A DNA stretch of 64,000 nucleotides, from assembly GCF_048403405.1 (NCBI RefSeq), contig NZ_CP183129.1, one strand, 5' to 3'. This DNA is from Escherichia coli. Its GTDB lineage: Bacteria; Pseudomonadota; Gammaproteobacteria; Enterobacterales; Enterobacteriaceae. Shown here one piece after another: positions 1-64,000 of this stretch. The position numbers were made by a program, and so were the translations under genes. The stretch's first letter is position 1. The number at the start of each line of letters is the position of its first letter. Under the pieces are notes generated by a model, which was not told where the DNA came from, did not search any database, and saw nothing but the letters and a program-made list of their open reading frames with translations.

Positions 1-115
1 CCAGACTGACACCGCGCAGCGTCCCGGCACTGGGTTTCATCAGCGTGACCTGTTCGATAACCTGCTCACCACGTTTGACCGGATTGTCCAGGGTAATCAC
101 ATTTTCTTTGTTCAT
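1..115 (-). CDS. E: Tail assembly chaperone gpE, N-terminal part only (3-prime end beyond window start)
   Basis: Reverse complement of 1-115 reads MNKENVITLDNPVKRGEQVIEQVTLMKPSAGTLRG, the P2 gpE N-terminus as remembered; ATG at 115-113; positioned directly downstream of FII as in P2. Confidence 0.75.
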   Translation of the reverse strand, partial: MNKENVITLDNPVKRGEQVIEQVTLMKPSAGTLRGVSL

Positions 116-171
116 GGTTTTCTCACTTATGAATCGGGGTTAACCGGTCAGCCAGGCTGACCGGATGAAAA

Positions 172-690
172 TCACAGGCCGATATTGCGGCGGTGTTGCT
201 CCAGCCGGTCGACGCCGTTCACCTTCTCAATCATGTTGATGGTGTCGATTTCGACCAGCTCCTTACCGTCCATCGTCAGCCGGAAATAGGTGCAGACCAC
301 GGAGATTTTCGACTCGGTGTCTTCTCCCTGTTTACCCTCGCCGGTGTCGATTTCTTTCTGACGTCCACGCATGACCACCTCGACGGCCACCGTTTCGCCG
401 GTATCGTCACGCTGGTAAGAGCCTGCAAAACGAATCGGCACAGCATCCACACCGGTTGCGGCGTAAAGCTCCCAGATAACCGAATCCGGGAAGCCACCCA
501 GCGACCACTCCATTGACAGCGCATCGTCATCAAGGCCGAGGTCTACCGGTGCGCTGCCGTTCATTCCCGCACCGCGATAGTTTTCGAGCTTACGGGTCAG
601 TTTTGGCAGCGTGACGGACTTTGCAACGCCCTGATAGCTGTAGCCGTTCAGAAAGACGTTCATTAATTTGAGTTTGCGCGGCATTGCCAT
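172..690 (-). CDS. FII: Tail tube protein FII
   Basis: 172-aa ORF starting MAMPRKLKLMNVFLNGYSYQG; size and position after FI match P2 FII. Confidence 0.9.
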   Translation of the reverse strand: MAMPRKLKLMNVFLNGYSYQGVAKSVTLPKLTRKLENYRGAGMNGSAPVDLGLDDDALSMEWSLGGFPDSVIWELYAATGVDAVPIRFAGSYQRDDTGETVAVEVVMRGRQKEIDTGEGKQGEDTESKISVVCTYFRLTMDGKELVEIDTINMIEKVNGVDRLEQHRRNIGL

Positions 691-702
691 CGGTCAGGCT
701 CC

Positions 703-1893
703 TTAATTGCTGTTAACCGAGGTGACCAGATTTGCCAGGTATTTATCGGTAATACGCTGGCGCAGGGTCAGGTTTTCGAGAGGAGGCACCGGTGTATAGT
801 CGTAGTCGATATACAGTTTTCCGGCCTTGAGGGTTTCCGCATCGTTGGATTCTTCGCTGAACCAGCAGGTCGCATCCACGATATAGCCGTTTGTTTTCAG
901 CTCACGGAATTTGGCATTGATACCGTCAACGATGTCGCGAATCAGCGTTGCGGTGATGGGCTTGTCCACCGCCCACATGTGCGCCTCAGCCATCGTGTCG
1001 GCCAGCACCTGCGCGGTGCGGGTGTAGTTTTCAAAGAGGAACAGCGGGTCATCAGAGCAGGTACGGTTACCCCAGAAGCGGAAACCGTCGCGGCGAATCA
1101 GCGTAGTGACGCCTGACTCGTTAAGCAGGTCAGCATCGGTGCCGGACTCCTGCAAATCCCAGAATACAGATGCACTGATGCCGGTAACACCGTTCACCCC
1201 AACGTTGGACAGCGTTTTATGCCAGCCCTGCTCCTGGTCGATTTTAGCGCGCAGCCCCAGCGCACGGGCAGTGGCATACGCGGTGGCGGTGGTACTGGTG
1301 ACCGTATCCCATGCGAGGAAATCCGGCCAGATGACCATCAGCTCACGCTGGCTGAAATTCTGGCGGTAGGCTTTCACCTCAGAAATGGTTTTACAGCCCC
1401 ATGCGCTGATATACCCGAAAGCGCGCAGCTTCTGACAGACTGATGCCAGTGCAACAGCCACCTCTTTGGTATCCAGTCCCGGCACGCCGAGAATACGCGG
1501 TTTAACACCGGTTACCGACTCCGCCGCCAGCAGGGCTTTCAGTCCGGTGTACTGACCGTTTTCGTCGGTGGTACCGATGATATTGGAAACGGTCTGCGCA
1601 AGTTTCGTTTCTTCGTCGTCGCCGGTGCCGTCTTCCACGCGCACAACAACGGTGACCGGTTTTGACTGGTCAGCGATGGCCTGTAACGACGCCGCCAGCG
1701 TGCCTTTTTTACCGGCCTTTGCAATTGCGCTCTGCACATTGGTAATCAGCACCGGTTTATTGAGGGGGAAGGTTTCCGCATCTGCATCGCTGGCCGTGCA
1801 GACCATGCCGACAATGGCAGTGGATACGGTGGAAATGACGCGGGTGCCGTCGTTAATCTCCAGCACCTGCACGCCGTGATGATAGTCACTCAT
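703..1893 (-). CDS. FI: Contractile tail sheath protein FI
   Basis: ATG at 1893 (MSDYHHGVQVLEINDG...), GGAG 9 nt upstream; ~396 aa; tail-sheath-like sequence. The supplied ORF extends upstream to a non-ATG start. Confidence 0.9.
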   Translation of the reverse strand: MSDYHHGVQVLEINDGTRVISTVSTAIVGMVCTASDADAETFPLNKPVLITNVQSAIAKAGKKGTLAASLQAIADQSKPVTVVVRVEDGTGDDEETKLAQTVSNIIGTTDENGQYTGLKALLAAESVTGVKPRILGVPGLDTKEVAVALASVCQKLRAFGYISAWGCKTISEVKAYRQNFSQRELMVIWPDFLAWDTVTSTTATAYATARALGLRAKIDQEQGWHKTLSNVGVNGVTGISASVFWDLQESGTDADLLNESGVTTLIRRDGFRFWGNRTCSDDPLFLFENYTRTAQVLADTMAEAHMWAVDKPITATLIRDIVDGINAKFRELKTNGYIVDATCWFSEESNDAETLKAGKLYIDYDYTPVPPLENLTLRQRITDKYLANLVTSVNSN

Positions 1894-2353
1894 CCGTCTA
1901 ACTCCGTGGTTAATGGGTGAGTGGTATTTTCTGTTGTGCAGAGCATGAGACGCTATTTGACCTGGCTGGTCAGTGGATGAAACAACAGATAAAGAAAAGG
2001 CGGACAATCCGCCCGCCTGTCATGATTTGTACTCACTTATTTCCCGACTGACAATTTACATAGCCAAAACGCTATCAAATCTGACAGTCTGCTTTGAGCG
2101 AGGAGCGGAAGTTAAGGGGCGGTTTAGTATCTAACATGATCTATATGAAATAGTGATTCTTGGCGTATTGCTAATACAACCCCGATTTGATGTAACTCTT
2201 GTCCACTTTCATCTAACTTCCTCTTGTTCAGGTTCATTTTTAACTGCTAATATGCAGTATATAAAGGAACATGGGTTTACCGTTGTAAGATGCTGCTGAA
2301 AGGTAAGCATAATTATATTGTTAGGTGTCTTTTTATTTTTAAAGGCTTTAAAC

Positions 2354-3460
2354 ATGTCTAAAACACGCGATGATTTCAGCTCAAAAACTGTAAGAGCTCT
2401 AGCACTACGGGCTGGTTATAGGTGCTCATTCCCCGGTTGTAATCAGCTTACAGTTGGCCCCAGTGATGAATCCTTAACATCTATCACAAATATTGGGGTA
2501 GCTGCGCACATTCATGCCGCAGCTCCTGGGCCATTAGCAAGACGATATGATCCTAATCAAACACCAGATGAAAGGAAAGATATAAATAATGGCATCTGGA
2601 TGTGTGTTAATCACAGCGTTGAAATTGATAGAGATGAAATTAGATATACAGCAGAAATTCTTAAAGAAATGAAGAAAGCCCACGAAGAAGAGATTAAAAA
2701 AGAGGTGAGCAATGGTTCTTCATCAACCAAACATAATGATTTCATTGCAATAGGTATAGACATTATCGTTTTCGGAGAGCTTACCGGAATCTCAACCAAT
2801 GAGTGGACTATAAAATTTGCAAACTTCTTTACTGGCGATTTATCTAAGTTAATATCTTTCAACGAAAGATTCCACTCCATCCCTACCGAAGAAAAATTTA
2901 TTCTAGTTAATCAACTTGGTGAGGGGCGTTTGTTATCAGCACCAATAAAATTAAATAAATTACCAGATAGCTATGAAGTAATCGTCCCTGTTGAAATAGA
3001 CACTCCGCGCATCAATTGCAATAGCCTCCCAATGGATTTAGATATTTTCACGACAGGCGATTTATTTGTAAATAGTTCTGGTGATATAGCTACGATATCG
3101 GGGTTTGAAGCTTTACCACAAAAAATATATACTTCCCTTTCCACCATTAGAGGTGAGATTTATTCCCATCCAACATTGGGTTCCAGAATAAGACAGTTCT
3201 TCCATGACTTTGAAGGAACAATGTGGCTAGACAAATTAGTTAAATTAGAAGTTATACGCTTATCTTGTATACCAATTTTTGATTCAATCACAAAAAACAA
3301 ATACACTCCATTACATTGTGTAAAAAATGTCAAAAATATTCGGGTGATACCAACTGAATATAAAGATAGCAAATTACCTATTGAGTTCACCCTTGATATT
3401 GAAGGTTTCGGCATCTGGTCCAAAGAAATAAGTGTTTTCTCACCTAAATACGATGAATAA
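2354..3460 (+). CDS. Cargo protein with N-terminal HNH-like nuclease motif (C-x4-C ... AAHIHAA ... NGIWMCVNHSVEIDRD) and ~250-aa C-terminal region of unknown function
   Basis: ATG at 2354 preceded by AAAGG; 368 aa; low-GC by eye; sits at the P2 Z/fun variable position between G and FI, on the strand opposite to the late genes. Motif assignment is by eye, not by HMM. Confidence 0.6.
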   Translation: MSKTRDDFSSKTVRALALRAGYRCSFPGCNQLTVGPSDESLTSITNIGVAAHIHAAAPGPLARRYDPNQTPDERKDINNGIWMCVNHSVEIDRDEIRYTAEILKEMKKAHEEEIKKEVSNGSSSTKHNDFIAIGIDIIVFGELTGISTNEWTIKFANFFTGDLSKLISFNERFHSIPTEEKFILVNQLGEGRLLSAPIKLNKLPDSYEVIVPVEIDTPRINCNSLPMDLDIFTTGDLFVNSSGDIATISGFEALPQKIYTSLSTIRGEIYSHPTLGSRIRQFFHDFEGTMWLDKLVKLEVIRLSCIPIFDSITKNKYTPLHCVKNVKNIRVIPTEYKDSKLPIEFTLDIEGFGIWSKEISVFSPKYDE

Positions 3461-3983
3461 AATTGAAGTTCTTGAACCGCTATATTTGGCTCCGGTATTT
3501 ACTCCGTGAGTGGTATCCTAGGGCCCTGTGCGGAGGATTTCATTGTAATGCTCATACGCTGTAGCCAGGTTCATGTTTCTTCAGCAAGGCCATTTGGGCT
3601 AGTGGCCTGCTCCCCATTGCTCCACACAAAAAATTATTCGTTACGTCCGCTCCTGGCACACAGTAGACATCGAGAGACAGCTTCGAGCGATAATCAGAAG
3701 TTCGCAATTGTCATCACCCAAAAGTTGTTTATAACTTGTAGCAAGGTGCATTGTTCAACGTTGAGTTGGTCAAGTTCAGTTAATGATCGGACGATATCTC
3801 ACTCTGCCCAATAGCACATCTGTTTTACGGGAAGTGAGTTTCAACATCACGAGCTTTGTTAGTAAACATCACTTATTTATTAAGAATATGTTTCATAGAA
3901 CAGGGCCGGAGAACTTAATTTCATATTCTAAAAAGTGATGCGCAGACATCACTTTAAACTTTTTAAAGCGCGAAAACCCTACG

Positions 3984-4985
3984 TCAGAATTTGACAGTAG
4001 GAACGGTTGGCCAGATTCTAGCAATAGACTTAAACATAGTCTCCACAATATATTCGAGAACCTCATCATCAGGCTCTTTCATTAATGCTTTTACTTTATT
4101 TATTCTATCCTGAAGTGAAGGGTGAGATTTTGAAAAACCCCAGTTGTTTTTACCTAACATAGTAACGCTGAATAATGCACAGTATATAGAAAGTCTTCTT
4201 TTCCTGCTCACCAACACACGGTCATACATAGACTCTTCACAGTAATTATCTATATGGTCAAGGATGAATTTATTTGCAAACTCATCACATGAGAACTCTT
4301 CATTATGAGCTTGTTCTTGTGTGAATTCATTCATATCATAACTGGTACCTTCCTGCTGATGAATGATATGTCGGACTTCATGCAAAAATGCCCAAGCAGC
4401 AGCAATAATTGCTAATTCAGCTGTTGCTCTTTTAACTGGTTCGATTTTACTGTCAGGCATGGTGCCAGGTTCAGGAATTCCTATTGGTAGTGGTTTTTCA
4501 TCCGGTACCTCATCTTTAGCCGTGTTTTCAAAAGCGCAGATTAACTGTTCAAAGTTTACGAAGTCTGCCGAACTGAAATCAGCAAGTTCTTCCTGTAGCT
4601 CCTCGAGTAAAACATGTAATTCTGACTCGGTTGAGACTAATGATATTTTCTTTGAGTCAAAAAGATCTAAAATAGAATCCCTTTTATCGATAATGTCTTC
4701 AATTTTTTTATTTTGCTCAGTGTTTATTGCTTCGTAGCCCGCCATTGCAGCAAATGTTCCTATCCAGAACGTGCGCAAAACACGATGATTGAAGCGGATA
4801 AATCGATACATCCCCGCATCAAAAATAAATTTACCGTCTGTATGATTATCGCTATGATTTTGGAAGGTCATGTTAAATTTAGACCAGAACTCATCCAGTT
4901 CATTCTGACGCTCTGGAATAGAGGCTAAAAACATTTTTCTTACGCTGTCCTGAACTGTTTTATCTTCATTATGCTCTTCAAACAT
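3984..4985 (-). CDS. Cargo protein with HExxH motif (AWAFLHEVRHIIH), possible zinc metallopeptidase-like protein; acidic N-terminal half
   Basis: ORF 3984..5045; preferred start is ATG at 4985 with GGTGAG upstream (333 aa); alternative TTG at 5045 (353 aa). Convergent with the HNH-like gene; low-GC by eye. Confidence 0.55.
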   Translation of the reverse strand: MFEEHNEDKTVQDSVRKMFLASIPERQNELDEFWSKFNMTFQNHSDNHTDGKFIFDAGMYRFIRFNHRVLRTFWIGTFAAMAGYEAINTEQNKKIEDIIDKRDSILDLFDSKKISLVSTESELHVLLEELQEELADFSSADFVNFEQLICAFENTAKDEVPDEKPLPIGIPEPGTMPDSKIEPVKRATAELAIIAAAWAFLHEVRHIIHQQEGTSYDMNEFTQEQAHNEEFSCDEFANKFILDHIDNYCEESMYDRVLVSRKRRLSIYCALFSVTMLGKNNWGFSKSHPSLQDRINKVKALMKEPDDEVLEYIVETMFKSIARIWPTVPTVKF

Positions 4986-5248
4986 TTGCTCACCTATATT
5001 GCTGTTAATTTTATCTAATGATGAACCGAGTGGGTTGTTTACCAAGCCTCATGTTACATGTTTTTTGCTTTCCGAATATTTAAGCGTTAGAAGCAAGTAG
5101 GAAAAACGTAGAGCAGTTAACCAAGGCTTTCTACAGGCAGATTAACATAACTTGGTCAGGAATGTCCGCTCTTGGCACATAGCGGACTGTCAGATTAGGC
5201 TTTACTCTGTGCTATAGATATGTAAGCTCACACCAGAGATCATACAAC

Positions 5249-5776
5249 TTATTGCGGCATTTCCGGCCATTCGGGATTTGCAGGATCCACACGACTGACC
5301 AGAACGCTGTAGCGTTCCCATGCTTCCAGTCGGCTGCGTTCCTCATCCGTCGCCATATTCAGCCTGACAGCGCGTTCCAGCGGCAAAATCACGGATTCAG
5401 CTTCGGAAAGTAAAGCTGCCTTTTGTGATTCTGCCTGTTGCTCCTGTTCATCTGCCGTATAAATCCGCTTAATCACGGCACCATCCTTAAACATCCATTT
5501 ACCTGAGTCATCAGCACGTCGGTTGGAGGTAATATCAGGAACCTCGACAACGCTGAAACCTTCAGGGTTAAGCGTTGAAGCATCTCTGGTGATGCCGACA
5601 ATTATATTATTCTCGTCGTAAACAATCTTTATCGTGTCTTCCTGAAAATTACTTACTTCCTCATACCAGTTTTTTCCCTCTTCGGACCATAACCAGATAA
5701 CATCAAAATTTTTTGTCAGTTGATATTGGGCAACAGTTTTTGGATTACCCGCAGTAATATTTTTTAAATGCTGCAT
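5249..5776 (-). CDS. G: Tail fibre assembly protein gpG
   Basis: 175 aa, [19 protein letters not shown]..., immediately downstream of H as in P2. Confidence 0.85.
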
Positions 5777-5779
5777 AAA

Positions 5780-7825
5780 TTACACCTGTGCGACGTTATA
5801 CCATGTGCCATTGATGTATTTTTGTATTGGCCTGAATACTGCGGGGTCATCACCATCGACTTCACCGACAATACCAAGCCCGGTAATTACGTGCCCTGCT
5901 TTCTCATACATCACCCCTTTCTGCATGGTCTGGACAACACGTGTGCCAAGTCTGATATCTCTCACATAGCGGGAATCAAAGTTACCGTAATCCGAGGGAT
6001 TAACACGCCCCGTAATATTTATGGTCTTATTACTTTGAATGCTTCCGGAAACAAAGCGCATAACATGGACGTTATTAGCATAAACATCCAGATTACCATC
6101 GCCATTTTGTTTAAATCCGGTGTCGTTATCACCAAGAACAATAGAGTTCCCACCCAACGCGTTATTCGTGCCAAGTGCCAGCCCGCCATCAATCCTGGCA
6201 CCATTACCAACAGACACAACTCCTGTTCTTAAGTTGATGCCGAATGGCCTTAATGGCCCAATATCTCCATTTTCACCCTCATTTTCTCGTGTAGGAATGA
6301 TATACAGGTTTTCTTCAGAACGGCGAAAAATAGCACCAAAAGATGAATTAAATATCCTCAGCGCATTGACTGTAGATATTTTTACTTCACTGCTGAAAAG
6401 GGCTTTAACAAGAACATACAGAGCATCCCATTTAAGATTCATCAGGTCTTTTGTTGTGGTGCTCTGGCGACTTCTCCATTTGAAATATTCATTGCCGTTA
6501 TCCCCCGTTTCAAACCACATGTATGAATCAGTGTCACCATCGGCATCATTTTTAAATCCAATCTTCGCCCAGTCAGTATTTCGAATCCAGGCAAGGATTG
6601 AGTCGTTTTCAAAAGTAAGTCCACCGGACAAGGTATCGCCATTTTTTTGCACGGCGTTCCCGGCTCGGTTTACCGTTTCCTGTAAACCGAGATATTCGAT
6701 AACGGCGGCAACGGTCGATTTAGCCAGAATATCCCGCCCGACTTTTGTCAGGGTCGCCAGGCTGGCAACATCATTCCCCGTAAAATACGGAAACCTGTCT
6801 GCCGCAGTAGCAAGCCCCGCCAGCGCCGTCAAAGTGGCATCTTTCGGTTGCTTACCCGCAAGCGCATTAGTCATGGTGGTAGCAAAATTCGGGTCATTGC
6901 CCAGCGCCGCCGCCAGCTCGTTCAGCGTATTCAGTGCGTCAGGCGACGAGTCTACAAGGGCGGCAATCGCGGCCATAACGAAAGCCGTGTTTGCGATCTG
7001 AGTATTATTCGTTCCCTGTCGCGCAGTTGGCGTCGTTGGCGTTCCGGTCAGTGCAGGGCTGTTTAATGGCGCTTTCTTGTTCGTTTCATCCATTACCGTC
7101 TTAACGGCTTTTGGTGTTGCGGCGAGCGTTTCAGACGTGCTGTTGGTCGCACTACTGAGCTGGACAAGGCCTTTTCGCGCTATGGTGGCGTCCTGTGCGG
7201 TATATTTCCCGTTAGCAAGGTCATACGCGGCCTTTACCGCTTTCGGCGTTGCGGCCAGTGTTTCAGACGTGCTGTTGGTCGCACTGCTTAACTGAGTAAA
7301 ACCTTTTGCGGTCAGCGAGGCGTCAGGGTGACGTCGTGACTGTTCATGTTCTGCAATTTTGTCATCAACGTAATCCTGCGTTGCCATCACCGTTGTGGTG
7401 TCAATGGTCAGCTCCACTGAGGCCACACTGCTGACGATGATGACCATGCGGCAGGTCTGCGAACGCCCTGAGCCTTCGGCAAGGGCTGGCTTATAACTTT
7501 CGGCCATGTTCGCCACGGCAATTAGCGTTCCCGCATCATCGTACAGGCCAAGTTCACGCATCCAGAAACCGCCCACCTCCGGCGGAATAACCAGCTCTGC
7601 GATAATATAATTACTGTTTCGTTTGTCCTGGCTGATTTTGTTCAGCGCATGTCGCCAGACTTCGTGGATAAGCCCGGTCTGTCCGGCATCCGGGACAGGC
7701 AATTTACCACCGCCATCCCCGACGGCCATCGTGGTAATGTTGACCTTCCGCCCTCCCGGTGCGGTTGCCGCTGCCAGCTTTGCTGCACCGGCAGTGGTGA
7801 TAACGGTTTTGAATTTTGTGCTCAT
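5780..7825 (-). CDS. H: Tail fibre protein gpH
   Basis: 681 aa; conserved N-terminus MSTKFKTVITTAGAAKLAAA; internal repeats LSSATNSTSETLAATPKAVK; variable C-terminal receptor-binding region. Confidence 0.9.
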   Translation of the reverse strand: MSTKFKTVITTAGAAKLAAATAPGGRKVNITTMAVGDGGGKLPVPDAGQTGLIHEVWRHALNKISQDKRNSNYIIAELVIPPEVGGFWMRELGLYDDAGTLIAVANMAESYKPALAEGSGRSQTCRMVIIVSSVASVELTIDTTTVMATQDYVDDKIAEHEQSRRHPDASLTAKGFTQLSSATNSTSETLAATPKAVKAAYDLANGKYTAQDATIARKGLVQLSSATNSTSETLAATPKAVKTVMDETNKKAPLNSPALTGTPTTPTARQGTNNTQIANTAFVMAAIAALVDSSPDALNTLNELAAALGNDPNFATTMTNALAGKQPKDATLTALAGLATAADRFPYFTGNDVASLATLTKVGRDILAKSTVAAVIEYLGLQETVNRAGNAVQKNGDTLSGGLTFENDSILAWIRNTDWAKIGFKNDADGDTDSYMWFETGDNGNEYFKWRSRQSTTTKDLMNLKWDALYVLVKALFSSEVKISTVNALRIFNSSFGAIFRRSEENLYIIPTRENEGENGDIGPLRPFGINLRTGVVSVGNGARIDGGLALGTNNALGGNSIVLGDNDTGFKQNGDGNLDVYANNVHVMRFVSGSIQSNKTINITGRVNPSDYGNFDSRYVRDIRLGTRVVQTMQKGVMYEKAGHVITGLGIVGEVDGDDPAVFRPIQKYINGTWYNVAQV

Positions 7826-7835
7826 TATTCCTCAC

Positions 7836-8366
7836 TTATCCGGGGTAAACCGTAATTACATCGCCGTCATAAGCCACACCACCGACGAACAGGTAGCCGG
7901 GAATGTCCCGGGTAATGTTCAGGCCAATAAGGTGGCGGCTTGCAGGTTTGGCATCAGCAATCAGCCGTTCCATTTCCTGATACATTGCCTCTGTGATACC
8001 GCTTTCCAGTACACCAATATCAAGCCGGAAGGTGCCGGGCGGGTCACTGGTTTCCCACCACTCCGTCACGTTGATGAGATAGCCCAGCGGCTCCACCACA
8101 CGCCGGATTGCACCTATAGTGCCTTTATGACAGTGGATGAAATAGGCATCGCGAATAACGGCGCGTTTGGTCGCTTCCGGCCACTTTTCATCCCATCTGT
8201 CGACCGAAAACGCCCACGCCAGCCACGGCAGCAGATTTGCCGGGCAGGTGTCCGGGTTCCACAGCTCACGAATACTGACCGGCGTTTTTTCAATTTCCGC
8301 ACAGGCTTTTGCAGCGGCGACTTCAAGCGGTGATGAGCCGGTCGGCAGCAGGCGCGAATCACTCAT
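7836..8366 (-). CDS. I: Baseplate assembly protein gpI
   Basis: 176 aa, position and size as P2 I. Confidence 0.85.
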   Translation of the reverse strand: MSDSRLLPTGSSPLEVAAAKACAEIEKTPVSIRELWNPDTCPANLLPWLAWAFSVDRWDEKWPEATKRAVIRDAYFIHCHKGTIGAIRRVVEPLGYLINVTEWWETSDPPGTFRLDIGVLESGITEAMYQEMERLIADAKPASRHLIGLNITRDIPGYLFVGGVAYDGDVITVYPG

Positions 8367-9267
8367 CCGAGCCTCCGGTCACGACGCGGTATTCGGTACA
8401 GAAAGACGCCTGCGTACTGTTGAGCACGATGTCGGCCAGCGGTGCAGCCAGTTCGACACGCTGCACGCCTTCCACATGCAAAGCGGCATAAATGGCAGAC
8501 AGTCGGATGTCGCGCCCCAGCCGGTGCTGTGCCGTGATATACGCTTCCAGTTTTTTCACGGCGGCAGCGCGAATGGGTTCGCTTTTGGGGCCAGGGTAAA
8601 GGTAAAGCATGGCATTTATCTGGTATTCAACGATGGCGGCAGACTGCACGGTCACACGGTCGGCCACCGGTCTGACGTCCTCGCCATTCAGGGCGTTGCG
8701 CACCACAGCCAGCAGGTCTTCAGATGCCACACCGTTATTTTCACGTGACAGCACAGAGATGGTGACACAGGCCGGAGACGGACTGGTGACAGAGATATCC
8801 GCGACACGCCCGTCGGCACTGCGACCATGATACTGATAGGCTCCCACCGACCCGGCGACGCTTAAGCCTTCAAACGCCTGCTGAATACGCAGACGATAAT
8901 CGGTGTCAGACTCCATCACTGCCGGTGTCGGCGGGATAGTCGAATCATCTGCCGGGGTGATAGTCAGGCGCGTGGTGTTGTAATTGGCACCAATCACATC
9001 AAGGTCATTACCGGCTGCACAGGCCAGCATCACCGCCCGTGCAGCCTCATTCACACGCTGACGCCAGATAAGCTCGCGATACGCATTTTCCTCCAGCAGT
9101 TTGACGAGAGGCTCGGATTCCAGCGTCAGGGTACGGGCGACCGCCTCCTGCTGGTCTTCCGGGTAAAGGGAAATCAGTGTCGCCTTGCGTTCGGCAAGAA
9201 TGGTTTCAAAGTCCAGCTCCTCGACCACATCCGGTGCGGGTAGCTGGTTCAGGTCGATAATCGGCAT
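8359..9267 (-). CDS. J: Baseplate assembly protein gpJ
   Basis: 302 aa, overlaps I start, as in P2. Confidence 0.85.
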   Translation of the reverse strand: MPIIDLNQLPAPDVVEELDFETILAERKATLISLYPEDQQEAVARTLTLESEPLVKLLEENAYRELIWRQRVNEAARAVMLACAAGNDLDVIGANYNTTRLTITPADDSTIPPTPAVMESDTDYRLRIQQAFEGLSVAGSVGAYQYHGRSADGRVADISVTSPSPACVTISVLSRENNGVASEDLLAVVRNALNGEDVRPVADRVTVQSAAIVEYQINAMLYLYPGPKSEPIRAAAVKKLEAYITAQHRLGRDIRLSAIYAALHVEGVQRVELAAPLADIVLNSTQASFCTEYRVVTGGSDE

Positions 9268-9271
9268 GGTT

Positions 9272-9619
9272 TCAACTCACAGGGATGGTTAATGAAAGTG
9301 GCTGGCCGGTGTCGTTGTGCTGGCCGGTTAACGTGACCGTCATTCGCCCGTCAAAGCTGCGCGCCGTGGTAACGGATGACAGGGTGACGCGGGGTTCCCA
9401 TTTCAGCACCGCCATGTAACAGGCGACCTTAATCTGCAACTCAAGCGCCGGGGTCTGCGGCTGGTCAATCATTGACGCCAGCAACGAGCCGTAATCACGA
9501 CGCATCACCCGTGAGCCGACCGGCGTGCGCAGGATATCGCCGATACTCTGGCTGATATGCTCAAGGTCAGTGACAGTCAGGCCATCACTGCGATTCATTC
9601 CGAGATAACGCGCTGTCAT
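9272..9619 (-). CDS. W: Baseplate protein gpW
   Basis: 115 aa, P2 order. Confidence 0.85.
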   Translation of the reverse strand: MTARYLGMNRSDGLTVTDLEHISQSIGDILRTPVGSRVMRRDYGSLLASMIDQPQTPALELQIKVACYMAVLKWEPRVTLSSVTTARSFDGRMTVTLTGQHNDTGQPLSLTIPVS

Positions 9620-10257
9620 TTTGTCCCCTGCGTCCAGTTGTCACCTGACTTAACACCACCGTGACCGTGGTCATCCACCTGAACGCCGTTAGAAGTGAAT
9701 TTCCCGTCGGTATGCTCGATGTTGCCGTGCATCTTCCCGCCCTTCTGCACTTCCAGCGTGCCGGTAATCAGCCTGTTGGTGCAGACCACCTCCGGTGTGT
9801 CCAGGGTGACGCGGGTTGATGCTTTCACCATGACCACCGGCACCGTGGCAGTAACAGAATCAGAAGCCGTCACGCTGGCTGTTTTAATTCCGCTTACCGT
9901 GAGTGCACTGGTTTCGGGTTCATATTCAATCACCGCCCCGTCAGGGAAACGGATATGCAGGGCATCCGCCGACGCAGACGGCGCGGGGTTATCGCCGGAA
10001 TAAATCCCCGGCAGAACGAACGCCGTGTCGAGTTCACCGCCCACGGCCAGAATCAGCACCTGCTCCCCCACGGAAGGTGCCCACCATGTGCGCGAACGAC
10101 CGGCACGATGGGTCAGCCACTGAAGCCAGTCAGTGCACATGCCGCCGGTCTGCACACGGCAGCGACCGGCGTTAAGGTCGGTTTCGACGATAATGCCGGT
10201 GCGAATCATGTTGCGCAGTGCGCGCGCGAGTTCCTGAATATTTGCGAGAGTGTTCAT
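9616..10257 (-). CDS. V: Baseplate spike/assembly protein gpV
   Basis: ATG at 10257 (MNTLANIQELARAL...); the supplied ORF uses an upstream TTG. Confidence 0.85.
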   Translation of the reverse strand: MNTLANIQELARALRNMIRTGIIVETDLNAGRCRVQTGGMCTDWLQWLTHRAGRSRTWWAPSVGEQVLILAVGGELDTAFVLPGIYSGDNPAPSASADALHIRFPDGAVIEYEPETSALTVSGIKTASVTASDSVTATVPVVMVKASTRVTLDTPEVVCTNRLITGTLEVQKGGKMHGNIEHTDGKFTSNGVQVDDHGHGGVKSGDNWTQGTK

Positions 10258-10340
10258 GCATGTGAGATTGCACAATATATAAAAGTTATGCTATCTGGAT
10301 TCATTTGTAGAACTACCAGACAACATTCAAGGAGAGCGTA

Positions 10341-11126
10341 ATGGTCAGCTATAATGTGACTAATGTGTGGGGGCTAATCGTTTTTTTCCTTTGTAGCTTT
10401 GCAGTATTAGCATTTTTTAGCTTTGGTAAAAGTAACCTTATGAGGCTTATTGCACATTATTTCAATTTTGGATATTCAGACAAAAAATTAAAAAGACTTG
10501 ACCGCGAGTGGCGCGACATTCAACTATTTAAAATAATTAATGGAATCAATGTATCAGGCATTGAAAATGTGAGAATGATACAGCAGGGACTGATTGATGG
10601 AAAACTAAAAACATCGTATTTTTTCCTTACTCGCATCTGGGGTGACATAACAAAACCACCACACATAATTAAAACAATAATTGTAATTCTGGCCAGTATT
10701 TTTTACATTCTCCTCGCATGTTACATACACAACGAACAATCCGTTATAGTAAGGGATGCCATAGGCATACCATATAAAAACATGATGTACTATGTTTATA
10801 GTGACAAAGTTCTTTTATCCTTCAAAAATAAAGCAGTTGAATTTAATAAAACTTATAGCCTTGCCGATTGCAAGAGACTGCAAAACGTATTTATAAAAGA
10901 CACACTTCCTGAGATCGCCTGCAATAAGCTCTTACAGCTAAACGAGGAGGACTCCGAATGGTTAAGCCAGGAGATTAAAGATAATAACAGTCACAAAAAA
11001 GCATTATTAATACTATCCCTCGTCTATTTCACTTCAGGTCTGGTTATATTCCTGTCATATACAAAATTCTTTTACGCCAATAAGAAGGTTTTAGAATACA
11101 AAGCATCAAATAAAAATCACTCATAA
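10341..11126 (+). CDS. Cargo membrane protein with three hydrophobic segments, at the P2 orf30 position; function unknown
   Basis: ATG at 10341 with AAGGAG 7 nt upstream; 261 aa; hydrophobic helices near residues 9-28, ~110-130 and ~222-241; strongly AT-rich by eye; opposite strand to flanking late genes; followed by a 12-bp-stem hairpin. Confidence 0.6.
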   Translation: MVSYNVTNVWGLIVFFLCSFAVLAFFSFGKSNLMRLIAHYFNFGYSDKKLKRLDREWRDIQLFKIINGINVSGIENVRMIQQGLIDGKLKTSYFFLTRIWGDITKPPHIIKTIIVILASIFYILLACYIHNEQSVIVRDAIGIPYKNMMYYVYSDKVLLSFKNKAVEFNKTYSLADCKRLQNVFIKDTLPEIACNKLLQLNEEDSEWLSQEIKDNNSHKKALLILSLVYFTSGLVIFLSYTKFFYANKKVLEYKASNKNHS

Positions 11127-11132
11127 ACCTCT

Positions 11133-11167
11133 AAACATTGAGCGACCAGCATGGCCGCTCAATGTTT
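11133..11167. terminator. Hairpin (12-bp perfect stem AAACATTGAGCG/CGCTCAATGTTT) between the membrane-protein gene and S; likely bidirectional terminator
   Basis: Inverted repeat read directly from the sequence. Confidence 0.6.
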
Positions 11168-11197
11168 AATTGCGCATCAGCCTCTGCCTGGATAAAA

Positions 11198-11650
11198 CTA
11201 ACGCTCAAGGTGAGTCAGGATAATCTCTTCAATCATCTGCACATCCTCACCGGTAAAGCTGAGCAGAGGACGCGCCGGATAATCAATTTTCTTACCGTCT
11301 TTCCGGGTTTCTTCCGACAGACCGAACTGATGCACACTGGCGATTTTCGGCGACTTCCCGCCGTAAAATTCCATTGATGCCTGTTCCGGGCTGGCGCGGA
11401 TATGCAAAAAACGACTGGTGATAAGTTTCGCAAACATTTTTCGCTTAACACGACCGGTCTTTTTTCTGGCGCTCTGCTGCTGGCGTGGCGCGTAGGGTGT
11501 GCCGTCCGGGGCTTTCTGTGCCATCACCCGACGCTGCTGACTCTGCCGCAGACGCTTCGCCAGCTCTGCACTCAGCCGCCGACGCCCTGACGGTGACAGC
11601 GACTCAATCAGTCCGGTCAGCCGGTCTTCAAAACGCTTAAACTCATTCAT
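11198..11650 (-). CDS. S: Tail completion protein gpS
   Basis: 150 aa, P2 order. Confidence 0.85.
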   Translation of the reverse strand: MNEFKRFEDRLTGLIESLSPSGRRRLSAELAKRLRQSQQRRVMAQKAPDGTPYAPRQQQSARKKTGRVKRKMFAKLITSRFLHIRASPEQASMEFYGGKSPKIASVHQFGLSEETRKDGKKIDYPARPLLSFTGEDVQMIEEIILTHLER

Positions 11651-12110
11651 CCCACTTGCTCACCAGTTCGCCATTGATATAAAGCTCCATCGGGCGGGTG
11701 ACCGGCTCCGGCGGCGGGGGTTCCGGGATATTCTTCACATGCAGTGCGCCGTCCACCTCACTGACCAGCGTTCGCTCGGTCAGCATCAGGCTGATGCTGA
11801 TATCAAAGCTGCTGTCATTGTTGATGTCCGCATAAAACGTGAAGCCCTTTTTCTGGCCTGCGTCGGTGGTCATGATGTCGGGCTGATTTTCCCGCAGCCA
11901 CGCCAGCACCGGCACAATGAGCAGGTCAAAATCACCGGTAAAGTCGGTCACAATCACATTGAGCGTGTAACGCTTTTCGAATGACAGCGACGTCGCCAGT
12001 GTGGAGGCAATACTCCCGTTATCCACGAATATCCGCAGCATATCGGGGTTAGTTTTCAGCACCGTGACGGCATCAGTCAGCGCCCTGCGCAGGCTGTCGG
12101 GTTTGAGCAT
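11643..12110 (-). CDS. R: Tail completion protein gpR
   Basis: 155 aa, P2 order. Confidence 0.85.
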   Translation of the reverse strand: MLKPDSLRRALTDAVTVLKTNPDMLRIFVDNGSIASTLATSLSFEKRYTLNVIVTDFTGDFDLLIVPVLAWLRENQPDIMTTDAGQKKGFTFYADINNDSSFDISISLMLTERTLVSEVDGALHVKNIPEPPPPEPVTRPMELYINGELVSKWDE

Positions 12111-12363
12111 CGTTTTCGTCCTGACAGTGTTTAATCATTTTTACCTGGCTGGCACAGCGTGCCAGCGCGTTCTCAAGCTGCCGGATATCGGCACTTAAAT
12201 CGCCGTTCGTCTCCGGGTCACTGCCCGGCATCGGGCAAAGACTCACTTTCGGGCAGGCGTTGTGGACAATCACTGGCGTCAGTGCAGGCCGGACGCTGGT
12301 GCAACCGGCGCACAGCATCAGGCAGGTCAGCGCCATACCAGCGGCGAAAATCTTCGTTTTCAT
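12073..12363 (-). CDS. lysC: LysC (Rz1-like outer-membrane lipoprotein), nested within lysB in another frame
   Basis: ATG at 12363; MKTKIFAAGMALTCLMLCAGC lipoprotein signal with lipobox Cys; ~96 aa. Confidence 0.7.
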   Translation of the reverse strand: MKTKIFAAGMALTCLMLCAGCTSVRPALTPVIVHNACPKVSLCPMPGSDPETNGDLSADIRQLENALARCASQVKMIKHCQDENDAQTRQPAQGAD

Positions 12364-12643
12364 TGAGTAACCTCGTGATGGTTTTCTCGCGCTGTGCTTC
12401 ACGCTTCGCGGCGTTCTCCAGTTCCTGACGCAGTGCCACCTGCGCCAGCTCGTTTTTGTCTGCCCTGGTGAGCGCAACATGAAGCTGATTTTTCAGCATG
12501 GTGATGGTCGTCTGCTGCCCGCTGGCGACGTTGTTCGCCCTGTCCAGCGAGGCGCGCAGGCTGGCATTTTTGTGTTTCACCAGAAACAGACCGGCCACCG
12601 CCAGTGATAACAACACAACCAGCACAGTCATCAGCCTTGACAT
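12218..12643 (-). CDS. lysB: LysB (Rz-like spanin component)
   Basis: ATG at 12643 (MSRLMTVLVVLLSLAV...), N-terminal TM helix, coiled-coil-like remainder; ~141 aa. Confidence 0.75.
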   Translation of the reverse strand: MSRLMTVLVVLLSLAVAGLFLVKHKNASLRASLDRANNVASGQQTTITMLKNQLHVALTRADKNELAQVALRQELENAAKREAQREKTITRLLNENEDFRRWYGADLPDAVRRLHQRPACTDASDCPQRLPESESLPDAGQ

Positions 12644-13056
12644 GGTTCCCACCCCTCAAAACGCTGACAGCAGGCCGTACGTATCAACCGGAAGAACACC
12701 GATGCCACAAGATAAATCAGCGCGGTAAAAATCCACCCGGCAGCGACCAGCGAGATAAACGTCGCCACCACCACTACCAGAGCCACTGCCCGTCTGCGCC
12801 ACGGCACCGGCTGCAAAAACAGCGACGTGACAATCTTCACGGCCAGCGATTCCGGCGGCAGCTCCCGTCCGTAGCGTTCCAGTACATACTCAGTGGCATA
12901 CATGCCGACACCACCGGCAACCACACAGATAACCGTCGCCAGAATCGCCCAGGTGGCGACAAAACTGACGGCCACGCTCTGCGGGTAAATCAGGGACAGT
13001 GCCAGCATCAGCGCCAGCGACACGTTCAGCATCAGTGAAAGGGATAATTTCTTCAT
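12631..13056 (-). CDS. lysA: LysA (membrane protein of lysis cassette)
   Basis: 141 aa, multiple hydrophobic helices, P2 order. Confidence 0.75.
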   Translation of the reverse strand: MKKLSLSLMLNVSLALMLALSLIYPQSVAVSFVATWAILATVICVVAGGVGMYATEYVLERYGRELPPESLAVKIVTSLFLQPVPWRRRAVALVVVVATFISLVAAGWIFTALIYLVASVFFRLIRTACCQRFEGWEPCQG

Positions 13057-13070
13057 GGTGTTTACTCCGT

Positions 13071-13568
13071 TTAAGCCGGTACGCCGCCAGCGGTACGCCA
13101 GACGGTGACCAGTTTTTCCAGTGAATGCTCACGCTGACCGTAACCGGCACCCGGCAGGGACGCCCAGATATTGCGACAGCGTGAAATGGCGCGTTCAATG
13201 CGTCCCGCCCGGATGTCATCCAGTGCACCGCGTTCGCGGATCAACTGAATGGCGAGTCTGTCCTGTGACAACGGACTGAAATCCGGCAGGGCAAGCTGTT
13301 TGCGGTAATGCGGCCAGAACAGGTAAAGCTGCTGATAGCGACCGGAGGCCGTTGATTTTTCACCGCGACGGTTAAACACCTTCGCCGGTCGGCCATGTGC
13401 GAACGGGTGGTCACTGTAGTCGGTGAAAATTTCCGGCTTTCCGTCCAGTCCGGTGACTATCACGTCATAGCCCCGGTTTTTCGTCAGCGGATGATTCGCC
13501 GTCCCTTCGGACACGGCCAGCATGTCGAGAAAGGCGGCGATATTCTGATGCGTGTTAATTACCGGCAT
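13071..13568 (-). CDS. K: Endolysin gpK
   Basis: 165 aa, P2 order. Confidence 0.85.
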   Translation of the reverse strand: MPVINTHQNIAAFLDMLAVSEGTANHPLTKNRGYDVIVTGLDGKPEIFTDYSDHPFAHGRPAKVFNRRGEKSTASGRYQQLYLFWPHYRKQLALPDFSPLSQDRLAIQLIRERGALDDIRAGRIERAISRCRNIWASLPGAGYGQREHSLEKLVTVWRTAGGVPA

Positions 13569-13849
13569 TACGGTTTCCCCCTGCCCTTAAAGCGGCGCTG
13601 AATGGCAATCTCAATCACCTGATAACCGGCGATACCCAGCATGGAGCCGATGCCGCACACCGCAGGCAGTGACAGGTCAGGAAACTGCACCAGAACAACA
13701 CCGGCAACCATCGAGACAAAACCACCGAGTAACATGCGCCCGATAAACAGACGCGGGGTGATGGGTTCACCACCGGCAAGCACCTTGCCGACAACAATCA
13801 GCACCCCAATCATGAAAAGCGACAGGACGCTTTTTTCTTCTGCTGTCAT
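13568..13849 (-). CDS. Y: Holin gpY
   Basis: 93 aa, hydrophobic, precedes K. Confidence 0.8.
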   Translation of the reverse strand: MTAEEKSVLSLFMIGVLIVVGKVLAGGEPITPRLFIGRMLLGGFVSMVAGVVLVQFPDLSLPAVCGIGSMLGIAGYQVIEIAIQRRFKGRGKP

Positions 13850-13852
13850 GCG

Positions 13853-14056
13853 TTACTCCCACAGATTGACAGTTTCAGCCACGGGCGCGGTCTGAACGTC
13901 GGGCAGTTCGACGGCGGTGCCGTGCGGCAGCACCGCACCCAGTTCAGCCAGTCCCGGATTTGCGGCGAGCACGGCCTCGACCACGCCCTCAGTGCGCCCG
14001 TAATACCGGACACAGATGGCGTCGAGCGTGTCGCCCTGTAGCGCAAAGGTCTTCAT
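13853..14056 (-). CDS. X: Tail protein gpX
   Basis: ATG at 14056 (MKTFALQGDTLDAICVRYYG...), 67 aa. Confidence 0.8.
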   Translation of the reverse strand: MKTFALQGDTLDAICVRYYGRTEGVVEAVLAANPGLAELGAVLPHGTAVELPDVQTAPVAETVNLWE

Positions 14057-14565
14057 CAGATTTGACTCACAATGCAGCGCGGCTTGTCCTGGATTCGCGC
14101 CACTGCCCAGCGCATATCCCGCCACAGCTCATCAATGGTGCTGTCAATGCTGTCGGCCTTCTTGTCGCCTTTGGCACTGGCATCCACGCCGCGATAACGC
14201 TCATAAAGCGACGCGGTCGCCATCGCACACACGGCGCGCTCGTAGTAAAAAACTTTGATGCTTTCACCGTCGATGTCGTCCGCCGGGACTTCCGCCAGAC
14301 ACGTAAAACCGGCGGCAATTTTCTGTTCGCGGTACTCGTACAGCTCCGCATTCGTCTCCGCCATGCCTGACTTGATGGCCTCACGCAGACGGGCGGGGGC
14401 GACGGTCTGCTCAAGGCGCATACGTTCCCGGACGCGCTTCGGGTCGATATCGGGAAAAAAGAACGTGTTTTTAATCACCGGCTCGTCGCCTGCCGGTTGC
14501 GGGATGACCACCGTACCCTCACCGGACACGGGAGCCTCCTTTCGCGGAATAATCAGCGTCATCAT
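14056..14565 (-). CDS. L: Head completion protein gpL
   Basis: ATG at 14565 (MMTLIIPRKEAP...), GAGG upstream; ~169 aa; ATGA overlap with X. Confidence 0.85.
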   Translation of the reverse strand: MMTLIIPRKEAPVSGEGTVVIPQPAGDEPVIKNTFFFPDIDPKRVRERMRLEQTVAPARLREAIKSGMAETNAELYEYREQKIAAGFTCLAEVPADDIDGESIKVFYYERAVCAMATASLYERYRGVDASAKGDKKADSIDSTIDELWRDMRWAVARIQDKPRCIVSQI

Positions 14566-14664
14566 GACTACCTCTGAAAAGTCGGGCGGTGGACGCCGGT
14601 GCAGTGTCAGGTGATTCACCCTCACTGACCGGCGTGCCGCCCTGGCGCGGGGCGCATTCGGTTG

Positions 14665-15408
14665 TTAACTGGCTTTCTTTTTCGGGCGTCCACGTTTTGC
14701 CGGTGTCACGCTCCGGGTCTTACGCGGGGCGCGGGTGGCCGCTTTGGGCTGCGGCTCCGGCTTCGGTTTCAGCTCCCGCTCCAGTCGTTCAATCTCTTTT
14801 TTGACGCCTGCCTGACAGTCGAGCTGTGTCGCACGTTGCAGGTGCGCCAGCGCGCCGGCGGCATCACCAGCGTCACGCAGAAACAGACCGGTGATTTTGT
14901 GCAGCTTTGCGCGCACTTCATCAGGCATGTCAGCCGTGGCGGTCAGTTCAAGGGTGTCCGTCAGCAGGCGGGGATCCACAGACTCACCGGCAGCGTGAGC
15001 GCGCATGGCCGCAAGCGCCACCTCCTCGGTGAACATGTACGGCGGGGTGCGGCGGTGTTTCCCCGGCATGGTCAGACCATACTTCAGGGCATAACGGGCA
15101 ATCTCCAGCGCACCGGCAATATCGCCGGTATCCAGACGCCACAGCATGACCGTCATCAGAATGTCATCCTGTGCACCTTTGCCCTGCTCCAGCACGCCGT
15201 TCACCCACGGCAACCAGAACGGCAGCAGTTCGCGTTTTTTCGCGGCCTTCAGCTCTTTTGAATAAATCGCTTTCAGTGTGCGCTGGTCTGCGGCCAGCTT
15301 GACCAGCATCTGCTCATAGACAGTTGCATGTCGCAGCGGGGCGGCTTCCCGCTGCGCGGTCATCGCTGCCGAGACCCGCATCATGTGGCGCTGTGCGGGA
15401 CTCGTCAT
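14665..15408 (-). CDS. M: Terminase small (endonuclease) subunit gpM
   Basis: 247 aa, P2 order. Confidence 0.9.
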   Translation of the reverse strand: MTSPAQRHMMRVSAAMTAQREAAPLRHATVYEQMLVKLAADQRTLKAIYSKELKAAKKRELLPFWLPWVNGVLEQGKGAQDDILMTVMLWRLDTGDIAGALEIARYALKYGLTMPGKHRRTPPYMFTEEVALAAMRAHAAGESVDPRLLTDTLELTATADMPDEVRAKLHKITGLFLRDAGDAAGALAHLQRATQLDCQAGVKKEIERLERELKPKPEPQPKAATRAPRKTRSVTPAKRGRPKKKAS

Positions 15409-15411
15409 CGG

Positions 15412-16485
15412 TTACGCTCCCGGCTCTGCGGTCGCTTTAGCCGGTGTGGAGAAATCACCGACCTTAATTTTTTCCACCAGACAACCGGCGGCGTAGTCTT
15501 CCACCACGTAATCAATGTTCATTGACTCGTAGTTCTCCACGCGGTCGAGTTTCGGGTTTTCCACAATCACGCGGCGATGGCTGTCATCCATGTAGTAGAT
15601 GGACAGGTTTTCCAGCTTCGTGATGAGCATCGCATCCGCCGGGAAGTACGGGACGCGTACCGCCGGCAGGTTGCCGATGCGTTTCTGGCTGATGATGACG
15701 TCAGCGGCCAGCATCTCGCTGTTGTCCTGCTCCTTGTTAACGATGGGGAAATACTTGTCCGCCAGTAGCTGACGCCCCACAATCACCACAAGGTCAGGGT
15801 CTTCCTGATACCACGGCTCAATCAGGTTGTTGGTCGCATCCATCACCAGTGCATCGAGGCTGGCATAATCACCACCCTTACCCACGCGGATGACCTCAGA
15901 GGTGGTGTGACCTTCCTCGTCAGTAACCTTGCTCATCACGCGCGCCGGGGCTTCATTGCGGTATTTCTGCAGCCAGCCGACCGCCACATCCTGCAGCATC
16001 GGATTGCTGCTGCGGTCAGAGGTTTCGGCACGCTTCACGCCGTTAAAACCGGCCATGATGAAATCAAGGGACTGGCGTTTGATAATGGCGTTACGGATAC
16101 GGAGCTGGAAATCCTGATAACGCGCCCACAGGTCCAGCGTTTTGTAGCGGATATAAAAATCGAAGTTAATCTGGTCGCATTCGTACTTGTTTGACGCCAG
16201 CTTCGAGAAGTCCTTCGGCTGACGCTCGGTGCCACCGGCGGTGTCGGTGGTGCTGGCGATGGAGCCGGTGACACCAATACCAATTTTTTCCCCTTTCATT
16301 TCGCTGACCGGCACAATGTTGATGCGGGTCAGAAAATCAGAGGACTCCTGCATGGTGTTCATCAGGATCTGGGTGACCGACGGTTCAACGGTGAATTTTT
16401 TCGACACATCACCGGCGTCGATGCCGTTCAGTTCGGCAACACGGGACAGGTAGGCATTAAATTTAAAGCGGGTTTCCTGGCGCAT
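15412..16485 (-). CDS. N: Major capsid protein gpN
   Basis: 357 aa, P2 order. Confidence 0.9.
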   Translation of the reverse strand: MRQETRFKFNAYLSRVAELNGIDAGDVSKKFTVEPSVTQILMNTMQESSDFLTRINIVPVSEMKGEKIGIGVTGSIASTTDTAGGTERQPKDFSKLASNKYECDQINFDFYIRYKTLDLWARYQDFQLRIRNAIIKRQSLDFIMAGFNGVKRAETSDRSSNPMLQDVAVGWLQKYRNEAPARVMSKVTDEEGHTTSEVIRVGKGGDYASLDALVMDATNNLIEPWYQEDPDLVVIVGRQLLADKYFPIVNKEQDNSEMLAADVIISQKRIGNLPAVRVPYFPADAMLITKLENLSIYYMDDSHRRVIVENPKLDRVENYESMNIDYVVEDYAAGCLVEKIKVGDFSTPAKATAEPGA

Positions 16486-16543
16486 AGTTTTTCCTGAAAT
16501 TAAGGGTTAATCGTGAAGGTTTTCCCGGACTGACTGACGCCGG

Positions 16544-17398
16544 TCAGCAGTTCGTCATCAGGGCGTCACCGCCACCGCCGGTGGCCTTGCTGCGGCGCTG
16601 CTGGGTCAGACTTTCGGTGTGGTCGAGGCTGTTTTTCAGGCGGGTGAATGCCTGGCTGGTTTCATCCGCCCTGTCAGTCACCTCCTGCTTAAGTGCGGAA
16701 AAGGCGGTTTCCATCTCAGCGAGGCGCTGCTCAGTGGCGCTCAGTTTTTCCTGCACATGTTCAGCAACAGCGGTCACCGCTTCATGCACGTCATTCAGAC
16801 GGGCGTCATCGCTGGCCTGTTTGCGGCCAAAAATGGATTTCACCTTTTCGGTCAGGGCGGTGAACACGGTTTCAGGCAGGTCTTCAAATTCCAGCTCAAC
16901 AGGCGTTGCCACTGAAATCAGGTTTTCAGGGCTTAATTTGAAGCGGTTCAGGGGGTTGTGTTTTGCCGTGCGGCAGAATTCCAGGTATTCCGTGCCGAGG
17001 CTTGCCGGGTCATCGGTGACGGCCAGACCCACCAGATAACATTTGCCGGTATTGGCAAAGTTCGGCTGAATTTCCATTGAGGTATAGACCTTCTGCGCGG
17101 CCTTGTTCATCGCGATAAGGTCATCGGTCGGGGTGATTTTCGCAAACAGCGCCCATTTGCCTTTCAGCGCCGAATCATCGTCAATCTTTTCGGCCTTCAG
17201 TTCGACCACATCGCCATAACGCTTAAAAATGCCGTCAGGCAGGATGCCGCGCAGATGTTCCAGGTTAATGCGGCAACCATAGACTCGCGGGTCAAAGGTT
17301 TCGGCCATTTCCTGAATATCCTGCGCACTGATGACACGCCCGTCACAGGTGTCACCCTCAACGCCGATACGAAAGAATTTTGAGACTTTTTTTGCCAT
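16544..17398 (-). CDS. O: Capsid scaffolding protein gpO
   Basis: ATG at 17398 (MAKKVSKFFRIGVEG...), ~284 aa. Confidence 0.9.
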   Translation of the reverse strand: MAKKVSKFFRIGVEGDTCDGRVISAQDIQEMAETFDPRVYGCRINLEHLRGILPDGIFKRYGDVVELKAEKIDDDSALKGKWALFAKITPTDDLIAMNKAAQKVYTSMEIQPNFANTGKCYLVGLAVTDDPASLGTEYLEFCRTAKHNPLNRFKLSPENLISVATPVELEFEDLPETVFTALTEKVKSIFGRKQASDDARLNDVHEAVTAVAEHVQEKLSATEQRLAEMETAFSALKQEVTDRADETSQAFTRLKNSLDHTESLTQQRRSKATGGGGDALMTNC

Positions 17399-17571
17399 TG
17401 TCAGGAGTCCTGAATAGTGATTAGAGGAGTCACATGTCGGCATCAGTTTCCCGACGATGCGCATCCTCCGCCATCAGTCCCGGATGGCTTATCACTGACA
17501 CAACAGCACCTTAGCGAATCGCAGGGCGCGACTCAGTAGCCTTGCCGTGTATTCATCACGGCGAGGTATTC
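17399..17571. promoter_or_regulatory. Divergent O/P intergenic region, expected site of the Ogr-dependent late promoters
   Basis: Position only (divergent late operons as in P2); partial dyad TGTCGG...CCGACG seen, but no confident TGT-N12-ACA match. Confidence 0.35.
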
Positions 17572-19344
17572 ATGACCATCACCACAGACACCACTCTTTT
17601 ACACGACCCGCGTCGTCAGGCGGCGCTGCTGTACTGGCAGGGGTTTTCCGTGCCGCAGATTGCCGCCATGTTGCAGATGAAACGCCCGACGGTGCAGAGC
17701 TGGAAACAGCGCGACGGCTGGGACAGCGTTGCCCCCATCAGCCGTGTCGAAATGAGTCTGGAAGCGCGGCTGACCCAGCTCATCATCAAACCGCAGAAAA
17801 CCGGCGGTGACTTCAAGGAAATTGACCTGCTGGGACGCCAGATTGAACGACTGGCACGGGTCAACCGCTACAGCCAGACCGGCAACGAGGCAGACCTTAA
17901 TCCGAACGTCGCTAACCGCAACAAAGGCGGGCGGCGCAAACCGAAAAAGAATTTTTTCAGTGACGAGGCCATCGAAAAGCTGGAGCAGATTTTCTTTGAG
18001 CAGTCTTTCGAATATCAGTTGCACTGGTATCGCGCCGGGCTTGAGCACCGCATCCGCGATATCCTGAAATCCCGCCAGATTGGCGCGACGTTTTATTTTT
18101 CCCGCGAGGCGCTGCTGCGCGCCCTGAAAACCGGTCATAACCAGATTTTTCTGTCGGCCAGTAAAACGCAGGCGTATGTGTTCCGCGAATACATCATCGC
18201 CTTTGCCCGTCTGGTTGACGTTGACCTGACCGGTGACCCGATTGTCCTGGGCAATAACGGCGCAAAACTGATTTTTCTCGGCACCAACTCCAACACCGCG
18301 CAGAGCCATAACGGCGACCTGTACGTCGACGAGATTTTCTGGATCCCGAATTTTCAGGTACTGCGTAAGGTGGCATCAGGTATGGCCTCACAGAGTCACC
18401 TGCGCTCGACCTATTTCTCCACCCCGTCCACGCTGGCACACGACGCCTACCCGTTCTGGTCGGGTGAACTGTTCAACCGGGGACGCGCCAGCGCCGCCGA
18501 ACGCGTGGAAATCGACGTCAGTCATAACGCCCTTGCCGGTGGGCTTCTCTGTGCGGACGGCCAGTGGCGACAGATTGTCACCATTGAGGACGCCCTGAAA
18601 GGCGGCTGCACGCTGTTCGACATTGAGCAGCTCAAACGCGAAAACAGCGCCGACGATTTTAAAAACCTGTTCATGTGTGAATTTGTTGACGACAAGGCGT
18701 CGGTGTTCCCGTTTGAGGAGCTGCAACGCTGCATGGTCGACACGCTGGAAGAATGGGAAGACTATGCGCCGTTTGCCGCAAATCCGTTCGGCTCCCGACC
18801 GGTATGGATTGGTTACGACCCGTCACACCGTGGCGACAGCGCAGGATGCGTGGTACTGGCACCGCCGGTGGTGGCCGGTGGCAAATTCAGGATCCTTGAG
18901 CGTCACCAGTGGAAAGGCATGGACTTTGCCACTCAGGCTGAATCCATCCGCAAACTCACCGAAAAATACAACGTCGAATACATCGGTATTGATGCCACCG
19001 GCCTCGGTGTCGGCGTGTTCCAGCTCGTGCGCTCGTTCTATCCCGCCGCGCGCGACATCCGCTACACGCCGGAAATGAAAACCGCAATGGTGCTCAAGGC
19101 AAAAGACGTCATCCGCCGTGGCTGTCTGGAATATGACGTCAGCGCCACCGACATCACCAGCTCGTTTATGGCTATCCGCAAGACCATGACCAGCAGCGGA
19201 CGCAGCGCCACCTATGAGGCCAGCCGCAGCGAGGAAGCCAGCCACGCCGACCTCGCCTGGGCGACCATGCACGCCCTGTTAAATGAGCCACTCACCGCCG
19301 GTATCAGCACCCCGCTGACATCCACCATTCTGGAGTTTTACTGA
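17572..19344 (+). CDS. P: Terminase large (ATPase) subunit gpP
   Basis: ATG at 17572 (MTITTDTTLL...), ~590 aa. Confidence 0.9.
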   Translation: MTITTDTTLLHDPRRQAALLYWQGFSVPQIAAMLQMKRPTVQSWKQRDGWDSVAPISRVEMSLEARLTQLIIKPQKTGGDFKEIDLLGRQIERLARVNRYSQTGNEADLNPNVANRNKGGRRKPKKNFFSDEAIEKLEQIFFEQSFEYQLHWYRAGLEHRIRDILKSRQIGATFYFSREALLRALKTGHNQIFLSASKTQAYVFREYIIAFARLVDVDLTGDPIVLGNNGAKLIFLGTNSNTAQSHNGDLYVDEIFWIPNFQVLRKVASGMASQSHLRSTYFSTPSTLAHDAYPFWSGELFNRGRASAAERVEIDVSHNALAGGLLCADGQWRQIVTIEDALKGGCTLFDIEQLKRENSADDFKNLFMCEFVDDKASVFPFEELQRCMVDTLEEWEDYAPFAANPFGSRPVWIGYDPSHRGDSAGCVVLAPPVVAGGKFRILERHQWKGMDFATQAESIRKLTEKYNVEYIGIDATGLGVGVFQLVRSFYPAARDIRYTPEMKTAMVLKAKDVIRRGCLEYDVSATDITSSFMAIRKTMTSSGRSATYEASRSEEASHADLAWATMHALLNEPLTAGISTPLTSTILEFY

Positions 19345-20363
19345 TGAGCAAGAAAAAAGGGAAAACACCGCAACCTGCGGCAAAAAAAATGACCGCCAGC
19401 GCCCCGAAAATGGAGGCATTCACCTTTGGCGAGCCGGTGCCGGTACTCGACCGCCGTGACATTCTGGATTACGTCGAGTGCATCAGTAACGGCAGATGGT
19501 ATGAGCCGCCGGTCAGCTTTACCGGTCTGGCGAAAAGCCTGCGTGCTGCCGTGCATCACAGCTCGCCGATTTACGTCAAACGCAATATTCTGGCCTCGAC
19601 ATTTATCCCGCATCCGTGGCTTTCCCAGCAGGATTTCAGCCGCTTTGTGCTGGATTTTCTGGTGTTCGGTAATGCGTTTCTGGAAAAGCGTTACAGCACC
19701 ACCGGTAAGGTCATCAGACTGGAAACCTCACCGGCAAAATATACCCGCCGTGGCGTGGAGGAGGATGTTTACTGGTGGGTGCCGTCCTTCAACGAGCCGA
19801 CAGCCTTCGCGCCCGGCTCCGTGTTTCACCTGCTGGAGCCGGATATCAATCAGGAGCTGTACGGCCTGCCGGAATATCTCAGCGCCCTTAACTCTGCCTG
19901 GCTGAATGAGTCGGCCACGCTGTTCCGCCGCAAGTATTACGAAAACGGCGCTCATGCCGGATACATCATGTATGTCACCGATGCCGTGCAGGATCGCAAC
20001 GATATCGAAATGCTTCGCGAAAACATGGTGAAGTCGAAAGGCCGCAACAACTTTAAAAACCTGTTTCTCTATGCCCCACAGGGGAAAGCCGACGGCATTA
20101 AAATTATCCCCCTCAGTGAAGTGGCGACGAAGGACGATTTTTTTAATATCAAAAAAGTCAGCGCCGCAGATCTCCTGGACGCACACCGCATCCCCTTTCA
20201 GTTGATGGGCGGTAAGCCGGAGAATGTCGGGTCACTAGGAGATATTGAAAAAGTGGCAAAGGTCTTTGTCCGCAATGAACTCACTCCATTACAGGAGAGA
20301 ATAAAGTCAATAAATGAATGGTTAGATATGGAAGTCATAAAATCCCTTGATTATAACTTATAA
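19344..20363 (+). CDS. Q: Portal protein gpQ
   Basis: 339 aa, ATGA overlap with P stop; last ~100 bp look AT-rich. Confidence 0.9.
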   Translation: MSKKKGKTPQPAAKKMTASAPKMEAFTFGEPVPVLDRRDILDYVECISNGRWYEPPVSFTGLAKSLRAAVHHSSPIYVKRNILASTFIPHPWLSQQDFSRFVLDFLVFGNAFLEKRYSTTGKVIRLETSPAKYTRRGVEEDVYWWVPSFNEPTAFAPGSVFHLLEPDINQELYGLPEYLSALNSAWLNESATLFRRKYYENGAHAGYIMYVTDAVQDRNDIEMLRENMVKSKGRNNFKNLFLYAPQGKADGIKIIPLSEVATKDDFFNIKKVSAADLLDAHRIPFQLMGGKPENVGSLGDIEKVAKVFVRNELTPLQERIKSINEWLDMEVIKSLDYNL

Positions 20364-20375
20364 GTAAATATATAA

Positions 20376-20402
20376 AGTTGGCGGAATGCAATCCCGCCAA
20401 CT
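20376..20402. terminator. Hairpin AGTTGGCGG-AATGCAATC-CCGCCAACT between convergent Q and cargo operon; likely bidirectional terminator
   Basis: 9-bp perfect stem read from the sequence in the 42-bp gap between the stop codons. Confidence 0.6.
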
Positions 20403-20405
20403 TAA

Positions 20406-21113
20406 CTATATATACTTCCTTTTTACTCTACTTAATTCTATCACTGATGAGGAGTGACAAAATGACAAATTAATAGTATCGATATAATCCAAAATTTGAC
20501 TCTCAACCTCAATAAAAATATTTTTGGGCCCATTACTAATCGATATACCGATTTCATCCAAAACAGCCATCATTTTTCTCTGATGAGTTTTATATTTATA
20601 GTCTTTATTTTCCTCTGTAATATGTGCATTGGCTTCCTCAATAACACATTTGATTCTAGATATTATTTCTAGATAATCTCTCGAAACAGATATATCACCG
20701 CCTTGCGCTTCAGGGAACATAACCCTATACCATCTAAAAAAATTAACTTTCTCTGGATAGATGCTACTTCTTTTAGTTAACTCAGCACTTGCAAATTCTC
20801 TAAACATCGTCAGATGACTAGTGTAATTACTATTATTATTATTTTTAACTCCAGCGTTATATGTCATCAAAGCAATCATAACACCAAAAACGGTAACAAA
20901 AGTTGTTATAAGCCATCCAAACGCCTGAAAATACATTACTATACCAGATGTTTTTTCCGCAAAAAATTTTAAGCACTGGCTATCGAAGCATATATCACGC
21001 TCATATAGCTTTTCATTCTGAATAGTTTCAAAAAGAGAAATTAGCGAAAAAATCAAAAAAAGAGCTGACGACACACCGACAATATATTTGAGAAGTCTAA
21101 TATTTGCATTCAT
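20406..21113 (-). CDS. Cargo protein with two N-terminal transmembrane helices, translationally coupled to the upstream reverse transcriptase; candidate effector
   Basis: ATG at 21113 overlaps RT stop (ATGA); 235 aa; hydrophobic segments IVGVSSALFLIFSLISLF and GIVMYFQAFGWLITTFVTVFGVMIALMTY; AT-rich by eye. Confidence 0.65.
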   Translation of the reverse strand: MNANIRLLKYIVGVSSALFLIFSLISLFETIQNEKLYERDICFDSQCLKFFAEKTSGIVMYFQAFGWLITTFVTVFGVMIALMTYNAGVKNNNNSNYTSHLTMFREFASAELTKRSSIYPEKVNFFRWYRVMFPEAQGGDISVSRDYLEIISRIKCVIEEANAHITEENKDYKYKTHQRKMMAVLDEIGISISNGPKNIFIEVESQILDYIDTINLSFCHSSSVIELSRVKRKYI

Positions 21114-22336
21114 AATGGTTTTAAAGATGCCAATCTAGATTTAAAACACTCCAGTTTTTCTTTAAATGATTCAGAGCGAGTAAGAATAATCATCTTATAT
21201 CTCGTCAAATCATATTTTCTTTTATACCAATGTTTATTTTGATTACCTTTCGAATACGACAACTCTAAACTTTTTATAGCTGCATCAATCACAGCAACAT
21301 CTCTTTTAGATGGCATCGGTTTTATTGCCTGCAACTGTTTCTTGAATGATTCATATTTTTCATGCCCAACACGGCCAAGCTTATTCACTCTCCCCATACA
21401 TCTATTGAATTCTTTTCTGTATGCAACACTTGTTTTTGTGTTATTTTTTGCCGCCAGTAATTTCAAATTATGTATAGATGCCCTGATTCTTTTGACTTCA
21501 TCGGATGGTAGTCGAGGTGAGTCATAGTCAACTCTTAAACCATGTACTTTTATAGGTTCAGATGAACAGTGAAATATTTTTGTTTTGTGCTTATTTATCG
21601 GCAAGTCATGCTCAGAAAGCATCCTCTCTATATGGCTTTGCATTTGAGAAAAATCATAATTACTTATTTTAGATGACACGGTAATATCATCTACCAAACG
21701 CGTATAAACAAGTCCTTTCCTCTGCGCACGTCTTACCACATCCCCTTCAACAGCGAATAAACACAAAGTTGCTATATAGCTTGATGTTAAGGCCCCCTGT
21801 ACGACAAAATCATCCTTAGTACATATATCCACCAAGTATTCAAGAGCCTCATCCTTAATATGCAATATCTCCTCAAACACGCTCCTAACCAGATCTCTAT
21901 GGATATTATCGAAAAAATTACTTATATCCACCTTGAGAACTGTTTTTGCTCCACAATGAGCCTTTGCACATGAAACATAGTCACGTTTGACATTAGAATT
22001 TAAAACATCATTTTTACTGGGAACTGAACCAAACAAAAATGAAGGAAAAACAACCAATTCCTTAAAAATACGTTTATTAATTCTACTCTGTAATAATCTC
22101 ATTTTAGGATGTAGGGAGTAGACAATCCGTTTGCTTCCGTCAATTTTGGGAATTTCTTTTAGAGTATATTTCTCATCTAATGATAATTCTGCAATAGCTT
22201 TAAGCTCTTCAACAGAAATCGATAAAGCCTTTGACAACTTTTCAAGTGTTGTGATAGGAGCATTGGATTTGCTGTATGGTTTAAATTTATCCATAAACAT
22301 ACCATTCAAATTCAAAGTTACGTACGGTCTTCCCAT
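21110..22336 (-). CDS. Reverse transcriptase (retron-like or Abi-type), defence-associated candidate
   Basis: RT motifs in the translation: IPKIDGSKRIVY (fingers), VLKVDISNFFDNI (motif A), QGALTSSYIA (motif B-like), YTRLVDDITVSS (YxDD; DNA ~21671-21706), and KVHGLRVDYD resembling the retron VTG region. Start uncertain: ATG candidates at 22336, 22300, 22294; the supplied ORF extends to a TTG at 22384. Confidence 0.8.
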   Translation of the reverse strand: MGRPYVTLNLNGMFMDKFKPYSKSNAPITTLEKLSKALSISVEELKAIAELSLDEKYTLKEIPKIDGSKRIVYSLHPKMRLLQSRINKRIFKELVVFPSFLFGSVPSKNDVLNSNVKRDYVSCAKAHCGAKTVLKVDISNFFDNIHRDLVRSVFEEILHIKDEALEYLVDICTKDDFVVQGALTSSYIATLCLFAVEGDVVRRAQRKGLVYTRLVDDITVSSKISNYDFSQMQSHIERMLSEHDLPINKHKTKIFHCSSEPIKVHGLRVDYDSPRLPSDEVKRIRASIHNLKLLAAKNNTKTSVAYRKEFNRCMGRVNKLGRVGHEKYESFKKQLQAIKPMPSKRDVAVIDAAIKSLELSYSKGNQNKHWYKRKYDLTRYKMIILTRSESFKEKLECFKSRLASLKPL

Positions 22337-22625
22337 ACTCAAGGGTGGAACAGCAGAGATGCTTACATCAACAATTGTCAGCAACAGCCTCTGCTATCTT
22401 TCGACCGTACGTAATGTCGTCGGCTACGGCACCATCGTAGTTGACGACGGTGGGGCCTCGCTGATAGGTCCATAGTGGACGCTTTTTTGTAAAAGCAAAA
22501 ACTGACAATTTAATGTTGTTGACTGCCGCATACCAAGCGAATCGCTGGTGCGCTAAGAATAATGCAACAAAAAAATAAGAATTTCAACCGGGTAACTGCA
22601 AGCCAGCGACATCGTTTAGCGCGCA

Positions 22626-22644
22626 GTGCTTTCCCCGCCTCGCC
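22626..22644 (-). other. cos: cos cohesive-end site (19 nt, GGCGAGGCGGGGAAAGCAC on the minus strand)
   Basis: Exact match to the P2 cohesive-end sequence as remembered; embedded in a locally GC-rich noncoding stretch between the RT gene and the 612-aa gene. Confidence 0.75.
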
Positions 22645-22805
22645 CGCCCGCTTCGTGGGGCGGTTTTAATGCAGGTGCAATACCGCTTTTGAGCCACGCC
22701 CGTCCTGGCGGACGCACGGCCGGAACATGCAACTCCGGCACATGCAAAACCATGCACATATTGCACGCAGAAAGATAAATGCCAAAATACCTAAATCAAC
22801 TTCCA

Positions 22806-24644
22806 TTAATCAGCCAGATAAGGTTCAACTTTATCTTCCCATACACTAAATAAAGGCAAACAAGTTAAATAAAAGATAAAGACACAGGCAAAAACTGAAG
22901 TTGGTTGATAACAATGATTTACAGTATACCTGCCATGAGCCATCGTGTGTCTAATTGCAGCACCACCTTTCATATTGAACAATAAATCCATAGTCAATAC
23001 ATGATCACTATCAAAAACACCTTCCATTTCACTCCTATAATTTGCAAGCATTTGAGATAGGCTAGTAGCCTCCTCAAAAAGCGACACATCTATTTTCGTT
23101 GTTTCTTTTCTTCTTAATTCTAAAATCCATCTAATTGAATTCTCCAATTGCGGCAATAACAAATAACAGGCAGACACATAATCTCCCTGCCAAAGCTTAT
23201 AAAACCCCAAAGAAAATATTTCTGCATACCCAGGTGGAACAAATGCACTTTGTTGTGAGATTGGGTCAAATGTATTTTCATTTAATGAATACCTAGCCAA
23301 CACACTTTGCCTAACGACTTCAAACTCACCACAAACATAGACCTGATGCTCAATGTTACTAGTTCTTAAATAATTTGCACAAGCATCATTTAAACTTATA
23401 TCCCCCGCAGGATCCAAAGGTGAACGACTTGCTACAACGCGCCCTCTATCATCATAAACAACCGTTTCACTCATATTAAGAAAAAAATGTTTTTTAGCAT
23501 CGGAACGAGCTCTTTCCATAATTTCACTGGCACTTACAATCTTAAATCTAGCAATTAAAGTTTTAATTACCCTTGAGAAATCCAATTGATTATAAACATG
23601 CTCTTTCTGAGCGATAACATCACTAAGATCCATTGGTATTGCAAAGAAGTGCATTTCATCATTGATTTGATCTCGAATAGAATTCAATTCCTCTCTAATC
23701 TTTTTAATTTCTTCATTCATTCCACCAATTGCTCTAAATTCGCCAAGAGCAACTCTTAACCAATGAGCCTTCAATATTGAAGATGAAGACTGTTCAAATT
23801 GAGCCAATGTTATTTCTGACGCTTTAATTCTGCACCGTCTTCCTTGCTCTTCCATATCGTTTTTAACATATAATTCAGACGCAAAATAAAACAATTTTTT
23901 CACTGCATCAAAATAAGACGCTCCACAATGCTCATCAGCTATCTTTTCTGCATTCTCAGCCAATTGCAAGGGACACAATAAATTATTCTTATAAAGAATT
24001 TCAGAAACTCTTAATACACCGGTGAATATACCAGAGTCTATTAATACATGATATAACCTTAATGTCGAATCAACTATCCCCCCTTGTAGTTGTTTTTTCC
24101 TGCCAATAAGCATGCGCGATATTGCGATACCTCTATCCAAGCAGTCAACAACATCAAAAATATGGATATCACCTGACTCTTGTTTTTCTATTAAAGTATC
24201 GCAAGCATCATTAACCATTAGAGAATATGACTCTATTGCTTTATTGGCAGAGTCTATATCCTTACGGTTATTTATCCATAAAACATCACACACCCTAGAT
24301 ATAATATAAGGATTATCGGAGTTTTCTTTAATACAAGTTAATATTGTTGAAAAACTCTCCTTATAATCTGAAGGCCTATAGCCCCTCTCAGGATAGAGAA
24401 TGATTTTTGGCTCAAAACCGATAATATCACCAGACCTAGAAAATTTAAAATTAAACAACGCACGTAATAAATAGCAAAGCCGCCAAGAACTTACATCGTT
24501 TTTTAGCTTGTAAGATGACAACAACTGAACAAAATAAGACTCCATATCAAAATGAGAATAACTTCTTGGCGATGATAATATACTGGCGTATTCACTTTTT
24601 TTAAAATCATCAACTGAAATAGAAAAAACATCAAACTCGCTCAT
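22806..24644 (-). CDS. Cargo protein of unknown function (612 aa) with C-terminal HEPN-like R-x4-H motif (AIRHTMAHGRY); candidate abortive-infection RNase
   Basis: ATG at 24644 with GGTGAGGA upstream; no P-loop seen; AT-rich by eye; occupies the P2 tin/old position between A and cos. The HEPN call rests on one short motif. Confidence 0.6.
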   Translation of the reverse strand: MSEFDVFSISVDDFKKSEYASILSSPRSYSHFDMESYFVQLLSSYKLKNDVSSWRLCYLLRALFNFKFSRSGDIIGFEPKIILYPERGYRPSDYKESFSTILTCIKENSDNPYIISRVCDVLWINNRKDIDSANKAIESYSLMVNDACDTLIEKQESGDIHIFDVVDCLDRGIAISRMLIGRKKQLQGGIVDSTLRLYHVLIDSGIFTGVLRVSEILYKNNLLCPLQLAENAEKIADEHCGASYFDAVKKLFYFASELYVKNDMEEQGRRCRIKASEITLAQFEQSSSSILKAHWLRVALGEFRAIGGMNEEIKKIREELNSIRDQINDEMHFFAIPMDLSDVIAQKEHVYNQLDFSRVIKTLIARFKIVSASEIMERARSDAKKHFFLNMSETVVYDDRGRVVASRSPLDPAGDISLNDACANYLRTSNIEHQVYVCGEFEVVRQSVLARYSLNENTFDPISQQSAFVPPGYAEIFSLGFYKLWQGDYVSACYLLLPQLENSIRWILELRRKETTKIDVSLFEEATSLSQMLANYRSEMEGVFDSDHVLTMDLLFNMKGGAAIRHTMAHGRYTVNHCYQPTSVFACVFIFYLTCLPLFSVWEDKVEPYLAD

Positions 24645-24797
24645 TCCTCACCTTTAAAGCACTTAACAAACAATCATGGTAAACAATACCAAACTGCAAG
24701 CAACGATTAAATACAGAAAACTCTTTCTGTCGAGATTTTTCAATAACACTAAATATATACAGTACGAAATTATCTAATATTGCGTGAATTTTTGCCA

Positions 24798-27083
24798 TTA
24801 TGTCCACTCCATTACTGTTGAGAATCCCGGCCACTCATCAATGACCGGATACGTGAATTTTTTCCCGCCATAATTTATGGTCGCTCCCCGAGCCAGCGCC
24901 TCAAGCTCCCATCGCTGTGGCCTGATACCGTTCTGAGCAAGGTCAACGCGGATACGGGTAATTTGCATTCGTTCCGACCGGGTCAGTCTGGCCGATGGCG
25001 CTATTTCATGCGGTTTTAACGGGCTTCCGTTTCTTTGCTGACGGTTTGGTCTTCTCAGACCGTGTTTTAATGCACCTCTGAGCGCCCTCACGACCTCCTG
25101 GTCATTCCATTCGATAACACCGTCATCTACCAGATTAAGCACTGCTACGGCGTGTTCAGAAGGCGTGGGAGCCGGTGACGAAGTATCACCACCGGTGAGC
25201 TTTCCACAGTTATTGACAGGACTCCGAGGCGCGGCGATGCCGCTTTTTAAAGTCAACGGCTCAACGACCGGAACTTTCGGCACAATGCGCCAGTCCGTCG
25301 TTCTGGTGATATGAATATGACGCGTGCCGAGATGCGGCGCGTAAATGCCGACCACTCTCTCGACTTCTTCCTCGTACTCGTTAACGTCATCCGACGGGCT
25401 ACGGGCGACCCTGACAGTCTGACAATCGCGCGGGACATTTGCCCCGCCCTGCGCGCTGATATACAACGCAAAATCACCACTGTCTGCGGCGGCGCGTGCA
25501 GCCTCGACGCGTTCGTCAAACTCATCAGCAATGCTGACGCCGCGAGGCAATTTGCGTAGTTCACGGTAAGCCCCCATTGTCGGCAGGCCAACCGTTTTAA
25601 ATTGCGGGATACGCCACGTTGACGCCCATGCGGTAACAGCCGCTGCAGTGTCTTTCAGCGGCCTGCCGGTATCGTTATCGAGCTGACCATCCAGTGCATA
25701 GCCGTCGATATTTTTTGAGATGTATTTCGCGATATATCCCGCAGCACCGCCCCGGTTAAGGTGTTTCGCCTGAAAACGGTTTCGCGCGGCTCCTCTTTCG
25801 TCGCCATCCTCTTTGAGCGCATAGCGACGCATGATTTCGATAATCTGGTTACGCTGGCGTGGATTACAAAAAAGCATCATATGCCAGTGCGGCGTTCCGT
25901 CGTGGTGTGGCTCGACGACTCGCAAACCGTAGACCTGTAAATCATTATCCTTGAATGCCGTGCGCATCAGGCTCCAGATACGGCAGAGATAACGCTGCGC
26001 ATCCTTCGGATTAAATGCCTCATCATTCCAGCCGTGATTAAGCTGCACGGTTTTACTTTCTCCTTTTCCGACCTGACGTGTCGGGTGATACTTTGACGGC
26101 GCGGTCAGCGTGATAAACATCCCCACATCACCCTCTGCGGCGGCGTAACGCTCAATACCGGCGATGGTGTTCATCAGCTCCATCCGGCGAATTTCAGGAT
26201 TAGAAATACTGCCCATCACCTTACTGATAAGGTCGATGCGCTCGCCGGTTTCCCTGTTTTCGAGGTCACACGATTTAAGAAATTCCAGATTTGCCTGGCG
26301 GCGTGCACGCACATCACGAATGGCGTGTTTACTGGCATAAGGAGAACGATCTTTATTGACCTCCCCGACAGCAATCAGTAACGCCTCATGCCAGCGCATA
26401 CGCTGGCCTTTAAGCTGATGAGTCCACCACTCATCGTTAAACAGGCGGGCAATGGCAGAATATGCCTGCCTCGTGGTCATCTGTCCTTTACGGTATTTTT
26501 TCCAGTAGAGCGGGGAAATATTGAAAGCACGTGCAGCGCCAGCAACATGACTATACAGGTGAGCCTGCGCCTCATCCGTAAACAGCGATTCTTTTTCGCC
26601 ATGCGCATCCACCCAGGCATCGCTGAGTTCCTCATACATCATGAAAAGCTGCGATGAGATACGGGCGGCAAACTTTTTCAGCTCCTTGTCATTCATTCCA
26701 GGCAGGCGCGCATAGTGGTCACGCTCTGCCAGAAACAGCAACGACGCGTCGGTGTTCATTTCATGGCGCTGATTCACGCGCTCAATGCGCGGCCATAAAC
26801 GACGCTGAAAAGTGGATGTGAGGAAATAAAACCCGTGTACCGGGCTTTTATTGCGCCGGATGTAGTCATAGCGTGAAGTAAACAGCGAGCGCAAAAAGTA
26901 AGGCAGGCGGTTAATCGTGGATAAAACCCCTTGCACCTGACGCATCTCGTCACGTGTAAGGGGTCTTTCGCGCCCGACGGCCTCGCGTGGCGCGTTCCAT
27001 GCATAAGCACCGGTAAACGTCTTACCGGTGCCTGCGGCAAATGCTGACGGAGGGACAAAACGCCCGGAGGCTTTAACGGCCAT
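24798..27083 (-). CDS. A: Replication initiation protein gpA (rolling-circle nickase)
   Basis: ATG at 27083 (MAVKASGRFVPPSAFAAGTGK...), 761 aa; the supplied ORF extends to an upstream TTG. Confidence 0.9.
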   Translation of the reverse strand: MAVKASGRFVPPSAFAAGTGKTFTGAYAWNAPREAVGRERPLTRDEMRQVQGVLSTINRLPYFLRSLFTSRYDYIRRNKSPVHGFYFLTSTFQRRLWPRIERVNQRHEMNTDASLLFLAERDHYARLPGMNDKELKKFAARISSQLFMMYEELSDAWVDAHGEKESLFTDEAQAHLYSHVAGAARAFNISPLYWKKYRKGQMTTRQAYSAIARLFNDEWWTHQLKGQRMRWHEALLIAVGEVNKDRSPYASKHAIRDVRARRQANLEFLKSCDLENRETGERIDLISKVMGSISNPEIRRMELMNTIAGIERYAAAEGDVGMFITLTAPSKYHPTRQVGKGESKTVQLNHGWNDEAFNPKDAQRYLCRIWSLMRTAFKDNDLQVYGLRVVEPHHDGTPHWHMMLFCNPRQRNQIIEIMRRYALKEDGDERGAARNRFQAKHLNRGGAAGYIAKYISKNIDGYALDGQLDNDTGRPLKDTAAAVTAWASTWRIPQFKTVGLPTMGAYRELRKLPRGVSIADEFDERVEAARAAADSGDFALYISAQGGANVPRDCQTVRVARSPSDDVNEYEEEVERVVGIYAPHLGTRHIHITRTTDWRIVPKVPVVEPLTLKSGIAAPRSPVNNCGKLTGGDTSSPAPTPSEHAVAVLNLVDDGVIEWNDQEVVRALRGALKHGLRRPNRQQRNGSPLKPHEIAPSARLTRSERMQITRIRVDLAQNGIRPQRWELEALARGATINYGGKKFTYPVIDEWPGFSTVMEWT

Positions 27084-27348
27084 ATGAGCCAAAAGCCTCT
27101 GAACAACGCTTGCTGAGTTGCTCAACCTGCGCGTTTAAATCAGCAAAAGACTTTGCGCTTCCGGTCAGAATATCGTGATGCATCAGGCCGGAAACGAGCT
27201 GGCTTAATTTCGGGTAATAACCAACCACCGCCAGCCATTCCTGACCGGCGTTTTTACCGCTTTCCGCTCTCTTTTTCTCGTGGAGAATAAACTGAAAGCT
27301 GTCACTGGTAACGACATAACGTTCGCCAATTTCAATACGAATGCTCAT
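27073..27348 (-). CDS. Small early protein at the P2 orf83 position
   Basis: 91 aa, position only. Confidence 0.5.
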   Translation of the reverse strand: MSIRIEIGERYVVTSDSFQFILHEKKRAESGKNAGQEWLAVVGYYPKLSQLVSGLMHHDILTGSAKSFADLNAQVEQLSKRCSEAFGSYGR

Positions 27349-27569
27349 GCCATTCTCCGGTAATGTTTGTTTTTTGCTTCAAAGACTGACTGACAGGAAA
27401 CACAACGCGTGGCTGACGGATAAGCCGCACGACGGGCAGCAGGTATTGGCGCGTCACACTCTTCGCAAACCAGCGCAGAAGCACCGCAATGTTTTACCCT
27501 TGCCGCGTTAATCTGGCGCTCCAGTAATTCAGCCTGTTGTTCCTGAATAAAATCTACGTTGTCCGGCAT
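27345..27569 (-). CDS. TraR/DksA-type C4 zinc-finger protein at the P2 orf82 position
   Basis: 74 aa with C-x2-C ... C-x2-C pattern (CGASALVCEECDAPIPAARRAAYPSATRCVSC). Confidence 0.65.
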   Translation of the reverse strand: MPDNVDFIQEQQAELLERQINAARVKHCGASALVCEECDAPIPAARRAAYPSATRCVSCQSVFEAKNKHYRRMA

Positions 27570-27571
27570 TA

Positions 27572-27871
27572 TCAGCTCCTTTTATCGTTAAGTTTCCTGG
27601 ATACATCAGCGCAATAACTGGCAAGTTCTGTCGTTAATTTTGTCAGTTCATCCACTGAGGAAATTTGCTTGTGGAATACAGCGCGTTTAACAAGTAAATT
27701 GACCACATCAGACAGGAGGTTTAATTCATTCTGATAAATCGCGATAACAGATTCAGTGATGTCGCGTTTTTCTTTATCAAGACAAAGTTGAATAAGAGAC
27801 AAATCGCCATTTTTCATAACGGCGATTTTTAAGGCGTTATTCAGTAATACAACTGAATGAGAACAGGACAT
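27572..27871 (-). CDS. Small early protein at the P2 orf81 position
   Basis: ATG at 27871 overlapping upstream stop (ATGA); position only. Confidence 0.45.
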   Translation of the reverse strand: MSCSHSVVLLNNALKIAVMKNGDLSLIQLCLDKEKRDITESVIAIYQNELNLLSDVVNLLVKRAVFHKQISSVDELTKLTTELASYCADVSRKLNDKRS

Positions 27872-28095
27872 CAAAGTACCTCCCCGCGAGACAATCCGAT
27901 ATTGTGAAATTTTTCCGACTCCTGACTGAGCAGCTCGACTATCTCCACGCGGGATAACTCCGCCTTTGTGATATGGCGAATCATGGCGTCAAGATGAGAA
28001 GAAAAGCGCGTCGCAGCGTCGGCCTGTGCTTCGGTTCTGGCCTGTTGCAGCAGTAATGCGTATTTACCGCACTGATTTTCAGAAACTGTATGCAT
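27871..28095 (-). CDS. Small early protein at the P2 orf80 position
   Basis: 74 aa, position only. Confidence 0.45.
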
Positions 28096-28158
28096 GACTT
28101 TCTCCAGGCAAAAAGAAGCCCCGCACGATTAAGTGCGTTAAAAACTCTGGTTAATTAC

Positions 28159-28659
28159 TTAATGCAGATATTGCTCTGGTTTTACCGACGTCAGAATTGT
28201 CGGTGCATACTCAAACAGACTGAATAATTCACGTAATGCACGGAATAAAGCATCACGCCAGTAACATGATTCTTCATTAATTCGCCAGTATGGCTGGTTA
28301 AATTCTTTTTCTGTCAGTCGTGCGTGCATAAATAAAGTGCGACGCTGACTGACTGTTAAAAAACTAATATATGCATACTCACTTGCGCCAACCTGACGGC
28401 GTTTTGAGAATGCCCCACGCAATTCATCAATTGCACAAACCAGCCGTTCACGTTCGACGTCGTTCATTTCTTCAAAACGCATCGTTGCGTGACGCTGTTT
28501 TAACTGCGCATGGAAGCAAACCGTTAGCCGTTCACGTTCCATCATCTGATTATAATAATCGCATGTCTCCTGCCAGCGAGGGACGGCCAGATGCTTACCA
28601 ATTATCCGGCGCATAGCTGCTGGCTGTTTTTCAACAAGATTGAGCGTCATCACTGTCAT
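28159..28659 (-). CDS. B: Replication protein gpB
   Basis: 166 aa, same length and position as P2 B. Confidence 0.7.
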   Translation of the reverse strand: MTVMTLNLVEKQPAAMRRIIGKHLAVPRWQETCDYYNQMMERERLTVCFHAQLKQRHATMRFEEMNDVERERLVCAIDELRGAFSKRRQVGASEYAYISFLTVSQRRTLFMHARLTEKEFNQPYWRINEESCYWRDALFRALRELFSLFEYAPTILTSVKPEQYLH

Positions 28660-28913
28660 TTCCAGACCCTCCGGCTTTTCAGAAAGGTCAGAGCCTTCTT
28701 TAACGGACTCTGTTTTTTGGTGCGGATAATGATTCCCTTACGCCCCTTACCGTGGGTAATGGTGAAGTCAATCGCCCTTGGGCTTTCGTTACGCAATAAC
28801 TGAGCAATACAACGAGGCTCGTTCATCCTTTCCACCTTAAGCCGCACGGCCATGTCTTGATTTGCTGTAACTAATGCGATTTTTCCAGTCATGCCATTAT
28901 GTCGGAGCTTCAT
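28656..28913 (-). CDS. Small early protein at the P2 orf78 position
   Basis: ~85 aa, position only. Confidence 0.45.
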   Translation of the reverse strand: MKLRHNGMTGKIALVTANQDMAVRLKVERMNEPRCIAQLLRNESPRAIDFTITHGKGRKGIIIRTKKQSPLKKALTFLKSRRVWK

Positions 28914-29193
28914 CAACTAGCTGGGCTGCGTACTTGTCCCACTCACGGCGATTAATCCATAACTCAGCATGACCGCCCGGCTTTAATGGGTCCGTCATAT
29001 AAAAGGCTGGTAACTTGCCTGCTTTCGCCATTTCAGCAACAGCGCGAGGCGTCTTACCGATGTAAAGAGCAAAACCCTCTTTCGAGAGCAAATCCGACGG
29101 TGCGGCTGCAAGTTTGATGTCACATTTTTTACTTTTTGTGAGATCAGATACTTTTTCTCCAACATCGTTATTCATTTCTGATCCAATACTCAT
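28897..29193 (-). CDS. cox: Cox (excisionase / early repressor of Pc)
   Basis: Motif FALYIGKTPRAVAEMAKAGKLPAFYMTDP resembles P2 Cox HTH region; ATG at 29193 with GAGGAT upstream; first gene of the early operon, divergent from C. Confidence 0.7.
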   Translation of the reverse strand: MSIGSEMNNDVGEKVSDLTKSKKCDIKLAAAPSDLLSKEGFALYIGKTPRAVAEMAKAGKLPAFYMTDPLKPGGHAELWINRREWDKYAAQLVDEAPT

Positions 29194-29297
29194 TTTGATA
29201 TCCTCAACTTTGGTGCCATTCAACCAGAGCTATTTGAAGCCGCTCTGCGTTGTTCTGGCGTGTCGCATACAACATAAATTACGAGATACGACAATTC
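29194..29297. promoter_or_regulatory. C/cox intergenic switch region (expected divergent Pe and Pc promoters and operators)
   Basis: Position between divergent cox and C; promoter elements not individually mapped. Confidence 0.5.
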
Positions 29298-29609
29298 ATG
29301 TCAAATACACAAATCACATCTCAAGCAGAGAAACTCGCACTTATTCGGGAATCAGAAAGAATGACAAGGAAGCAAGTTGCTGAATTAACTGGAATTAACT
29401 ACAACACCTATGCTGGATATGAGCAGGGAAAAGTAAAGATGTCTTTTGACGCAGGTATGAAATTTTTCAAGCCAGAAAGATTTCGCAAGTACCGTGACTG
29501 GTTCATGTTTGATGAAACTGATCCCGCTGGCGGACAAATAGCCCCGGCGCTCGCGCACATTGGGCAAGACTCAACAACCTTGCACCACTCAGACCAAAAG
29601 ACTGGCTGA
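29298..29609 (+). CDS. C: Immunity repressor C
   Basis: ATG at 29298 (MSNTQITSQAEKLALIRESE...); C-terminal GQIAPALAHIGQD...SDQKTG resembles P2 C. Confidence 0.8.
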   Translation: MSNTQITSQAEKLALIRESERMTRKQVAELTGINYNTYAGYEQGKVKMSFDAGMKFFKPERFRKYRDWFMFDETDPAGGQIAPALAHIGQDSTTLHHSDQKTG

Positions 29610-29702
29610 CGATTTATTCAGCATATGTGTGCAGTAAATGTACGAAAGAAAATTGCATTAATTTTCAAGTAGTAGAAGTAAACAGCGTCATCGGAGGGCT
29701 TT

Positions 29703-30698
29703 ATGTCTATTAAAAAGCTCGATGATGGTCGTTATGAAGTGGACGTCAGACCGCAGGGTGCAGATGGAAAACGTATCAGGCGGAAATTTAAAACTAAAGG
29801 TGAAGCTCAAGCATTCGAACGTCATGTGCTGGTTAACTACCACAACAAAGAGTGGCTGGAGAAGCCAGCCGACCGCCGAACTCTTACAGAGTTGTTAGGC
29901 AGATGGTGGATATATCACGGAAAATCACATGAGCGTGGAAATATTGAACGGGGGCGTTTGACGACAATAATCGCCAAATTTGCAGAAATGGGGGTGTCCA
30001 GAGCTGACCAGTTAACAAAGAAAACGATAACTGATTATCGAGTTGTAATGATGAACGATGGTCTAAAACCAGCCAGCGTAAATCGGCATCTGGCAATAAT
30101 GAGCGGGATGTTCACCAAGTTAATTGACGCCGGTGAATACCACTCTCACAACCCGTTCCGTGAGGTTAAGCGGTTACGTGAAGCTGTTACAGAAATGGCT
30201 TTTTTGTCCAGTGAAGAGATTACGCGGCTGTTATCCATGCTTGATGGTGATGAGTTAAATGCAACTCTGGTCTGCCTTTCTACTGGTGGACGCTGGAGTG
30301 AAGTGTCTAATTTGAAAGCTGAACACATCATTAACCAGATGGTTACGTTTATGAAAACTAAAAACGGAAAGCGCAGGACAATTCCCGTTTCGCAGGACCT
30401 GATTAAAAGGATCAAGACCAAAAATTCAGGCAGGCTTTTTAATGCCAGTTACTACAAAGTGCGTAACGCTCTCAGGGAAGTAAAACCCGATTTACCTGAC
30501 GGACAAGCAGTACATGTTTTGAGGCATACATTTGCCACACATTTTATAATGAATGGAGGTAACATAATCACATTGCAGCGCATCCTGGGTCATTCTAACA
30601 TTCAGCAAACTATGACCTACGCACACTTTGCACCGGATTTCTTACAAGATGCTGTGACTCTTAACCCGGTGTCAGGAATGTCCATAATGCGTCCATAA
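29703..30698 (+). CDS. int: Tyrosine integrase (P2 Int family)
   Basis: 331 aa; MSIKKLDDGRYEVDVRP..., HxxR and C-terminal catalytic region (LRHTFATHF...GHSNIQQTMTYAHF); last prophage gene before the host junction. Confidence 0.9.
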   Translation: MSIKKLDDGRYEVDVRPQGADGKRIRRKFKTKGEAQAFERHVLVNYHNKEWLEKPADRRTLTELLGRWWIYHGKSHERGNIERGRLTTIIAKFAEMGVSRADQLTKKTITDYRVVMMNDGLKPASVNRHLAIMSGMFTKLIDAGEYHSHNPFREVKRLREAVTEMAFLSSEEITRLLSMLDGDELNATLVCLSTGGRWSEVSNLKAEHIINQMVTFMKTKNGKRRTIPVSQDLIKRIKTKNSGRLFNASYYKVRNALREVKPDLPDGQAVHVLRHTFATHFIMNGGNIITLQRILGHSNIQQTMTYAHFAPDFLQDAVTLNPVSGMSIMRP

Positions 30699-30729
30699 AC
30701 CAGAGTTAACTAGAGCCAATTGAAGCGAT

Positions 30730-31527
30730 ATGAGTAATTTAACTAATTGTAATACAACAGAAAATACCGCTACGGCGGGGGCTACCAAGTCAGTTATTGG
30801 TCGCATTCACTCCTTTGAATCCTGTGGAACCGTAGACGGCCCGGGTATTCGCTTTATCACCTTTTTCCAGGGCTGCCTGATGCGCTGCCTGTATTGTCAT
30901 AACCGCGACACCTGGGACACGCATGGCGGTAAAGAAGTTACCGTTGAAGATTTAATGAAAGAGGTGGTGACCTATCGCCACTTTATGAACGCTTCCGGCG
31001 GCGGCGTTACCGCATCCGGCGGTGAAGCAATCCTGCAAGCTGAGTTTGTTCGTGACTGGTTCCGCGCCTGCAAAAAAGAAGGCATTCATACCTGTCTGGA
31101 CACCAACGGTTTTGTTCGTCGTTACGATCCGGTGATTGATGAACTGCTGGAAGTAACCGACCTGGTAATGCTCGATCTCAAACAGATGAACGACGAGATC
31201 CACCAAAATCTGGTTGGAGTTTCAAACCACCGCACGCTGGAGTTCGCCAAATATCTGGCGAACAAAAATGTGAAGGTGTGGATCCGCTACGTTGTTGTCC
31301 CAGGCTGGTCTGACGATGACGATTCAGCGCATCGCCTCGGTGAATTTACCCGTGATATGGGCAACGTTGAGAAAATCGAGCTTCTCCCCTACCACGAACT
31401 TGGCAAACACAAATGGGTGGCGATGGGTGAAGAATACAAACTTGATGGTGTTAAACCACCGAAGAAAGAGACCATGGAACGCGTGAAAGGCATTCTTGAG
31501 CAGTACGGTCATAAGGTAATGTTCTAA
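30730..31527 (+). CDS. pflA: Pyruvate formate-lyase activating enzyme, with prophage-junction-derived N-terminal extension
   Basis: From residue 21 ([22 protein letters not shown]..., radical-SAM CxxxCxxC) it matches E. coli PflA as remembered; the canonical ATG is AAG here and the frame opens at an upstream ATG (30730). Confidence 0.9.
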
Positions 31528-31539
31528 TTTCCCCGTAAA

Positions 31540-31569
31540 GCGGCAACTTTTTTGAGTTGCCGCTTTTTT
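31540..31569 (+). terminator. Rho-independent terminator after pflA
   Basis: GCGGCAAC-loop-GTTGCCGC followed by TTTTTT. Confidence 0.8.
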
Positions 31570-31736
31570 ATTCCGCTCTGCATAAATAATTCAGAGCTCT
31601 ATTTCTAACGCCCTTACAGCACAGCTTCCAAATGTATTACCCAAACCGCCAGTATATGTCCTGCGGCTTACGCGCATTTCTCGATTATGTAAAAACGGGT
31701 CAGATCTGCCAGAGTCAGCGTCACCGACCACAATAA

Positions 31737-33167
31737 TTATTTACCATTCGCTTTACGCGCCAGCAGCGGGAATATCAGTCCTAATCCTACCAACACAAAC
31801 GGCGTTGCAACATTCAGCGCCAACTGGAAGGTCCACTCTGCAGTGAAGGCTTCCATTTTCGGGAAAATACCAGTCAAACAGGCAAAGGCGGTAAAGGCAA
31901 AACACCAAATCCCGACGGTCATTGCCAGAGGCTTATTACGAATAAAGACATATTCTGGTTTATATTTCTGCGCCAGGCGAACGACTGCAATAAATGCAAC
32001 AAATACCCATAAATAACGCAGCGGCATCACTACCGAATTAAGGTTCAACAGCCATTTATAGAGATTGTTCATATCACCAATGCCGAGAGTCGGTAGCATT
32101 ATCAGAATCGCCACCAGCACCAGGGTCAGAAAATAGCCATTAACGGGCGTACCAGAAGCGTTGGTACGACATAAACTGGCTGGAATATATTTGCTGTCAG
32201 CATCGCCTAATAACACTTTAAGCGGCGCATCAATCGAGAATACCAGCGCAGCTACTTGTCCCAGGGTATTCGCAATGGCATAAATCACCATTAAAGTATT
32301 ACCCATGTTGTAATACTCGCCCAGCTTCTGAAAGGCGTAATACTGACCGTTAGTCATTAAGTCATCCGGGATATTACGCGAGTCAAACATCATCCCCATC
32401 GCCAGTGAGCCCAGAATGGCACAAACCGCAACCATCACCGCCAGGCATAACATCCCTTTTGGAAATTCTTTTCCTGGGTTGCGCGTTTGATTAACGTAAG
32501 GAGAAATCTTCTCTGCTCCGCCAACCGCGAAAACCAGCATTGAAATAGTGGTAATGTAGGTAAAGTCGATATGAGGAATGAACGTTTCCCAGGTAATGTT
32601 TGTGGTCGCAATATGCACTTCAGTAATTGCAGGCGCGGTTACCGCCATCGCCACATACAGGAGCGACATAACAAACATCGCAATCCCTGCCACAGAACCG
32701 ACGATTTTCAGCGATTTCATACCGCGTGAAGCAACCCACATAAAGAAGATAAACAGCACCAGCGTTAACCCCTGTAACGCTACGACTGAATATTCTTTGA
32801 TTAACGAACCGTCGCCTTTCATCGCCCAACCGAGCGCAATCAGTATTGCCTGGGGTTTTTGTGCCAGATAGGGAATATGCACTACCCAGTAGGTCCACGC
32901 GGCGAGGTAAGCCAGTCCGGGTCCCATCGTGTGTTTAATCCAGGTACTGACCCCGCCCTTCCCATCTTTGAAGGTCGAGCCTAACTGACCAACAATTAGC
33001 GCATAAGGTGTGAAATAGAGCGCAAAGATAAACACCCATGAAAAAACAACCACCAGCCCCTGGTTGGCGTAGTTATTAACAACGTTGCCAAAACCCCAGA
33101 CAGTGATAAAAGACATCAGCGCAATGTTGTACCATCGCAGCTGTTTTTCCTGAACATTCCCAGCCAT
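31737..33167 (-). CDS. ycaM: Putative APC-family transporter YcaM
   Basis: Start taken at MAGNVQEKQLRWYNIALMSF (476 aa); polytopic membrane protein. Confidence 0.8.
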   Translation of the reverse strand: MAGNVQEKQLRWYNIALMSFITVWGFGNVVNNYANQGLVVVFSWVFIFALYFTPYALIVGQLGSTFKDGKGGVSTWIKHTMGPGLAYLAAWTYWVVHIPYLAQKPQAILIALGWAMKGDGSLIKEYSVVALQGLTLVLFIFFMWVASRGMKSLKIVGSVAGIAMFVMSLLYVAMAVTAPAITEVHIATTNITWETFIPHIDFTYITTISMLVFAVGGAEKISPYVNQTRNPGKEFPKGMLCLAVMVAVCAILGSLAMGMMFDSRNIPDDLMTNGQYYAFQKLGEYYNMGNTLMVIYAIANTLGQVAALVFSIDAPLKVLLGDADSKYIPASLCRTNASGTPVNGYFLTLVLVAILIMLPTLGIGDMNNLYKWLLNLNSVVMPLRYLWVFVAFIAVVRLAQKYKPEYVFIRNKPLAMTVGIWCFAFTAFACLTGIFPKMEAFTAEWTFQLALNVATPFVLVGLGLIFPLLARKANGK

Positions 33168-33376
33168 AGACAAATCCTTCGCCAAAATTAAAGGGGCATC
33201 TGTAAAACGAGGGATTATGCGCGGCAAATAAGAAGTGCGGAAATAGCGAAATGCAAAATTATAACCTGCTGCACATTTTATTTTTAAACGAATAAAATTT
33301 GGAATAAAGCAAGTCAGATAGAAGAAACAAAAAAGCAGAGTGTGAAACAGTAAGTTCACACTCTGCTTGAATTCAT

Positions 33377-34525
33377 TTACACGTGAGCAACGGGTTTCGG
33401 CGTATGACCGGCGTTGCGAAGCAGCATCAGCAAATAGATAAACGATACGCTGGCGATCATGATAAACAATAAATTATCGGAGAAATTCTGCATTAGCATG
33501 GCAGTAAATGACGGGCCAAGCAGACTTCCCACGGTATAGCTCAACAGTAAGGCCTGGTTCATCGCCACCAGTTGATGATGTTCAACTTTCTCGCAAGCCC
33601 ATGCCATCGCCACCGGATATAGCGTAAAGCCAGCGGCACCGAGGATGAATAACGCTGGGGCCATCGCCGCCTGGCTAAGCATCGCGATACTGCCGAGAAT
33701 GACGACAAAGACCTGAACACGCAACACCAGCAGTCGACCAAACTTATCCGCCAGACGTCCAATCGGCCATTGTCCAAGGATACCCGCACTGACCAGTACC
33801 GCCATCCAGAAACCAATGCTGGCATTGCTCACCCCTTTGTGATTGAGGTACAGCGGCATCAGGCCATATAGAGATCCCAGAACGATTCCTGAGATAATGC
33901 AGCCATTCACGCCAAGCCGCGCCTGACGGAGTTTTAGCATTGACGTAATTGACGTCGCATCATGGTTTTCAGCCTGCTGATTCAGCACACGCGTAAACAA
34001 CAACGGTAAGATCCCTGCCAACGTCAAACCTGTAACCCACGGCAATACGGACATCAGCTCGGTTGAAACTTTGCTGACCAGTAACTGGCCTAAAAACGTT
34101 CCCACGTAATAAACCATCATATACGCAGCAAGCAAACGCCCACGGTTACGTGACGTCCCACTGCACATCAGCGCGCTCTCAACAACCACCCAAATCATGG
34201 CACAGCCGACGCCGGCGACAAAACGCCAAGCCAACCAGCTCCAGAATCCAATCATTAGACCAAGGCCGGCACAGCCAGCGGCAAAAATGAAGGAGGCCAG
34301 ATAATAGCTGCGGTTAAAGCCAATGCGCTTAATGACATACCCTGTCAGCAATGTACCGACCAGGTTGCCGGTAAAATAGGATGAGCTGACAACGCCTACC
34401 TGCCATGTGGACATGTGTTCCTGGGCGAGCCAAAGCGGTACGAGTGTATTTAACACTGCGATCGCCAGAGTCAACAAAAGCAGGCCAGACAGCAAAAGCA
34501 TGACAGGCCGGGTATACGTGGACAT
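33377..34525 (-). CDS. ycaD: MFS transporter YcaD
   Basis: 382 aa, multiple TM helices. Confidence 0.8.
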
Positions 34526-34839
34526 GAATTAAAACCGTGAGGAAGTTCAAATTTCATGCGCATCATGCCACCGCCAAAAACATTGTCAATGGGTGAAAAT
34601 ACGCGCATATCGCAGCGGAGGTATTATCGATTTATATTACTCATTCATAACGCTAATGCTGGAGAGACGATTAATCTCATCTGATTGTTTTTATTGATCT
34701 AACACAAATTTCATACGCTTCGTTCAGTCGAAAAATTTCATGGTCACAGCAAACTCATATTTCCCGTCTATGCTTTCAGAGCAATGCATCGCGTCTGACC
34801 GATTTCAGACGTACCACTGACTCTCGAAAGGAGAAGAGG

Positions 34840-35466
34840 ATGACCAAACCGTATGTTCGTCTTGATAAAAATGATGCTGCCGTTTTGCTTGTTGATCACC
34901 AGGCTGGTTTACTTTCCCTTGTACGGGATATCGAACCCGATAAGTTTAAAAATAACGTGCTGGCGCTGGGTGACCTGGCTAAGTATTTCAACTTACCAAC
35001 TATTCTTACCACCAGTTTTGAAACCGGTCCTAACGGCCCATTAGTTCCAGAACTGAAAGCACAATTCCCCGATGCACCTTACATTGCTCGCCCGGGCAAT
35101 ATTAACGCCTGGGATAACGAAGATTTTGTAAAAGCAGTCAAAGCGACAGGTAAAAAACAGTTAATTATTGCCGGTGTGGTAACCGAAGTTTGCGTGGCAT
35201 TCCCGGCGCTTTCAGCCATTGAAGAGGGGTTTGATGTATTTGTCGTGACTGATGCATCAGGGACCTTTAATGAAATTACCCGGCATTCGGCGTGGGATCG
35301 CATGTCGCAAGCTGGTGCGCAATTGATGACATGGTTCGGCGTGGCTTGCGAGCTGCACCGTGACTGGCGTAATGATATTGAAGGACTGGCGACGTTGTTC
35401 TCTAACCACATTCCTGATTATCGTAATTTGATGACCAGTTATGACACATTAACGAAGCAGAAATAA
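34840..35466 (+). CDS. ycaC: Isochorismatase-family hydrolase YcaC
   Basis: 208 aa, ATG at 34840 with GGAG upstream. Confidence 0.85.
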   Translation: MTKPYVRLDKNDAAVLLVDHQAGLLSLVRDIEPDKFKNNVLALGDLAKYFNLPTILTTSFETGPNGPLVPELKAQFPDAPYIARPGNINAWDNEDFVKAVKATGKKQLIIAGVVTEVCVAFPALSAIEEGFDVFVVTDASGTFNEITRHSAWDRMSQAGAQLMTWFGVACELHRDWRNDIEGLATLFSNHIPDYRNLMTSYDTLTKQK

Positions 35467-35501
35467 AAGAGAACCGGGGTCGAAACCCCGGTTGTTACTG
35501 A

Positions 35502-36365
35502 TTAGCTTGCGACGGCCATCCCCACGGTCATATGCAAACCATAGAATACGCCGCGACCGATTAATTCCCCTGCCAGAAGCAGAATGAATGATACGGAAAG
35601 TAGCGGAACCGCAGGCTGATAACCTTTTAGCTGTGGTGCAATCCACAAGCACAGGGCAACAGCCAAAAGCACGATCCGCCAGGACATCAGCGCACCATAG
35701 TCCGGCACCAGCGCTGCGGCCTGCTGCACAGAGCTATGAATAGTCGCCAGCTCTGCGCCCTGCATCACTGACACCACGCCACTCACTACCAGGGCCAGTA
35801 CAGAAATGGCTGGCAGCAGACGCATCGCCCAGCCATCGACGCCAGCCAGACTCAGCAACAGGTAACCCAGTAACGGGCCGCCCATAAACATCGTCAGGAA
35901 GAAGCCCATCGGCGTCCAGATGCTGTACCAGGTCGGAACGGTATCAATGCTGTTATACACACGCACCATCATCCAGACAAAGATGACGCCAAGAACCATC
36001 GTCACTATCAGCCACAGCGTACGCAATGCCGGTGACAGCTTTTTCAGCATTGCCAGCAACCAGCCGATGCCACCAACAGCAAAAAAGATCGAACCGCTGG
36101 CGATTTCGTTACTGAGTGCTGAAGCCCCTACCCGGTTGAGCGAGTTAAAGGCGCGCATCGGTGAACCAAGATGAAGCATAGAGGCGATAAAGCCAATGCC
36201 CATCAGCACCCATAAACCAAACATGCAGGCAATAACACGCTGCTGGGCTTCTGCTCGCAGGTCGCCTTTGAGCAGCGCCAAAGCCAGAACGATAAAACCA
36301 CCCGCTACACATTGCCCGAAGACCGTGAAGATCATCAGCGGCCATTCATGCCATCCACTTCCCAT
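35502..36365 (-). CDS. dmsC: DMSO reductase membrane anchor subunit
   Basis: Start at MGSGWHEWPLMIFTVFGQ (287 aa). Confidence 0.85.
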   Translation of the reverse strand: MGSGWHEWPLMIFTVFGQCVAGGFIVLALALLKGDLRAEAQQRVIACMFGLWVLMGIGFIASMLHLGSPMRAFNSLNRVGASALSNEIASGSIFFAVGGIGWLLAMLKKLSPALRTLWLIVTMVLGVIFVWMMVRVYNSIDTVPTWYSIWTPMGFFLTMFMGGPLLGYLLLSLAGVDGWAMRLLPAISVLALVVSGVVSVMQGAELATIHSSVQQAAALVPDYGALMSWRIVLLAVALCLWIAPQLKGYQPAVPLLSVSFILLLAGELIGRGVFYGLHMTVGMAVAS

Positions 36366-36366
36366 C

Positions 36367-36984
36367 TCACACCTCCTTCGGGTTTGCCAGATAGCCAGTG
36401 GTATCCCCGGTCGGGCGGCTGTTGGCATTGGGTTTGATCACAATATTCGGTTTGGTAAAGTGAGCTCGCGGCAACGGCGCAACGGCCGCCAGATCGCCAT
36501 GTTTTTTACGCAGCTCGTCGATAGGGCCGAAATCCAGCGCCCGCAGCGGGCAAGATTCAACACAGATCGGCTTTTTCCCCTCCGCAACACGGTCATAACA
36601 ACCATCGCATTTGGTCATATGGCCTTTCGTTTCGTTATATTGCGGTGCGCCATACGGGCAAGCCATATGGCAGTAGCGGCAGCCAATGCACACATCTTCA
36701 TCGACCACAACAAAACCATCTTCACGTTTATGCATCGCACCGCTCGGGCAGACTTTAGTACAAGCCGGATCTTCGCAGTGGTTACATGAAATCGACAGAT
36801 AGTAGGCAAACACGTTCTGATGCCAGACACCGTTATCTTCCTGCCAGTCACCGCCAGCATATTCATAAATGCGGCGGAAGCTGACTTCCGGCGTCAGATC
36901 TTTATAGTCTTTACAGGCCAGCTCGCAGGTTTTGCAACCGGTGCAACGGCTGGAATCAATAAAAAATCCATACTGGGTTGTCAT
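36367..36984 (-). CDS. dmsB: DMSO reductase iron-sulfur subunit
   Basis: 205 aa with multiple CxxCxxCxxxCP ferredoxin motifs. Confidence 0.9.
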   Translation of the reverse strand: MTTQYGFFIDSSRCTGCKTCELACKDYKDLTPEVSFRRIYEYAGGDWQEDNGVWHQNVFAYYLSISCNHCEDPACTKVCPSGAMHKREDGFVVVDEDVCIGCRYCHMACPYGAPQYNETKGHMTKCDGCYDRVAEGKKPICVESCPLRALDFGPIDELRKKHGDLAAVAPLPRAHFTKPNIVIKPNANSRPTGDTTGYLANPKEV

Positions 36985-36994
36985 CGGTTACTCC

Positions 36995-39439
36995 TTACAC
37001 CTTTTCAACCTGAACAAGGTTTGTATGTGACGGATTCCCCTTAGCGAGAGGAGACGGACGTTGAGTGGTCAGTACATTGATACAACCGCCCTTATCGACA
37101 CGTTTTGCATCCGGGTCATACCAGGCACCTTCACCCAGTGCGACCACACCCGGCATCATTCGTGGCGTCACTTTCGCCTCAATATGAACCTCACCACGAT
37201 CGTTAAAGATCCTGACTTTATCGCCGTTGTTGATACCGCGTTTTTGCGCATCAAGCGGGTTGATCCACATTTCCTGACGGCAAGCCGCTTTCAGCACATC
37301 AACGTTGCCGTAAGTTGAGTGAACGCGAGATTTATAGTGGAAACCCGTAAGCTGCAGCGGATATTGTTTGTTCAGCGGATCCTGATAACTTTCAAAGCCC
37401 GGCGTATAGATCGGCAGTGGATCGATCACATCGCCTTCTGGCAATTCCCAAGTCGCGGCAATGTCAGCCAGCGCCTGCGAATAAATCTCAATTTTACCCG
37501 ATGGCGTGGTCAGTGGATTTGCCTGAGGATCTTCACGGAAAGCTTTATAAGCAACGTGGTGCCCTTGTGGGTCGCGCTTTTTAAAGATCCCCTGCTTGCG
37601 GAACTCTTCAAACGTTGGCAGTTCAGGAATCGCTTCCCGCGACTGGGCATACAGATGCCGCATCCACTCTTCCTGTGTACGGCCTTCAGTAAACTGTTGC
37701 TCAACGCCAAGACGTTTTGCCAGTTCGCTGGTCATTTCATAGATGGTCTTACATTCAAAGCGCGGTTTAATCACCTGATCGTTGAAAATCACGTAAGACA
37801 TATTCCCGCAGGATGCATCCAGTGCAAAGTCCATCTGTTCGGAAGCGGTGCAGTCAGGCAGCAGGATGTCAGCATATTTCGCTGATGAGGTCATGTGGCA
37901 GTCGATAACCACAATCAGCTCGCACTTCTTATCATCCTGAAGGATTTCATGGGTACGGTTGATTTCAGAATGCTGGTTAATCAGGCAGTTACCGGCATAG
38001 TTCCAGATCATTTTGATCGGCACATCCAGCTTATCTTTCCCGCGCACACCATCACGCAGCGCTGTCATTTCCGGGCCACGTTCAATGGCATCGGTCCACA
38101 TAAACATCGAAATGCTGGTCTGGATCGGGTTTTCGAGGGTCGGCATACGGACAAACGGTAAGCTGTATGAACCTTCACGCGCGCCGCTGTTGCCTCCGTT
38201 AATACCAACGTTACCGGTCAGAATCGCCAGCATCGAGATAGCACGGGTTGCGATTTCACCGTTAGCGTGACGCTGCGGGCCCCATCCCTGGCTGATAAAC
38301 GCCGGTTTGGTACTGCCGATTTCACGAGCCAGTTTGATGATTTTGTCTGCCGGAACACCGGTGATTTGCGAGGCCCATTCCGGCGTTTTAGCCACGCCAT
38401 CTGGCCCTTCACCCAGAATATAAGCTTTATAGTGACCATTTTTCGGCGCACTGGCTGGCAGTGTTTTCTCGTCGTAGCCAACGCAATATTTATCGAGGAA
38501 TGCCTGATCCACCAGGTTTTCGGTGATCATGACATACGCCAGACCGTTAACCAGTGCGGCATCTGTTCCCGGACGAATGGGGATCCACTCATCTTCGCGC
38601 CCGGCTCCGGTGTCGGTATAGCGCGGATCGATGATGATCATGCGAGCATTAGATTTCTGACGCGCCTGTTCAAGATAGTAAGTCACCCCACCGCCACTCA
38701 TTCGCGTTTCGCCAGGGTTATTACCAAACAGCACTACCAGTTTACTGTTTTCGATATCCGACGGGCTGTTACCATCTGCCCAGCCGCCGTAGGTATAGTT
38801 CAAACCTTCCGCAATTTGCGCGGAAGAGTAGTCACCGTAATGGTTCAGATAACCGCCGCAGCAGTTCATCAGGCGAGCGACCAGGGTATTTCCCGGCGGC
38901 CAGGAGCGGGTCATGGTGCCGCCCAGCGTACCGGTACCATAGTTCAGATAGATAGACTCGTTGCCGTACTCTTTGATCAGGCGCTGCATATTGGTCGCGA
39001 TGATGTCGTAGGCTTCTTCCCAGCTAATGCGCTCGAATTTGCCTTCACCGCGCGCCCCGACTCGTTTCATCGGATATTTCAGGCGGTCCGGATTGTAGAC
39101 ACGGCGACGCATGGAACGCCCACGCAGACAGGCGCGCACCTGGTGCAGGCCGTCATAGTTGTCATCGCCGGTATTATCCGTTTCAACATATTTAATTTCA
39201 CCGTCCACAACGTGCATACGTAGCGGGCAGCGACTACCACAGTTAACTGTACAGGCGCTCCAGATAACCTTTTCGTCTGATTTTGTTGGAATGGCGCTAT
39301 CGACAGCGTGCGCAATCCGACTAAAAGGTAATGTTAATGCGCTGCTGGCCATTGCCAGGCCGCCGATCGCTGTCGTTTTTACCAAACCACGGCGACTCAC
39401 CTCAGCAGCCAATACCGCATCAGGGATTTTCGTTTTCAT
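36995..39439 (-). CDS. dmsA: DMSO reductase catalytic subunit (molybdopterin, Tat signal)
   Basis: 814 aa, N-terminal twin-arginine signal (SRRGLVKTTAIGGLAMASSALTLPF). Confidence 0.9.
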   Translation of the reverse strand: MKTKIPDAVLAAEVSRRGLVKTTAIGGLAMASSALTLPFSRIAHAVDSAIPTKSDEKVIWSACTVNCGSRCPLRMHVVDGEIKYVETDNTGDDNYDGLHQVRACLRGRSMRRRVYNPDRLKYPMKRVGARGEGKFERISWEEAYDIIATNMQRLIKEYGNESIYLNYGTGTLGGTMTRSWPPGNTLVARLMNCCGGYLNHYGDYSSAQIAEGLNYTYGGWADGNSPSDIENSKLVVLFGNNPGETRMSGGGVTYYLEQARQKSNARMIIIDPRYTDTGAGREDEWIPIRPGTDAALVNGLAYVMITENLVDQAFLDKYCVGYDEKTLPASAPKNGHYKAYILGEGPDGVAKTPEWASQITGVPADKIIKLAREIGSTKPAFISQGWGPQRHANGEIATRAISMLAILTGNVGINGGNSGAREGSYSLPFVRMPTLENPIQTSISMFMWTDAIERGPEMTALRDGVRGKDKLDVPIKMIWNYAGNCLINQHSEINRTHEILQDDKKCELIVVIDCHMTSSAKYADILLPDCTASEQMDFALDASCGNMSYVIFNDQVIKPRFECKTIYEMTSELAKRLGVEQQFTEGRTQEEWMRHLYAQSREAIPELPTFEEFRKQGIFKKRDPQGHHVAYKAFREDPQANPLTTPSGKIEIYSQALADIAATWELPEGDVIDPLPIYTPGFESYQDPLNKQYPLQLTGFHYKSRVHSTYGNVDVLKAACRQEMWINPLDAQKRGINNGDKVRIFNDRGEVHIEAKVTPRMMPGVVALGEGAWYDPDAKRVDKGGCINVLTTQRPSPLAKGNPSHTNLVQVEKV

Positions 39440-39609
39440 AATGGCTCACTCAAGCTTGCTCACGATTGATTCCAGTAACAAACCGTATTGTGTAATTATT
39501 TCTATAGCAGGTCGCTATATAGGCTTGTATACATCGAATAATTTGAAAATCAAAGAGATAGGTAGATTTTCACTCGAAAGTAGTATTACGTGTAAGTGAG
39601 GAGTAATTA

Positions 39610-39623
39610 TTGTTCGGTATCAA
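39610..39623 (-). promoter_or_regulatory. FNR-like binding site TTGATACCGAACAA upstream of dmsA
   Basis: Minus-strand sequence matches the FNR half-site pattern TTGAT-N4-ATCAA with one deviation; dmsABC is FNR-activated (established knowledge). Confidence 0.5.
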
Positions 39624-39631
39624 AGGGAGAC

Positions 39632-39660
39632 AAAAAAAGCGCCCGCAGGCGCTTTTTAGA
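39632..39660 (-). terminator. Rho-independent terminator after serS
   Basis: Hairpin AAGCGCC-TGCG-GGCGCTT with flanking T-run on the minus strand. Confidence 0.7.
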
Positions 39661-39677
39661 TTCAGAAAAATTGGGTA

Positions 39678-40991
<1,314 letters not shown>

Positions 40992-41060
40992 TTAAATGGG
41001 AGATGTGGCCACAGCCTGCGACCACAGGGATACAGTAACAACATTACCGCAACGATAACA

Positions 41061-42404
41061 TTAACGGTAGCGTTTTATGGGGCTATTTTGATCCTGTTCA
41101 GCCAGCCAGGCGAGCTTTTCGCCAATCTTGCCTTCAAGGCCCCTGTTTGTCGGGAAATAATAGCGTGTTTGTGCTATTTCCGGCGGGAAATAAACCTCAC
41201 CGGCAGCATAAGCGTTTGCTTCATCATGAGCGTAACGATATTCCTGCCCGTAGCCCATTTCCTTCATTAATTTCGTCGGCGCATTACGCAAATGAACCGG
41301 CACGTCATAATCCGGACGTTCGCGAGCATCCGCCAGCGCGGCTTTAAACGCAGTGTAGACAGCGTTGCTTTTTGGCGCGCAGGCCAGGTAAACAATCGCC
41401 TGAGCAATGGCGCGTTCACCTTCCGCCGGGCCAACTCGGGTAAAGCAATCCCAGGCCGCAATTGCCACCTGCATCGCTCGTGGATCAGCATTACCCACAT
41501 CTTCCGACGCTATCGCCAGACAGCGACGCGCGACATATAACGGATCGCCACCGGCAGTAATAATTCGTGCATACCAGTACAGCGCCGCATCGGGTGCGCT
41601 ACCACGTACCGACTTATGCAGTGCGGAAATGAGATCGTAAAAGCGATCGCCTTTGTTATCAAAGCGGGCGCTACGTTCACCGGCGATTTCGGTCAGTAAT
41701 TCAGGCTTCAGGACCCGCTTACCGCTATCATTGACTTCGGCCATATCCGCCATCATTTCCAGCGTATTTAACGCCCGGCGCGCGTCGCCATTCACCAGTT
41801 CAGCAATGGCGCGTCGTGTTTCATCTGGCAGAACAATATCCTGACCACCATAGCCACGGGTTTTGTCTTCCATCGCCTGAGTCAGTACTTGCTCAATATC
41901 CTCTGTACTCAGGGATTTCAGCAGATAGACACGGGCACGGGAAAGCAGTGCCGAATTAAGCTCAAATGACGGGTTTTCAGTGGTTGCACCAATAAAAGTG
42001 ATGGTGCCGTCTTCAATATGTGGCAGAAACGCATCCTGCTGGCTTTTGTTGAAACGGTGAACTTCGTCAACAAAAAGAATAGTGCGGCGACCAGCATTGC
42101 GGTTTTGCCGAGCGCGCTCGATCGCCTCGCGAATCTCTTTCACGCCTGAAGTAACGGCAGAAATACGTTCCACATCAGCGTTCGCATAGCGGGCAATCAC
42201 TTCAGCGAGGGTTGTTTTGCCGGTACCTGGTGGCCCCCAAAGGATCATAGAATGCAAATGCCCGGCTTCGATAGCGCGCGGCAACGGCTTCCCCGCAGCC
42301 AGCAAATGTTGCTGGCCGATATACTGTGCTAAATTTTCTGGCCGCATACGCGCGGCCAGAGGTTGAAAAGTATTATCCGAAAAATCGAGCGACAGATTGC
42401 TCAC
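41061..42404 (-). CDS. rarA: Replication-associated recombination protein A (AAA+ ATPase)
   Basis: 447 aa, Walker [10 protein letters not shown]. Confidence 0.9.
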
Positions 42405-42414
42405 TCAGGTGCCT

Positions 42415-43026
42415 CTACTTACGTTGATCATCTACCGTGACGCCTTGCGGCGGGGTGAAGGTAAATTTCGCTGCTTCCACAGCCCCATTTTGCTGGGATT
42501 TCAGTTGATAACTACTGCGCTGATCATCCTGCTCCACCGCGCTAAACTGATGGATTGTGCCATCACGTCCCACGTTAATGGTGAATTGCTTCAGATTGCC
42601 ATTGCTGGCTTTCGGCGTCAGGACAAAGTCATCGCCATTCTGTTTGATATTGTACTGCTGCCAGTCGCTGGACTGGTTGCGGGCAATCAGCATAAACGGC
42701 GTATTACCGGTGGCGTCTTTCAGCCAGGTCGCCGTAGCTTGCTCAACGAACGGGTTATAGAACCACAGTGTTTTACCGTCAGAAACCAGAATGCTTTCAT
42801 CAGGTTGAGTCATATGCCAGTTGAATAAGTTTGGACGTTTCACCCACAGATCGCCCTGACCTTCCTGCACCGCCGCGCCGCTACCGTCAGTCACTTTTTG
42901 TGTGAAGCTGGCGTGGAAGCTGCTGACTTTATCCAGGCGGCTTTTCAGATCGCTTGCGGCATCAGCCCAAACGCTGCTTGCTACTAAGCTTGAGAGTAAT
43001 GCACAGGTGATGGCAATTTTTTTCAT
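42415..43026 (-). CDS. lolA: Periplasmic lipoprotein chaperone LolA
   Basis: 203 aa from [11 protein letters not shown]. Confidence 0.9.
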
Positions 43027-43184
43027 CATTATTCCTCAAATTACGTCACTCCCGACCGGGAGCTCCCTCTACTCTCTATTCCAGGCTAATAATCAGCTTG
43101 AGGAAAGAAGAAAATACTGAATTTTCAGTTACCAGATTGCCGGATGCGACGCTACCGCGCCTTATCCGGCCTACGATGCATTAA

Positions 43185-46100
43185 TTAGTCAAACGGCGGT
43201 GGGGCCAGCACTTCACGATTACCGTTGTGCCCCTGTTCGCTGACAATCCCCTGCGCTTCCATCTGTTCGATAATACGCGCTGCACGGTTATAACCAATGC
43301 GGAACTGACGCTGTACGCCAGAAATTGATGCTTTGCGTTTTTCAGTGACAAACTGCACCGCCTGATCGAACAACGGATCCAGCTCTTCAGCGCCATCGAA
43401 ACCGCCCGCGCCACCTTCGCTTTCGCTGTCGGAGGTGATGCCATCAACATACTGTGGGCGACCACGCGCTTTCCAGTCCTGCACCACGGCATGAACTTCC
43501 TGATCGCGAACAAAAGCACCATGAACACGTACCGGCAACGTGGAGTTCGGCCCAGAGTAAAGCATATCCCCCATACCCAGTAGTGATTCCGCGCCAGCCT
43601 GATCAAGAATGGTACGTGAGTCAATCTTACTGGATACGGTAAAGGCGATACGGGTCGGAATATTCGCTTTAATCAGACCAGTAATAACATCAACCGATGG
43701 ACGCTGCGTTGCCAGTACGAGGTGGATACCCGCGGCACGGGCTTTTTGCGCCAGACGTGCTATCAGCTCTTCCACTTTTTTACCTACCGTCATCATCAGG
43801 TCGGCAAATTCGTCCACCAACACCACAATGTACGGTTCTTTTTTCAGCACCGGATGCTGGGCATCCATACTGTCACCCGGCTTCCAGTACGGGTCTGGAA
43901 TCGGACGCATCATCCTATCGGCTTCAGCAATTTTTTCGTTATAACCCGCCAGATTACGCACACCCAGCGCAGACATCAGTTTATAACGACGCTCCATCTC
44001 GTTAACACACCAGCGCAGCGCGTTGGCGGCATCTTTCATATCAGTAACGACTTCCGTTAACAGATGCGGGATGCCTTCATAAACCGAAAGCTCCAGCATT
44101 TTCGGGTCGATCATGATGAAACGCACATCTTCTGGCTGTGCTTTATAAAGCATGCTCAGGATCATCGCGTTCACACCGACAGACTTACCGGAACCGGTAG
44201 TCCCCGCAACCAACAAGTGCGGCATTTTCGCCAGATCGGCAACCACCGGCTCACCGGCGATATCTTTACCCAGCACCACGGTTAATGGCGACGGATTATC
44301 GCGGAATTTGGCGTTATCCAAAACTTCGCGCAGATATACGGTTTGTCGTTTTTTATTCGGTAACTCCAGACCTACATAGGGTTTGCCAGGAATAACTTCA
44401 ACGACACGCACCGCCACCGTCGAAAGTGAACGGGCAAGGTCCCGTGACAAGTTAGAAATGCGCGCCGCTTTTACGCCAGGAGCCAGGTTAAGTTCAAAGC
44501 GAGTGATAACTGGCCCCGGAGAGTAATTGACGACATCGGCTTTAATACGGAAATCAGCCAGACGCGCTTCCACCAGACGCGCCATTTGTTCAAGCGCAAA
44601 GGTATCTACCGGCTCCACTTCGCTCGGCGGAGGTGTCAACAAATCCAAAGAAGGCAGCGGCGTCGTCGGTTTATGCAACGGACGGCTGTCGCCATTACGC
44701 ATCAACAGCGGATGAAGCAGGGTATCCTGCGGCTGTGGCGCAACTGGCTGTTGCGGCTGCGGCGCAACCGGCTGTTGCGGCTGCTGATACTGCGGCTGCT
44801 GTGCAACCGGCTGTTGTGGCTGCTGATATTGCTGCTGCGGTGCAACCGGCTGTTGCGGCTGCTGATACTGCGGCTGCGGCGCAACTGGTTGCTGCGGCTG
44901 CTGATAATGTTGCTGCGGTGCAATCGGTTGTTGCGGCTGCTGTACAGGTTCAACAATTGGCGTAAACAACGGTTCGTGTGGACCATCATCCAGCAACGCT
45001 TTCATTGGCGAAAATTCAAAATCATCCAGCGAGAACGGATTCGCCCCAGCCGGTTGTTCGCCGGAATAACGTTGTTGTTGAGTTTGCGCAAACTGACGAG
45101 CCAGTTCAGCCTCTGCCGCAGCATCTGCATCTTCTGCGTTTACGGGCACATCATGTTGATACTGTTCGCCATAGCGTTGCTGCTGTGTCTGGGCGAACTG
45201 ACGTGCCAGTTCATCCTGCTGCATCGCATCGATTTCATCATCGTTGTACTGATCGCCAGAATCGTACTGATTGCGCTGGGCTTCACGGGCTTTTTCTTCC
45301 GCCGCACGCTGTGAGGGCAGCTTAATACCGTAAGACGCCAATTCACGACGAGTTGGCACGCGGATACGTTTCGGTCGTGGCAACTGCGGGCCAATCCCCT
45401 CTTTGACCTGCGGACGCGGTCCACCGCTATTTGCCAGACTGAAGACTGGCGCGGCAACGGTTGCGGCAGCCCCCGTCGCCAGTGTCGCTTTTTTCACGCC
45501 AGATGCCAGCGGAGAAACAGCGGCAGCGGCTTCTACTGGAGGTACTGCTGCAACAGAAGGTGCTTTCAGCGAAGATTTGATCGGTTCTGGTTCTTTAACC
45601 GGTTCTGGAATCGGTTGATACCAGGCCGCAAGTTGTTCACGTTCACGGGCTCGCTTCTCTTCCACTTCTTCAAAGTAGTAAAGCGGCGGACGCGCGGGTT
45701 TTGTCTCTTCTACAACGGGTTCAGGCTCCACAACAGGCTGCTGTTCAACGGGTTGCGGCTGTTGGTACAACGGCTCCTGAGCGGCTGGCTGCTGATAAGT
45801 TTGCTCAGTCTGGTATGTAGACTGTGGAGCAAAAGTGGATTGCTGCTCTTCGGCTTGCCAGGCGTTACCTGCCACCGATTGTTCTGGCGCAGGGGCGTAA
45901 TACGGCTGTTGCGCAGACTGTTCCGGCGCAGGGGCGTAATACGACTGTTGCGCAGACTGTTCCGGCGCAGTTGCGTAATGCGGTTGCTGAACAGGTTGTT
46001 CAGCTGCAGGCGCATAATACGGCTGCTGTGGCTGTACAGGTTGTTGCAGCGGCTCATTATATTGCACTGCAGGCTGCGCATATTGTGGCTGCTGTGGGTA

Positions 46101-47237
46101 ACCTTCCGGTGCAGGAGCAATAACCGGCTCTCCCGTTTGTGGCCCCGGTACAGGCTGCCAGGCTACTGTAGGTTGTGCAGGTGGAACATCAACAGAGGCA
46201 ACAGGCGGCGTCTGAGTCACAGGTTCAACCGGCGCAGCCCAGCTTTGTGTCGCCGTGGTAGCAGCAGCTGCTACAGCAACAGGTTCGGTAATTGGCGCAC
46301 CGTTTAATAATGGATCGTATTCGTCATATTCTGGCTGCGTTGCACGATTGCCCGAAAAGAGGACGTCGTCCGGGTCGGCAGCCACACCGCGTGCAGTGTA
46401 GGTAATCTCTTCTTCATCATCCATCCGCTTACCGGAGAACAACGCAGCATCTGTTTGCCGCCCCATCGGATTAATGAATTTTTCCGCCAACCGTTTACGA
46501 CGCGCTAGCGCGCCGCGAAGAATACGGGCACGGCGTGATTCATGCTGTTTGCCGTGATTTTCATCTTCGTATTCTTCGTCGTCTTCATACTCATCTTCAT
46601 CGACCCAGGTATCATCGCGACGGGTACGATTACTGGCGAAGGTGAGAATATTTAAAATCCAGCCGCCGAGTTTTTCAGCAATGGTCACCCATGACCAACC
46701 GGTGAACAGCGTCAGGCCCGCTGCCCAAACGCAGAGCAGCGCAATAGTTCCCCCGCTACTGTGTAGCAGTGGTTGTAGCGTAGTGCTTAGTAAGCTGCCA
46801 ATGACGCCACCGGAGGCAAAATACCAGATATCGTCAGCGTTGATTGCCGCCAGACCACAGGAGGTAAGGATGAGCGCCAAAACGCCAATGATGCGTAGCG
46901 AAACGGCAAAATAATCAATGTATTCGTCGCTGGACTGATGACGCCAGGCAAACCAACAACCGCCGACAATAATGACGGGAATGGTGTAAGCCATCACGCC
47001 AAAAATAAAGAACAGCGTATCTGCCAGCCACGCACCGGGCATCCCACCTAAATTATGGATAGGTTCATGCCAGGCCGTTTGCGACCAGCTGGGGTCCGAA
47101 GGGTTAAAGCTTAGTAAGGCAGCCATCAACCAGACGGCAAACAGGACAATAAGGATCAGCAACGCCTCCAGAAGGCGGCGGCCGCTACTTAACTTTGTCA
47201 ATGTGACTTCTTTGTCTTCAGTGTATTCCTGGCTCAA
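43185..47237 (-). CDS. ftsK: DNA translocase FtsK
   Basis: 1350 aa; N-terminal membrane domain, PQ-rich linker, C-terminal motor (GTTGSGKS). Confidence 0.95.
44730..44950. repeat. In-frame tandem nucleotide repeats encoding the PQ-rich FtsK linker
   Basis: Repeated CGGCTGTTGCGGCTGCTGATACTGCGGCTGC-type units; they generate many spurious ORFs in other frames and on the opposite strand. Confidence 0.8.
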
Positions 47238-47371
47238 GAAAGGCTCTCCAGGTTACAGGCTTTTCCTGCCCGATGCTAAAACGGACAACAGTACCAGGTT
47301 ACCCCAGTACTGTTGCTGTATGGATTAACAGGAGTGTAATCAAAATACGCCGATTTTGCACCTGTTCCGTG

Positions 47372-47866
47372 TTAGCGCGTCTTAATAACCAGACGATTAC
47401 TCTGCTTAACTTCTTCCATAACAACGTATGTCCGTGTGTCATTGACGCCAGGCAGACGCAGCAGGGTTTCCCCCAACAACTTACGGTAAGCTGACATATC
47501 CGGCACGCGTGTTTTCAACAGGTAGTCGAAATCACCGGATACTAAATGACACTCCTGAATTTCTTCAAGTTTTTGTACAGCGGTATTGAATTGTTCAAAC
47601 ACATCCGGTGCGCCACGATTCAGAGTAATCTCAACGAATACCAGAAGTGATGCATCCAGATAATGAGGGTTCAGCAGCGCCGTATAGCCCTGAATAAACC
47701 CTTGTCTTTCCAGCCGACGCACACGCTCAAGGCACGGCGTTGGGGAAAGTCCCACACGTTTAGAAAGCTCGACGTTAGAAATACGCCCATCCTTTTGCAA
47801 CTCATTAAGAATGTTACGATCGATACGGTCGAGATCTTTGCCAGGGCGCTTCTTGCTATCTACCAT
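47372..47866 (-). CDS. lrp: Leucine-responsive regulatory protein
   Basis: Start at MVDSKKRPGKDLDRIDRNIL (164 aa). Confidence 0.95.
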   Translation of the reverse strand: MVDSKKRPGKDLDRIDRNILNELQKDGRISNVELSKRVGLSPTPCLERVRRLERQGFIQGYTALLNPHYLDASLLVFVEITLNRGAPDVFEQFNTAVQKLEEIQECHLVSGDFDYLLKTRVPDMSAYRKLLGETLLRLPGVNDTRTYVVMEEVKQSNRLVIKTR

Positions 47867-48293
47867 TATTATTGTCTCTCTGTATTCCTTCCCTACTCCT
47901 GTCTGACCCTGAAACATCACTGTTCAGAGTCGCTACCCGTCACGATAGACCGAAATCATGAAGATTCACGGCGCGCAATGCCTGGGTCTACGGTGAGAAG
48001 ACCGTTGCCTTGTGGCAGCTATCGACATCACGAATGGCGTCTGTCCACGCCATACGTAGATTTCACTAGCACGGTAAACATGGTATTTACATGCATGGTT
48101 ATGCGCATATAAGAATACTGTTTTTTTTCTTCCTCGAATGTTTTCGCAAAACACCAGGGGATTGTCAAAGCAAAACATCGATTTTTAGTACAACATGCCA
48201 GATATTCATTACCAGGGGCGTTTATTCATCATTTAATCGGCTTATAAAGCGGGAAATTTAAGTAGCAGAGGTGATAATGACGGGAGAATTTGA

Positions 48294-49376
<1,083 letters not shown>

Positions 49377-49403
49377 TTTTACAAATCAGTAACAAAAGTA
49401 AAG

Positions 49404-49442
49404 AAGGCGACACCATGCGACTATGGGTCGCCTTTATTTTTT
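49404..49442 (+). terminator. Rho-independent terminator after trxB
   Basis: GGCGAC...GTCGCC hairpin followed by TTTATTTTTT. Confidence 0.75.
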
Positions 49443-49498
49443 CCTCGTTGTAACATTGCTCTGCAAATAATTCTGATAACTCACCTGCTAAGCGTGCA

Positions 49499-51265
49499 AT
49501 GAATAAATCCCGTCAAAAAGAGTTAACCCGCTGGTTAAAACAGCAAAGCGTCATCTCCCAACGTTGGCTGAATATTTCTCGTCTGCTGGGCTTTGTGAGC
49601 GGCATATTGATCATTGCCCAGGCCTGGTTCATGGCGCGAATTCTGCAACATATGATTATGGAGAATATTCCCCGTGAAGCCCTGCTGCTTCCCTTTACGT
49701 TACTGGTTCTGACCTTTGTACTGCGCGCATGGGTGGTCTGGTTACGCGAACGGGTGGGTTATCACGCCGGGCAGCATATCCGCTTTGCCATCCGCCGTCA
49801 GGTTCTCGACCGTCTGCAACAAGCAGGGCCAGCGTGGATTCAGGGTAAACCGGCGGGGAGCTGGGCGACGCTGGTACTCGAGCAAATTGACGATATGCAT
49901 GATTACTATGCACGCTACCTGCCGCAAATGGCGCTGGCAGTGTCGGTGCCGTTGCTGATTGTGGTGGCTATCTTCCCCTCTAACTGGGCTGCGGCGCTGA
50001 TTCTGCTGGGCACTGCTCCGTTAATTCCGTTGTTTATGGCGCTGGTTGGAATGGGGGCTGCCGATGCTAACCGACGTAACTTTCTCGCTCTTGCTCGCTT
50101 AAGTGGGCATTTTCTCGATCGCCTGCGCGGCATGGAAACATTGCGTATTTTTGGTCGTGGTGAAGCTGAAATTGAAAGTATTCGTTCTGCTTCGGAAGAT
50201 TTCCGCCAACGGACAATGGAAGTGCTACGGCTGGCGTTTTTATCCTCCGGCATTCTCGAATTTTTTACCTCGCTGTCAATTGCTCTGGTGGCGGTCTACT
50301 TTGGTTTTTCCTATCTCGGCGAGCTGGATTTTGGTCACTACGATACTGGCGTGACGCTGGCTGCGGGTTTTCTGGCCCTGATCCTTGCGCCGGAGTTTTT
50401 CCAGCCATTACGCGATCTCGGTACGTTTTATCATGCTAAAGCCCAGGCTGTTGGTGCAGCTGACAGTTTGAAAACGTTTATGGAAACCCCGCTTGCCCAT
50501 CCGCAGCGTGGTGAGGCGGAATTAGCATCGACCGATCCGGTGACCATTGAAGCCGAGGAGCTGTTTATTACATCACCAGAAGGTAAAACGCTGGCCGGAC
50601 CGCTGAACTTTACTTTGCCAGCAGGCCAACGTGCCGTGTTGGTTGGTCGCAGCGGTTCAGGTAAAAGCTCACTGCTGAACGCGCTTTCTGGTTTTCTCTC
50701 ATATCAGGGATCGCTACGAATCAACGGGATAGAATTACGCGATTTATCACCGGAATCATGGCGTAAACATCTCTCCTGGGTTGGGCAAAACCCACAATTA
50801 CCAGCAGCAACACTACGGGATAACGTACTACTGGCACGACCTGATGCCAGCGAACACGAGTTACAAACAGCGCTGGATAACGCCTGGGTCAGTGAGTTTC
50901 TACCGCTCCTGCCACAAGGCGTTGATACGCCTGTTGGCGACCAGGCTGCCCGCCTTTCCGTGGGGCAGGCACAGCGCGTGGCGGTGGCCCGAGCATTACT
51001 AAATCCCTGTTCGCTATTACTGTTGGATGAACCCGCTGCCAGCCTTGATGCTCACAGTGAACAGCGCGTAATGGAGGCGCTTAATGCCGCCTCTCTGCGC
51101 CAGACAACGTTAATGGTCACCCACCAGTTAGAAGATCTTGCTGACTGGGATGTCATTTGGGTAATGCAGGATGGTCAGATTATTGAGCAAGGACGTTACG
51201 CGGAATTAAGTGTGGCTGGTGGTCCTTTCTCCACATTACTGGCCCATCGTCAGGAGGAGATTTAA
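49499..51265 (+). CDS. cydD: Cysteine/glutathione ABC exporter subunit CydD
   Basis: 588 aa, TM domain plus ABC ATPase (GRSGSGKSS). Confidence 0.9.
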   Translation: MNKSRQKELTRWLKQQSVISQRWLNISRLLGFVSGILIIAQAWFMARILQHMIMENIPREALLLPFTLLVLTFVLRAWVVWLRERVGYHAGQHIRFAIRRQVLDRLQQAGPAWIQGKPAGSWATLVLEQIDDMHDYYARYLPQMALAVSVPLLIVVAIFPSNWAAALILLGTAPLIPLFMALVGMGAADANRRNFLALARLSGHFLDRLRGMETLRIFGRGEAEIESIRSASEDFRQRTMEVLRLAFLSSGILEFFTSLSIALVAVYFGFSYLGELDFGHYDTGVTLAAGFLALILAPEFFQPLRDLGTFYHAKAQAVGAADSLKTFMETPLAHPQRGEAELASTDPVTIEAEELFITSPEGKTLAGPLNFTLPAGQRAVLVGRSGSGKSSLLNALSGFLSYQGSLRINGIELRDLSPESWRKHLSWVGQNPQLPAATLRDNVLLARPDASEHELQTALDNAWVSEFLPLLPQGVDTPVGDQAARLSVGQAQRVAVARALLNPCSLLLLDEPAASLDAHSEQRVMEALNAASLRQTTLMVTHQLEDLADWDVIWVMQDGQIIEQGRYAELSVAGGPFSTLLAHRQEEI

Positions 51266-52987
51266 ATGCGCGCTTTGCTACCCTATCTGGCACTGTATAA
51301 ACGTCATAAATGGATGTTAAGTCTTGGTATTGTGCTGGCAATTGTCACGCTGCTCGCCAGTATCGGTCTGTTGACACTTTCCGGCTGGTTCCTCTCGGCC
51401 TCAGCGGTAGCGGGGGTTGCCGGACTGTACAGCTTCAACTATATGCTACCCGCTGCGGGCGTGCGTGGTGCAGCAATCACCCGTACTGCCGGGCGCTATT
51501 TTGAACGTCTGGTAAGTCACGACGCGACTTTCCGCGTGTTGCAGCATCTGCGCATTTACACCTTCAGCAAATTGCTGCCCCTCTCCCCTGCCGGACTGGC
51601 GCGCTATCGTCAGGGCGAATTGCTCAACCGCGTGGTGGCGGATGTTGATACGCTCGATCATCTTTACCTGCGCGTTATCTCGCCGCTGGTGGGCGCTTTT
51701 GTGGTGATTATGGTGGTGACAATCGGGTTAAGTTTCCTTGATTTCACCCTCGCCTTTACGCTGGGCGGCATTATGTTACTGACGCTTTTCCTGATGCCAC
51801 CGCTGTTTTATCGTGCGGGAAAAAGCACCGGGCAAAATCTGACTCATCTTCGCGGGCAGTATCGCCAACAACTGACGGCCTGGCTGCAAGGGCAAGCTGA
51901 GCTGACCATTTTTGGTGCCAGCGATCGTTATCGCAAGCAGTTAGAGAATACCGAAATTCAGTGGCTGGAAGCGCAACGCCGTCAATCTGAACTCACCGCA
52001 TTGTCGCAAGCGATAATGCTGCTCATTGGCGCGTTAGCGGTGATCCTGATGCTGTGGATGGCGTCTGGCGGCGTTGGCGGCAATGCTCAACCCGGCGCGT
52101 TAATTGCCCTGTTTGTCTTCTGCGCGTTAGCCGCGTTTGAAGCACTGGCACCAGTAACGGGTGCATTTCAGCATCTGGGGCAAGTCATTGCCTCTGCCGT
52201 ACGGATCACTGACTTAACGGATCAAAAACCGGAGGTCACCTTCCCTGATACCCAAACTCGTGTTGTCGATCGCGTTTCGCTGACGTTACGGGATGTTCAG
52301 TTCACTTATCCGGAGCAATCCCAACAGGCACTTAAAGGGATTTCTCTTCAGGTAAACGCCGGGGAACATATAGCGATTCTCGGGCGAACCGGATGCGGCA
52401 AATCAACACTGTTACAACTGCTGACCCGCGCATGGGACCCGCAACAGGGCGAGATTTTGCTTAACGGTAGCCCCATAGCCAGCCTGAATGAAGCGACTCT
52501 ACGACAGACCATCAGCGTTGTTCCTCAGCGAGTGCATCTGTTTAGCGCCACGCTGCGTGATAATCTGTTACTCGCCTCGCCTGGCAGTAGTGATGAGGCT
52601 CTGGCGGAGATCTTACGTCGCGTTGGTCTGGAGAAGCTGCTCGAGGATGCAGGTCTCAACAGTTGGTTAGGTGAAGGCGGACGCCAGCTCTCCGGTGGTG
52701 AACTGCGCCGTCTGGCTATCGCCCGTGCGCTGTTACATGATGCGCCACTGGTACTGCTGGACGAGCCTACAGAAGGCTTAGATGCCACAACCGAAAGTCA
52801 GATCCTTGAATTGCTTGCAGAAATGATGCGTGAGAAAACGGTGTTAATGGTCACCCATCGACTTCGCGGACTCTCTCGTTTCCAACAAATAATAGTGATG
52901 GACAACGGGCAAATTATTGAGCAAGGTACTCACGCAGAACTGCTTGCCAGACAGGGGCGTTATTACCAGTTTAAGCAGGGTTTGTAA
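51266..52987 (+). CDS. cydC: Cysteine/glutathione ABC exporter subunit CydC
   Basis: 573 aa, ABC ATPase (GRTGCGKST); start abuts cydD stop. Confidence 0.9.
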   Translation: MRALLPYLALYKRHKWMLSLGIVLAIVTLLASIGLLTLSGWFLSASAVAGVAGLYSFNYMLPAAGVRGAAITRTAGRYFERLVSHDATFRVLQHLRIYTFSKLLPLSPAGLARYRQGELLNRVVADVDTLDHLYLRVISPLVGAFVVIMVVTIGLSFLDFTLAFTLGGIMLLTLFLMPPLFYRAGKSTGQNLTHLRGQYRQQLTAWLQGQAELTIFGASDRYRKQLENTEIQWLEAQRRQSELTALSQAIMLLIGALAVILMLWMASGGVGGNAQPGALIALFVFCALAAFEALAPVTGAFQHLGQVIASAVRITDLTDQKPEVTFPDTQTRVVDRVSLTLRDVQFTYPEQSQQALKGISLQVNAGEHIAILGRTGCGKSTLLQLLTRAWDPQQGEILLNGSPIASLNEATLRQTISVVPQRVHLFSATLRDNLLLASPGSSDEALAEILRRVGLEKLLEDAGLNSWLGEGGRQLSGGELRRLAIARALLHDAPLVLLDEPTEGLDATTESQILELLAEMMREKTVLMVTHRLRGLSRFQQIIVMDNGQIIEQGTHAELLARQGRYYQFKQGL

Positions 52988-53028
52988 GCTATTATTGAAC
53001 GATCCGACTTGCGTGGAGTTTTGCGGTC

Positions 53029-53733
53029 ATGCGCCTGGTTCAGCTTTCTCGCCATTCAATAGCCTTCCCTTCCCCGGAAGGCGCATTACGTGAGCCTAAC
53101 GGCCTGCTGGCACTTGGGGGCGATCTTAGCCCTGCACGCCTGTTAATGGCTTACCAGCGTGGTATTTTTCCGTGGTTTTCTCCCGGCGACCCCATCCTCT
53201 GGTGGTCGCCCGATCCCCGCGCGGTGCTTTGGCCTGAATCACTGCATATCAGCCGTAGTATGAAGCGATTTCATAAACGCTCGCCCTATCGTGTCACGAT
53301 GAATTACGCTTTTGGTCAGGTCATTGAAGGCTGTGCCAGCGATCGCGAAGAAGGAACCTGGATCACGCGTGGCGTGGTCGAAGCCTACCATCGCCTTCAC
53401 GAACTCGGTCATGCCCACTCCATTGAAGTCTGGCGTGAAGATGAGCTTGTCGGCGGTATGTACGGCGTGGCCCAGGGAACGCTATTTTGTGGTGAGTCCA
53501 TGTTCAGCCGGATGGAAAATGCGTCTAAAACGGCGCTTCTGGTATTCTGTGAGGAATTTATTGGTCATGGCGGTAAGCTTATCGACTGCCAGGTACTTAA
53601 CGATCACACAGCGTCGCTTGGTGCCTGCGAAATTCCCCGCCGGGATTACCTCAATTATCTCAATCAAATGCGCCTCGGACGATTGCCGAATAATTTCTGG
53701 GTACCACGGTGCTTGTTTTCACCACAAGAATGA
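53029..53733 (+). CDS. aat: Leucyl/phenylalanyl-tRNA-protein transferase
   Basis: 234 aa. Confidence 0.9.
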
Positions 53734-54014
53734 ATGTTTTCGGCACATTTCTCCCCAGAGTGTTATAATTGCGGTCGCAGAGTTGGTTACGCTCATTACC
53801 CCGCTGCCGATAAGGAATTTTTCGCGTCAGGTAACGCCCATCGTTTATCTCACCGCTCCCTTATACGTTGCGCTTTTGGTGCGGCTTAGCCGTGTGTTTT
53901 CGGAGTAATGTGCCGAACCTGTTTGTTGCGATTTAGCGCGCAAATCTTTACTTATTTACAGAACTTCGGCATTATCTTGCCGGTTCAAATTACGGTAGTG
54001 ATACCCCAGAGGAT

Positions 54015-54236
<222 letters not shown>

Positions 54237-54489
54237 TTGTTTTACCGCCTGATGGGCGAAGAGAAAGAACGAGTAAAAGGTCGGTTTAGCCGGCCTTTTT
54301 ATTTTGTGATATGTATGAAGTACTTTGGAAGTATAAATCCATAACTTGTCTCGATGTAGATATACTGCACAACTTGTTTACAGTATGAGCAAACAATAAT
54401 TATCATTAAAATTCTTCTTGACCGTTTTACTCCAACTCCCTATAGTAGCGCCCCGTTGCCACCCATGAGGTTTGGCAGCAAAACAATTT

Positions 54490-54577
54490 GGTGAGGTGTC
54501 CGAGTGGCTGAAGGAGCACGCCTGGAAAGTGTGTATACGGCAACGTATCGGGGGTTCGAATCCCCCCCTCACCGCCA
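54490..54577 (+). tRNA. serW: tRNA-Ser (anticodon GGA), long variable arm
   Basis: GGTGAGGTGTCCGAGTGGCTGAAGGAGCACGCCTGGAAAGTGTGTATACGGCAACGTATCGGGGGTTCGAATCCCCCCCTCACCGCCA; T-loop GGTTCGAATCC; position between infA and clpA. Confidence 0.85.
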
Positions 54578-55115
54578 TATTTAAAGAAAAGCTCGTACGA
54601 AAGTGCGAGCTTTTTTTTTCGCATATTGCACTCCAGGGGGGATGAGAAGCCCCGACCGGGGTTCGACAACTGGCGCAGCCAGTTGGACAGACCACGAACA
54701 CAGTGAGTGGGCTGCCCGCAGGGCGAGCGAAGCGAGTCAATCCCCCCCTCACCGCCATATTCAAAGAAGAGCTCGTACGAAAGTGCGAGCTTTTTTTTCG
54801 CATATTGCACTCCAGGGGGGATGAGAAGCCCCGACCGGGGTTCGACAACTGGCGCAGCCAGTTGGACAGACCACGAACACAGTGAGTGGGCTGCCCGCAG
54901 GGCGAGCGAAGCGAGTCTATCCCCCCCTCACCGCCATATTTAAAGAAAAGCTCGTACGAAAGTGCGAGCTTTTTTTTCGCATATTGCACTCCAGGGGGGA
55001 TGAGAAGCCCCGACCGGGGTTCGACAACTGGCGCAGCCAGTTGGACAGACCACGAACGCAGTGAGTGGGCTGCCCGCAGGGCGAGCGAAGCGAGTCTATC
55101 CCCCCCTCACCGCCA
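54578..55115 (+). repeat. Three tandem direct repeats of ~179 bp (54578-54757, 54758-54936, 54937-55115) plus a degenerating fourth start; each unit has the terminator hairpin and ends with a copy of the tRNA-Ser 3-prime end (AATCCCCCCCTCACCGCCA)
   Basis: Near-identical units read directly from the sequence; occasional single-base differences between copies. Confidence 0.85.
54590..54620 (+). terminator. Terminator hairpin immediately after serW (first of four near-identical copies)
   Basis: AGCTCGTAC-GAAA-GTGCGAGCT followed by a T-run of 8-9. Confidence 0.7.
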
Positions 55116-55458
55116 TATTCAAAGAAGAGCTCGTACGAAAGTACGAGTTTTTTTTCGCATTTTATCTGCCTGTACGGCAGTAAACGGTATAAAAATCGGG
55201 TTTTTCTTTCGGCTGGCTTTCTAAGCTGCCTGTACGGCAGTGAACTCAAATACTACACGTCTAGCCCGTTGTTAATAAAGCAAAACCATCTCATTTTCCT
55301 GCTACCACCCTTTTTTATCCTTACCTTCCCGCAGCACTAATTATCAACAACTTACCATCATCATCAAAAAAAGGGTCTGAACCTCCTCCACCCCATAAAC
55401 AAAAAGTCCGTAACCTCTTTCGAGATTACGGACTTCACCAACCTACCTAACAATTAGA

Positions 55459-57735
55459 TTAATGCGCTGCTTCCGCCTTGTGCTTTTGTGCACTCTGGAA
55501 TCCATAAGTCAGCTCATTTTTCTCTTTATCCAGCGCAACCGTCACCTGACCGCCGTCCACCAGCGAACCAAACAACAGTTCGTTGGCGAGCGGTTTTTTC
55601 AGGTTGTCCTGGATGACACGCGCCATCGGACGTGCGCCCATTGCCCGGTCGTAACCTTTCTCGGCCAGCCAGTTACGCGCTTCCTGGCTCACTTCCAGAG
55701 AAACACCTTTCTGATCCAACTGAACCTGCAACTCGACGATGAATTTATCCACTACCTGATGGATCACGTCGGTTGACAGATGATCGAACCAGATAATGTT
55801 GTCGAGACGGTTACGAAACTCCGGCGTAAAGATCTTCTTGATCTCTTCCATCGCATCGGTGCTGTTGTCCTGGTGGATAAGACCAATCGATTTACGCTCA
55901 GTTTCTCGTACCCCAGCGTTGGTGGTCATCACCAATACCACGTTACGGAAGTCCGCTTTGCGTCCGTTGTTATCGGTCAGCGTACCGTTGTCCATCACCT
56001 GCAACAGAATATTGAACACGTCCGGGTGCGCTTTCTCGATTTCGTCCAGCAGCAGCACCGCATGTGGATGCTTGATGACCGCATCAGTCAGCAAACCGCC
56101 CTGATCAAAACCAACGTATCCCGGAGGCGCACCAATCAGACGGCTGACGGTATGGCGTTCCATATACTCGGACATATCAAAGCGCAGAAGCTCAATGCCC
56201 AAAGCTTTCGAAAGCTGTACCGTCACCTCTGTTTTCCCGACCCCGGTAGGGCCGGCAAACAGGAACGAACCGACCGGTTTATGTTCGTGACCTAAACCTG
56301 CACGCGCCATCTTAATGGCTTCAGTCAGCGCCTCGATGGCTTTATCCTGACCGAAGACCAGCATTTTCAGGCGATCGCCGAGGTTTTTCAGGGTATCGCG
56401 GTCACTCTGAGAAACACTCTTCTCTGGAATGCGCGCAATACGGGCCACCACGGACTCAATATCCGCCACATTAACGGTTTTCTTGCGTTTGCTTACCGGC
56501 ATCAGGCGTGCGCGAGCGCCCGCTTCGTCGATAACGTCAATGGCTTTATCCGGCAGATGACGATCGTTAATGTATTTCACCGCCAGCTCTACCGCTGCAC
56601 GCACCGCTTTTGCGGTATAACGCACGTCGTGGTGCGCTTCATACTTCGGTTTCAGGCCATTGATGATTTGAACAGTTTCTTCGATCGACGGTTCAGTAAT
56701 ATCAATTTTCTGGAAGCGACGCGCCAGAGCACGGTCTTTCTCGAAAATGTTGCTGAACTCCTGATAGGTTGTCGAACCAATTACGCGAATTTTACCGCTG
56801 GAGAGCAACGGTTTGATTAGGTTAGCCGCATCGACCTGACCACCAGACGCTGCACCCGCACCGATAATGGTGTGGATCTCATCAATAAACAGGATGCTGT
56901 TAGTGTCCTGCTCCAGCTGCTTGAGCAACGCTTTAAAACGTTTTTCAAAGTCGCCGCGATATTTTGTGCCCGCTAACAGAGAACCGATATCGAGAGAGTA
57001 AATCGTACAGTCAGCCATCACTTCCGGCACATCGCCCTGAACAATTCGCCAGGCAAGACCTTCTGCAATCGCGGTTTTACCGACACCAGATTCCCCCACC
57101 AGCAGCGGGTTGTTTTTACGGCGACGGCAGAGAACCTGAATAGCACGCTCCAGCTCCTTCTCACGACCAATCAGTGGGTCGATTCCGCCCACGCGCGCAA
57201 GCTGATTCAGGTTCGTCGTGAAATTCTCCATACGTTCCTCCCCACCAGCTTGTTCTTCGCTGTTTGGCTGGCTGCCAGGATCAGAAGACTGTGTCGGCTC
57301 GTCTTTACGCGTGCCATGAGAGATAAAGTTCACCACATCGAGACGGCTGACTTCATGTTTACGCAACAGATATGCCGCCTGCGACTCCTGTTCGCTAAAG
57401 ATAGCGACCAGAACGTTTGCACCGGTAACCTCATTGCGACCGGAGGACTGGACATGGAAGACCGCACGTTGCAGTACACGCTGAAAACTCAGCGTTGGCT
57501 GTGTGTCGCGCTCCTCTTCACTGGCAGGCAGAACGGGTGTGGTTTGTTCAATAAAGGCTTCCAGTTCCTGACGGAGCGCAACCAAATCCACAGAACACGC
57601 TTCCAGCGCCTCCCGGGCAGATGGGTTACTGAGCAGCGCCAGTAACAAGTGCTCGACGGTCATAAACTCATGACGGTGCTCGCGCGCTCTGGCGAAAGCC
57701 ATATTTAAACTGAGTTCCAGTTCTTGATTGAGCAT
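55459..57735 (-). CDS. clpA: ATP-dependent Clp protease ATPase subunit ClpA
   Basis: Start at [14 protein letters not shown] (758 aa); two AAA+ modules. Confidence 0.95.
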
Positions 57736-57765
57736 AGGCACCTCCCCCAATTTTTATGCCTGCAT

Positions 57766-58086
57766 TCAGGCTTTTTCTAGCGTACACAGCAATGGATGCT
57801 CATTCTCCCTCGCGTACTTGTTCACCATCGCCACTTTGGTTTCTGCAACCTCGGCGGTAAAGACTCCGCAAATGGCCTTCCCCTGGTAGTGAACAGCGAG
57901 CATCAATTGCGTTGCACGTTCTACATCATAAGAAAAGAATTTTTGTAACACGTCAATAACAAACTCCATCGGAGTGTAATCATCATTGACTAATATCACT
58001 TTATACATAGATGGCGGTTTTAGCGCGTCGCGAACTTTTTCTTCCGCCAGTTGATCAAAGTCCAGCCAGTCGTTCGTTTTACCCAT
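57766..58086 (-). CDS. clpS: ClpA adaptor ClpS
   Basis: 106 aa. Confidence 0.95.
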
Positions 58087-58408
58087 TGTCAGTTATCATC
58101 TTCGGTTACGGTTATCGGCAGAACGCCCTGCCGCTGACAAGAGCTTATTTGCCTGACCAATCTACTCCACATGATAGATAACTATCATCTATCGTTGGCA
58201 TCAGCGACATCTGTCACATTCCTGTCAATAGCGTTAACTGCTTCAAATTTTTGATTCATACCTGCCCCCTGGCCCCTGTCAAATGCTTGACGGCTCGCCC
58301 TAATTCTCTAAATTGTATTTCTAGAGTTGGCGAGGTTTTGAACAGCCCCCTCTCTGACCCCGGTTTATTCCATCTTACTTGTATAAGATTTGCGAAGGAT
58401 GTCGAAGC

Positions 58409-58633
58409 ATGGAAAAGGGTACTGTTAAGTGGTTCAACAATGCCAAAGGGTTTGGTTTCATCTGCCCTGAAGGCGGCGGCGAAGATATTTTCGCTCATTA
58501 TTCCACCATTCAGATGGATGGTTACAGAACGCTAAAAGCTGGACAATCCGTTCAGTTTGATGTCCACCAGGGGCCAAAAGGCAATCACGCCAGTGTTATT
58601 GTGCCCGTCGAAGTAGAAGCGGCAGTCGCATAG
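58409..58633 (+). CDS. cspD: Cold-shock-domain protein CspD
   Basis: Start at MEKGTVKWFNNAKGFGFI (74 aa). Confidence 0.95.
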   Translation: MEKGTVKWFNNAKGFGFICPEGGGEDIFAHYSTIQMDGYRTLKAGQSVQFDVHQGPKGNHASVIVPVEVEAAVA

Positions 58634-58668
58634 CTCTTCTGTCTCATTGTGTACATCCTAAAGGCAAA

Positions 58669-58695
58669 ATGCCAGCCCGATCGGCTGGCATTTTT
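58669..58695. terminator. Bidirectional terminator between cspD and macB
   Basis: TGCCAGCC-CGATC-GGCTGGCA hairpin flanked by an A-run and TTTTT. Confidence 0.75.
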
Positions 58696-58705
58696 ATCTC
58701 AAAAA

Positions 58706-60652
58706 TTACTCTCGTGCCAGAGCATCTACTGGATCCAGTCGTGCCGCATTTCGTGCGGGTAACCAGCCAAATAAAATCCCGGTGACCGTCGAGCAGAGAA
58801 ACGCCAGCAGCAGCGCCAACGGTGAAAAACCAATCTCCCAGCCGGGTAAGAAAAGCTGCAAGGTGAAAGCAATTAACAGTGACAGTGTTATTCCCAACGC
58901 GCCACCGACCAGGCAAACCAGCACGGCTTCGATCAGGAACTGTTGCAACACATCACTTGCTCGCGCACCTACAGCCATGCGAATGCCAATTTCCCGCGTC
59001 CGCTCGGTCACTGACACCAGCATAATATTCATTACACCAATACCGCCCACCACTAGCGAAATCACTGCCACCAGCGTCAGAAACAGTTGTAAAGTACGTG
59101 TGGTCTTTTCAACGGTTTTCAAGACGCCGTCCATGTTCCAGGTAAAGAAATCCTTCTTACCGTGGCGCAGTGAAAGTAAACGCGTGAGTTGCTGTTCCGC
59201 CTCGGCGCTGTCAAATCCTTCTTTCACCCTGACAGTAATGGAGTTCAGCCACGACTGGCCCATAACTCGCCCGGACATAGTGCTGTAAGGTAGCCAGACA
59301 CGCAGCACTTTACTGCTACCAAACATCGACTGTTTTTCTTCCGCCACACCAATGACTCTGGCGGGCATATTGCCGACCAGAATCACCTCGCCAACCACAT
59401 CTGCTTTATGGGGGAAAAGCTGGCGGCGAGTATTACTGTCGAGAACCACGACCTGCGCACGACCGTTCAGCTGCTCCTGATTAAAGGTGTTCCCTTCACT
59501 GAAGGTCATGCCATAGACATTAAAATAATCGCCGCTCACGCCATTGGCACTGGCAGCCACATCAACATTGTTATAACGCAGGCGCAGGTTTTGCGAGACG
59601 GCAGGTGTGGCTGAGGCGACCCACGGTTGTTTTTGGATGGCGATTAAGTCATCGTACTTCAGCGCCTGCTGATATTGCGGATCGTCATCGCCAAAATCTT
59701 TCCCGGGATAGACATCAATAGTATTCGTACCAATAGAACGAATATCCGCCAGCACCATTTGTTTGGCGGCGTCGCCGACCACAACAATGGAAACCACCGA
59801 CGCAATACCGATAATAATCCCCAGCATGGTCAGTAAAGTACGCATTTTATTCGCTGCCAGCGCCCGCCATGCCATCGTCAGCGCCTCGTTAAAACCACTG
59901 ACAAACTGCCGCCAGCCAGACGCCGTGTTGACAACAGGTTCCGTCCCGCCAGCAACATTCACTTTTTCAATGGCGGGAGGATTGCGCACAATTTCACCGT
60001 CGCGAATTTCGATCACCCGCTCGGCCTGAGCAGCGACCTGCGGATCGTGGGTAACGATAATCACCGTATGCCCGCGATCGCGCAGCTGATGCAGGATCGC
60101 CATCACCTCTTCGCCAGAATGGCTGTCCAGTGCGCCGGTTGGTTCATCGGCAAGAATTACCTGACCGCCGTTCATCAATGCCCGCGCGATGCTGACGCGC
60201 TGTTGCTGACCACCCGAAAGCTGTGCCGGATAATACTCTGTACGGTCTTCCAGCCCCAGTCGTTGCAGCAACTCCTGGGCACGAAGCAGCCGCTGTTTCC
60301 GCTCAAGACCGGCATAGACGGCGGGTACTTCAACGTTCTGCTCGGCGGTTAAATGCGAAAGCAAATGGTAACGCTGGAAAATAAAGCCGAAATGCTCGCG
60401 GCGTAGTTGCGCCAGCGCATCGGCGTCCAGCGTGGCAACATCCTGACCGGCTACGCGATAGGTGCCGCTGGTGGCCTTATCCAGGCAGCCGAGAATATTC
60501 ATCAGGGTCGATTTACCGGAACCCGAAGCGCCGACAATCGCCACCATCTCACCAGCATAAATATCGAGGCTGATGCCCTTCAGCACCTCAACCTGCTCAT
60601 CACCGGCAGGATAGCTGCGACGAATATCCTTTAATTCGAGCAAGGGCGTCAT
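58706..60652 (-). CDS. macB: Macrolide export ABC transporter ATPase/permease MacB
   Basis: 648 aa, Walker [11 protein letters not shown]-terminal permease. Confidence 0.9.
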
Positions 60653-61764
60653 TGTGCAGCTCCTGGTTTGGCCTCACCAATCACCACTTCATCGCCCGCT
60701 TCCAGCCCTTTGACAATCTCAACATCGGTATCGTTACGTGCGCCAATCGTCACTTCACGCTCGCGTGTTTCACCATTACGCAACAATTTGACTTTATAAC
60801 GATTATCGCCAACCGGATCGCCTAACGCCGACAAAGGGATCGTCAGCACATTTTTCACATCGGTGAGCTGAATATGCACTTGCGCGGTCATATCCAGCCG
60901 CAGCAAACCATTGGGGTTGGGTACTTCAAAACGGGCGTAATAGAAAATAGCGTCGTTAACCTTTTCCGGCGTCGGTAGCACATCCTTGATTTGCCCTTCG
61001 TAGCGCGTCAGCGGATCGCCAAGCACCGTAAACCAGGCTTTTTGCCCCGGCTTCAGGTGGATTACATCCGCTTCAGAAACCTGCGCTTTTACCAGCATGG
61101 TGCTCATATCTGCCAGCGTCAGAATGTTCGGTGCTTGTTGTGCGGCAATCACCGTCTGGCCTTGCAGAGTGGTGATTTGCGTGACTTCCCCGGCCATCGG
61201 AGCAACGATGCGGGTGTAATCGAGATTGGTTTTAGCCGTATCGAGAGAGGCCTGATTGCGCTTGATTTGCGCGTCAATGGTGCCAATTTGCGCCTGTTTC
61301 ACAGCCATCTCCGTCGCGGCGGTATCGAGATCCTGCTGTGAAACCGCCTGCGTTTGTGCAAGACGTTGCTGACGGGAATACGTCACCCGCGCCAGTTTCA
61401 GCTCCGCTTCCGCCTGCTGCCGCTGCGCGCGTAGCTCCATCAGCGTTGCTTCCACCTCCTTGATCTGGTTTTCAGCCTGTTCAGGATCAATAACCCCTAA
61501 AAGCTGGTCTTTTTTTACTTTATCGCCAATCGCCACCGACAGCGTTTTCAACTGACCGCTGACCTGCGCGCCCACATCAACCTTACGCAGCGCGTCCAGC
61601 TTTCCGGTCGCCAGCACGCTTTGCTGTAAATCACCGGGGCGCACAATCAGCGTCTGATAAGTCGGCACGGGTGCGTTAAGAATTCTCCATAACGTAATCA
61701 GCCCGGCGATGACTATCACCAGCGCAATAACGTAACGCTTCTTCACGGTTTTCCGCTTTTTCAT
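60649..61764 (-). CDS. macA: Macrolide export membrane fusion protein MacA
   Basis: Start at [18 protein letters not shown] (371 aa); overlaps macB start. Confidence 0.9.
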
Positions 61765-61878
61765 AAATATTCTGAATACTCCATATGCCAATCCGGGTCA
61801 TTAACTTCAACGAAATATCAACAAAACCCTAAAATTTACGTTAATAATCACACTATTGATGTTTGGTTAAGATACGCA

Positions 61879-62871
61879 ATGGTGAAATCGACGTCATGTA
61901 TAACCATTGATTTCATGAATATGTCGCAGCTAACTGAACGGACCTTTACGCCATCTGAATCTCTCAGCAGCCTGTCACTTTTTCTTAGTCTGGCACGTGG
62001 ACAGTGTCGGCCGGGTAAATTCTGGCATCGCCGTAGTTTTCGCCAGAAATTTTTGCTGCGCTCGTTGATTATGCCGCGTTTAAGCGTTGAGTGGATGAAC
62101 GAACTTTCCCACTGGCCTAATCTCAATGTGTTGTTAACGCGCCAGCCGCGACTGCCTGTGCGTCTGCATCGCCCTTACCTTGCGGCGAATCTTAGCCGTA
62201 AGCAATTGCTGGAGGCGTTACGTTACCATTATGCGTTACTCCGCGGGTGTATGTCGGCGGAAGAATTCAGCTTATATTTGAATACCCCCGGGCTGCAACT
62301 GGCGAAGCTGGAAGGCAAAAACGGCGAGCAGTTCACACTTGAGCTGACCATGATGATCTCAATGGATAAAGAAGGTGACAGCACAATCCTGTTCCGCAAC
62401 AGCGAAGGTATTCCTCTGGCAGAGCTCACGTTTACCCTGTGTGAATATCAGGGGAAAAGAACGATGTTTATTGGCGGACTGCAAGGCGCAAAATGGGAAA
62501 TTCCACATCAGGAAATCCAGAATGCGACGAAAGCCTGCCACGGGCTATTTCCCAAACGCCTCGTGATGGAAGCGGCCTGTCTGTTTGCCCAACGTTTGCA
62601 GGTAGAGCAGATTATTGCCGTCAGCAATGAAACGCATATTTACCGCAGCCTGCGTTATCGCGATAAAGAAGGCAAGATCCATGCCGATTACAACGCTTTC
62701 TGGGAATCGGTTGGCGGCGTATGTGATGCTGAACGCCATTACCGCCTTCCGGCACAGATAGCACGAAAAGAGATTGCCGAAATCGCCAGTAAAAAACGGG
62801 CTGAATACCGTCGGCGCTATGAGATGCTCGACGCTATTCAGCCACAAATGGCCACGATGTTTCGCGGTTAA
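61879..62871 (+). CDS. ybjX: VirK/YbjX-family protein (DUF535)
   Basis: 330 aa, ATG at 61879. Confidence 0.8.
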   Translation: MVKSTSCITIDFMNMSQLTERTFTPSESLSSLSLFLSLARGQCRPGKFWHRRSFRQKFLLRSLIMPRLSVEWMNELSHWPNLNVLLTRQPRLPVRLHRPYLAANLSRKQLLEALRYHYALLRGCMSAEEFSLYLNTPGLQLAKLEGKNGEQFTLELTMMISMDKEGDSTILFRNSEGIPLAELTFTLCEYQGKRTMFIGGLQGAKWEIPHQEIQNATKACHGLFPKRLVMEAACLFAQRLQVEQIIAVSNETHIYRSLRYRDKEGKIHADYNAFWESVGGVCDAERHYRLPAQIARKEIAEIASKKRAEYRRRYEMLDAIQPQMATMFRG

Positions 62872-64000
62872 TCCGCGCGACCGCGCGCCAGCCACAGCAC
62901 GCGTGAGAACATTTTTTTCAGCAGCGTCGGTACGGAATCCACACCACGACGTCCTGCCTCCATTGCCACTTCAATGGCAAGATCGGGTTTGGAAGAGCGA
63001 TGGATCGCTTTCGAGATAATTTTGCGCAGATTCATCGGTACATTTTCCGGGATTTGCGCCACGCGGTGGAACACATCGGAAAATCCCTGGCGATACATAA
63101 AATGTTCCATATCCAGCGCCGGTAACGCCGTTAAATGTTCTCGTTCGGCTTCCCGATCGTTATTCAACAGGCTGCGTACCGTAGCGGCATATTTCTTCCC
63201 TGCTTCATCGCCATCGACCAGTACATGCCATTCAATCCCCATTCGCCGGGCAAATTTAACCAGTGGCTTTAGCCCGGACTGGGCAAACTCAATGACCTTG
63301 ATCCCTTCAGCATCAAAATGATGTCCGCACTGACGCGCCAGTTCATTGATAACCCAGGTTTCCGTTTCCCCTTCCACCAGCAGCCAGCAGCGTGCAAACA
63401 GCGATGATGGACGATTAAAACGAATGTGGAAAGAGATGCGTCGGCTGTCTTCGGTACTCAAACCACTCGGCCCCAGACGCCAGGCGGCAACGCGCGAGGA
63501 CTCACGTACCAGTCGGCAAATATGCTCTACCGGCGTTAACGAAAGCAACTCACCCGAGTTGGTGGTGGCAATGCGCTGCAATGGCAGAAGATTCAACAGA
63601 TGCCAGGCAACTGAAAGCATAATGGGGTGTAAACGGGTTTCTGGATCTTCGATCAGCAACAATGGACGGGCGTCTTTATCCAGTCGCAATGTGCCTTTTG
63701 CCTGCAATAAAGTAGCAAACAGGCCGAGCAAAATAACCCGATACGAGCGCCCTCCTGGTCGGTCAATCATCCTGTTGATGATATCCAGATAGCGCCAGCT
63801 TCGTTGCTCATTGCTGGCTCGCCGCCGCATTAAACGATATCGCGCCTGTCCGGCCCCCTGCTCAGAGAAATAATGCTCAAGCAGCTGTACCATTGCGGAA
63901 AGTCCCTGACGAATCTGTCCATCAGAGAGATTTTGCGGATGTGAGGACAACTCACGGGCGAGGAAATCGAGCTGGCGCGCGGTGACTTCCACATTAGGGA
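62868..64000 (-). CDS. ybjD: OLD-family ATP-dependent nuclease YbjD, C-terminal part (5-prime end beyond window)
   Basis: TOPRIM-like acidic motifs (LLVEGETE, LVDGDEAG) in the C-terminal region; the reading frame stays open to the window edge. Confidence 0.7.
   Translation of the reverse strand, partial: PNVEVTARQLDFLARELSSHPQNLSDGQIRQGLSAMVQLLEHYFSEQGAGQARYRLMRRRASNEQRSWRYLDIINRMIDRPGGRSYRVILLGLFATLLQAKGTLRLDKDARPLLLIEDPETRLHPIMLSVAWHLLNLLPLQRIATTNSGELLSLTPVEHICRLVRESSRVAAWRLGPSGLSTEDSRRISFHIRFNRPSSLFARCWLLVEGETETWVINELARQCGHHFDAEGIKVIEFAQSGLKPLVKFARRMGIEWHVLVDGDEAGKKYAATVRSLLNNDREAEREHLTALPALDMEHFMYRQGFSDVFHRVAQIPENVPMNLRKIISKAIHRSSKPDLAIEVAMEAGRRGVDSVPTLLKKMFSRVLWLARGRAD

Follow-up and report, generated by a model that had tools for sequence, protein, structure and literature searches.

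The gene at 2354-3460 (+ strand) of a 64,000-nucleotide stretch of Escherichia coli DNA (NZ_CP183129.1; the whole stretch is termed the window below) codes for the already published defence protein DS-7 (working id SVIR; WP_225403053.1). DS-7 acts against phage as a single protein, and its gene belongs to the cargo that a P2-like prophage has in its Z/fun hotspot. An N-terminal nuclease domain is followed by a barrel and a gp25-like domain, and across its relatives this C-terminal module is combined with at least six or seven types of effector. In DS-7 the copy of a baseplate protein probably acts as an infection sensor.

DS-7 and its place in the Z/fun hotspot

The surrounding genes form a P2-type late operon on the - strand with FII (172-690), FI (703-2007), G (5249-5776) and H (5780-7825); beyond H come I, J, W and V. 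FI and G are separated by about 3.2 kb of low-GC DNA (0.34-0.44 compared with 0.52-0.58 in the flanks), and DS-7 is transcribed against the late operon. Its ORF, which according to the ORF list has an ATG start and 368 aa plus stop, has a GC content of 0.34-0.40 (about 36%), the flanking tail genes one of 0.52-0.58 (about 56%). A first-pass annotation of the sequence had described a 368-aa AT-rich ORF on the strand opposite to the late operon, in the hotspot between tail genes G and FI; ORF, strand, composition and location were all borne out. An alternative TTG start at 2318 would give a protein of 380 aa. The features of the locus are:

2078..2112, no strand: boundary inverted repeat, FI side (repeat search; 'Right inverted repeat' in AJ512680)
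2225..2253, + strand: candidate native promoter, TTGTTC-17 nt-TAATAT (read from the sequence)
2342-2345, + strand: ribosome-binding site AAGG of DS-7 (read from the sequence)
2354..3460, + strand: DS-7 CDS (ORF list; DNA identity to NZ_CP103479.1 and NZ_CP135719.1; PMC13092281)
3643..3668, no strand: third, internal repeat copy between the two cargo genes, in G-side orientation
3984..5045, - strand: Lit-family gene for a putative zinc metalloprotease, convergent to DS-7, with a HEVRH motif of the HExxH zinc-site type (NCBIfam, PADLOC, RefSeq name)
5165..5196, no strand: boundary inverted repeat, G side (repeat search; 'Left inverted repeat' in AJ512680)

Positions 2000-5300 of the window are 100% identical in DNA to NZ_CP103479.1 and NZ_CP135719.1, where the CDS is WP_225403053.1. 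This accession is in the tables of the DefensePredictor paper (PMC13092281, Science 2026). Therefore, the gene in the window is DS-7. The two sequences are the same without any difference, and the sequence parts printed in Table S8 of that paper agree with the translation of the ORF. The RefSeq product name of WP_225403053.1 is 'DUF2634 domain-containing' or 'GPW/gp25 family' protein. Among 5.8 billion proteins searched there were 276 homologues with E-values down to 1e-245, nearly all of them full-length among the matches listed. This excluded a chance ORF. Also among the matches listed, the homologues came from diverse Proteobacteria at 38-49% identity (E 1e-106 to 1e-80).

The cargo of DS-7 and the Lit-family gene was found in 5 of 5,426 complete E. 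coli genomes, four times at 100% identity and once at 99.9%. Prophage P2-EC46 (AJ512680) has a 'Z-region' which matches the 3.3-kb cargo at 99.8% identity; in it DS-7 is ORF2 (CAD54902.1) and both cargo genes are labelled 'putative lysogenic conversion proteins'. The promoter and ribosome-binding elements read from the window agree in position, to about 2 nt, with the -35, -10 and RBS annotated in AJ512680. A strict sigma-70 consensus scan did not recover the annotated promoter and found fewer promoter-like sites than in shuffled sequences. P2 Z/fun and the P2-EC46 Z-region have the insertion site and the bounding inverted repeats in common with the DS-7 cargo. In a DNA-level comparison P2 and most P2-like phages aligned in the flanks only, i.e. 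over 7-8% of the 3.3-kb query. Because P2 shares no more than these flanks, the DS-7 cargo is, at the DNA level, unrelated to Z/fun.

The cargo is bounded by a 32-nt inverted repeat (2078-2109 and 5165-5196, 84% complementary). The third repeat copy, 81% complementary to 2087-2112, lies between the two genes. Therefore, DS-7 and the Lit-family gene look like two separately acquired cassettes. The second cargo gene had not been listed in the first-pass annotation. Compared with Lit (peptidase U49), it matched NCBIfam NF007238 with an E-value of 3e-22 and 79 bits, under the 274-bit cut-off, and the PADLOC Lit profile with an E-value of 9.5e-10; judged by these profile scores it is a family relative and no equivalog. 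RefSeq places its start at 4985 (333 aa). A 2026 preprint on P2 and P4 mentions a Lit homologue in one P2-like prophage; this is probably the gene at 3984-5045. The DS-7 protein is mentioned neither in this preprint nor in Rousset 2022.

In the DefensePredictor paper SVIR is DS-7, a single CDS termed 'predicted novel defense gene' (PMC13092281, Table S6). Its source was an E. coli strain from an ECOR-based set. DS-7 was cloned alone with its native promoter (strain MG1655 pCV1-SVIR in Table S11 of PMC13092281). Since it was cloned as a single CDS, DS-7 is active without the Lit-family gene. In MG1655 it protected against Bas60 with a -log(EOP) of 2.70, about 500-fold less plating (Table S7 of PMC13092281), and its entry in Table S8 reads 'replicated TRUE'. 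Bas60 is a myovirus, a phi92-like relative of the Vequintavirinae (PMC8594841). Among the primary-screen rows of Table S7 that we examined, DS-7 protection is recorded for Bas60 only, four or more further systems in that table act on Bas60 too, and the rows examined hold none of DS-7 for T4, RB69, Bas50 and Bas63, the other myoviruses of the panel. Table S8 gives two HHpred domains, HNH at 5-122 against Cap5 7RWK and 'phage baseplate' at 225-350 against the sheath initiator 8ENV_M, each with probability 0.99. The tables further contain an HHblits match to NinG PF05766 (His-Me finger clan; probability 95.7). The main text has just 'a phage baseplate protein' among the newly validated defence domains (PMC13092281). 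Mutants or a mechanism of DS-7 are not reported in that paper, and the P2 hotspot context, the middle domain and the effector-swapped relatives are not covered. The first-pass annotation had proposed a nuclease-based defence or exclusion protein of a type it could not name. The identical protein has a phage phenotype, and the nuclease-based defence role is correct and already published; the type now has its name, DS-7.

Nuclease, barrel and sheath-initiator-like domains

An AlphaFold2 model of DS-7 computed with 60 homologues had a pLDDT of 88.4 and a pTM of 0.85; for residues 124-368 alone the values were 92.9 and 0.91. Three domains were delimited:

2354..2719, + strand: Cap5-type HNH (His-Me finger) nuclease domain, residues 1-122 (PADLOC, PDB sequence, Foldseek, conserved columns)
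2729..2998, + strand: beta-rich middle domain, residues ~126-215, beta-beta-beta-alpha-beta4
3029..3439, + strand: gp25/GpW/DUF2634 sheath-initiator-like domain, residues ~226-362

The N-terminal motifs in which the first-pass annotation had seen the pattern of HNH-type endonucleases, C24-x4-C29, AAHIHAA at 50-56 and NNGIWMCVNHSVEIDRD at 78-94, are present in the translation where they had been reported. Residues 3-130 matched the PADLOC profiles PDC-M68A, CBASS 'Effector Endonuclease', SAVED_HNH and the N-terminus of SduA with E-values of 1e-23 to 1e-16. Sequence matches in the PDB were Cap5 8ysq (E 1e-8), 9om4 and 7rwm. Foldseek matched the domain to Cap5 8fmf (E 1e-4, probability 1.00), 9dih and 7rwm. 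C29, H52, N79 and C84 were invariant in 60 homologues, and C24, H87 and D94 were kept in at least 90% of them. H52, N79 and H87 align with the corresponding residues of Cap5 8ysq. The alignment of the catalytic His and Asn anticipated in the first-pass annotation was thus obtained, and on these conserved columns His52, Asn79 and His87 are proposed as the catalytic residues. The profile search had a divided outcome. An hmmscan of Pfam-A returned PF10934 only, without any HNH family, and the NCBIfam search of the protein matched no family, whereas the PADLOC profiles of HNH effectors did match. The HNH domain is too divergent for plain hmmscan, not absent. With Pfam-A giving no match, the HNH call is based on the PADLOC profiles, the PDB sequence matches, the fold search and residue conservation. 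Within the DS-7 family the mean pairwise identity is 56% in the HNH half compared with 41-46% in the C-terminal module.

Among known defence systems Cap5 of CBASS is close to DS-7. The two N-terminal HNH domains resemble each other by sequence as well as in fold, and the His, Asn and His that align are kept; both proteins share the layout of an N-terminal effector and a C-terminal sensor. Cap5 is activated by ligand-induced oligomerisation. However, the SAVED domain of Cap5 is not in DS-7. SAVED_HNH profiles matched the HNH part only (5-124), and a gp25-like fold takes its place. Nor is the CD-NTase gene of Cap5 found beside DS-7, where the neighbours are FI, the Lit-family gene and G, or in the homologue contexts examined. 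Lacking a SAVED domain and a nearby CD-NTase, DS-7 works without a cyclic-nucleotide signal. Other likenesses are equally restricted to the nuclease. PADLOC PDC-M68 (M68A) has the Cap5-type HNH domain in common with DS-7, yet the match comprises profile positions 4-124 of 253 only and there is no conserved partner. In Shedu SduA positions 14-133, an HNH-like N-terminal extension, match residues 4-129 of DS-7, whereas the DUF4263 nuclease domain is not matched. PHROGs 21516 and 29098 share the Cap5-type HNH domain, with the match confined to residues ~3-130.

According to the first-pass annotation the HNH motifs were followed by about 250 aa without a recognisable motif. This was wrong: residues ~226-362 have the gp25/GpW/DUF2634 sheath-initiator fold. 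The Pfam match to PF10934 is weak (i-E 0.0034). PHROG baseplate families 975 and 120 match the C-terminal domain. In the PDB the family profile found phi812 ORF61 as best match (E 7.6e-5) as well as a GPW/gp25 protein, E217 gp34 and Pa193 gp35, and the BFVD matches of the module were mostly gpW/gp25/DUF2634 baseplate proteins. A tblastn search of 50,697 phage records with the module yielded mainly baseplate proteins of Herelleviridae (E 1e-3 to 1e-2). The family signature is ALPQkIxxxLSxxrGExxxhPxxGsR with the conserved residues Q256, L262, G267, E268 and G276; it aligns with phi812 ORF61, 9rce and P2-type gpW. The middle domain has a conserved loop, N186-x-L-G-D-G191-R192, and is tentatively assigned as a small barrel of the tail-tube/Hcp-like or PilZ-like type.

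The fold of the DS-7 C-terminus is thus shared with the sheath initiators T4 gp25, P2 gpW, TssE, Afp9 and pyocin PA0617 (PF10934, PF04965). Unlike these, the DS-7 domain is preceded by a nuclease and a barrel in one fusion protein, the gene is located outside the tail cluster on the opposite strand, and the EPR motif does not appear to be conserved. This Glu-Pro-Arg motif docks sheath initiators such as T4 gp25 and TssE on the wedge core bundle. In the gpW of the resident prophage it reads WEPRV. The hhalign alignment of DS-7 with gpW ends 10 residues short of the motif. When it is extended, Pro76 of gpW comes within 2 residues of the conserved Pro307 of DS-7, an approximate comparison. Glu and Arg flanking Pro307 are not conserved in the family, for which the consensus is A-x-I-P-Y. 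By this alignment the EPR motif seems to be reduced to the lone conserved Pro307.

The gene for the resident structural gpW (9272-9619, - strand) is flanked by V and J. A recent duplication of this gene as the origin of DS-7 was ruled out (BLASTP E = 12). Likewise, DS-7 was ruled out as a structural tail protein: the prophage has its own gpW, and DS-7 is at a moron site on the opposite strand with a likely promoter and an RBS of its own. That the module mimics the initiator of its target phage was unsupported, since Phi92_gp139 is a weak match (E 0.11) and phi812 ORF61 a better one.

The C-terminal module behind other effectors

Residues 124-368 were turned into a profile, which among 1.84 billion cluster representatives found 503 at E <= 1e-3, of which 358 had E <= 1e-10. 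In most of the 503 the module is at ~124-365 and is preceded by an HNH domain. In some longer proteins the same module follows other N-terminal domains:

TIR + module: P0159, P0189, P0220 and P0250, four separate clusters (ThsB and PDC-S66 profiles, E down to 1e-60)
PD-T4-6/Stk2-type Ser/Thr kinase + module: P0198 (E 3e-38)
trypsin-like protease, as in Avs1b and LmuA, + module: P0216 (E 5e-16)
PNP-type CBASS effector domain + module: P0227 (E 3e-16)
different endonuclease + module: P0187 and P0195
caspase-like and cyclase-like domains + module: more weakly supported

Over residues 128-364 DS-7 shares 32% identity with the TIR fusion (E 5e-45); for the kinase fusion the value is 27% (E 6e-31). 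In DS-7 and in the fusions effector and module are joined at the same IAxGP strand. The exchange of effectors on a constant C-terminal module indicates that the module is the sensing or regulatory half and the HNH domain the killing half.

On a 201-kb contig the TIR fusion adjoins DarT/Macro (DarTG) and an nSTAND NTPase. Homologues of DS-7 are located in defence islands and at the edges of or within ICEs; they also adjoin DUF4238 genes, SIR2, an OLD-family ATPase and a type I RM/PIN/helicase cluster. The P2 hotspot has DUF4238 among its validated defences (PMC9122126). DUF4238 was a neighbour in two homologue contexts, at variable distance. A full-length homologue, annotated with a truncated start, adjoins the integrase of the P2-like Yersinia phage vB_YenM_31.17. 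A PADLOC scan of the neighbours on both sides of five diverse homologues revealed no conserved partner gene. Therefore, DS-7 is treated as a single-gene system. In the literature searched we found no paper which describes the family of the C-terminal module and nothing which links DUF2634, gp25 or sheath initiators with HNH nucleases or defence; the DS-7 accessions were not in the main texts.

Proposed sensing of infection and alternative readings

Sheath initiators normally assemble six-fold around the baseplate hub and nucleate the sheath. Effectors of the Cap5-type HNH, TIR, PNP and protease classes commonly depend on oligomerisation. Against this background we envisage that the DS-7 nuclease is kept inactive before infection. 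The phage-derived module would then bind a component of the assembling contractile tail or baseplate of the invader, or it would be templated into a ring. This might bring the HNH domains together and switch on DNA cleavage, by analogy to the activation of Cap5 by ligand-driven oligomerisation, and phage and/or host DNA would be destroyed late in infection. Because the module has its ancestry in baseplate sheath initiators and a myovirus is the single target known, the most economical trigger would be some component of the tail or baseplate. Several data weaken this particular step. Bas60 is the sole sensitive phage in the Table S7 rows examined, and it is also restricted by other systems. The same rows have no DS-7 entry for T4, RB69, Bas50 or Bas63, and as far as these rows go a general contractile-tail sensor is unsupported. 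Further, the module is not specially similar to the phi92 initiator, and its EPR motif seems degenerate. Taken together, we lean, by no great degree, towards the sensor-effector account with a tail-related trigger.

A different trigger would leave most of this account in place. The phage-derived fold may be just a borrowed scaffold, and what the module senses may have nothing to do with tails, e.g. a different phage protein, some nucleic-acid structure or a small-molecule ligand of the barrel. We take this possibility seriously but regard it as unlikely, as the gp25 signature LPQxIxxxLSxxxGE...P..G is strongly conserved, which speaks for the retention of a gp25-type protein-protein interface, and the only known target of DS-7 is a contractile-tailed phage. 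The gp25-like fold with its signature and the myovirus nature of Bas60 would also fit an assembly poison which replaces the sheath initiator in the baseplate of the invader and blocks sheath polymerisation, the HNH domain being secondary or idle. Yet relatives carry this module behind TIR, kinase, protease and PNP domains, an arrangement that is hard to explain if the module were the weapon. In addition, the catalytic HNH residues are invariant or nearly so, the HNH domain is the most conserved part of DS-7, and the EPR docking motif seems degenerate. This renders the poison decidedly improbable.

We also judge it improbable that DS-7 is akin to a restriction enzyme, with a C-terminal half which recognises a feature of the DNA, e.g. 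a base modification in a type IV-like manner, and thereby directs the HNH domain to phage DNA. Modification-dependent enzymes classically combine an HNH domain with a reader domain (PMC6765204), and a remote HHpred match to 'RM_Type_II REases HNH endonuclease' covers 24% of DS-7 (PMC13092281). However, this match is confined to the HNH domain, the C-terminal fold matches assembly components of contractile machines and no known DNA readers, and the module drives non-nuclease effectors as well. A function outside of defence, as a homing endonuclease or, within a contractile injection system, as a toxin or a structural component, might be considered in that HNH domains are found in homing endonucleases and T6SS toxins and TssE is a gp25 homologue. 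Its probability is close to nil. It is contradicted by the published anti-phage phenotype of DS-7 alone in MG1655 (PMC13092281), no immunity gene or secretion cluster is conserved beside the homologues, and the prophage has its own gpW whereas DS-7 is in a moron hotspot on the opposite strand.

With hundreds of protein clusters in the module family, found in defence islands and mobile elements, DS-7 is not a one-off but the accessible member of a family of sensors. A wider proposal goes beyond the sensor-effector account of DS-7 itself. The barrel and the sheath-initiator-like domain may form a previously undescribed, widespread class of immune sensor that was borrowed from contractile-tail baseplates; it would join, or be templated by, the nascent baseplate or tail of a myovirus, and the clustering would activate whichever effector is attached. 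We consider this possible, though on balance doubtful. If it is true, DS-7 would be the first experimentally tractable member of that sensor class. The hypothesis offered is that tail or baseplate assembly is sensed by structural mimicry. Few cases are known in which bacterial immunity directly recognises phage structural proteins, i.e. Avs, CapRel and Lit. If the hypothesis is confirmed, DS-7 would join them with the difference that its sensor would itself descend from a structural protein of a virus.

Cargo genes of the Z/fun hotspot and a further late-region ORF

The second cargo gene of the hotspot is convergent with DS-7, the HNH nuclease, and encodes a Lit-family protein.

3984-5045, minus strand: Lit-family zinc metalloprotease gene with an HEVRH motif (NCBIfam NF007238)
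2078-2112, 3643-3668 and 5165-5196: three copies of the approximately 30-nt hotspot boundary repeat
10341-11126, plus strand: 261-aa ORF, opposite strand, within the late region and adjoining gene V

The match to NF007238 (E 3e-22) scored far below the family cut-off; therefore, by sequence, the product is predicted to be a diverged relative of the protease responsible for T4 exclusion. RefSeq places the start at 4985, which yields 333 aa. A 2026 preprint records a Lit homologue in one P2-like prophage. An additional copy of the boundary repeat separates DS-7 from the Lit-family gene. This suggests that the two cargo genes arrived independently, each as a cassette inserted at a site prone to recombination.

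The 261-aa ORF is rich in lysine, asparagine and isoleucine and has hydrophobic segments. Its sole match was PHROG 2407, a family of unknown function, and a comparison with PADLOC gave no match. Possibly this ORF is another moron.

Naming and annotation of DS-7 and a phage homologue

The DS-7 label is inconsistent within the DefensePredictor paper, which matters when citing it. In Table S9 'DS-7A/DS-7B' denotes a HipA-like two-gene system, whereas in Tables S6, S8 and S11 and in the main text the HipA-like system is DS-6 and SVIR is DS-7 (PMC13092281).

A full-length homologue is carried by another P2-like phage, in which it adjoins the integrase.

L014, 2623-3762: DS-7 homologue, 379 aa, Yersinia phage vB_YenM_31.17 (OM140653.1)

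It shares 44% identity with DS-7 over 299 aligned residues. The GenBank entry, a 'lysogenic conversion protein' of 312 aa, uses an internal start which removes most of the HNH domain.

Genomic neighbours and effector exchange

L005, 7168-8049, and L008, 7938-8870: DUF4238 genes close downstream of DS-7 homologues
L011, 6001-7518: DS-7 homologue P0006, 505 aa
L015, 5001-6599: TIR-module fusion

DUF4238, a validated defence of the P2 hotspot (PMC9122126), occurs twice on the downstream side of a DS-7 homologue, in genomic settings that are unrelated to each other. Because the gap differs (22 nt in one case, two genes in the other), the linkage is uncertain. The homologue P0006 is extended at its C-terminus by about 130 aa. 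Genes for a type I HsdR, a PIN protein and a DEAD helicase directly precede its gene; the four share a strand and are separated by almost no intergenic sequence. P0006 may be an operon-embedded variant.

In relatives, the barrel and gp25-like module follows TIR, kinase, protease, PNP or other nuclease domains (effector-swapped proteins P0159, P0189, P0220, P0250, P0198, P0216, P0227, P0187 and P0195). The TIR-module fusion neighbours DarTG and an nSTAND NTPase.

Follow-up and report, generated by a model that had tools for sequence, protein, structure and literature searches.

The spacer studied here (3461-3983) is a 523-bp non-coding interval between two convergent defence genes of a P2-like prophage. 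The prophage lies in a stretch of Escherichia coli DNA of 64,000 nucleotides, hereafter called the window, in whose coordinates all positions are given. Within the prophage, the spacer sits in the Z/fun hotspot between the tail genes FI and G (Table 1). The gene on its left encodes an HNH nuclease, with matches to PADLOC PDC-M68A (E = 1e-23) and to HNH effector models and, at its C-terminus, a weak gpW/gp25-like match (Pfam Sheath_initiator). The gene on its right is a Lit-family phage-exclusion gene. A preliminary description of this DNA had placed the coordinates and both stop codons correctly (3458-3460 for the HNH-type gene and 3984-3986 for the Lit-family gene).

Table 1. Features of the hotspot and of the spacer, in window coordinates.
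Feature	Position	Strand	Description
Tail sheath gene FI	703-1893	-	FI-side neighbour of the hotspot
R-type palindrome	2087-2110	-	TTCCGCT cctcgctcaa AGCAGAC; inner edge of the annotated right inverted repeat (AJ512680)
HNH nuclease gene (cassette 1)	2354-3460	+	368 aa, N-terminal HNH domain
Relic of an IS3-family right end	3473-3587	-	Terminus-like TGAACCGCTATAT and frameshifted, internally deleted transposase 3' end
Hairpin Y0	3588-3610	+	GGCCATT tgggct AGTGGCC; positional counterpart of the L palindrome ending the HNH cassette in L013 and L014
Degenerate L-linker-R junction	3641-3703	+	Covariance-model match, E = 7.9e-5
L unit Y	3645-3668	+	GTCCGCT cctggcacac AGTAGAC; left part of the spacer junction
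Decayed R unit X	3699-3676	-	TTCTGAT tatcgctcga AGCTGTC; right part of the spacer junction
Lit cassette 3' flank	3704-3931	-	Non-coding, no detectable constraint; end of the L005-aligned block
Intrinsic-terminator-like hairpin	3932-3955	both	AAAGTGATG cgcaga CATCACTTT; 29 nt past the Lit stop codon
Lit-family (peptidase U49) phage-exclusion gene (cassette 2)	3984-4985/5045	-	PADLOC Lit, E = 9.5e-10; Pfam Peptidase_U49; RefSeq product name
L-type palindrome	5164-5187	+	GTCCGCT cttggcacat AGCGGAC; inner edge of the annotated left inverted repeat (AJ512680)
Tail-fibre assembly gene G	5249-5776	-	G-side neighbour of the hotspot

In comparisons with P2-like and E. coli genomes, the whole cargo, spacer included, was 100% identical to the Z-region of phage P2-EC46 (AJ512680). 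That record carries no annotation between the two ORFs and marks a 'left' and a 'right inverted repeat' on either side of the cargo. Among 5,426 complete E. coli genomes, the interval 3461-3983 was present in five, all identical, and some 1,130 genomes had the flanks without this cargo.

Independence of the flanking genes

The two defence genes were repeatedly found apart. In the DNA recovered, homologues of the HNH gene (81-84% identity) occurred without Lit in three loci (L007, L013 and L014), and homologues of Lit (55-87% identity) occurred without HNH in seven (L005, L006 and L008-L012), so that no consistent co-occurrence of the kind expected for a two-gene HNH and Lit system was seen in these loci. 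The two genes are therefore independent cassettes and not one system. For the HNH gene, L013 and L014 are short contigs from two unrelated assemblies that hold the HNH cassette alone. Their HNH proteins are 84% and 81% identical to that of the window, and the DNA aligns at 85% with window 2087-3571 (L013) and at 80% with window 2123-3571 (L014). The HNH homologue in L007 has other genes as neighbours and adjoins replication gene A of another P2-like phage; there, similarity is confined to the ORF, which 50 nt follow. For Lit, window 3685-5176 aligns end to end with L005 at 90%. The L005 protein is 87% identical and stands among different neighbours, namely a reverse transcriptase, a Schlafen/AlbA_2 protein and quorum-sensing genes.

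Short palindromic units delimit both cassettes, one of R type on the FI side and one of L type on the G side. The HNH cassette runs from 2087 to 3610/3668 and the Lit cassette from 3676 to 5187; the R palindrome at 2087-2110 is both the FI-side cargo boundary and the left end of the HNH cassette, and the L palindrome at 5164-5187 is both the G-side cargo boundary and the right end of the Lit cassette. The same R...L bounds recur around the HNH cassette in L013, where the flanking DNA is different, and around the Lit cassette in L005 and L006.

Blocks of different ancestry within the spacer

The spacer is a mosaic whose pieces differ in composition as well as in ancestry. It had been described as not AT-rich, which is correct for its left 243 bp (3461-3703, 48.1% GC) but not for the remainder (3704-3983, 37.5% GC), which is as AT-rich as the flanking genes (37.4% GC in Lit, 36.5% in HNH). 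The left part is richer in GC because an insertion-sequence relic (47.8% GC) and the palindromes (50.9% GC) lie there. The view that the interval holds no convincing ORF was borne out. Pfam searches of all six frames gave nothing significant (best TetR_C_8, E = 0.041, below its cut-off), and the 102-aa ORF at 3506-3814, already suspected to be unlike a real protein, had no significant Pfam or PADLOC match, its one weak hit being DUF3973 at E = 0.84. This ORF is an open frame with a GTG start; it runs antisense to the transposase relic, however, and spans three ancestry blocks, crossing their two boundaries near 3571/3603 and 3685/3703. Neither the depositors nor RefSeq annotated it. In the closest relative, L005, a 1-nt indel frameshifts the alternative 51-aa ORF at 3783-3938. 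We give a real protein-coding gene, in either of these frames or in another short one, practically no credence. Two other candidates were set aside. A pseudogene of a third defence protein met with the six-frame Pfam null and with tblastn results that were noise apart from the insertion-sequence relic; for a tRNA or tmRNA remnant, ARAGORN returned nothing, and a likeness of 3695-3720 to a tRNA 3' end, seen by eye only, was dropped.

The leftmost block derives from an IS3-family element, which we take to be of the IS2-like subgroup, going by the C-terminus of the IS2 transposase. On the minus strand, 3488-3574 matches the 3' ends of IS3-family transposase genes (best match over 88 nt, 84% identity, E = 3e-16). 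The 'remnant of a displaced gene' proposed earlier is thus present in the form of a transposase end. Matches to the relic were found in 68 plasmid records and, among the matches listed, nearly all were annotated as IS3-family transposase. The relic translates as MNLATAYEHYNE and, after a frameshift, NPPHRALGYHSRSKYRS, which align to the transposase C-terminus; its recognisable part is the last ~30 codons of orfB, frameshift included. The terminal-repeat-like TGAACCGCTATAT at 3473-3485 resembles the reference IS end and is followed by a deletion of ~37 nt, and the orientation of the relic relative to this terminus agrees with that of IS3-family transposase genes. Compared with IS3-family elements, which it resembles in this transposase end and terminus, the relic keeps ~100-130 bp and has no left end, orfA or catalytic core. 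An intact IS3 element was not encountered, as no rve domain was found in any frame (Pfam), and the spacer holds no second IS end; hence we speak of a relic and not of a member element. An extension of the relic to ~3700 was considered ('ATSPNGLAEE', 3577-3607) and rejected, since this segment is better matched by the L-type hairpin in L013 and L014 and by the upstream portion of the L copies in L006 and L005; the secure relic therefore ends at 3574 and the probable relic at 3587.

The relic has been kept with the HNH gene in three lineages (the window, L013 and L014), up to window position 3571. It is 75.7% and 67.6% identical to its counterparts in L013 and L014, where third codon positions of the HNH gene are 78.5% and 68.2% identical. 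Relic and third codon positions having diverged alike, the relic is old and has drifted neutrally while being carried with the HNH gene; it is common to HNH cassettes that differ by 15-20%. On these alignments, it is assigned to the HNH cassette. Directly after it comes the hairpin Y0, which folds at -15.1 kcal/mol (z = -1.5) and whose counterpart in L013 is ATCCGTT tctggcactt AGTGGAC (1623-1646 of that contig). Y0 was not detected by the covariance model of palindrome junctions described below, and we tentatively take it for the terminal palindrome of the HNH cassette from one three-sequence alignment.

The rightmost block belongs with Lit. The flank 3700-3983 is 86.6% identical to L005, as are third codon positions of the Lit gene (86.5%), and the 5' flank of Lit is more conserved in the same comparison (92%). 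Here too the DNA has thus diverged at the third-codon-position rate, so that both of the largest blocks of the spacer drift near-neutrally. The one feature of this block that gives a signal stands close to the Lit gene, a hairpin with a 9-bp stem (3932-3940/3947-3955). Inverted repeats had been noted in the interval; the one cited at ~3935-3955 corresponds to this hairpin and beats chance, and the others (8-12 nt, with long spacers) do not rise above the chance level. The hairpin folds at -10 to -10.8 kcal/mol, with z = -3.9 against shuffles on the plus strand and z = -3.1 on the minus strand, which is the Lit strand. Its stem is only moderately G+C-rich, with 3 GC pairs, and is kept in L005, where the loop alone has changed. 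On the Lit strand the stem-loop is followed by the U-run UUUUUAG, and T-rich runs are found on the other strand. A stable stem-loop followed by a U-run just past a stop codon is what a rho-independent terminator looks like, and the hairpin is the predicted terminator of Lit; it may act in both directions and so stop transcripts from the HNH side as well.

A small RNA, regulatory or antitoxin, had also been suggested; could the spacer encode one, to control one or both of the flanking toxic effectors? Both neighbours are potentially toxic effectors, the spacer could be transcribed convergently, a single strong hairpin carries T-runs on both strands, and a non-coding 3' flank of 200-550 nt follows Lit in all of its homologues, the more distant ones included. 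Nevertheless, shuffled sequences fold as well as the interval taken whole (z = -0.74 on the plus strand and +0.38 on the minus strand), Rfam 15 gave no match in it at E <= 10, a consensus scan of 3461-3983 found no promoter-like site, and the interval contains no tandem repeats of the type III antitoxin kind. Its blocks differ in ancestry, travel with different genes and diverge as fast as third codon positions do, and the sole terminator-like hairpin sits in the place where the Lit transcript would end, just past the Lit stop codon. In an eight-locus alignment, moreover, Lit 3' flanks could not be aligned across homologues except at the palindromes, which are all they have in common; a conserved RNA in these flanks was discarded on this ground. 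An RNA gene in the spacer is therefore very improbable, and neither the folding comparison nor the divergence of the blocks gives this part of the preliminary description any footing.

A dispersed family of paired palindromes

Between the two blocks lies a worn double palindrome, an L-linker-R junction, made of the units Y and X. Both unit types of this family have a 7-bp stem (GTCCGCT / AGCGGAC) and a 10-nt loop, which reads yyTGGCACrr in the L type and nnTCGCTCan in the R type. A covariance model built from 21 independent viral junctions gave three strong matches in the 64-kb window, one in the spacer and one at either edge of the cargo (5160-5242, E = 2.8e-6; 2052-2114, E = 2.8e-5; for the spacer see Table 1), and chance-level matches alone in the rest of the 64 kb. 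The repeats inside the spacer are thus of the same family as those at the hotspot edges. In the spacer copy the linker between Y and X is 7 nt, 11 nt shorter than usual, and ~40 nt upstream of Y (3604-3644) are common to L-type copies in two other loci. The spacer junction is 79% identical over 61 nt to the junction that follows the Lit homologue in L006, and 90% identical over 51 nt to a decayed copy in E. coli R2. As for folding, the L palindrome on the G side still forms a hairpin (-11.3 kcal/mol, z = -2.8), and Y, X and the R palindrome on the FI side no longer fold stably. The internal and FI-side units having lost their fold, the seam is probably inert today, the Lit terminator apart.

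Intact copies of the full double palindrome (~70 nt, with an 18-nt linker) were found elsewhere. One lies between two cargo genes of phage 899 (L018 5254-5327, 89 bits). Another, in L006 (82 bits), directly follows a 74%-identical Lit gene, on an island that has genes for an integrase and an OLD-family nuclease as well. In L005 the unit separates other cassettes, and in E. coli R2 (L004) it precedes an FRG-domain gene, with the decayed copy just downstream. In viral contigs, 34 carry the exact junction pattern, in 29 distinct variants; most are away from P2 tail genes, and the neighbours are typical of defence, with genes for AIPR, LA2681-like HEPN and DUF4145 proteins, reverse transcriptases, HNH proteins and a nucleoside phosphorylase. 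The linker measures 18 nt in 21 of the 29 variants, and loops and linker are conserved in sequence, not the stems alone. Compensatory changes in the stems are few (17 cells vs 3.9 in shuffles, in an alignment that was itself fitted to the model); the stems are conserved mainly in sequence, and with this covariation count structure cannot be told apart from recent spread.

The single L palindrome, with its 20 specified bases, was found in at least 120 loci of a species-genome collection, where ~0.5 matches would be expected by chance (an estimate from 20 specified bases and ~6e11 positions). Among the matches listed, several genomes carry 4-20 copies or more, and the hosts include Enterobacter, Pantoea, Erwinia, Mixta, Cedecea, Rahnella, Citrobacter, Serratia and other Enterobacterales, usually with several copies each, together with Hyphomicrobiales MAGs that hold dozens. 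Hyphomicrobium MAGs, Pantoea, Mixta and Chimaeribacter are among the repeat-rich genomes. In the Hyphomicrobiales form, a second hairpin, identical in its stem but with another loop, comes ~21 nt after the L unit. The chromosomal neighbours are ordinary genes (GAPDH, LysR regulators, DinB, a rhomboid protease), and the copies seen in E. coli lie in prophage or island cargo regions. No Rfam family matches the palindrome. Judged from this distribution, it behaves as a REP/BIME-like dispersed repeat that is not P2-specific.

The likeness to REP/BIME elements is close in several respects: these are also short, imperfect, extragenic palindromes, dispersed in many copies per genome at gene ends, and a linker of constant length connects their two unit types. 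The sequence is not known to be related to the REP consensus of E. coli, and a stem common to Enterobacterales and Hyphomicrobiales is unusual for REP families. We considered whether the palindromes might act mainly on transcripts or chromatin, as classical REP/BIME elements do (protection of mRNA 3' ends from decay, a stop to read-through between convergent cassettes, binding of gyrase or IHF), their coincidence with cassette borders being secondary. Their extragenic position at gene 3' ends, their dispersal between ordinary genes, their pairing through a linker and the folding of intact copies all fit such a role. It does not account for the conservation of loops and linker beyond the stems, nor for cargo/backbone breakpoints that fall on the palindromes in most of the matches listed; the copies also have no U-tracts, and the one in the spacer no longer folds. 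We consider this unlikely, while still deserving a place as a minority explanation. Three more specific functions were rejected. An Ogr/delta activator site does not fit, as the P2 record puts the pF site ~100 nt closer to FI than the R palindrome; a sigma-54 promoter does not, as the TGGCAC-to-GC spacing read from the sequence is unsuitable; and a V-operon terminator does not, as the palindromes are without U-runs and the hairpin that P2 annotates for it is another one, deeper in the cargo.

Palindromes between ordinary chromosomal genes also offer a counterpoint to a role at cassette borders: the border position could reflect a preference of the repeat for insertion into intergenic DNA.

Proposed cassette exchange at the Z/fun hotspot

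The palindromes mark the limits of what varies in the hotspot. When the window was compared with P2-like phages that carry other cargos (79 and 88 records), similarity started at 5161 on the G side and ended at 2109-2114 on the FI side in most of the matches listed. The variable cargo therefore sits exactly between two palindromes. The inner edges of the inverted repeats annotated in the P2 Z-region records (AJ512676-AJ512682) are these same palindromes, and the unit in the spacer is of their family; those records differ from the present description in that they annotate the two outer repeats only, and not the internal double copy, the L and R types or the occurrence outside P2. The main study of P2/P4 hotspots leaves the mechanism of exchange open and has no mention of repeats (PMC9122126). 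In the papers searched, the exact palindrome sequences are not printed and 'P2-EC46' is not named.

Altogether, the likely explanation, which we hold with fair though not full confidence, is that the interval is the seam of two stacked one-gene defence cassettes, a recombination scar and not a gene. The HNH nuclease and Lit-protease cassettes, each independently mobile, would have been stacked tail to tail in the hotspot. From left to right, the seam holds the neutral IS3-family relic at the 3' end of the HNH cassette, the putative terminal hairpin of that cassette, the worn L-linker-R junction, and the neutral 3' flank of Lit with its terminator. The near-identical 24-70-nt repeat units at cassette ends would serve as crossover points, through which cargos are replaced or added, most likely by homologous or phage-recombinase-mediated exchange between short repeat copies, and the spacer would be the by-product of one such event. 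Of the origins put forward in the preliminary description, a recombination scar agrees with the join of two cassettes of separate ancestry carrying worn copies of the hotspot-boundary palindromes, and the remnant of a displaced gene agrees with the transposase end. The mosaic ancestry, the near-neutral divergence of the two large blocks, the kinship of the spacer repeat with the boundary repeats and the breakpoints at the palindromes are shown by the data; that cassettes are exchanged or gained at the conserved palindromic units is what we infer, neither a recombinase nor a recombination event having been seen.

A side observation runs counter to this seam model: Y, X and the FI-side copy are without stable hairpins, and the junction in this prophage may be inert.

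Palindromes of two kinds at cassette ends bring dedicated enzymes to mind, and the units might be the sites of a site-specific recombinase, the L and R types being made heterospecific by their asymmetric loops, as in an integron-like system or in cassette exchange. The two site types share arms and differ in a conserved 10-nt centre, they keep a fixed polarity in arrays with a linker nearly constant at 18 nt, and one R and one L site bound each cassette in different genomic contexts. Site-specific recombination is also named in the title of the paper by the depositors of AJ512680 (Nilsson, Karlsson and Haggard-Ljungquist, 2004). On the other hand, no recombinase gene was consistently adjacent in the loci inspected, and in Hyphomicrobium and Enterobacterales the palindrome is scattered between housekeeping genes much as an ordinary repeat family would be. 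Integron cassettes and their attC sites are similar in that single-gene, promoter-poor cassettes of unrelated function stand in arrays with imperfect palindromes of fixed polarity between them; they differ in that the sites described here are conserved in sequence besides structure and that each junction has two palindromes rather than one. The attC core motifs (an inverse core ending in AAC and a core starting with GTT) were absent from the outer ends of the palindromes on reading the sequences, nearly all copies having the arms GTCCGCT / AGCGGAC instead. No integron integrase or attI was found near the hotspot (between G and FI) or adjacent to the junctions in L005, L018 and L004, and the integrase of L006 is of phage/P4 type. 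We therefore regard a dedicated recombinase as improbable, and an enzyme acting on two heterospecific sites is less likely than plain recombination between repeat copies.

Seams between repeat-bounded cassettes also invite comparison with phage morons and linker sequences, which are likewise independent AT-rich units between late-gene operons, with short conserved sequences at exchange borders. Classical morons are described as having a promoter and a terminator at their bounds. The cargo in the window differs in lying between copies of a dispersed palindrome.

In itself, the spacer is ordinary, a piece of dead DNA where two cassettes meet. Its sole working part today is probably the predicted Lit terminator, the rest of the seam being inert, and to recognise the seam removes the spacer from the candidate regulatory RNAs. 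The only lead that deserves pursuit is the palindromic boundary that recurs between cassettes, with a double copy between two stacked cargos and single related palindromes at the hotspot edges. It is conceivable, if rather doubtful, that the ~70-nt L-linker-R unit is the working site of an undescribed cassette-exchange system with two heterospecific palindromic sites (shared arms, different centres). Such a system, if real, would put together and reshuffle one-gene defence cassettes, in the P2 Z/fun hotspot as well as in further hotspots of Enterobacterales prophages and islands, and the spacer in the window would be the fossil of one cassette integration. A defined 24-70-nt element at the breakpoints makes the exchange of hotspot cargo testable by simple genetics, and, for the prediction of defence systems, the palindrome offers a practical way to mark off the independent units of a multi-gene hotspot cargo.

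Sequences flanking and within the cargo genes

The C-terminal half of the HNH nuclease matches the Pfam 'sheath initiator' family weakly (E = 1e-3); the protein would be a fusion of a nuclease with a baseplate-like domain, sited in a myophage tail-gene region. The same length is kept in at least 275 relatives across Proteobacteria. Upstream of Lit, the 5' flank is 92% conserved between the window and L005, a non-P2 locus with a Lit homologue, which exceeds the conservation of third codon positions (86.5%) and thus suggests a constrained promoter or regulatory region. Elsewhere in the window, the junction covariance model gave a weak match (17 bits, E = 0.011) in which TGGCACGA occurs together with a GC-rich hairpin. 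This match lies outside the hotspot of the prophage and is probably an unrelated, terminator-like hairpin.

Coordinates and sources of the features discussed
Sequence	Position	Feature
Window	2354-3460	HNH nuclease gene; C-terminal half named DUF2634 or GPW/gp25 by RefSeq
Window	5046-5163	Lit 5' flank
L005	4819-5000	Lit 5' flank
Window	58667-58727 (minus strand)	Weak covariance-model match
L018 (Escherichia phage 899, PV533660)	4108-6819	Cargo: two genes, 348 and 461 aa
L018	5254-5327	Perfect L-18 nt-R junction
L005 (Logan ERR4229088 contig)	202-6341	Island in a non-P2 locus, adjoining LuxI/LuxR genes
L023 (viral contig)	7457-7654	Region on a contig that carries two junctions
L076 (Citrobacter youngae)	8977-9090	L palindromes duplicated in tandem
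L110, L112, L106, L063 (Hyphomicrobium MAG contigs)		Palindrome-bearing
L167 (Pantoea), L146 (Chimaeribacter), L096 (Cedecea)		Palindrome-bearing

Palindromes across bacterial orders

Dozens of copies of the palindrome, with stem GTCCGCT...AGCGGAC and loop TGGCAC, were observed in Hyphomicrobiales MAGs. All lie in one orientation between housekeeping genes, spaced 1-3 kb apart, and each is followed after ~21 nt by a second hairpin with the loop ttcgggggtaa. Dispersed repeat families do not usually have an identical stem in both Alpha- and Gammaproteobacteria. The tandem palindromes of C. youngae share a repeated 15-nt spacer (…AGCGAAC tgtcataggtggaag GTCCGCT…); together, the tandem copies and this spacer suggest local amplification of the palindrome unit.

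Junctions and cassettes in other phages and loci

Besides its two junctions, the L023 contig has isrK and a C4 antisense RNA together with the a1/b1 targets of that RNA. These mark the region as the immunity region of a P1/P7-like or related prophage, which shows that the junction repeat is present in a non-P2 phage type. In phage 899, the perfect junction falls between the two cargo genes, neither of which had a significant match in PADLOC; each looks like an uncharacterised single-gene cassette of its own within the same hotspot. In the L005 island, palindromes of the L/R family bound each of at least three units: one holds a reverse transcriptase and its 251-aa partner, another a Schlafen/AlbA_2 protein, and another Lit. 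This island is assembled from the same kind of palindrome-bounded cassettes.

Follow-up and report, generated by a model that had tools for sequence, protein, structure and literature searches.

Introduction

To our knowledge, the Lit protease of the e14 prophage of Escherichia coli K-12 (b1139) is the only Lit protease ever studied, and we know of no Lit structure that has been solved. The enzyme reportedly cuts EF-Tu between Gly59 and Ile60. The literature on e14 Lit gives its target as EF-Tu and its trigger as the Gol peptide of gp23 (the major capsid protein of T4) bound to EF-Tu. A 2026 preprint records Lit in one P2-like prophage only. The G/FI ("Z/fun") hotspot of phage P2 is known for anti-phage cargo. 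The main text of Rousset 2022 makes no mention of Lit or HNH. According to a review that quotes them, Nilsson et al. (2004) described inverted repeats around Z/fun, and site-specific exchange at these repeats was a proposal of the same authors.

The gene described here lies in a stretch of 64,000 nucleotides of an E. coli genome (contig NZ_CP183129.1), which is referred to below as the window. Judged from its sequence, the encoded protein is distantly related to Lit, a zinc protease of phage exclusion, and belongs to Peptidase U49, not to DUF955/ImmA. The grammar of the repeats at the borders of its cassette is more interesting than the protein.

Location and features of the gene

The window begins within the tail genes of a P2-like prophage, all located on the minus strand (tube, 172–690; sheath, 703–1893), with the genes for tail-fibre assembly (5249–5776) and the fibre (5780–7825) on the same strand. 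Between the sheath and fibre-assembly genes the GC content falls from approximately 0.56 to 0.35–0.40, and this low-GC stretch is the classical P2 G/FI hotspot. It contains the Lit-family (Peptidase U49) CDS at 3984–4985 (−) and, convergent to it, a gene for an HNH protein at 2354–3460 (+).

The Lit-like CDS (stop codon at 3984–3986) encodes 333 amino acids from an ATG at 4985 (RefSeq WP_000461305.1, GenBank CAD54901.1) and has a GC content of 0.376, against approximately 0.56 for the sheath gene. The earlier note had described an AT-rich ORF with ATG 4985 as the preferred start, and this is confirmed: a Shine-Dalgarno sequence, AGGTGA (4991–4996), lies 5 nt upstream of this ATG, which is the start in both the RefSeq and the GenBank record. 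Use of a TTG at 5045 would extend the same ORF (3984–5045, −) to 353 amino acids. However, this codon lies upstream of the −10 element annotated in GenBank AJ512680, the record of CAD54901.1 (window 5008–5014), and is thus unlikely to be the start codon.

The sole HExxH of the protein is HEVRH at residues 202–206 of 333 (H202-E203-x-x-H206), a predicted zinc-binding and catalytic motif whose codons occupy exactly the position claimed for them, 4368–4382 (−). The N-terminal half is acidic, also as claimed, with 34 D/E against 18 K/R and a pI of 4.6. No hydrophobic segment was found (KD19 maximum of 1.22), nor any transmembrane or signal segment, and the protein is therefore expected to be cytoplasmic.

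Two further AT-rich regions were observed elsewhere in the prophage. The first (20406–24644, −) lies between the portal gene and gene A, at the position of the old/tin hotspot, and contains a type IV retron pair (RT_IV, E 1e-176; 2TM_IV, E 4e-85) as well as a 612-amino-acid PDC-S39 candidate. The second (10341–11126, +; GC 0.34–0.37) is an ORF of 261 amino acids between the baseplate V and tail-completion genes and opposite in orientation to the tail genes, with phrog_2407 (unknown function) as its sole match, no PADLOC hit and no flanking repeat. This is the position at which P2 carries orf30.

Family assignment and predicted structure

The protein had been thought otherwise unrecognisable, but Pfam, NCBIfam, PADLOC and PHROGs all match the ORF. 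Pfam, listed to an independent E of 10, gave Peptidase_U49 (PF10463) over residues 205–317 with an i-E of 5.9e-6. The NCBIfam Lit model (NF007238, "phage exclusion protein Lit") matched over nearly its full length with an E-value of 3.4e-22 (model positions 13–269 of 309; query residues 56–355 in the 353-residue numbering, or 36–335 in the 333-residue numbering), and the PADLOC Lit model matched at 9.5e-10. As the NF007238 score was 79 bits against a curated equivalog cut-off of 274 bits, the protein should not be classed as an e14 Lit orthologue, while the significant PF10463 match places it within the broad Lit/Peptidase U49 family. This domain was present in all 38 homologues found in a collection of 5.8 billion proteins.

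The protein is a new member of an established family and already bears the correct name: in 5 of 5426 complete E. coli genomes, RefSeq lists the identical protein as "phage exclusion protein Lit family protein". The two-gene segment corresponds to GenBank AJ512680, "Bacteriophage P2-EC46 proviral Z-region, ORF1 and ORF2", of which the Lit-like gene is ORF1 and has been in GenBank since 2003. A literature search on "P2-EC46" found no paper.

An AlphaFold2 model built on an alignment of 31 sequences reached a pLDDT of 93.4 and a pTM of 0.91. Nearly all of its best 28 matches in AFDB50 are named Peptidase U49, Lit peptidase or phage exclusion protein, with five of the 28 lacking an informative name. 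The family matches have TM scores of 0.6–0.97 and mostly extend near full length (approximately 320 columns), so the model has the full-length fold of Peptidase U49 members. Its HExxH helix lies in a zincin-type domain that superposes on solved zinc proteases and, because of the fold matches to Peptidase U49/Lit proteins, the motif is predicted to belong to a zincin-type catalytic domain. Searching PDB sequences with a profile of the family yielded no real relative, and a Foldseek search of the model against the PDB gave no match below E = 1.

In the alignment, HEVRH pairs with H160-E161-I-S-H164 of e14 Lit. H202, E203 and H206 are invariant in the 31 homologues, at identities down to 17%, which argues that the motif is no chance occurrence. 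The invariant positions of the 31 sequences, e14 Lit included, are P24, E25, W74, P173, E190, W198, H202, E203, H206, Q210, E229, E230, D234, K262, R263, H288, P289 and R294. A profile of this alignment retrieved 1013 clusters (50% identity, E ≤ 1e-3). All 185 representatives compared were nearer to the Lit-like protein than to e14 Lit, which suggests that e14 Lit stands far outside the bulk of a large branch that is itself unstudied.

The enterobacterial 333-residue clade carries an acidic insertion of approximately 44 residues (pI 4.2) at about residues 103–146 (DNA approximately 4548–4679) that is absent from members of approximately 290 residues. It lengthens a helical hairpin in the model and may be a specificity or oligomerisation element.

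In every context of another clade, that of a 296-residue Lit-like protein (P0008), an ORF of 145 amino acids shares 13 nt with the 3′ end of the protease gene (L008 5879–6316, L010 2479–2916, L011 1704–2141). No Pfam hit was obtained for this ORF, which may encode a partner of the protease in the P0008 clade only. It was rejected as a conserved partner of the family, being confined to that clade and having no equivalent in the window.

Proposed role of the Lit-like protease

By sequence and predicted fold the protein is a member of Lit/Peptidase U49 with an intact HExxH, and its single gene forms a mobile, repeat-bounded module. It is probably a cytoplasmic zinc metalloprotease that serves as a self-promoted, stand-alone phage-exclusion module of the P2-like prophage. 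By analogy with e14 Lit, the enzyme would be latent in the lysogen until a protein made late by a superinfecting phage licenses it. The licensed protease would then cleave an essential translation factor, and the resulting shutdown of translation would lead to abortive infection and protection of sister lysogens. The protein has only 23% identity to e14 Lit, over 135 residues and limited to the catalytic half (BLASTP), so that a different trigger phage is possible, as is even a different substrate.

Taken further, this divergence makes it possible, if considerably less probable, that the Lit fold has been put to a different job, with a trigger other than a capsid protein and/or a substrate other than EF-Tu, either in defence or in lysogenic conversion. 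Such a reading is plausible because of the low identity, the outlying position of e14 Lit within the family and the clade-specific insertion, and the depositors of AJ512680 (2004) labelled the product just "putative lysogenic conversion protein". It is weakened by the near full-length alignment to the NCBIfam Lit model, which includes the N-terminal domain, and by the full-length structural matches to annotated Lit peptidases.

The Lit cassette and its borders

The Lit-like gene and its own expression signals form a cassette of approximately 1.5 kb which is present in at least three unrelated genomic places. Its upstream border is a 23-nt hairpin repeat of the "T-type", GTCCGCTATGTGCCAAGAGCGGA, at 5165–5187 (−), which is the inner end of the "left inverted repeat" of AJ512680. 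Between this repeat and the gene lies a leader of approximately 180 nt (4986–5164, −) carrying the Shine-Dalgarno sequence and the −10 element described above. It moves with the gene and is 80–90% conserved in the unrelated loci L004 and L005. A palindromic hairpin, terminator-like on either strand, is located approximately 30 nt past the stop codon (3932–3955). The downstream border is a degenerate inverted copy of the "A-type" (3676–3698, +). The homology to L004 ends here, at a point that in L004 is an intact inverted A-type copy.

Back-to-back with this border stands a T-type copy, GTCTACTGTGTGCCAGGAGCGGA (3646–3668, −), that opens the HNH cassette, a junction of the kind seen between cassettes elsewhere. 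The hotspot closes on the side of the sheath gene (FI) with an A-type copy, GTCTGCTTTGAGCGAGGAGCGGA (2087–2109, +), which is the inner end of the "right inverted repeat" of AJ512680. The 23-nt motif, GTCYGCTNWGWGCSANNAGCGGA, thus has three copies in the window, at 2087–2109 (+), 3646–3668 (−) and 5165–5187 (−), where none was expected from 100 shuffles.

By blastn, window positions 5176 to 3685 are 90% identical to positions 5806 to 7300 of L004 over 1497 nt, and L005 is 79% identical to the window over the upstream repeat, leader and ORF. In both loci the homology starts within the upstream repeat, in its right half, and the flanks beyond the homology are unrelated. Copies of the repeat occur at 1202, 4083, 5795 and 7287 in L004 and at 5804, 7109 and 7150 in L005. 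Since the homology is bounded by repeats and the flanks are unrelated, the Lit-like gene is a discrete mobile cassette. The borders give exact coordinates for each module and hint at how the modules move.

An Rfam scan of 1800–5500 (E ≤ 1) found no RNA family in the 520-bp gap between the two genes or in the repeats. A consensus scan for promoters and terminators showed no enrichment over shuffles, and the hairpin past the stop codon was the only such feature used.

Relationship to the neighbouring HNH gene

The gene at 2354–3460 (+) is an independent cargo gene outside the Lit module, encoding a protein with an HNH nuclease N-terminus and a further C-terminal part. The C-terminal half has a weak Pfam match to the sheath initiator (gp25-like; i-E 0.0034) and is matched more clearly by PHROGs baseplate families (5.9e-9). 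The N-terminus resembles CBASS/SAVED-HNH effectors, the N-terminus of Shedu SduA, and PDC-M68A. From these profile matches, a nuclease with a possible phage-baseplate-like domain would make an unusual candidate defence protein. Assignment to the two-gene system PDC-M68 was rejected, as the PDC-M68A model matches the HNH N-terminus only and the protease has no PDC-M68 match.

It had been left open whether the Lit-like gene is an independent system or a partner of the HNH gene. A metalloprotease and an HNH protein acting jointly would fit their presence in one hotspot and the fact that, among 5426 complete E. coli genomes, any with one gene also has the other (five genomes). However, those five copies, at least 99.8% identical, represent a single near-clonal prophage lineage, so that co-occurrence among them is uninformative. 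The co-occurrence check across genomes proposed in the earlier note was run by tblastn with both proteins, and no co-occurrence outside the P2-EC46-type prophage was found in seven other Lit-like and three other HNH contexts. The settings of the seven Lit-like homologues (87, 74, 57, 55, 43, 43 and 30% identity) all differ and have no common neighbour: an island with a reverse-transcriptase gene and a gene for an SLFN/AlbA_2-domain protein, an integrase and OLD-TOPRIM island adjoining smpB, an ICE carrying a T4SS and ArdC, an integrase-fragment/Fic region, an integrase island that contains SIR2/AbiEii, a second ICE, and a Variovorax island. No HNH homologue was found within 5–6 kb of the diverged Lit-like homologues. 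The HNH homologues in their three contexts stand alone beside a T4SS, a DUF4238 gene or a Type ISP restriction enzyme, and without Lit. The sizes of the two families are also far apart, with at least 276 full-length HNH homologues across Proteobacteria against 38 for the Lit-like protein in the same database.

The arrangement of the DNA points the same way. The genes are convergent and 520 bp apart with the cassette junction in the gap, and the Lit module alone is shared with L004 at 90% DNA identity. Given the repeat copy between them, the two genes belong to separate cassettes, and the presence of two cassettes in tandem is an independent argument for two separate systems. A joint system is therefore very unlikely, and the HNH gene is not a partner of the Lit-like gene; of the two options considered at the outset, independence stands. 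The tandem cassettes also account for two unrelated cargo genes in one hotspot, which had been thought worthy of note and is not unusual for this hotspot. It should be noted that this negative outcome is the more useful one, namely that the two genes are to be studied separately rather than as a pair.

Other explanations

The gene had been proposed to encode a zinc-peptidase-like defence component of DUF955/ImmA type. Such an ImmA/IrrE-type (M78) protease would cleave a cognate repressor and so control induction or a toxin module. In its favour, the HExxH is followed by a further histidine (HEVRHIIH), as in M78 motifs, and the label "IrrE N-terminal-like" is attached to two family-related fragments in AFDB. 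Against it, Pfam reported no M78/DUF955 match for the protein at an independent E ≤ 10, PF10463 being the only family returned. An adjacent HTH/Xre gene, as would be expected for a cognate repressor, is absent from all seven Lit-like contexts, and the best solved-structure matches of the model (Foldseek, PDB; none below E = 1) are M48/M56 zincins rather than IrrE. We therefore consider this type of activity highly improbable. The predicted functional class in the proposal is retained and the family is replaced, since the profile and structure searches gave Lit/Peptidase U49 and not ImmA/DUF955. It is hardly credible that the gene is a mere passenger of the hotspot, in decay or without function, as rarity in E. 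coli genomes and the single P2-like prophage of the 2026 preprint might suggest, because the ORF is intact with every invariant residue present, the upstream region is conserved, and the protein of P2-EC46 and a 54-member sequence cluster are full-length and 99% identical to it.

Organisation and distribution of the repeat

The 23-nt site consists of 7-bp inverted arms, GTCCGCT and AGCGGAC, with an asymmetric centre between them. The centre occurs as one of two coupled alleles, TGTGCCA ("T") or TGAGCGA ("A"). In viral contigs, a scan found the motif in at least 120 loci, and the figures that follow are among the matches listed. The centre was T in 120 copies, A in 125 and another sequence in 7. 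Convergent T...A pairs, which represent cassettes, numbered 70 and were 344 nt to several kb apart, back-to-back A/T pairs, which represent junctions, numbered 36 with a fixed spacing of approximately 41 nt, and other arrangements were few. Of the 120 loci listed, just approximately 22 had P2 tail genes. To its 5′ side the motif has several conserved backbone families, and to its 3′ side variable sequence. The site marks exact borders between backbone and cargo.

Sixty distinct cassettes were counted among the same matches, most of them AT-rich and holding one or two genes (for example, between convergent sites, L022 1478–4467, L027 2901–5053, L031 5843–7101 and L132 979–2371). Several match defence models, namely NsnA/PD-T4-2_A-like DUF262 proteins, a TIR-TM protein, a trypsin-like protease effector and PDC-S35 TIR-like proteins. 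Others carry an arsHRBC arsenic-resistance set, LysR regulators, SDRs, an MFS transporter or acetyltransferases, as well as many unknowns. A system of defence-only cassettes was accordingly rejected, given the ars genes, regulators and transporters carried and the copies in metagenome-assembled genomes (MAGs) that lie between ordinary genes.

Among the matches listed for reference genomes, the motif occurred in Enterobacterales and, in multiple copies, in MAGs of Hyphomicrobium (L231, L235, L237), Hyphomicrobiales and Nitrosospira (L190, L192, L194). The MAG copies lie between ordinary genes in one orientation, every 1–2 kb, in a REP-like manner, and a double hairpin, TCCGCTTTACCCCCGAAAGCGGAC-N20-GTCCGCTAAGTGCCAAAAGCGGAC, is frequent among them. 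The site thus behaves as a REP-type element, and its conservation across alpha-, beta- and gamma-proteobacteria is unusual.

In P2 itself (L261, positions 836 and 2934) the same pair surrounds fun(Z), with the T-type copy after G and the A-type copy before pF. It was also observed that an inverted A-type copy with three mismatches lies 8 nt past the stop codon of e14 lit (L003 3598–3620, −), followed by a T-run, where none was found in 200 shuffles. This copy doubles as a terminator-like hairpin.

The repeat sequence was found in none of the papers searched, and the hotspot papers among them made no mention of such repeats; the grammar and breadth of the repeat may therefore be undescribed. 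Integron attC sites were rejected by inspection, the R″/R′ boxes (RYYYAAC/GTTRRRY) being absent or inconsistent and the unit only 23–36 nt. Sites of the dif/pdif type were likewise rejected, as the repeat has no known sequence resemblance to dif.

Movement of the cassettes may be site-specific or driven by short homology. We tentatively suggest, as a doubtful but attractive extension, that the Lit-like gene could be cargo of a widespread, little-described cassette-exchange system in which a putative recombinase moves defence genes back and forth between chromosomal islands and the hotspots of prophages, and that its branch of Lit could have another trigger and perhaps another substrate. If so, recombinase-mediated cassette exchange would have a natural counterpart in this system, with each cassette carrying one allele per end, inverted, and with a fixed spacing of approximately 41 nt at the junctions.

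Comparison with known systems

The Lit-like gene shares with Fun(Z) and other G/FI cargo of P2 the locus, the AT-rich moron character and the flanking inverted repeats. However, the proteins are unrelated to it, and two tandem cassettes are present here instead of one. With ImmA/IrrE proteases (M78, DUF955) it shares the character of a small cytoplasmic HExxH zincin on mobile elements, but it has neither an M78 match nor a partner repressor. The M48/M56 zincins (BepA, HtpX-like 3c37, ZMPSTE24 and the BlaR1 sensor domain) have no sequence-level relationship to the protein, which differs from them in having no membrane segments, an unrelated N-terminal domain and a candidate third ligand, E229/E230, just 23–24 residues past H206.

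As a P2-borne and very divergent addition to the Lit family, the protein is a finding of modest stakes. A tractable E. coli member of the uncharacterised branch could nevertheless show whether sensing by "capsid peptide plus EF-Tu" is general. Among the closest described systems is e14 Lit, with which the protein shares the Pfam family, the aligned HExxH and the EE, D, KR, HP and R positions, as well as a size of approximately 300 amino acids, the predicted cytoplasmic location, and the organisation as a single prophage-borne gene with an inverted copy of the hairpin repeat downstream. It differs from e14 Lit in lying on the larger, uncharacterised branch with the 44-residue acidic helical insertion, and in its position within the tail hotspot of an active-type P2 prophage, whereas e14 lit adjoins the e14 integrase.

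What the first reader, a model, noticed from the sequence alone, without database searches (positions are those of the whole stretch)
10341..11126. AT-rich membrane protein at the orf30 position between V and S, on the opposite strand
Seen in sequence: a 261-aa ORF with a strong AAGGAG SD, three hydrophobic segments, very AT-rich codon usage, transcribed against the late genes and followed by a 12-bp-stem terminator. Established knowledge: P2 has a laterally acquired gene (orf30) at this position. Inference: a lysogenic-conversion gene, plausibly a superinfection-exclusion or membrane-acting defence protein.
Basis: partly seen in the sequence, partly recalled or inferred. Interest (0 to 1): 0.55.

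Follow-up and report, generated by a model that had tools for sequence, protein, structure and literature searches.

The report
Phage P2 orf30, an uncharacterised membrane gene
This is the long-known but never characterised gene orf30 of phage P2: a small inner-membrane protein carried as an optional extra between two tail genes, probably helping the lysogenic host (most likely by blocking other phages), though nothing here proves what it does.

Summary
It is P2 orf30 itself (99.6% DNA identity, 260/261 residues), annotated "nonessential".

It matches no Pfam, PADLOC or NCBIfam family and no solved or viral structure. Its only family is PHROG phrog_2407, "unknown function". Some relatives weakly match Pfam DUF6216.

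What I added:
- **Family:** a small, fast-diverging Enterobacterales family (16-39% identity among relatives).
- **Topology:** predicted N-out, three membrane helices, a conserved cytoplasmic helical loop and a periplasmic domain with two conserved cysteines.
- **Position:** nearly every member with readable context lies between tail genes V and S of a P2-like prophage, opposite to them, at about 33% GC. A few sit in decayed prophage remnants.
- **Occupancy in E. coli:** the site is mostly empty or holds orf30 (463 of 1,577 genomes with this junction). It is not a high-turnover hotspot.
- **Selection:** purifying in the loops and relaxed in two membrane helices, with dN/dS well above the neighbouring genes.

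My best guess is a prophage-expressed block on phage genome entry at the inner membrane (about 0.35). Rivals are an abortive-infection effector, an orphan toxin-immunity protein and another envelope function.

Verdict: already known as a gene, function still open, moderate to low interest.

The parts
10341..11126 (+). orf30 coding sequence (261 aa + stop), identical to P2 Orf30 except I141T
   Evidence: PHROG phrog_2407 E 5.5e-149 over the full length
10329..10334 (+). Shine-Dalgarno sequence AAGGAG, 6 nt before the ATG
   Evidence: read from the sequence
10299..10326 (-). Activator (Ogr) binding site of the late promoter pV, transferred from the P2 annotation. It ends 2 nt before the orf30 Shine-Dalgarno, so any orf30 promoter must overlap the pV control region or lie inside V.
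   Evidence: P2 record features mapped through a gap-free 99.6% alignment. A CACAAC half-site is conserved upstream of all six orf30-like genes compared.
10365..10424 (+). Membrane helix 1 (residues 9-28), N-terminus predicted outside. The most variable segment among close alleles (dN/dS about 1.5).
10509..10652 (+). Most conserved part of the family (residues 57-104, in the predicted cytoplasmic loop 1): W.D.QLF(K/R)..NGINV...DA..I...(I/L)..G.L ... (W/F)G..(T/G)
   Evidence: alignments A2 and A3; highest mean column conservation, 0.56; helix-loop-helix in the model
10665..10727 (+). Membrane helix 2 (residues 109-129)
10728..11000 (+). Predicted periplasmic domain (residues 130-220): four-stranded beta sheet plus helices, with Cys177 (10869-10871) and Cys194 (10920-10922). 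Exactly two Cys are present in this loop in 24 of 25 relatives.
11001..11060 (+). Membrane helix 3 (residues 221-240), followed by a Lys-rich cytoplasmic tail (residues 241-261)
11132..11168 (.). 12-bp-stem hairpin between the convergent genes orf30 and S. Annotated in P2 as the putative terminator of the O operon; probably serves both directions.
   Evidence: not called by the terminator scan; only a sub-threshold chance Rfam match
9616..10257 (-). Left boundary: gene V (baseplate spike), first gene of the pV late operon
11198..11650 (-). Right boundary: gene S (tail completion), last gene of the pO late operon

Best explanation
Identity (confidence about 0.97): this is orf30 of phage P2, carried here by a mosaic P2-like prophage. 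It is a classical moron, an optional AT-rich gene wedged between the end of one late operon (pO, ending with S) and the promoter of the next (pV).

Protein (prediction, about 0.8): an inner-membrane protein with the N-terminus outside and three membrane helices. It has a conserved, positively charged helical loop of about 80 residues in the cytoplasm. It also has a domain of about 90 residues in the periplasm, a beta sheet plus helices, probably stapled by a Cys177-Cys194 disulfide.

Mechanism (inference, about 0.35): the prophage makes it at a low level. It protects the lysogen by interfering, at the periplasm and inner membrane, with genome entry of incoming phages. This is superinfection exclusion in the manner of T4 Imm, P22 SieA or HK97 gp15, and does not kill the cell.

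Expression (inferred): the pV activator site ends 2 nt before the orf30 ribosome-binding site, so the orf30 promoter must overlap pV back-to-back. orf30 would then be transcribed when pV is silent (lysogeny) and probably occluded when Ogr activates pV late in infection.

Shown: identity, family, position, composition, selection pattern. Inferred: topology, expression timing, function.
For: - Identity: 99.6% DNA identity and 260/261 residues to P2 orf30, annotated 'nonessential'.
- Optional gene: of 60 sampled E. coli V|S junctions, 33 are empty and 21 hold the 940-bp orf30 insert. Overall, 463 of 1,577 genomes with this junction carry orf30.
- Real and maintained: 460 of 463 copies are near full-length. 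Loop dN/dS is 0.24-0.36.
- Fast evolution, as expected for a conflict gene: whole-gene dN/dS is 0.33-0.61, against 0.00-0.23 for W, V, S and R in the same phages. E. coli alleles are mostly 80-95% identical while the flanks are 95-99%.
- Membrane topology: three hydrophobic helices. In 25 relatives, Lys+Arg in the flanks that would face the cytoplasm outnumber those facing out, 198 to 99. There are no charges in the N-terminus. Exactly two Cys lie in loop 2 in 24 of 25 relatives. The AlphaFold model has pLDDT 84.5 and pTM 0.75.
- Benefit to the host rather than the virion: intact copies survive in decayed P2-like remnants where V and S are gone (L022, L023).
- Company: the two other variable loci of this same prophage carry recognisable defence genes, namely a type IV retron, PDC-S39, a Lit-like protein and an endonuclease-like protein.
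- Established knowledge (from memory, not tested here): late-region morons of temperate coliphages commonly encode envelope proteins that block entry, such as HK97 gp15 and phi80/N15 Cor. The other P2 conversion genes old, tin and fun(Z) are all anti-phage.
Against: - No direct evidence of any anti-phage effect, and no functional study found.
- No similarity to any PADLOC defence model, for Orf30 or for ten relatives.
- Among PHROGs families it matches only phrog_2407, 'unknown function'.
- No solved or viral structural relative.
- No sigma-70 consensus promoter upstream, so expression in the lysogen is unproven.
- The locus is nearly binary in E. coli (empty or orf30), not a diverse swap site like the proven P2 defence hotspots. 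Recent hotspot surveys do not list it (PMC9122126; 10.1101/2024.10.15.618418; 10.64898/2026.02.27.708500).
- The best-conserved part is cytoplasmic, which is not what a simple periplasmic entry block predicts.
- 18 genomes carry two orf30 copies, and orf30-positive genomes in the sample are not poorer in second P2-like junctions (5 of 21 against 4 of 33). It therefore does not obviously exclude P2-like phages themselves. This sample is small and confounded.
Confidence: 0.35

Rival explanations
1. Abortive-infection membrane effector. The conserved cytoplasmic loop senses an infection cue, and the three-helix protein then oligomerises and depolarises or permeabilises the inner membrane. The infected cell dies before the phage matures, like RexB or the two-helix effectors of retrons and CBASS, but as a single gene.
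For: The best-conserved region is cytoplasmic, as expected for a sensor or regulatory module. It is a single membrane protein with no enzymatic domain. It sits in a prophage whose other variable loci hold abortive-type systems (type IV retron with a 2TM effector, Lit-like). It evolves fast.
Against: No similarity to RexB, 2TM or any other PADLOC effector. The cytoplasmic part is only about 80 residues of helix-loop-helix with no recognisable sensing domain. There is no partner gene in P2. The conserved periplasmic disulfide domain has no obvious role in this model.
Confidence: 0.15
2. Orphan immunity protein. It protects the lysogen against a membrane-targeting toxin of competitors (pore-forming colicin, T6SS or CDI effector), as the three- and four-helix inner-membrane colicin immunity proteins do.
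For: Inner-membrane protein with three helices whose helices 1 and 3 evolve fastest (dN/dS about 1.5). Pore-forming-toxin immunity is decided within the membrane helices (from memory). In some P2-like prophages the same V|S locus also carries an HExxH protein plus a lipoprotein matching NCBIfam 'putative T6SS immunity periplasmic lipoprotein', directly upstream of the orf30-like gene (L116, L025). It is retained in decayed prophages.
Against: No match to any curated immunity family in NCBIfam or Pfam. No toxin gene lies next to orf30 in P2 or in most loci. At 261 aa with two soluble domains it is larger than known pore-former immunity proteins (from memory).
Confidence: 0.1
3. Envelope or host-physiology factor unrelated to conflict, for example altering membrane transport, stress tolerance, colonisation or serum resistance, as lambda bor and lom do.
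For: It is a moron encoding an envelope protein, present in 8.5% of complete E. coli genomes from humans, animals and water. It is kept in decayed prophages. It shows no defence-family similarity.
Against: The gene-wide elevated dN/dS and rapid allele divergence fit an arms race better than a housekeeping-type benefit. The family is tied strictly to P2-like phages, not to particular host lifestyles.
Confidence: 0.2
4. A function in P2's own lytic cycle (for example lysis timing, protection of infected cells from secondary adsorption, or tail or DNA-exit assistance), or no function at all (a selfish passenger).
For: It lies inside the late region, directly beside the pV promoter. Three-helix membrane proteins include holins and antiholins (from memory).
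Against: It is annotated nonessential. It is absent from about half or more of otherwise 95-99% identical V|S junctions, and from viable phages such as Wphi. It is on the opposite strand to all late operons. It is retained where the virion genes have decayed. Against 'no function': purifying selection in the loops and 460 of 463 near full-length copies.
Confidence: 0.15

Closest known systems
Phage P2 Orf30 (AAD03281.1, AF063097 9439-10224) / PHROG phrog_2407
   Same: The same gene: 99.6% DNA identity, 260/261 residues, same neighbours, same hairpin and same pV activator site. All ten divergent relatives tested also fall in phrog_2407.
   Different: One substitution (I141T). The surrounding prophage is mosaic, not P2 itself: its gpV differs (dN 0.08) and its other variable loci hold different cargo.
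Pfam DUF6216 (PF19723), uncharacterised proteobacterial membrane proteins
   Same: Similar length and predicted fold. 3 of 25 relatives match the HMM at E<=1e-3 and 6 at E<=0.1. The one alignment shown, for P0023, is nearly full-length (38-223 to model 42-243 of 270) but weak (E 0.16). AlphaFold DB proteins named DUF6216 align at Foldseek E about 1e-4.
   Different: Orf30 itself gives no Pfam hit even at E<=10. DUF6216 has no known function, so the link explains nothing yet.
Inner-membrane superinfection-exclusion proteins (T4 Imm, P22 SieA, HK97 gp15)
   Same: Small phage-encoded inner-membrane proteins with no enzymatic domain. HK97 gp15 is likewise a moron inside the tail-gene region of a temperate coliphage (from memory). 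This is the working analogy.
   Different: No sequence or fold similarity detected in PHROGs, PADLOC, PDB or BFVD. Orf30 is larger and has two soluble domains. No exclusion phenotype is known.
P2 lysogenic-conversion genes old, tin and fun(Z)
   Same: Non-essential genes in the three regions where P2-like phages differ (TO region, Z region, orf30), as noted in PMC3091744 citing Nilsson et al. 2004.
   Different: Those three have demonstrated anti-phage phenotypes and lie in highly diverse hotspots (PMC9122126). The orf30 site is nearly binary (empty or orf30) and untested.
Lambda RexB and the two-helix effectors of retrons and CBASS
   Same: Prophage-borne multi-helix inner-membrane proteins acting in defence.
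   Different: No homology. Those work with a partner sensor; orf30 stands alone in P2.

Membership tests
P2 Orf30 / PHROG phrog_2407 | Full-length sequence match to the family profile and to the P2 reference protein | tested here: met
   phrog_2407 E 5.5e-149, residues 1-261 of 261; 260/261 identical to AAD03281.1
P2 Orf30 / PHROG phrog_2407 | Position between V and S of a P2-like late region, on the opposite strand | tested here: met
   The same holds for 70 of 74 close IMG/VR loci (the other four show only V or only S), for 17 of 18 divergent IMG/VR loci (the last ends before S), and for 6 divergent genomic members.
Pfam DUF6216 (PF19723) | Match to the Pfam HMM | tested here: not met
   No Pfam hit for Orf30 even at E<=10. 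Only 3 of 25 relatives reach E<=1e-3. The relation is plausible but distant.
Pfam DUF6216 (PF19723) | Shared fold with family members | tested here: inconclusive
   Foldseek against AFDB50: proteins named DUF6216 at E 1e-4 to 1e-3, TM 0.36-0.58. This used the first, lower-confidence model.
Moron (Hendrix-type extra gene in a prophage) | Present or absent between conserved neighbours, and dispensable | tested here: met
   Empty against occupied V|S junctions; 'nonessential' in the P2 record
Moron (Hendrix-type extra gene in a prophage) | Base composition unlike the surrounding genome | tested here: met
   GC 0.338 against 0.55-0.59; 0.30-0.36 against 0.50-0.63 in all related loci
Moron (Hendrix-type extra gene in a prophage) | Own promoter and terminator | tested here: inconclusive
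   The hairpin is present but lacks a U-run on this strand. No consensus promoter was found, and the space upstream is taken by the pV control region.
Moron (Hendrix-type extra gene in a prophage) | Expressed from the repressed prophage | not testable with these tools
   Needs RNA-seq, 5'-RACE or proteomics of a lysogen
Superinfection-exclusion proteins acting at the inner membrane | Inner-membrane location | tested here: inconclusive
   Prediction only: three helices and a positive-inside bias of 198 to 99 over 25 relatives
Superinfection-exclusion proteins acting at the inner membrane | Homology to a characterised exclusion protein | tested here: not met
   PHROGs gives only phrog_2407, unknown function. 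No BFVD match below E 0.08. No meaningful PDB match.
Superinfection-exclusion proteins acting at the inner membrane | Blocks genome entry without affecting adsorption or killing the cell | not testable with these tools
   Needs plaque, adsorption and DNA-entry assays
Known anti-phage defence systems (PADLOC-DB 2.0.0) | Match to any defence protein model | tested here: not met
   0 families at E<=1 for Orf30. For ten relatives, only two chance-level hits at E about 0.02.
Toxin immunity proteins (colicin, T6SS, CDI) | Match to a curated immunity family, or an adjacent cognate toxin | tested here: not met
   No NCBIfam or Pfam match. No toxin gene beside orf30 in the window. A T6SS-immunity-like lipoprotein is a neighbour only in L116 and L025.

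The most novel reading that the evidence does not exclude
The Orf30 family (phrog_2407, distantly DUF6216) is a new single-protein inner-membrane anti-phage or exclusion family. It has been a fixed, fast-evolving resident of the V|S junction of P2-like phages across Enterobacterales. It would be a fourth, overlooked immunity gene of phage P2 alongside old, tin and fun(Z), acting through a previously undescribed fold.
Probability: 0.3. Interest if true: 0.55.

Novelty: already known. Interest (0 to 1): 0.3.

Why it matters
P2 is a model phage. Three of its four accessory loci, counted as old, tin and fun(Z), founded the idea that prophages carry anti-phage genes, and their hotspots later yielded many new defence systems. 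orf30 is the one left unexplained.

It is common: 8.5% of complete E. coli genomes, and 29% of those with this type of P2-like V|S junction. It is kept intact, kept even when the prophage decays, and has no recognisable relative in any defence or structure library.

A simple knock-out and expression experiment would settle whether it is a new membrane-level exclusion or immunity protein. If it is, the finding would add a new fold to phage defence. It would also show that low-diversity 'presence or absence' loci, ignored by hotspot surveys, can hold defence genes too. If it is not, the gene is an ordinary orphan moron.

Tried and rejected
- **Homology searches.** Pfam, NCBIfam and PADLOC on Orf30 gave nothing. 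The one NCBIfam hit (RP671a, E 0.018, far below its cut-off) is a membrane-helix artefact.
- **Solved structures.** A PDB sequence-profile search gave only chance hits (GST; NDH chain 4).
- **Helix-hairpin-helix idea.** The loop-1 motif 'NGINV...DA..I' resembles a DNA-binding helix-hairpin-helix. I rejected this as unsupported, because no HhH Pfam family matches even at E<=10.
- **Holin or antiholin.** Rejected on strand, size, dispensability and retention in decayed prophages.
- **Promoter.** The consensus scan found none upstream. By eye only weak candidates exist, overlapping pV.
- **Reaching true DUF6216 proteins and their contexts.** Two further word-indexed searches returned only Enterobacterales relatives.
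- **RNA families.** The Rfam scan gave only a sub-threshold hairpin-to-microRNA match.
- **Literature.** Searches for any orf30 function found none. The Christie & Calendar P2 review was not held.
- **Exclusion of P2-like phages.** A rough test from co-residence counts showed no depletion, but it is too small to weigh.
Full report
**1. The observation**

- AAGGAG lies at 10329-10334, 6 nt before the start codon.
- A 19-residue Kyte-Doolittle scan gives three peaks above 2.2, at residues 9-27, 109-127 and 221-239.
- GC is 0.338 (GC3 0.359), against 0.545-0.585 for V, S, J and R. The composition profile drops to 0.34-0.37 only across this gene.
- The neighbours V (9616..10257) and S (11198..11650), and all other late genes, are on the - strand.
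- A hairpin with perfect 12-bp arms lies at 11132-11168 (dG -22.7 kcal/mol, z = -3.2). It has no U-run on the orf30 strand and was not called by the terminator scan. The P2 record annotates it as the putative terminator of the O operon on the opposite strand.

**2. What it is**

The region 10200-11250 is 99.6% identical, without gaps, to phage P2 (AF063097 9315-10365). There the ORF is annotated 'orf30, Orf30, nonessential'. The protein differs from P2 Orf30 at one residue, I141T. So this is orf30 itself, not another gene at its position.

The prophage around it is a mosaic P2 relative, not P2:
- Over the first 25 kb the best match is phage pro147 (75% coverage), and P2 covers 68%.
- gpV differs from P2 gpV (dN 0.08).
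- The prophage ends at an integrase (29703..30698), next to the chromosomal gene pflA (30730..31527).

**3. Known families**

- Orf30 matches no Pfam family even at E<=10 and no PADLOC model at E<=1. It matches no NCBIfam model above noise.
- It matches PHROG phrog_2407 ('unknown function') over its full length.
- The open literature I could search describes orf30 only as a gene of unknown function. It is named as one of three regions where P2-like phages carry foreign genes: the TO region, the Z region and orf30 (PMC3091744; PMC6823313).
- The systematic hotspot studies treat the A-Q and Z/fun loci and some others, but not S|V (PMC9122126; 10.1101/2024.10.15.618418; 10.64898/2026.02.27.708500).

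**4. The family**

A word-indexed search found only E. coli alleles at 80-98% identity and one Enterobacter protein at 39%. An exhaustive profile search of 1.84 billion representatives found 44 proteins (36 below 1e-10). Most are 250-270 aa and full-length. They are 16-38% identical to Orf30.

Named sources are Enterobacter, Serratia and Sodalis. The structural relatives in the AlphaFold database include Yersinia and Pectobacterium proteins. tblastn independently links a 21%-identity member (P0026) to P2 orf30 at 1e-7. All ten divergent members tested fall in phrog_2407, and none hits PADLOC meaningfully.

Three of 25 members match Pfam DUF6216 at E<=1e-3 and six at E<=0.1. The family is therefore a distant branch of that uncharacterised family.

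Conserved features:
- A GG.SF-like turn after helix 1.
- A strong motif, D.QLF(K/R)..NGINV...DA..I...(I/L)..G.L, followed by (W/F)G..(T/G), at residues 57-104.
- Two cysteines (C177 and the invariant C194, in 'AC.YL').
- 'EL..AI' around the invariant I212.

**5. Predicted protein**

In all 25 relatives the N-terminus carries no Lys or Arg. The flanks that would face the cytoplasm in an N-out topology hold 198 Lys+Arg, against 99 on the other side. Loop 1 is net positive in 24 of 25. Loop 2 holds exactly two Cys in 24 of 25.

This supports the following layout:
- N-terminus outside.
- Helix 1 (residues 9-28).
- Cytoplasmic loop 1 (29-108).
- Helix 2 (109-129).
- Periplasmic loop 2 (130-220), with a probable disulfide.
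- Helix 3 (221-240).
- A Lys-rich cytoplasmic tail.

With a 36-sequence alignment, AlphaFold gives pLDDT 84.5 and pTM 0.75. Loop 1 is helix-loop-helix. Loop 2 is a four-stranded sheet (141-173) plus helices, and a long helix (202-260) runs through helix 3.

Fold searches found only uncharacterised proteobacterial membrane proteins in AFDB50, some named DUF6216, DUF3592 or DUF2207. PDB gave only generic helical matches, and BFVD gave nothing.

**6. Position**

| Source | Members with context | Location |
|---|---|---|
| Genomic contigs, divergent members | P0008, P0026, P0032, P0023, P0030, P0036 | Between V and S of a P2-like late region, opposite strand |
| Genomic contigs, decayed remnants | P0028, P0031 | Beside chromosomal ecotin/PAP2 genes; the orf30-like gene is intact but V and S are lost or truncated |
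| Short contigs | P0016 | Context unknown, but a CACAAC element lies upstream |
| IMG/VR, close loci | 70 of 74 | Flanked by both V and S; the rest show only one of the two |
| IMG/VR, divergent loci (34-42% to their queries) | 17 of 18 | Between V and S; the last ends before S |

Every copy has GC 0.30-0.36, against 0.50-0.63 around it. A CACAAC element, the pV activator half-site, precedes the gene in all six loci compared.

The family is thus a long-standing resident of this junction, or is continually exchanged between P2-like phages by recombination in the conserved flanks. Its low GC is a family trait, not a sign of recent arrival.

**7. Occupancy and selection**

In 5,426 complete E. 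coli genomes, 1,577 have this type of V/S junction and 463 carry orf30. Of those 463, 460 are near full-length, and all are chromosomal and annotated 'hypothetical protein'.

In an evenly spaced sample of 60 junctions:
- 33 are empty (about 67 bp between V and S).
- 21 hold the 940-bp insert.
- 6 are split or otherwise different.

The site is therefore nearly binary, unlike the A-Q hotspot, which has 1,650 arrangements (PMC9122126).

Other cargo occurs occasionally in other genera, beside the orf30-like gene:
- a DUF4062 protein (L011)
- an ORF6N protein that is PDC-S05-like (L013)
- an HNH-like 246-aa protein (L103)
- a 273-aa membrane protein (L100)
- an HExxH protein plus a T6SS-immunity-like lipoprotein (L116, L025)

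Among seven P2-like phages, orf30 has dN/dS 0.33-0.61, against 0.00-0.23 for W, V, S and R. Over 57 distinct alleles the values are:
- loops 0.24-0.36
- helix 2, 0.5
- helices 1 and 3, about 1.5-1.6 (few codons, no significance test)

**8. Expression logic (inferred)**

The P2 record places the pV activator site at window 10299-10326 and the V start at 10257. The orf30 Shine-Dalgarno begins at 10329. Any orf30 promoter must therefore overlap the pV control region, back-to-back, or lie within V. No consensus sigma-70 promoter was found.

A plausible consequence follows. orf30 would be transcribed weakly while pV is silent in the lysogen, and occluded when Ogr activates pV. This needs transcript mapping.

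**9. Mechanism**

The gene is dispensable for the phage and optional among close relatives. It is maintained by selection and retained after prophage decay. It encodes an envelope protein and evolves faster than its neighbours. It also sits in a prophage whose other two variable loci hold recognisable defence genes:
- a type IV retron, RT 1e-176 plus 2TM 4e-85
- PDC-S39, 2e-68
- a Lit-like protein
- an endonuclease-like protein

The explanation I commit to is a prophage-expressed inner-membrane protein that interferes with genome entry of incoming phages (about 0.35). Rivals:
- a single-gene abortive-infection membrane effector (0.15)
- an orphan immunity protein against membrane-targeting toxins (0.10)
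- another envelope or host-fitness role (0.20)
- a role in P2's own cycle, or none (0.15)

Against the leading idea:
- There is no homology to any known exclusion or defence protein.
- There is no proven expression.
- The best-conserved part is cytoplasmic.
- The locus has low diversity.
- Co-residence shows no sign that P2-like phages themselves are excluded (481 copies in 463 genomes).

**10. Verdict**

The object is already known (P2 orf30), and its function is still unknown. The new points are these:
- the family definition
- the weak link to DUF6216
- a consistent topology with a periplasmic disulfide domain
- the strict V|S anchoring across Enterobacterales
- retention in decayed prophages
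- the selection pattern

Interest is moderate to low unless an experiment shows a defence or immunity phenotype.

Noticed in passing
window 20406-24644: The A-Q ('TO') hotspot of this prophage holds a type IV retron: a 2TM_IV effector at 20406..21113(-) (E 4e-85) and an RT_IV reverse transcriptase at 21110..22384(-) (E 1e-176). It also holds a 612-aa PDC-S39 candidate defence protein at 22806..24644(-) (E 2e-68). P2's old and tin are not the cargo here.
   Followed up: partly
window 2318-5045: The Z/fun-type locus between sheath (703..2007) and tail-fibre assembly (5249..5776) holds two genes. One is a 380-aa protein on the + strand with an N-terminal endonuclease-like domain (PDC-M68A 1e-23; CBASS 'Effector endonuclease'; SduA). 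The other is a 353-aa Lit-like protein on the - strand (E 1e-9).
   Followed up: partly
window 9616-10275 and the whole prophage (1 to about 30700): The prophage is mosaic. orf30 is 99.6% P2, but gpV differs from P2 gpV (dN about 0.08, two extra codons). The best overall phage match is pro147 (75% coverage), with P2 at 68%. The integrase at 29703..30698 abuts chromosomal pflA at 30730..31527.
   Followed up: partly
L116 2965-3899; L025 3965-4899: In some P2-like prophages the V|S locus carries two more genes directly upstream of the orf30-like gene and next to the spike gene V. One is a 180-aa HExxH (zincin-like) protein. The other is a 133-aa lipoprotein matching NCBIfam NF045617 'putative T6SS immunity periplasmic lipoprotein' (E 5e-20). 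This looks like an effector-immunity pair.
   Followed up: partly
L011 5877-7214; L103 4242-4982; L100 4916-5737; L013 5800-6432: Other occasional cargo between the orf30-like gene and S: a 445-aa DUF4062 protein, a 246-aa HNH-like protein (CxxC...H...CxxC), a 273-aa membrane protein, and an ORF6N-domain protein weakly matching PDC-S05. The HNH-like protein has the same length as the 741-bp ORF16 reported at this site in phage R18C (PMC6823313); identity to it was not tested.
   Followed up: partly
L022 5001-5768; L023 5001-5750: Intact orf30-like genes survive in decayed P2-like prophage remnants at the same chromosomal neighbourhood (ecotin, PAP2 genes). V and S are deleted; only a GpR fragment or the V start remains.
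   Followed up: yes
window 10365-10424 and 11001-11060: Among 57 orf30 alleles, membrane helices 1 and 3 show dN/dS of about 1.5-1.6 while the soluble loops show 0.24-0.36. There are few codons and no significance test, so this could be relaxed constraint or diversifying selection inside the membrane.
   Followed up: partly
window 10299-10326 and the equivalent in L002, L007, L011, L013, L015: A CACAAC element (half of the pV activator site) is conserved upstream of every orf30-like gene. In P2 it lies only 17 nt from the orf30 ATG, whereas other lineages have 30-80 extra AT-rich bases there. The P2 arrangement leaves no free room for a separate orf30 promoter.
   Followed up: partly
window 54490-54577: tRNA-Ser (anticodon GGA) on the + strand in the chromosomal part of the window, far from the prophage end.
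   Followed up: no
PMC6823313 (literature): The R18C paper describes P2 ORF30 as '261-bp-long'. The gene is 786 bp and encodes 261 amino acids.
   Followed up: yes

Follow-up and report, generated by a model that had tools for sequence, protein, structure and literature searches.

Two independently exchanged modules, Retron-Eco6 (Ec48) and a candidate HEPN sensor-RNase, flank cos in the cargo hotspot of a P2-like Escherichia coli prophage

The DNA between the replication gene A and the portal gene Q of this prophage is a P2-like cos-proximal cargo hotspot, and we judge it probable (roughly 0.85) that its cargo consists of two self-contained, independently exchanged anti-phage modules flanking cos. 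On the Q side lies a complete Retron-Eco6 (Ec48) of type IV, comprising the non-coding RNA (ncRNA), the reverse transcriptase (RT) and the 2TM effector, and on the A side lies the gene of a 612-aa protein, ORF612, a candidate sensor-RNase. The hotspot has already been described, and its parts are known or catalogued. Positions refer to the window, the whole 64,000-nt stretch of DNA that was analysed.

Results

cos divides the A–Q hotspot into two slots

The landmarks of the hotspot are the two backbone genes that bound it and the cohesive-end site inside it:

19344–20363, plus strand: portal gene Q (PGAP annotation; NCBIfam TIGR01540, score 253 bits, cut-off 166)
22626–22644, minus-strand match: cos, the 19-nt P2 cohesive-end sequence GGCGAGGCGGGGAAAGCAC, exact and unique in the window
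24798–27083 (PGAP; ORF 24798–27125), minus strand: gene A, replication endonuclease (PGAP annotation)

The cos sequence occurred once in the window with 0 mismatches and had 0 matches in 100 shuffles, and the linear records of Yersinia phage L-413C and Salmonella phage MET_P1_103_31 start or end exactly at 22626. P2-like prophages share a cos core of ~60 bp, from about 22608/22618 to 22674/22679, which was found in 2,127 of 5,426 complete E. coli genomes. Homology breakpoints at 22608, 22618 and 22674, within about 8–30 bp of the cos nick sites, leave a Q-side slot at ~20291–22607, which holds the retron, and an A-side slot at ~22675–24815, which holds ORF612. Towards Q, which converges on the retron operon, homology with other P2-like prophages stops at ~20290–20296; towards A, homology with prophages of other cargo restarts at 24816, the last ~6 codons of A lying within the variable block. 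The G+C content is 0.32–0.37 in both cargo blocks versus 0.52–0.59 in the phage backbone, and a G+C island of 0.62 sits at cos. The region therefore corresponds to the gpA–gpQ hotspot as defined in Rousset 2022, lying between A and Q, enclosing cos, and carrying cargo that is foreign in composition and differs among homologous prophages; both systems were entered there separately, as #22 and #55 (Table S5B). In P2, the cos-proximal hotspot is the tin/old locus (Odegrip 2006; Rousset 2022; de Sousa 2026 preprint).

From A to the 2TM gene, past the RT, all genes of this prophage lie on the minus strand with cos inside, as the sequence-only reading had described; as a general feature of the hotspot the co-orientation does not hold, since AbiP2, the commonest cross-cos neighbour of the retron, is on the opposite strand.

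The Q-side slot carries a complete Retron-Eco6 (Ec48)

The features of the Q-side slot, in the direction of the minus strand, are as follows:

22559–22587, minus strand: promoter-like hexamers TTGAAA and CATTAT with a spacer of 17 nt, assigned to the retron transcript (9/12 consensus matches)
22388–22573, minus strand: Retron-Eco6 (Ec48) ncRNA (msr-msd), 182/185 positions equal to the published Eco6 ncRNA
22318–22414, minus strand: structured 3′ extension of the ncRNA, reaching into the RT leader (covariation, 7 loci)
21110–22294, minus strand: retron type IV RT, 394 aa (PGAP start; PADLOC RT_IV, 585.7 bits, E = 1e-176)
20406–21113, minus strand: retron Ec48-family 2TM effector, 235 aa (NF038235 retron_Ec48_2TM; PADLOC 2TM_IV)
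20375–20403, both strands: hairpin with a 13-bp stem, followed on the minus strand by a U-rich tail

The RT_IV match spans profile positions 2–385 of 386, and the RT motif LVDD was located at aa 200–203, with the catalytic VDD at aa 201–203 in the 394-aa numbering; counted from MGRPY (22336), the VDD gives D216/D217, in agreement with the Ec48 RT mutants of Millman 2020. The reading frame is open to 22384 (21110–22384, 424 aa), with alternative upstream starts at 22300 and 22336; the 424-aa RT proposed earlier corresponds to this whole ORF, and from the PGAP start the protein has ~394 aa. The 2TM gene overlaps the RT gene by 4 nt, and its product scored 226.7 bits with NF038235 (cut-off 65) and E = 4e-85 with PADLOC 2TM_IV, carries hydrophobic segments at aa 5–32 and aa 58–86, and has the same sequence as the second protein listed for system #22 (Rousset 2022, Table S5B).

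An ncRNA between the RT and cos had been absent from the earlier description of this DNA. Its three single-base indels relative to the published Eco6 ncRNA are inconsistent within that supplement and resemble text-extraction errors. The a1 repeat (22502–22516) ends in an AG that is invariant in 7 loci, with G22502 as the presumed branching G, and is followed by the msr hairpins at 22481–22496 and 22468–22480 and by the msd template of the 48-nt msDNA at 22407–22454, which contains a hairpin at 22416–22448. The published RT-DNA 5′ end falls on plus-strand 22407. Covariation supports the a1/a2 helix, in which 8 pairs show double changes among 7 type IV loci. An Rfam search returned no model matching the retron ncRNA.

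In the 3′ extension, two further helices were recovered from the 7 loci. P4 pairs 22403–22414 with 22318–22329 (98.8% paired, two-sided changes at 7 pairs), and P3 pairs 22389–22395 with 22352–22358 (95.9% paired, two-sided changes at 5 pairs) and holds the a2 repeat (22365–22381) in its loop. The covariation score of the whole structure was 0.361 vs 0.187 for shuffles and ~0.1 for slid controls. The topology of P3 and P4 is that of a pseudoknot or of a pair of alternative folds, and the covarying helices crossing a1/a2 end about 18 nt ahead of the RT start. The msDNA 5′ end at 22407 lies 25 nt from a2, a distance that the canonical retron priming model leaves unexplained. In the literature consulted, we found no account of such conserved helices, which lie 3′ of the msd and cross a1/a2.

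The hairpin at 20375–20403 is the sole strong one in the region, with folding energies of −19.8 kcal/mol (minus strand, z = −5.4) and −16.2 kcal/mol (plus strand, z = −5.7), and is likely a bidirectional terminator that closes both the minus-strand transcript(s) and Q. At the other end of the module, the promoter-like site still falls within the Q-side cargo, at a distance of 39 bp from the cos nick. Because the consensus scan returned 24 sites vs 17.8 expected in AT-rich DNA, this match is weak when taken alone; it gains support because the retron also sits behind unrelated or opposite-strand neighbours. A promoter just within the Q-side cargo would thus drive the msr-msd RNA, the RT and the 2TM effector, and the RT would make the 48-nt msDNA. 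For Ec48, an essentially identical system, 2′-5′ branched msDNA is known to be made, and phage proteins that inhibit RecBCD (lambda Gam, T7 gp5.9) were reported to trigger the effector (Millman 2020 and later work), and the Gam trigger was confirmed again in a 2025 study; the module here may act in the same manner, RecBCD inhibition leading through the 2TM membrane effector to aborted infection.

The A-side slot encodes a helical-repeat protein with a HEPN domain

Two open reading frames were considered in the A-side slot:

22806–24644, minus strand: ORF612, 612 aa, the A-side cargo gene
24631–24798 (ORF to 24834), minus strand: small ORF, 55 aa, with its ATG at 24798

ORF612 is a helical-repeat protein with a terminal HEPN fold: an N-terminal DUF7380 (aa 8–184) and a TPR/SNAP-like helical middle precede the C-terminal HEPN domain (aa ~452–612). 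The latter combines the two hallmarks of the HEPN superfamily, a helical-bundle fold and an Rx4-6H motif, here R565-x4-H570 (Rx4H, encoded at nt 22935–22952). R565, H570 and G571 do not vary among 84 relatives of 16–77% identity, in which A569 reaches ≥90% conservation. The HEPN domain with its invariant Rx4H predicts a candidate RNase, the prediction of metal-independent RNase activity for HEPN domains coming from Anantharaman 2013. ORF612 alone gave no significant match to Pfam PF13910 (DUF4209), and 74 of the 84 aligned relatives did; the same protein is labelled 'DUF4209, 1 TM' as system #55 in Rousset 2022. It also matched PADLOC PDC-S39 (PDLC05011), a single-gene system, over the full length of the HMM (229.5 bits; ORF612 aa 8–599 against profile positions 7–583 of 595), PDC entries being unvalidated candidate systems. 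Our literature search for PDC-S39 found no functional paper, and ORF612 is not in the list of tested systems in Rousset 2022 Table S2. We propose that ORF612 may be a stand-alone sensor-plus-RNase abortive-infection protein that would be activated through dimerisation or oligomerisation.

The small ORF lies between A and ORF612, its start overlapping the A stop as TAATG and its 3′ end overlapping the ORF612 start by 14 nt. It had no PADLOC or NCBIfam family match and no PGAP annotation; in a 91.5%-identical variant it has lost 42 nt in frame as well as its stop codon, and its changes are mostly non-synonymous; it is missing at a locus of 52% identity, and no ORF was called in the A-to-DUF7380 gap of a 35%-identity locus. 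Promoter-like hexamers for ORF612 are located within it. The small ORF is probably a leader region and not a conserved gene.

This arrangement could also indicate that ORF612 serves the lytic programme of the phage together with the early operon, through, for example, host RNA takeover or competition with P4-like satellites, and not host defence. At the loci with ORF612-like genes (100%, 52% and 35% identity), this gene invariably comes first after A and runs in the same direction, the cargo block starts inside the 3′ end of A, and the start of ORF612 resembles translational coupling. We nevertheless consider a lytic role unlikely, given that the spacing from A to the ORF612-like gene ranges over 60–295 nt with promoter-like sites in the leader, that the same slot is occupied by tin/old in P2 and by AbiP2 in other prophages, and that the family is widespread beyond P2-like phages (5,870 clusters), is found beside SLATT and Abi_alpha genes and has a PADLOC model among the defence candidates.

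The chance that one or both modules are decaying passengers without current function appears minimal. Decayed copies do exist elsewhere: the 2TM gene of ATCC 43896 is truncated, and ET791 has a prophage remnant that keeps the retron. Against this, all ORFs are intact here, the 2TM protein does not deviate from the 147-locus consensus, the ncRNA agrees with that of Eco6, which is active in experiments, and ORF612 has the same sequence as the representative of a cluster of 139 member sequences and retains all invariant residues.

The two modules assort independently

Among the 5,426 complete E. coli genomes, 56 carried the retron, 20 carried ORF612 and 5 carried both, so that the retron was found without ORF612 in 51/56 and ORF612 without the retron in 15/20. 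Each half faces at least three alternative states across cos in other prophages; in at least 42 of the 56 retron genomes the AbiP2 RT stands across cos on the opposite strand. The retron also occurs in P4-like satellites and at chromosomal sites that have no upstream A gene. The suggestion that the halves may be independent systems is thus supported by their mostly solitary occurrence, their alternative partners and their separate entries in Rousset 2022.

A survey of homologous prophages for joint carriage had been proposed as a check: the halves are mostly separate, and the 5 joint carriers exceed the 0.53 expected by chance (naive Fisher p = 1e-4). Since these 5 loci are 100% identical over the 4.4-kb query, they probably represent one recombinant lineage and not five independent events.

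The preferred reading is therefore that of two horizontally acquired anti-phage modules, one per slot, each of which is swapped independently, probably via recombination very near cos. What places the retron and ORF612 side by side is only that each slot borders on cos; in virion DNA, the modules lie at opposite ends, and circularisation rejoins them.

Transcription across cos is not required for the retron

The sequence-only reading had raised co-transcription of the cargo from A in the prophage, with a functional link confined to the lysogen. This found no support: the retron has its own promoter-like site, faces an opposite-strand gene in at least 42/56 genomes and occurs in A-less contexts. 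A single operon spanning cos was not supported, because co-inheritance fails (51/56 and 15/20 unlinked) and the retron functions without A or ORF612.

For this locus, the corresponding explanation is that A, ORF612, cos and the retron form one transcription unit, in which the cargos are coupled when the DNA is circular or integrated and uncoupled by cos cleavage, and in which read-through supplies or boosts the retron RNA. All genes are co-oriented, and the small ORF bridges A and ORF612 via overlapping stop and start codons. No convincing intrinsic terminator was found between A and the hairpin at 20375–20403, and the hairpin after ORF612 folds no better than shuffled sequence (z = 0.39), which is consistent with a single operon. 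The excess of joint carriers fits as well, but these probably trace to the one identical lineage, and the retron lacks ORF612 at 51/56 loci. Further, this retron family works when carried by P4-like satellites, at chromosomal sites and on a plasmid clone (Millman 2020). We regard one unit as very improbable, and read-through from A is not required for the retron.

The lytic genes repressed by P2-type C include the early operon containing A. According to PMC3448106, the P2-type C repressor silences lytic genes in lysogens, and therefore read-through from A would be a lytic-cycle event and not a lysogen event. Such read-through across cos is possible because no strong terminator parts ORF612 from the retron, and transcripts started at A might reach the retron because the sole strong minus-strand terminator follows the 2TM gene. 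It is a rather slim prospect that early transcripts from A cross ORF612 and cos into the retron, cos cleavage severing the link. If they do, circularisation after injection or induction would transiently raise the dosage of ORF612 and of the retron RNA, RT and 2TM effector, and the covarying helices crossing a1/a2 could sense upstream transcription or msDNA status and so gate RT–2TM translation.

Comparison with known systems

The locus shares with the published gpA–gpQ hotspot its variable, low-G+C cargo between A and Q, cos inside, the frequent presence of more than one system and fast swapping. It differs in that the literature treats a single hotspot, whereas here two independently assorting slots surround a ~60-bp cos core. 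AbiP2, the P2-EC30-type RT of the DRT class, takes up the A-side slot elsewhere, where the Ec48 retron usually has it as its neighbour across cos; it is an unrelated protein, its gene lies on the opposite strand, and it is missing from this window.

The Q-side module agrees with Retron-Eco6/Ec48 (Mao 1997; Millman 2020; Mestre 2020) in its RT and 2TM families, the ncRNA–RT–2TM order, the overlapping genes and the ncRNA sequence, and nothing substantive sets it apart; its place in the Q-side P2-like slot was already catalogued as system #22 in Rousset 2022.

ORF612 was first deposited from prophage P2-EC46 (GenBank AM157366), and the P2-EC46 gene, Rousset system #55 and PDC-S39 correspond to the same gene (99.9% DNA identity) in the slot adjoining A. 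Earlier labels were hypothetical protein, 'DUF4209, 1 TM' or defence candidate, whereas here the protein is described as HEPN with TPR/SNAP-like repeats. It shares the HEPN helical fold, Rx4-6H and a location on mobile elements and near defence genes with the HEPN abortive-infection and toxin RNases (RnlA/LsoA, HEPN-MNT toxins, Csm6) and with the C6orf70/ERMARD DUF4209 family of eukaryotes. Unlike these HEPN RNases, ORF612 stands without an antitoxin or partner and without CARF or MNT, and joins its HEPN domain, whose RNase activity is predicted, to a large helical-repeat N-terminal part.

Gene order and cohesive-end site of the A–Q region

The 19-nt P2 cohesive-end sequence (cos) was found as a single copy in the window with 0 mismatches; the same 19-mer gave zero matches in shuffled sequence, and base 22626 is the exact start or stop of two linear phage records. 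The features located from the P2 replication gene A to the portal gene Q are as follows.

24798-27083, minus strand: replication gene A
24631-24798 (from ATG), minus strand: small ORF, unannotated
22806-24644, minus strand: 612-aa gene (ORF612)
22626-22644: cos
21110-22294 (PGAP; ORF open to 22384), minus strand: reverse transcriptase (RT)
20406-21113, minus strand: 235-aa gene (2TM)
Plus strand, convergent with the minus-strand train: portal gene Q

The window matched E. coli chromosomes with a P2-like prophage, and was 100% identical to strain GN02461 over the A–Q region. The G+C content was 0.52-0.59 in the backbone, 0.32-0.37 in both cos flanks and 0.62 in the island at cos. The cos match, the minus-strand order and the G+C drop on either side of cos demonstrated that the sequence-only reading had been correct in gene order, strand and coordinates, including the position of cos; an ncRNA gene between the RT and cos had been overlooked.

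The small ORF had no family match in PADLOC or NCBIfam. In a 91.5%-identical variant a deletion has removed 42 nt of it, its stop codon is gone and most of the changes are non-synonymous; it is missing from a 52%-identity locus, and no ORF was called in the equivalent gap of a 35%-identity locus. Given the lack of a family match and the decay in the close variant, it was rejected as a conserved gene and is probably a leader region.

Strains G3 (locus L008, 10051-11058) and 16F5M1D1 (locus L013, 8297-9304) have an inserted gene, with a PAPS-reductase domain, directly upstream of A; this is a further variable cargo slot within the early operon of some P2-like prophages. Many complete E. coli chromosome records begin, at base 1, with the start of gene A of the P2 prophage, a rotation that divides the prophage across the record origin; RefSeq examples are NZ_CM169489 (EC12) and NZ_CP072322 (EC-JS426), with matches at record positions 2287-4294 and 4600-6796. 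This looks like the work of start-fixing tools mistaking gpA for a replication gene.

Two slots exchanged separately around cos

Homology to a prophage carrying the retron together with AbiP2 breaks at 22674 and 24816, that to an ORF612-carrying prophage at 20290 and 22608, and that to a divergent ORF612 variant at 22618. These breakpoints around cos indicated that the common core is only ~60 bp and that each slot is exchanged separately. The carriage of the A-side half (ORF612) and the Q-side half (ncRNA, RT and 2TM, the retron half) was counted in 5,426 complete E. coli genomes.

Carriage of the two halves and of AbiP2 among 5,426 complete E. coli genomes
cos core: 2,127 genomes
Retron half: 56 genomes
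ORF612 half: 20 genomes
Both halves: 5 genomes
Retron with AbiP2 across cos: at least 42 genomes
Retron without ORF612 and without AbiP2, among the matches listed: 9 genomes
AbiP2 without the retron: at least 18 genomes

Each half occurs mostly without the other, which supports the proposal that the two are independent systems. As to whether homologous prophages carry both together, only five do, although this exceeds the naive expectation of 0.53 (naive Fisher, p = 1e-4). This enrichment was not accepted as a sign of linkage, since over the 4.4-kb query the five loci are 100% identical; on that identity the five co-occurrences are most plausibly a single recombinant lineage.

The neighbours across cos are varied. 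In at least 42 of the 56 retron carriers, the retron lies beside AbiP2, a 514-aa RT on the opposite strand (PADLOC E = 5e-160); in strain G3 no annotated gene lies across cos from it. The Q side opposite ORF612 holds two small hypothetical genes in ECC-1470, EH41 and EC-JS426 and is empty in 16F5M1D1, VE-V10-F and RM11911. The same retron family was also found in P4-like satellites and at non-phage chromosomal sites.

The AbiP2–retron pairing across cos was seen in comparison loci L002, L005-L007, L009, L010 and L017 (~6988-8532 in the loci) and also in phage pro147, and many P2-like prophages carry two unrelated RT-based defences, one on each side of cos. Three AbiP2 copies are plasmid-borne. 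Type IV retrons with 54-59% RT identity were located in P4-like satellites of Providencia (L019), Morganella (L020), Yersinia (L022) and Citrobacter (L023), downstream of the Ogr/Delta gene with the RT at 3001/5001 onward, and the integrase gene is directly next in three of the four. This is apparently the cos-proximal hotspot of P4; the cos-adjacent slots of helper phage and satellite hold the same retron family, as distant relatives only.

Transcription across cos

The only strong hairpin terminator was found at 20375-20403 (z ~ -5.5 on both strands). The hairpin 3′ of ORF612 was on par with shuffled sequence (z = 0.39), and that at cos lacks a U-tract on the minus strand. As no strong terminator separates the halves, the sequence would allow transcripts from the A side to run on into the retron. 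A promoter-like site (TTGAAA, 17-nt spacer, CATTAT; 22587-22559) lies within the retron cargo, and two more are in the ORF612 leader; AT-rich DNA yields many sites of this kind, 24 here versus 17.8 expected. The comparative evidence, namely the varied neighbours across cos, the satellites and the chromosomal sites, shows that the retron is independent of its upstream content.

The early operon, including A, is among the lytic genes silenced by the C repressor. Silencing of lytic genes in lysogens by the P2-type C repressor is described in PMC3448106. Read-through from A would therefore be an event of the lytic phase and not of the lysogen. A link between the halves in the lysogen, made by transcripts running on from A, was thus not supported, given both the C repressor and the independence of the retron from its upstream content.

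The Q-side half is Retron-Eco6 (Ec48)

The genes and RNA on the Q side make up a type IV retron, Retron-Eco6 (Ec48). The RT matched PADLOC RT_IV with 585.7 bits, and the 235-aa protein, which has two hydrophobic segments, matched PADLOC 2TM_IV (E = 4e-85) and NCBIfam retron_Ec48_2TM (226.7 bits; cut-off 65) and has the same sequence as the effector listed under system #22, "Type IV retron" (Rousset 2022, Table S5B). Counted from the MGRPY start, the RT catalytic aspartates are residues 216/217, the positions mutated in Ec48 by Millman 2020. For the Retron-Eco6 ncRNA, the published sequence in a retron-census supplement and minus strand 22573-22388 agreed at 182 of 185 positions; the other three are indels on which the supplement is not consistent with itself, and they look like errors of text extraction. 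With the start of the published RT-DNA at plus-strand 22407, the 48-nt msDNA spans 22407-22454 and encloses a 13-bp hairpin. An Rfam scan of 19500-25500 at E <= 1 gave no match to any family, including any type IV msr model. Ec48 acts as a guard of RecBCD and, when triggered by lambda Gam or T7 gp5.9, brings about cell death that depends on 2TM (Millman 2020); Gam was reconfirmed as a trigger in a 2025 study. For annotation, the RT–2TM pair is to be named Retron-Eco6 with its ncRNA included, and the cargo is not to be taken as one operon.

The 2TM effector is cut to 176 aa in ATCC 43896 (L010, 4543-5073). In the ET791 prophage remnant (L005, 2345-4500) the portal and tail genes are pseudogenised and the retron and AbiP2 are intact.

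Covarying helices cross the a1/a2 pairing of the retron RNA

Seven type IV retron loci, comparison loci L018-L023 among them, were aligned for covariation analysis. The helix of the retron inverted repeats a1/a2 (22516-22502 with 22381-22365) had covariation support and ends in an invariant AG. Two more covarying helices were found 3′ of the msd, P4 (22414-22403/22329-22318) and P3 (22395-22389/22358-22352), which surround a2, cross the a1/a2 helix and stop ~18 nt ahead of the RT start (analysed on minus strand 22295-22560). Overall, 82.5% of cells were paired versus ~40% in slid controls, and pairs with double changes numbered 32 versus 16 in shuffles. The published 5′ end of the Ec48 msDNA (22407) lies within P4, 25 nt from a2, which differs from canonical retrons. 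This suggests a pseudoknot or a conformational switch adjoining the RT start, and could bear on retron mechanism and engineering. No description of helices crossing a1/a2 was found in the literature consulted.

Three other assignments were rejected: the 12-nt perfect inverted repeat 22403-22414/22318-22329 as a1/a2, since the AG at 22502-22503 is invariant instead; a permuted arrangement of the retron that branches from a G further downstream, at 22325, since this G is not conserved and the same AG is; and an a1/a2 extension (22523-22529/22350-22356), which has no covariation and competes with the covarying P3.

ORF612 is a candidate HEPN defence protein

At the DNA level ORF612 shares 99.9% identity with the GenBank entry "Bacteriophage P2-EC46 proviral ORF612"; a literature search gave no useful paper, and the link to P2-EC46 comes from the GenBank record. 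The protein is system #55, "DUF4209, 1 TM", with 76 loci (Rousset 2022, Table S5B), is absent from the table of tested systems in that study, and matched the PADLOC candidate PDC-S39 over its full length (E = 2e-68). Residues 8-184 matched Pfam DUF7380. Its profile, searched against 1.84 billion representative proteins, retrieved 5,870 clusters, mostly full length and ~600 aa, and Pfam DUF4209 was matched by 74 of 84 aligned relatives. DUF4209 belongs to the HEPN superfamily, is predicted to be catalytically active and has been seen in R-M-related operons (Anantharaman et al. 2013). E501, R565, H570 and G571 are invariant in relatives down to 16% identity, giving an Rx4H motif. The AlphaFold model was confident (pLDDT 94); whole-protein fold searches returned generic TPR/SNAP-like repeats only, and the HEPN signal was seen only once the C-terminal domain was modelled by itself. 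The profile had zero matches among sequences of solved structures. From the DUF4209 relatives, the invariant Rx4H and the fold searches we infer a helical-repeat sensor fused to a predicted HEPN RNase, likely a putative single-gene abortive-infection protein. A literature search on ORF612/PDC-S39 found no experimental study; the assignment offers a testable prediction for a widespread candidate defence gene, with R565 and H570 as catalytic residues.

ORF612-like DUF7380 genes of 52% and 35% identity (L015, 8001-9842; L026, 7001-8854) are the first after Phage_GPA, in the same orientation, in other P2-like prophages, where the cargo downstream (e.g. PDC-S31) and the Q-side content differ; this recurrence points to a lasting preference for the A-proximal slot. 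A divergent second DUF4209 protein, beginning MNDIFVLTREELE, is system #13 of Rousset 2022 Table S5B (193 loci) and sits in the same P2 hotspot; together with ORF612 (76 loci) it makes up ~1.5% of 18,150 P2 hotspot loci, a candidate defence family.

Comparison with the known P2 hotspot

The gpA–gpQ cos-proximal hotspot was defined by Rousset et al. 2022, citing Odegrip 2006, and its rapid swapping was confirmed by a 2026 preprint. Every component in the A–Q region is already catalogued and the arrangement is known. The region is mainly a clean worked example. What is added here is the resolution of this hotspot into two independently swappable slots about a ~60-bp cos core with cos-adjacent breakpoints, the HEPN assignment of ORF612 and the placement of the ncRNA. 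The two-slot layout agrees with the published speculation that the cohesive ends seed recombination.
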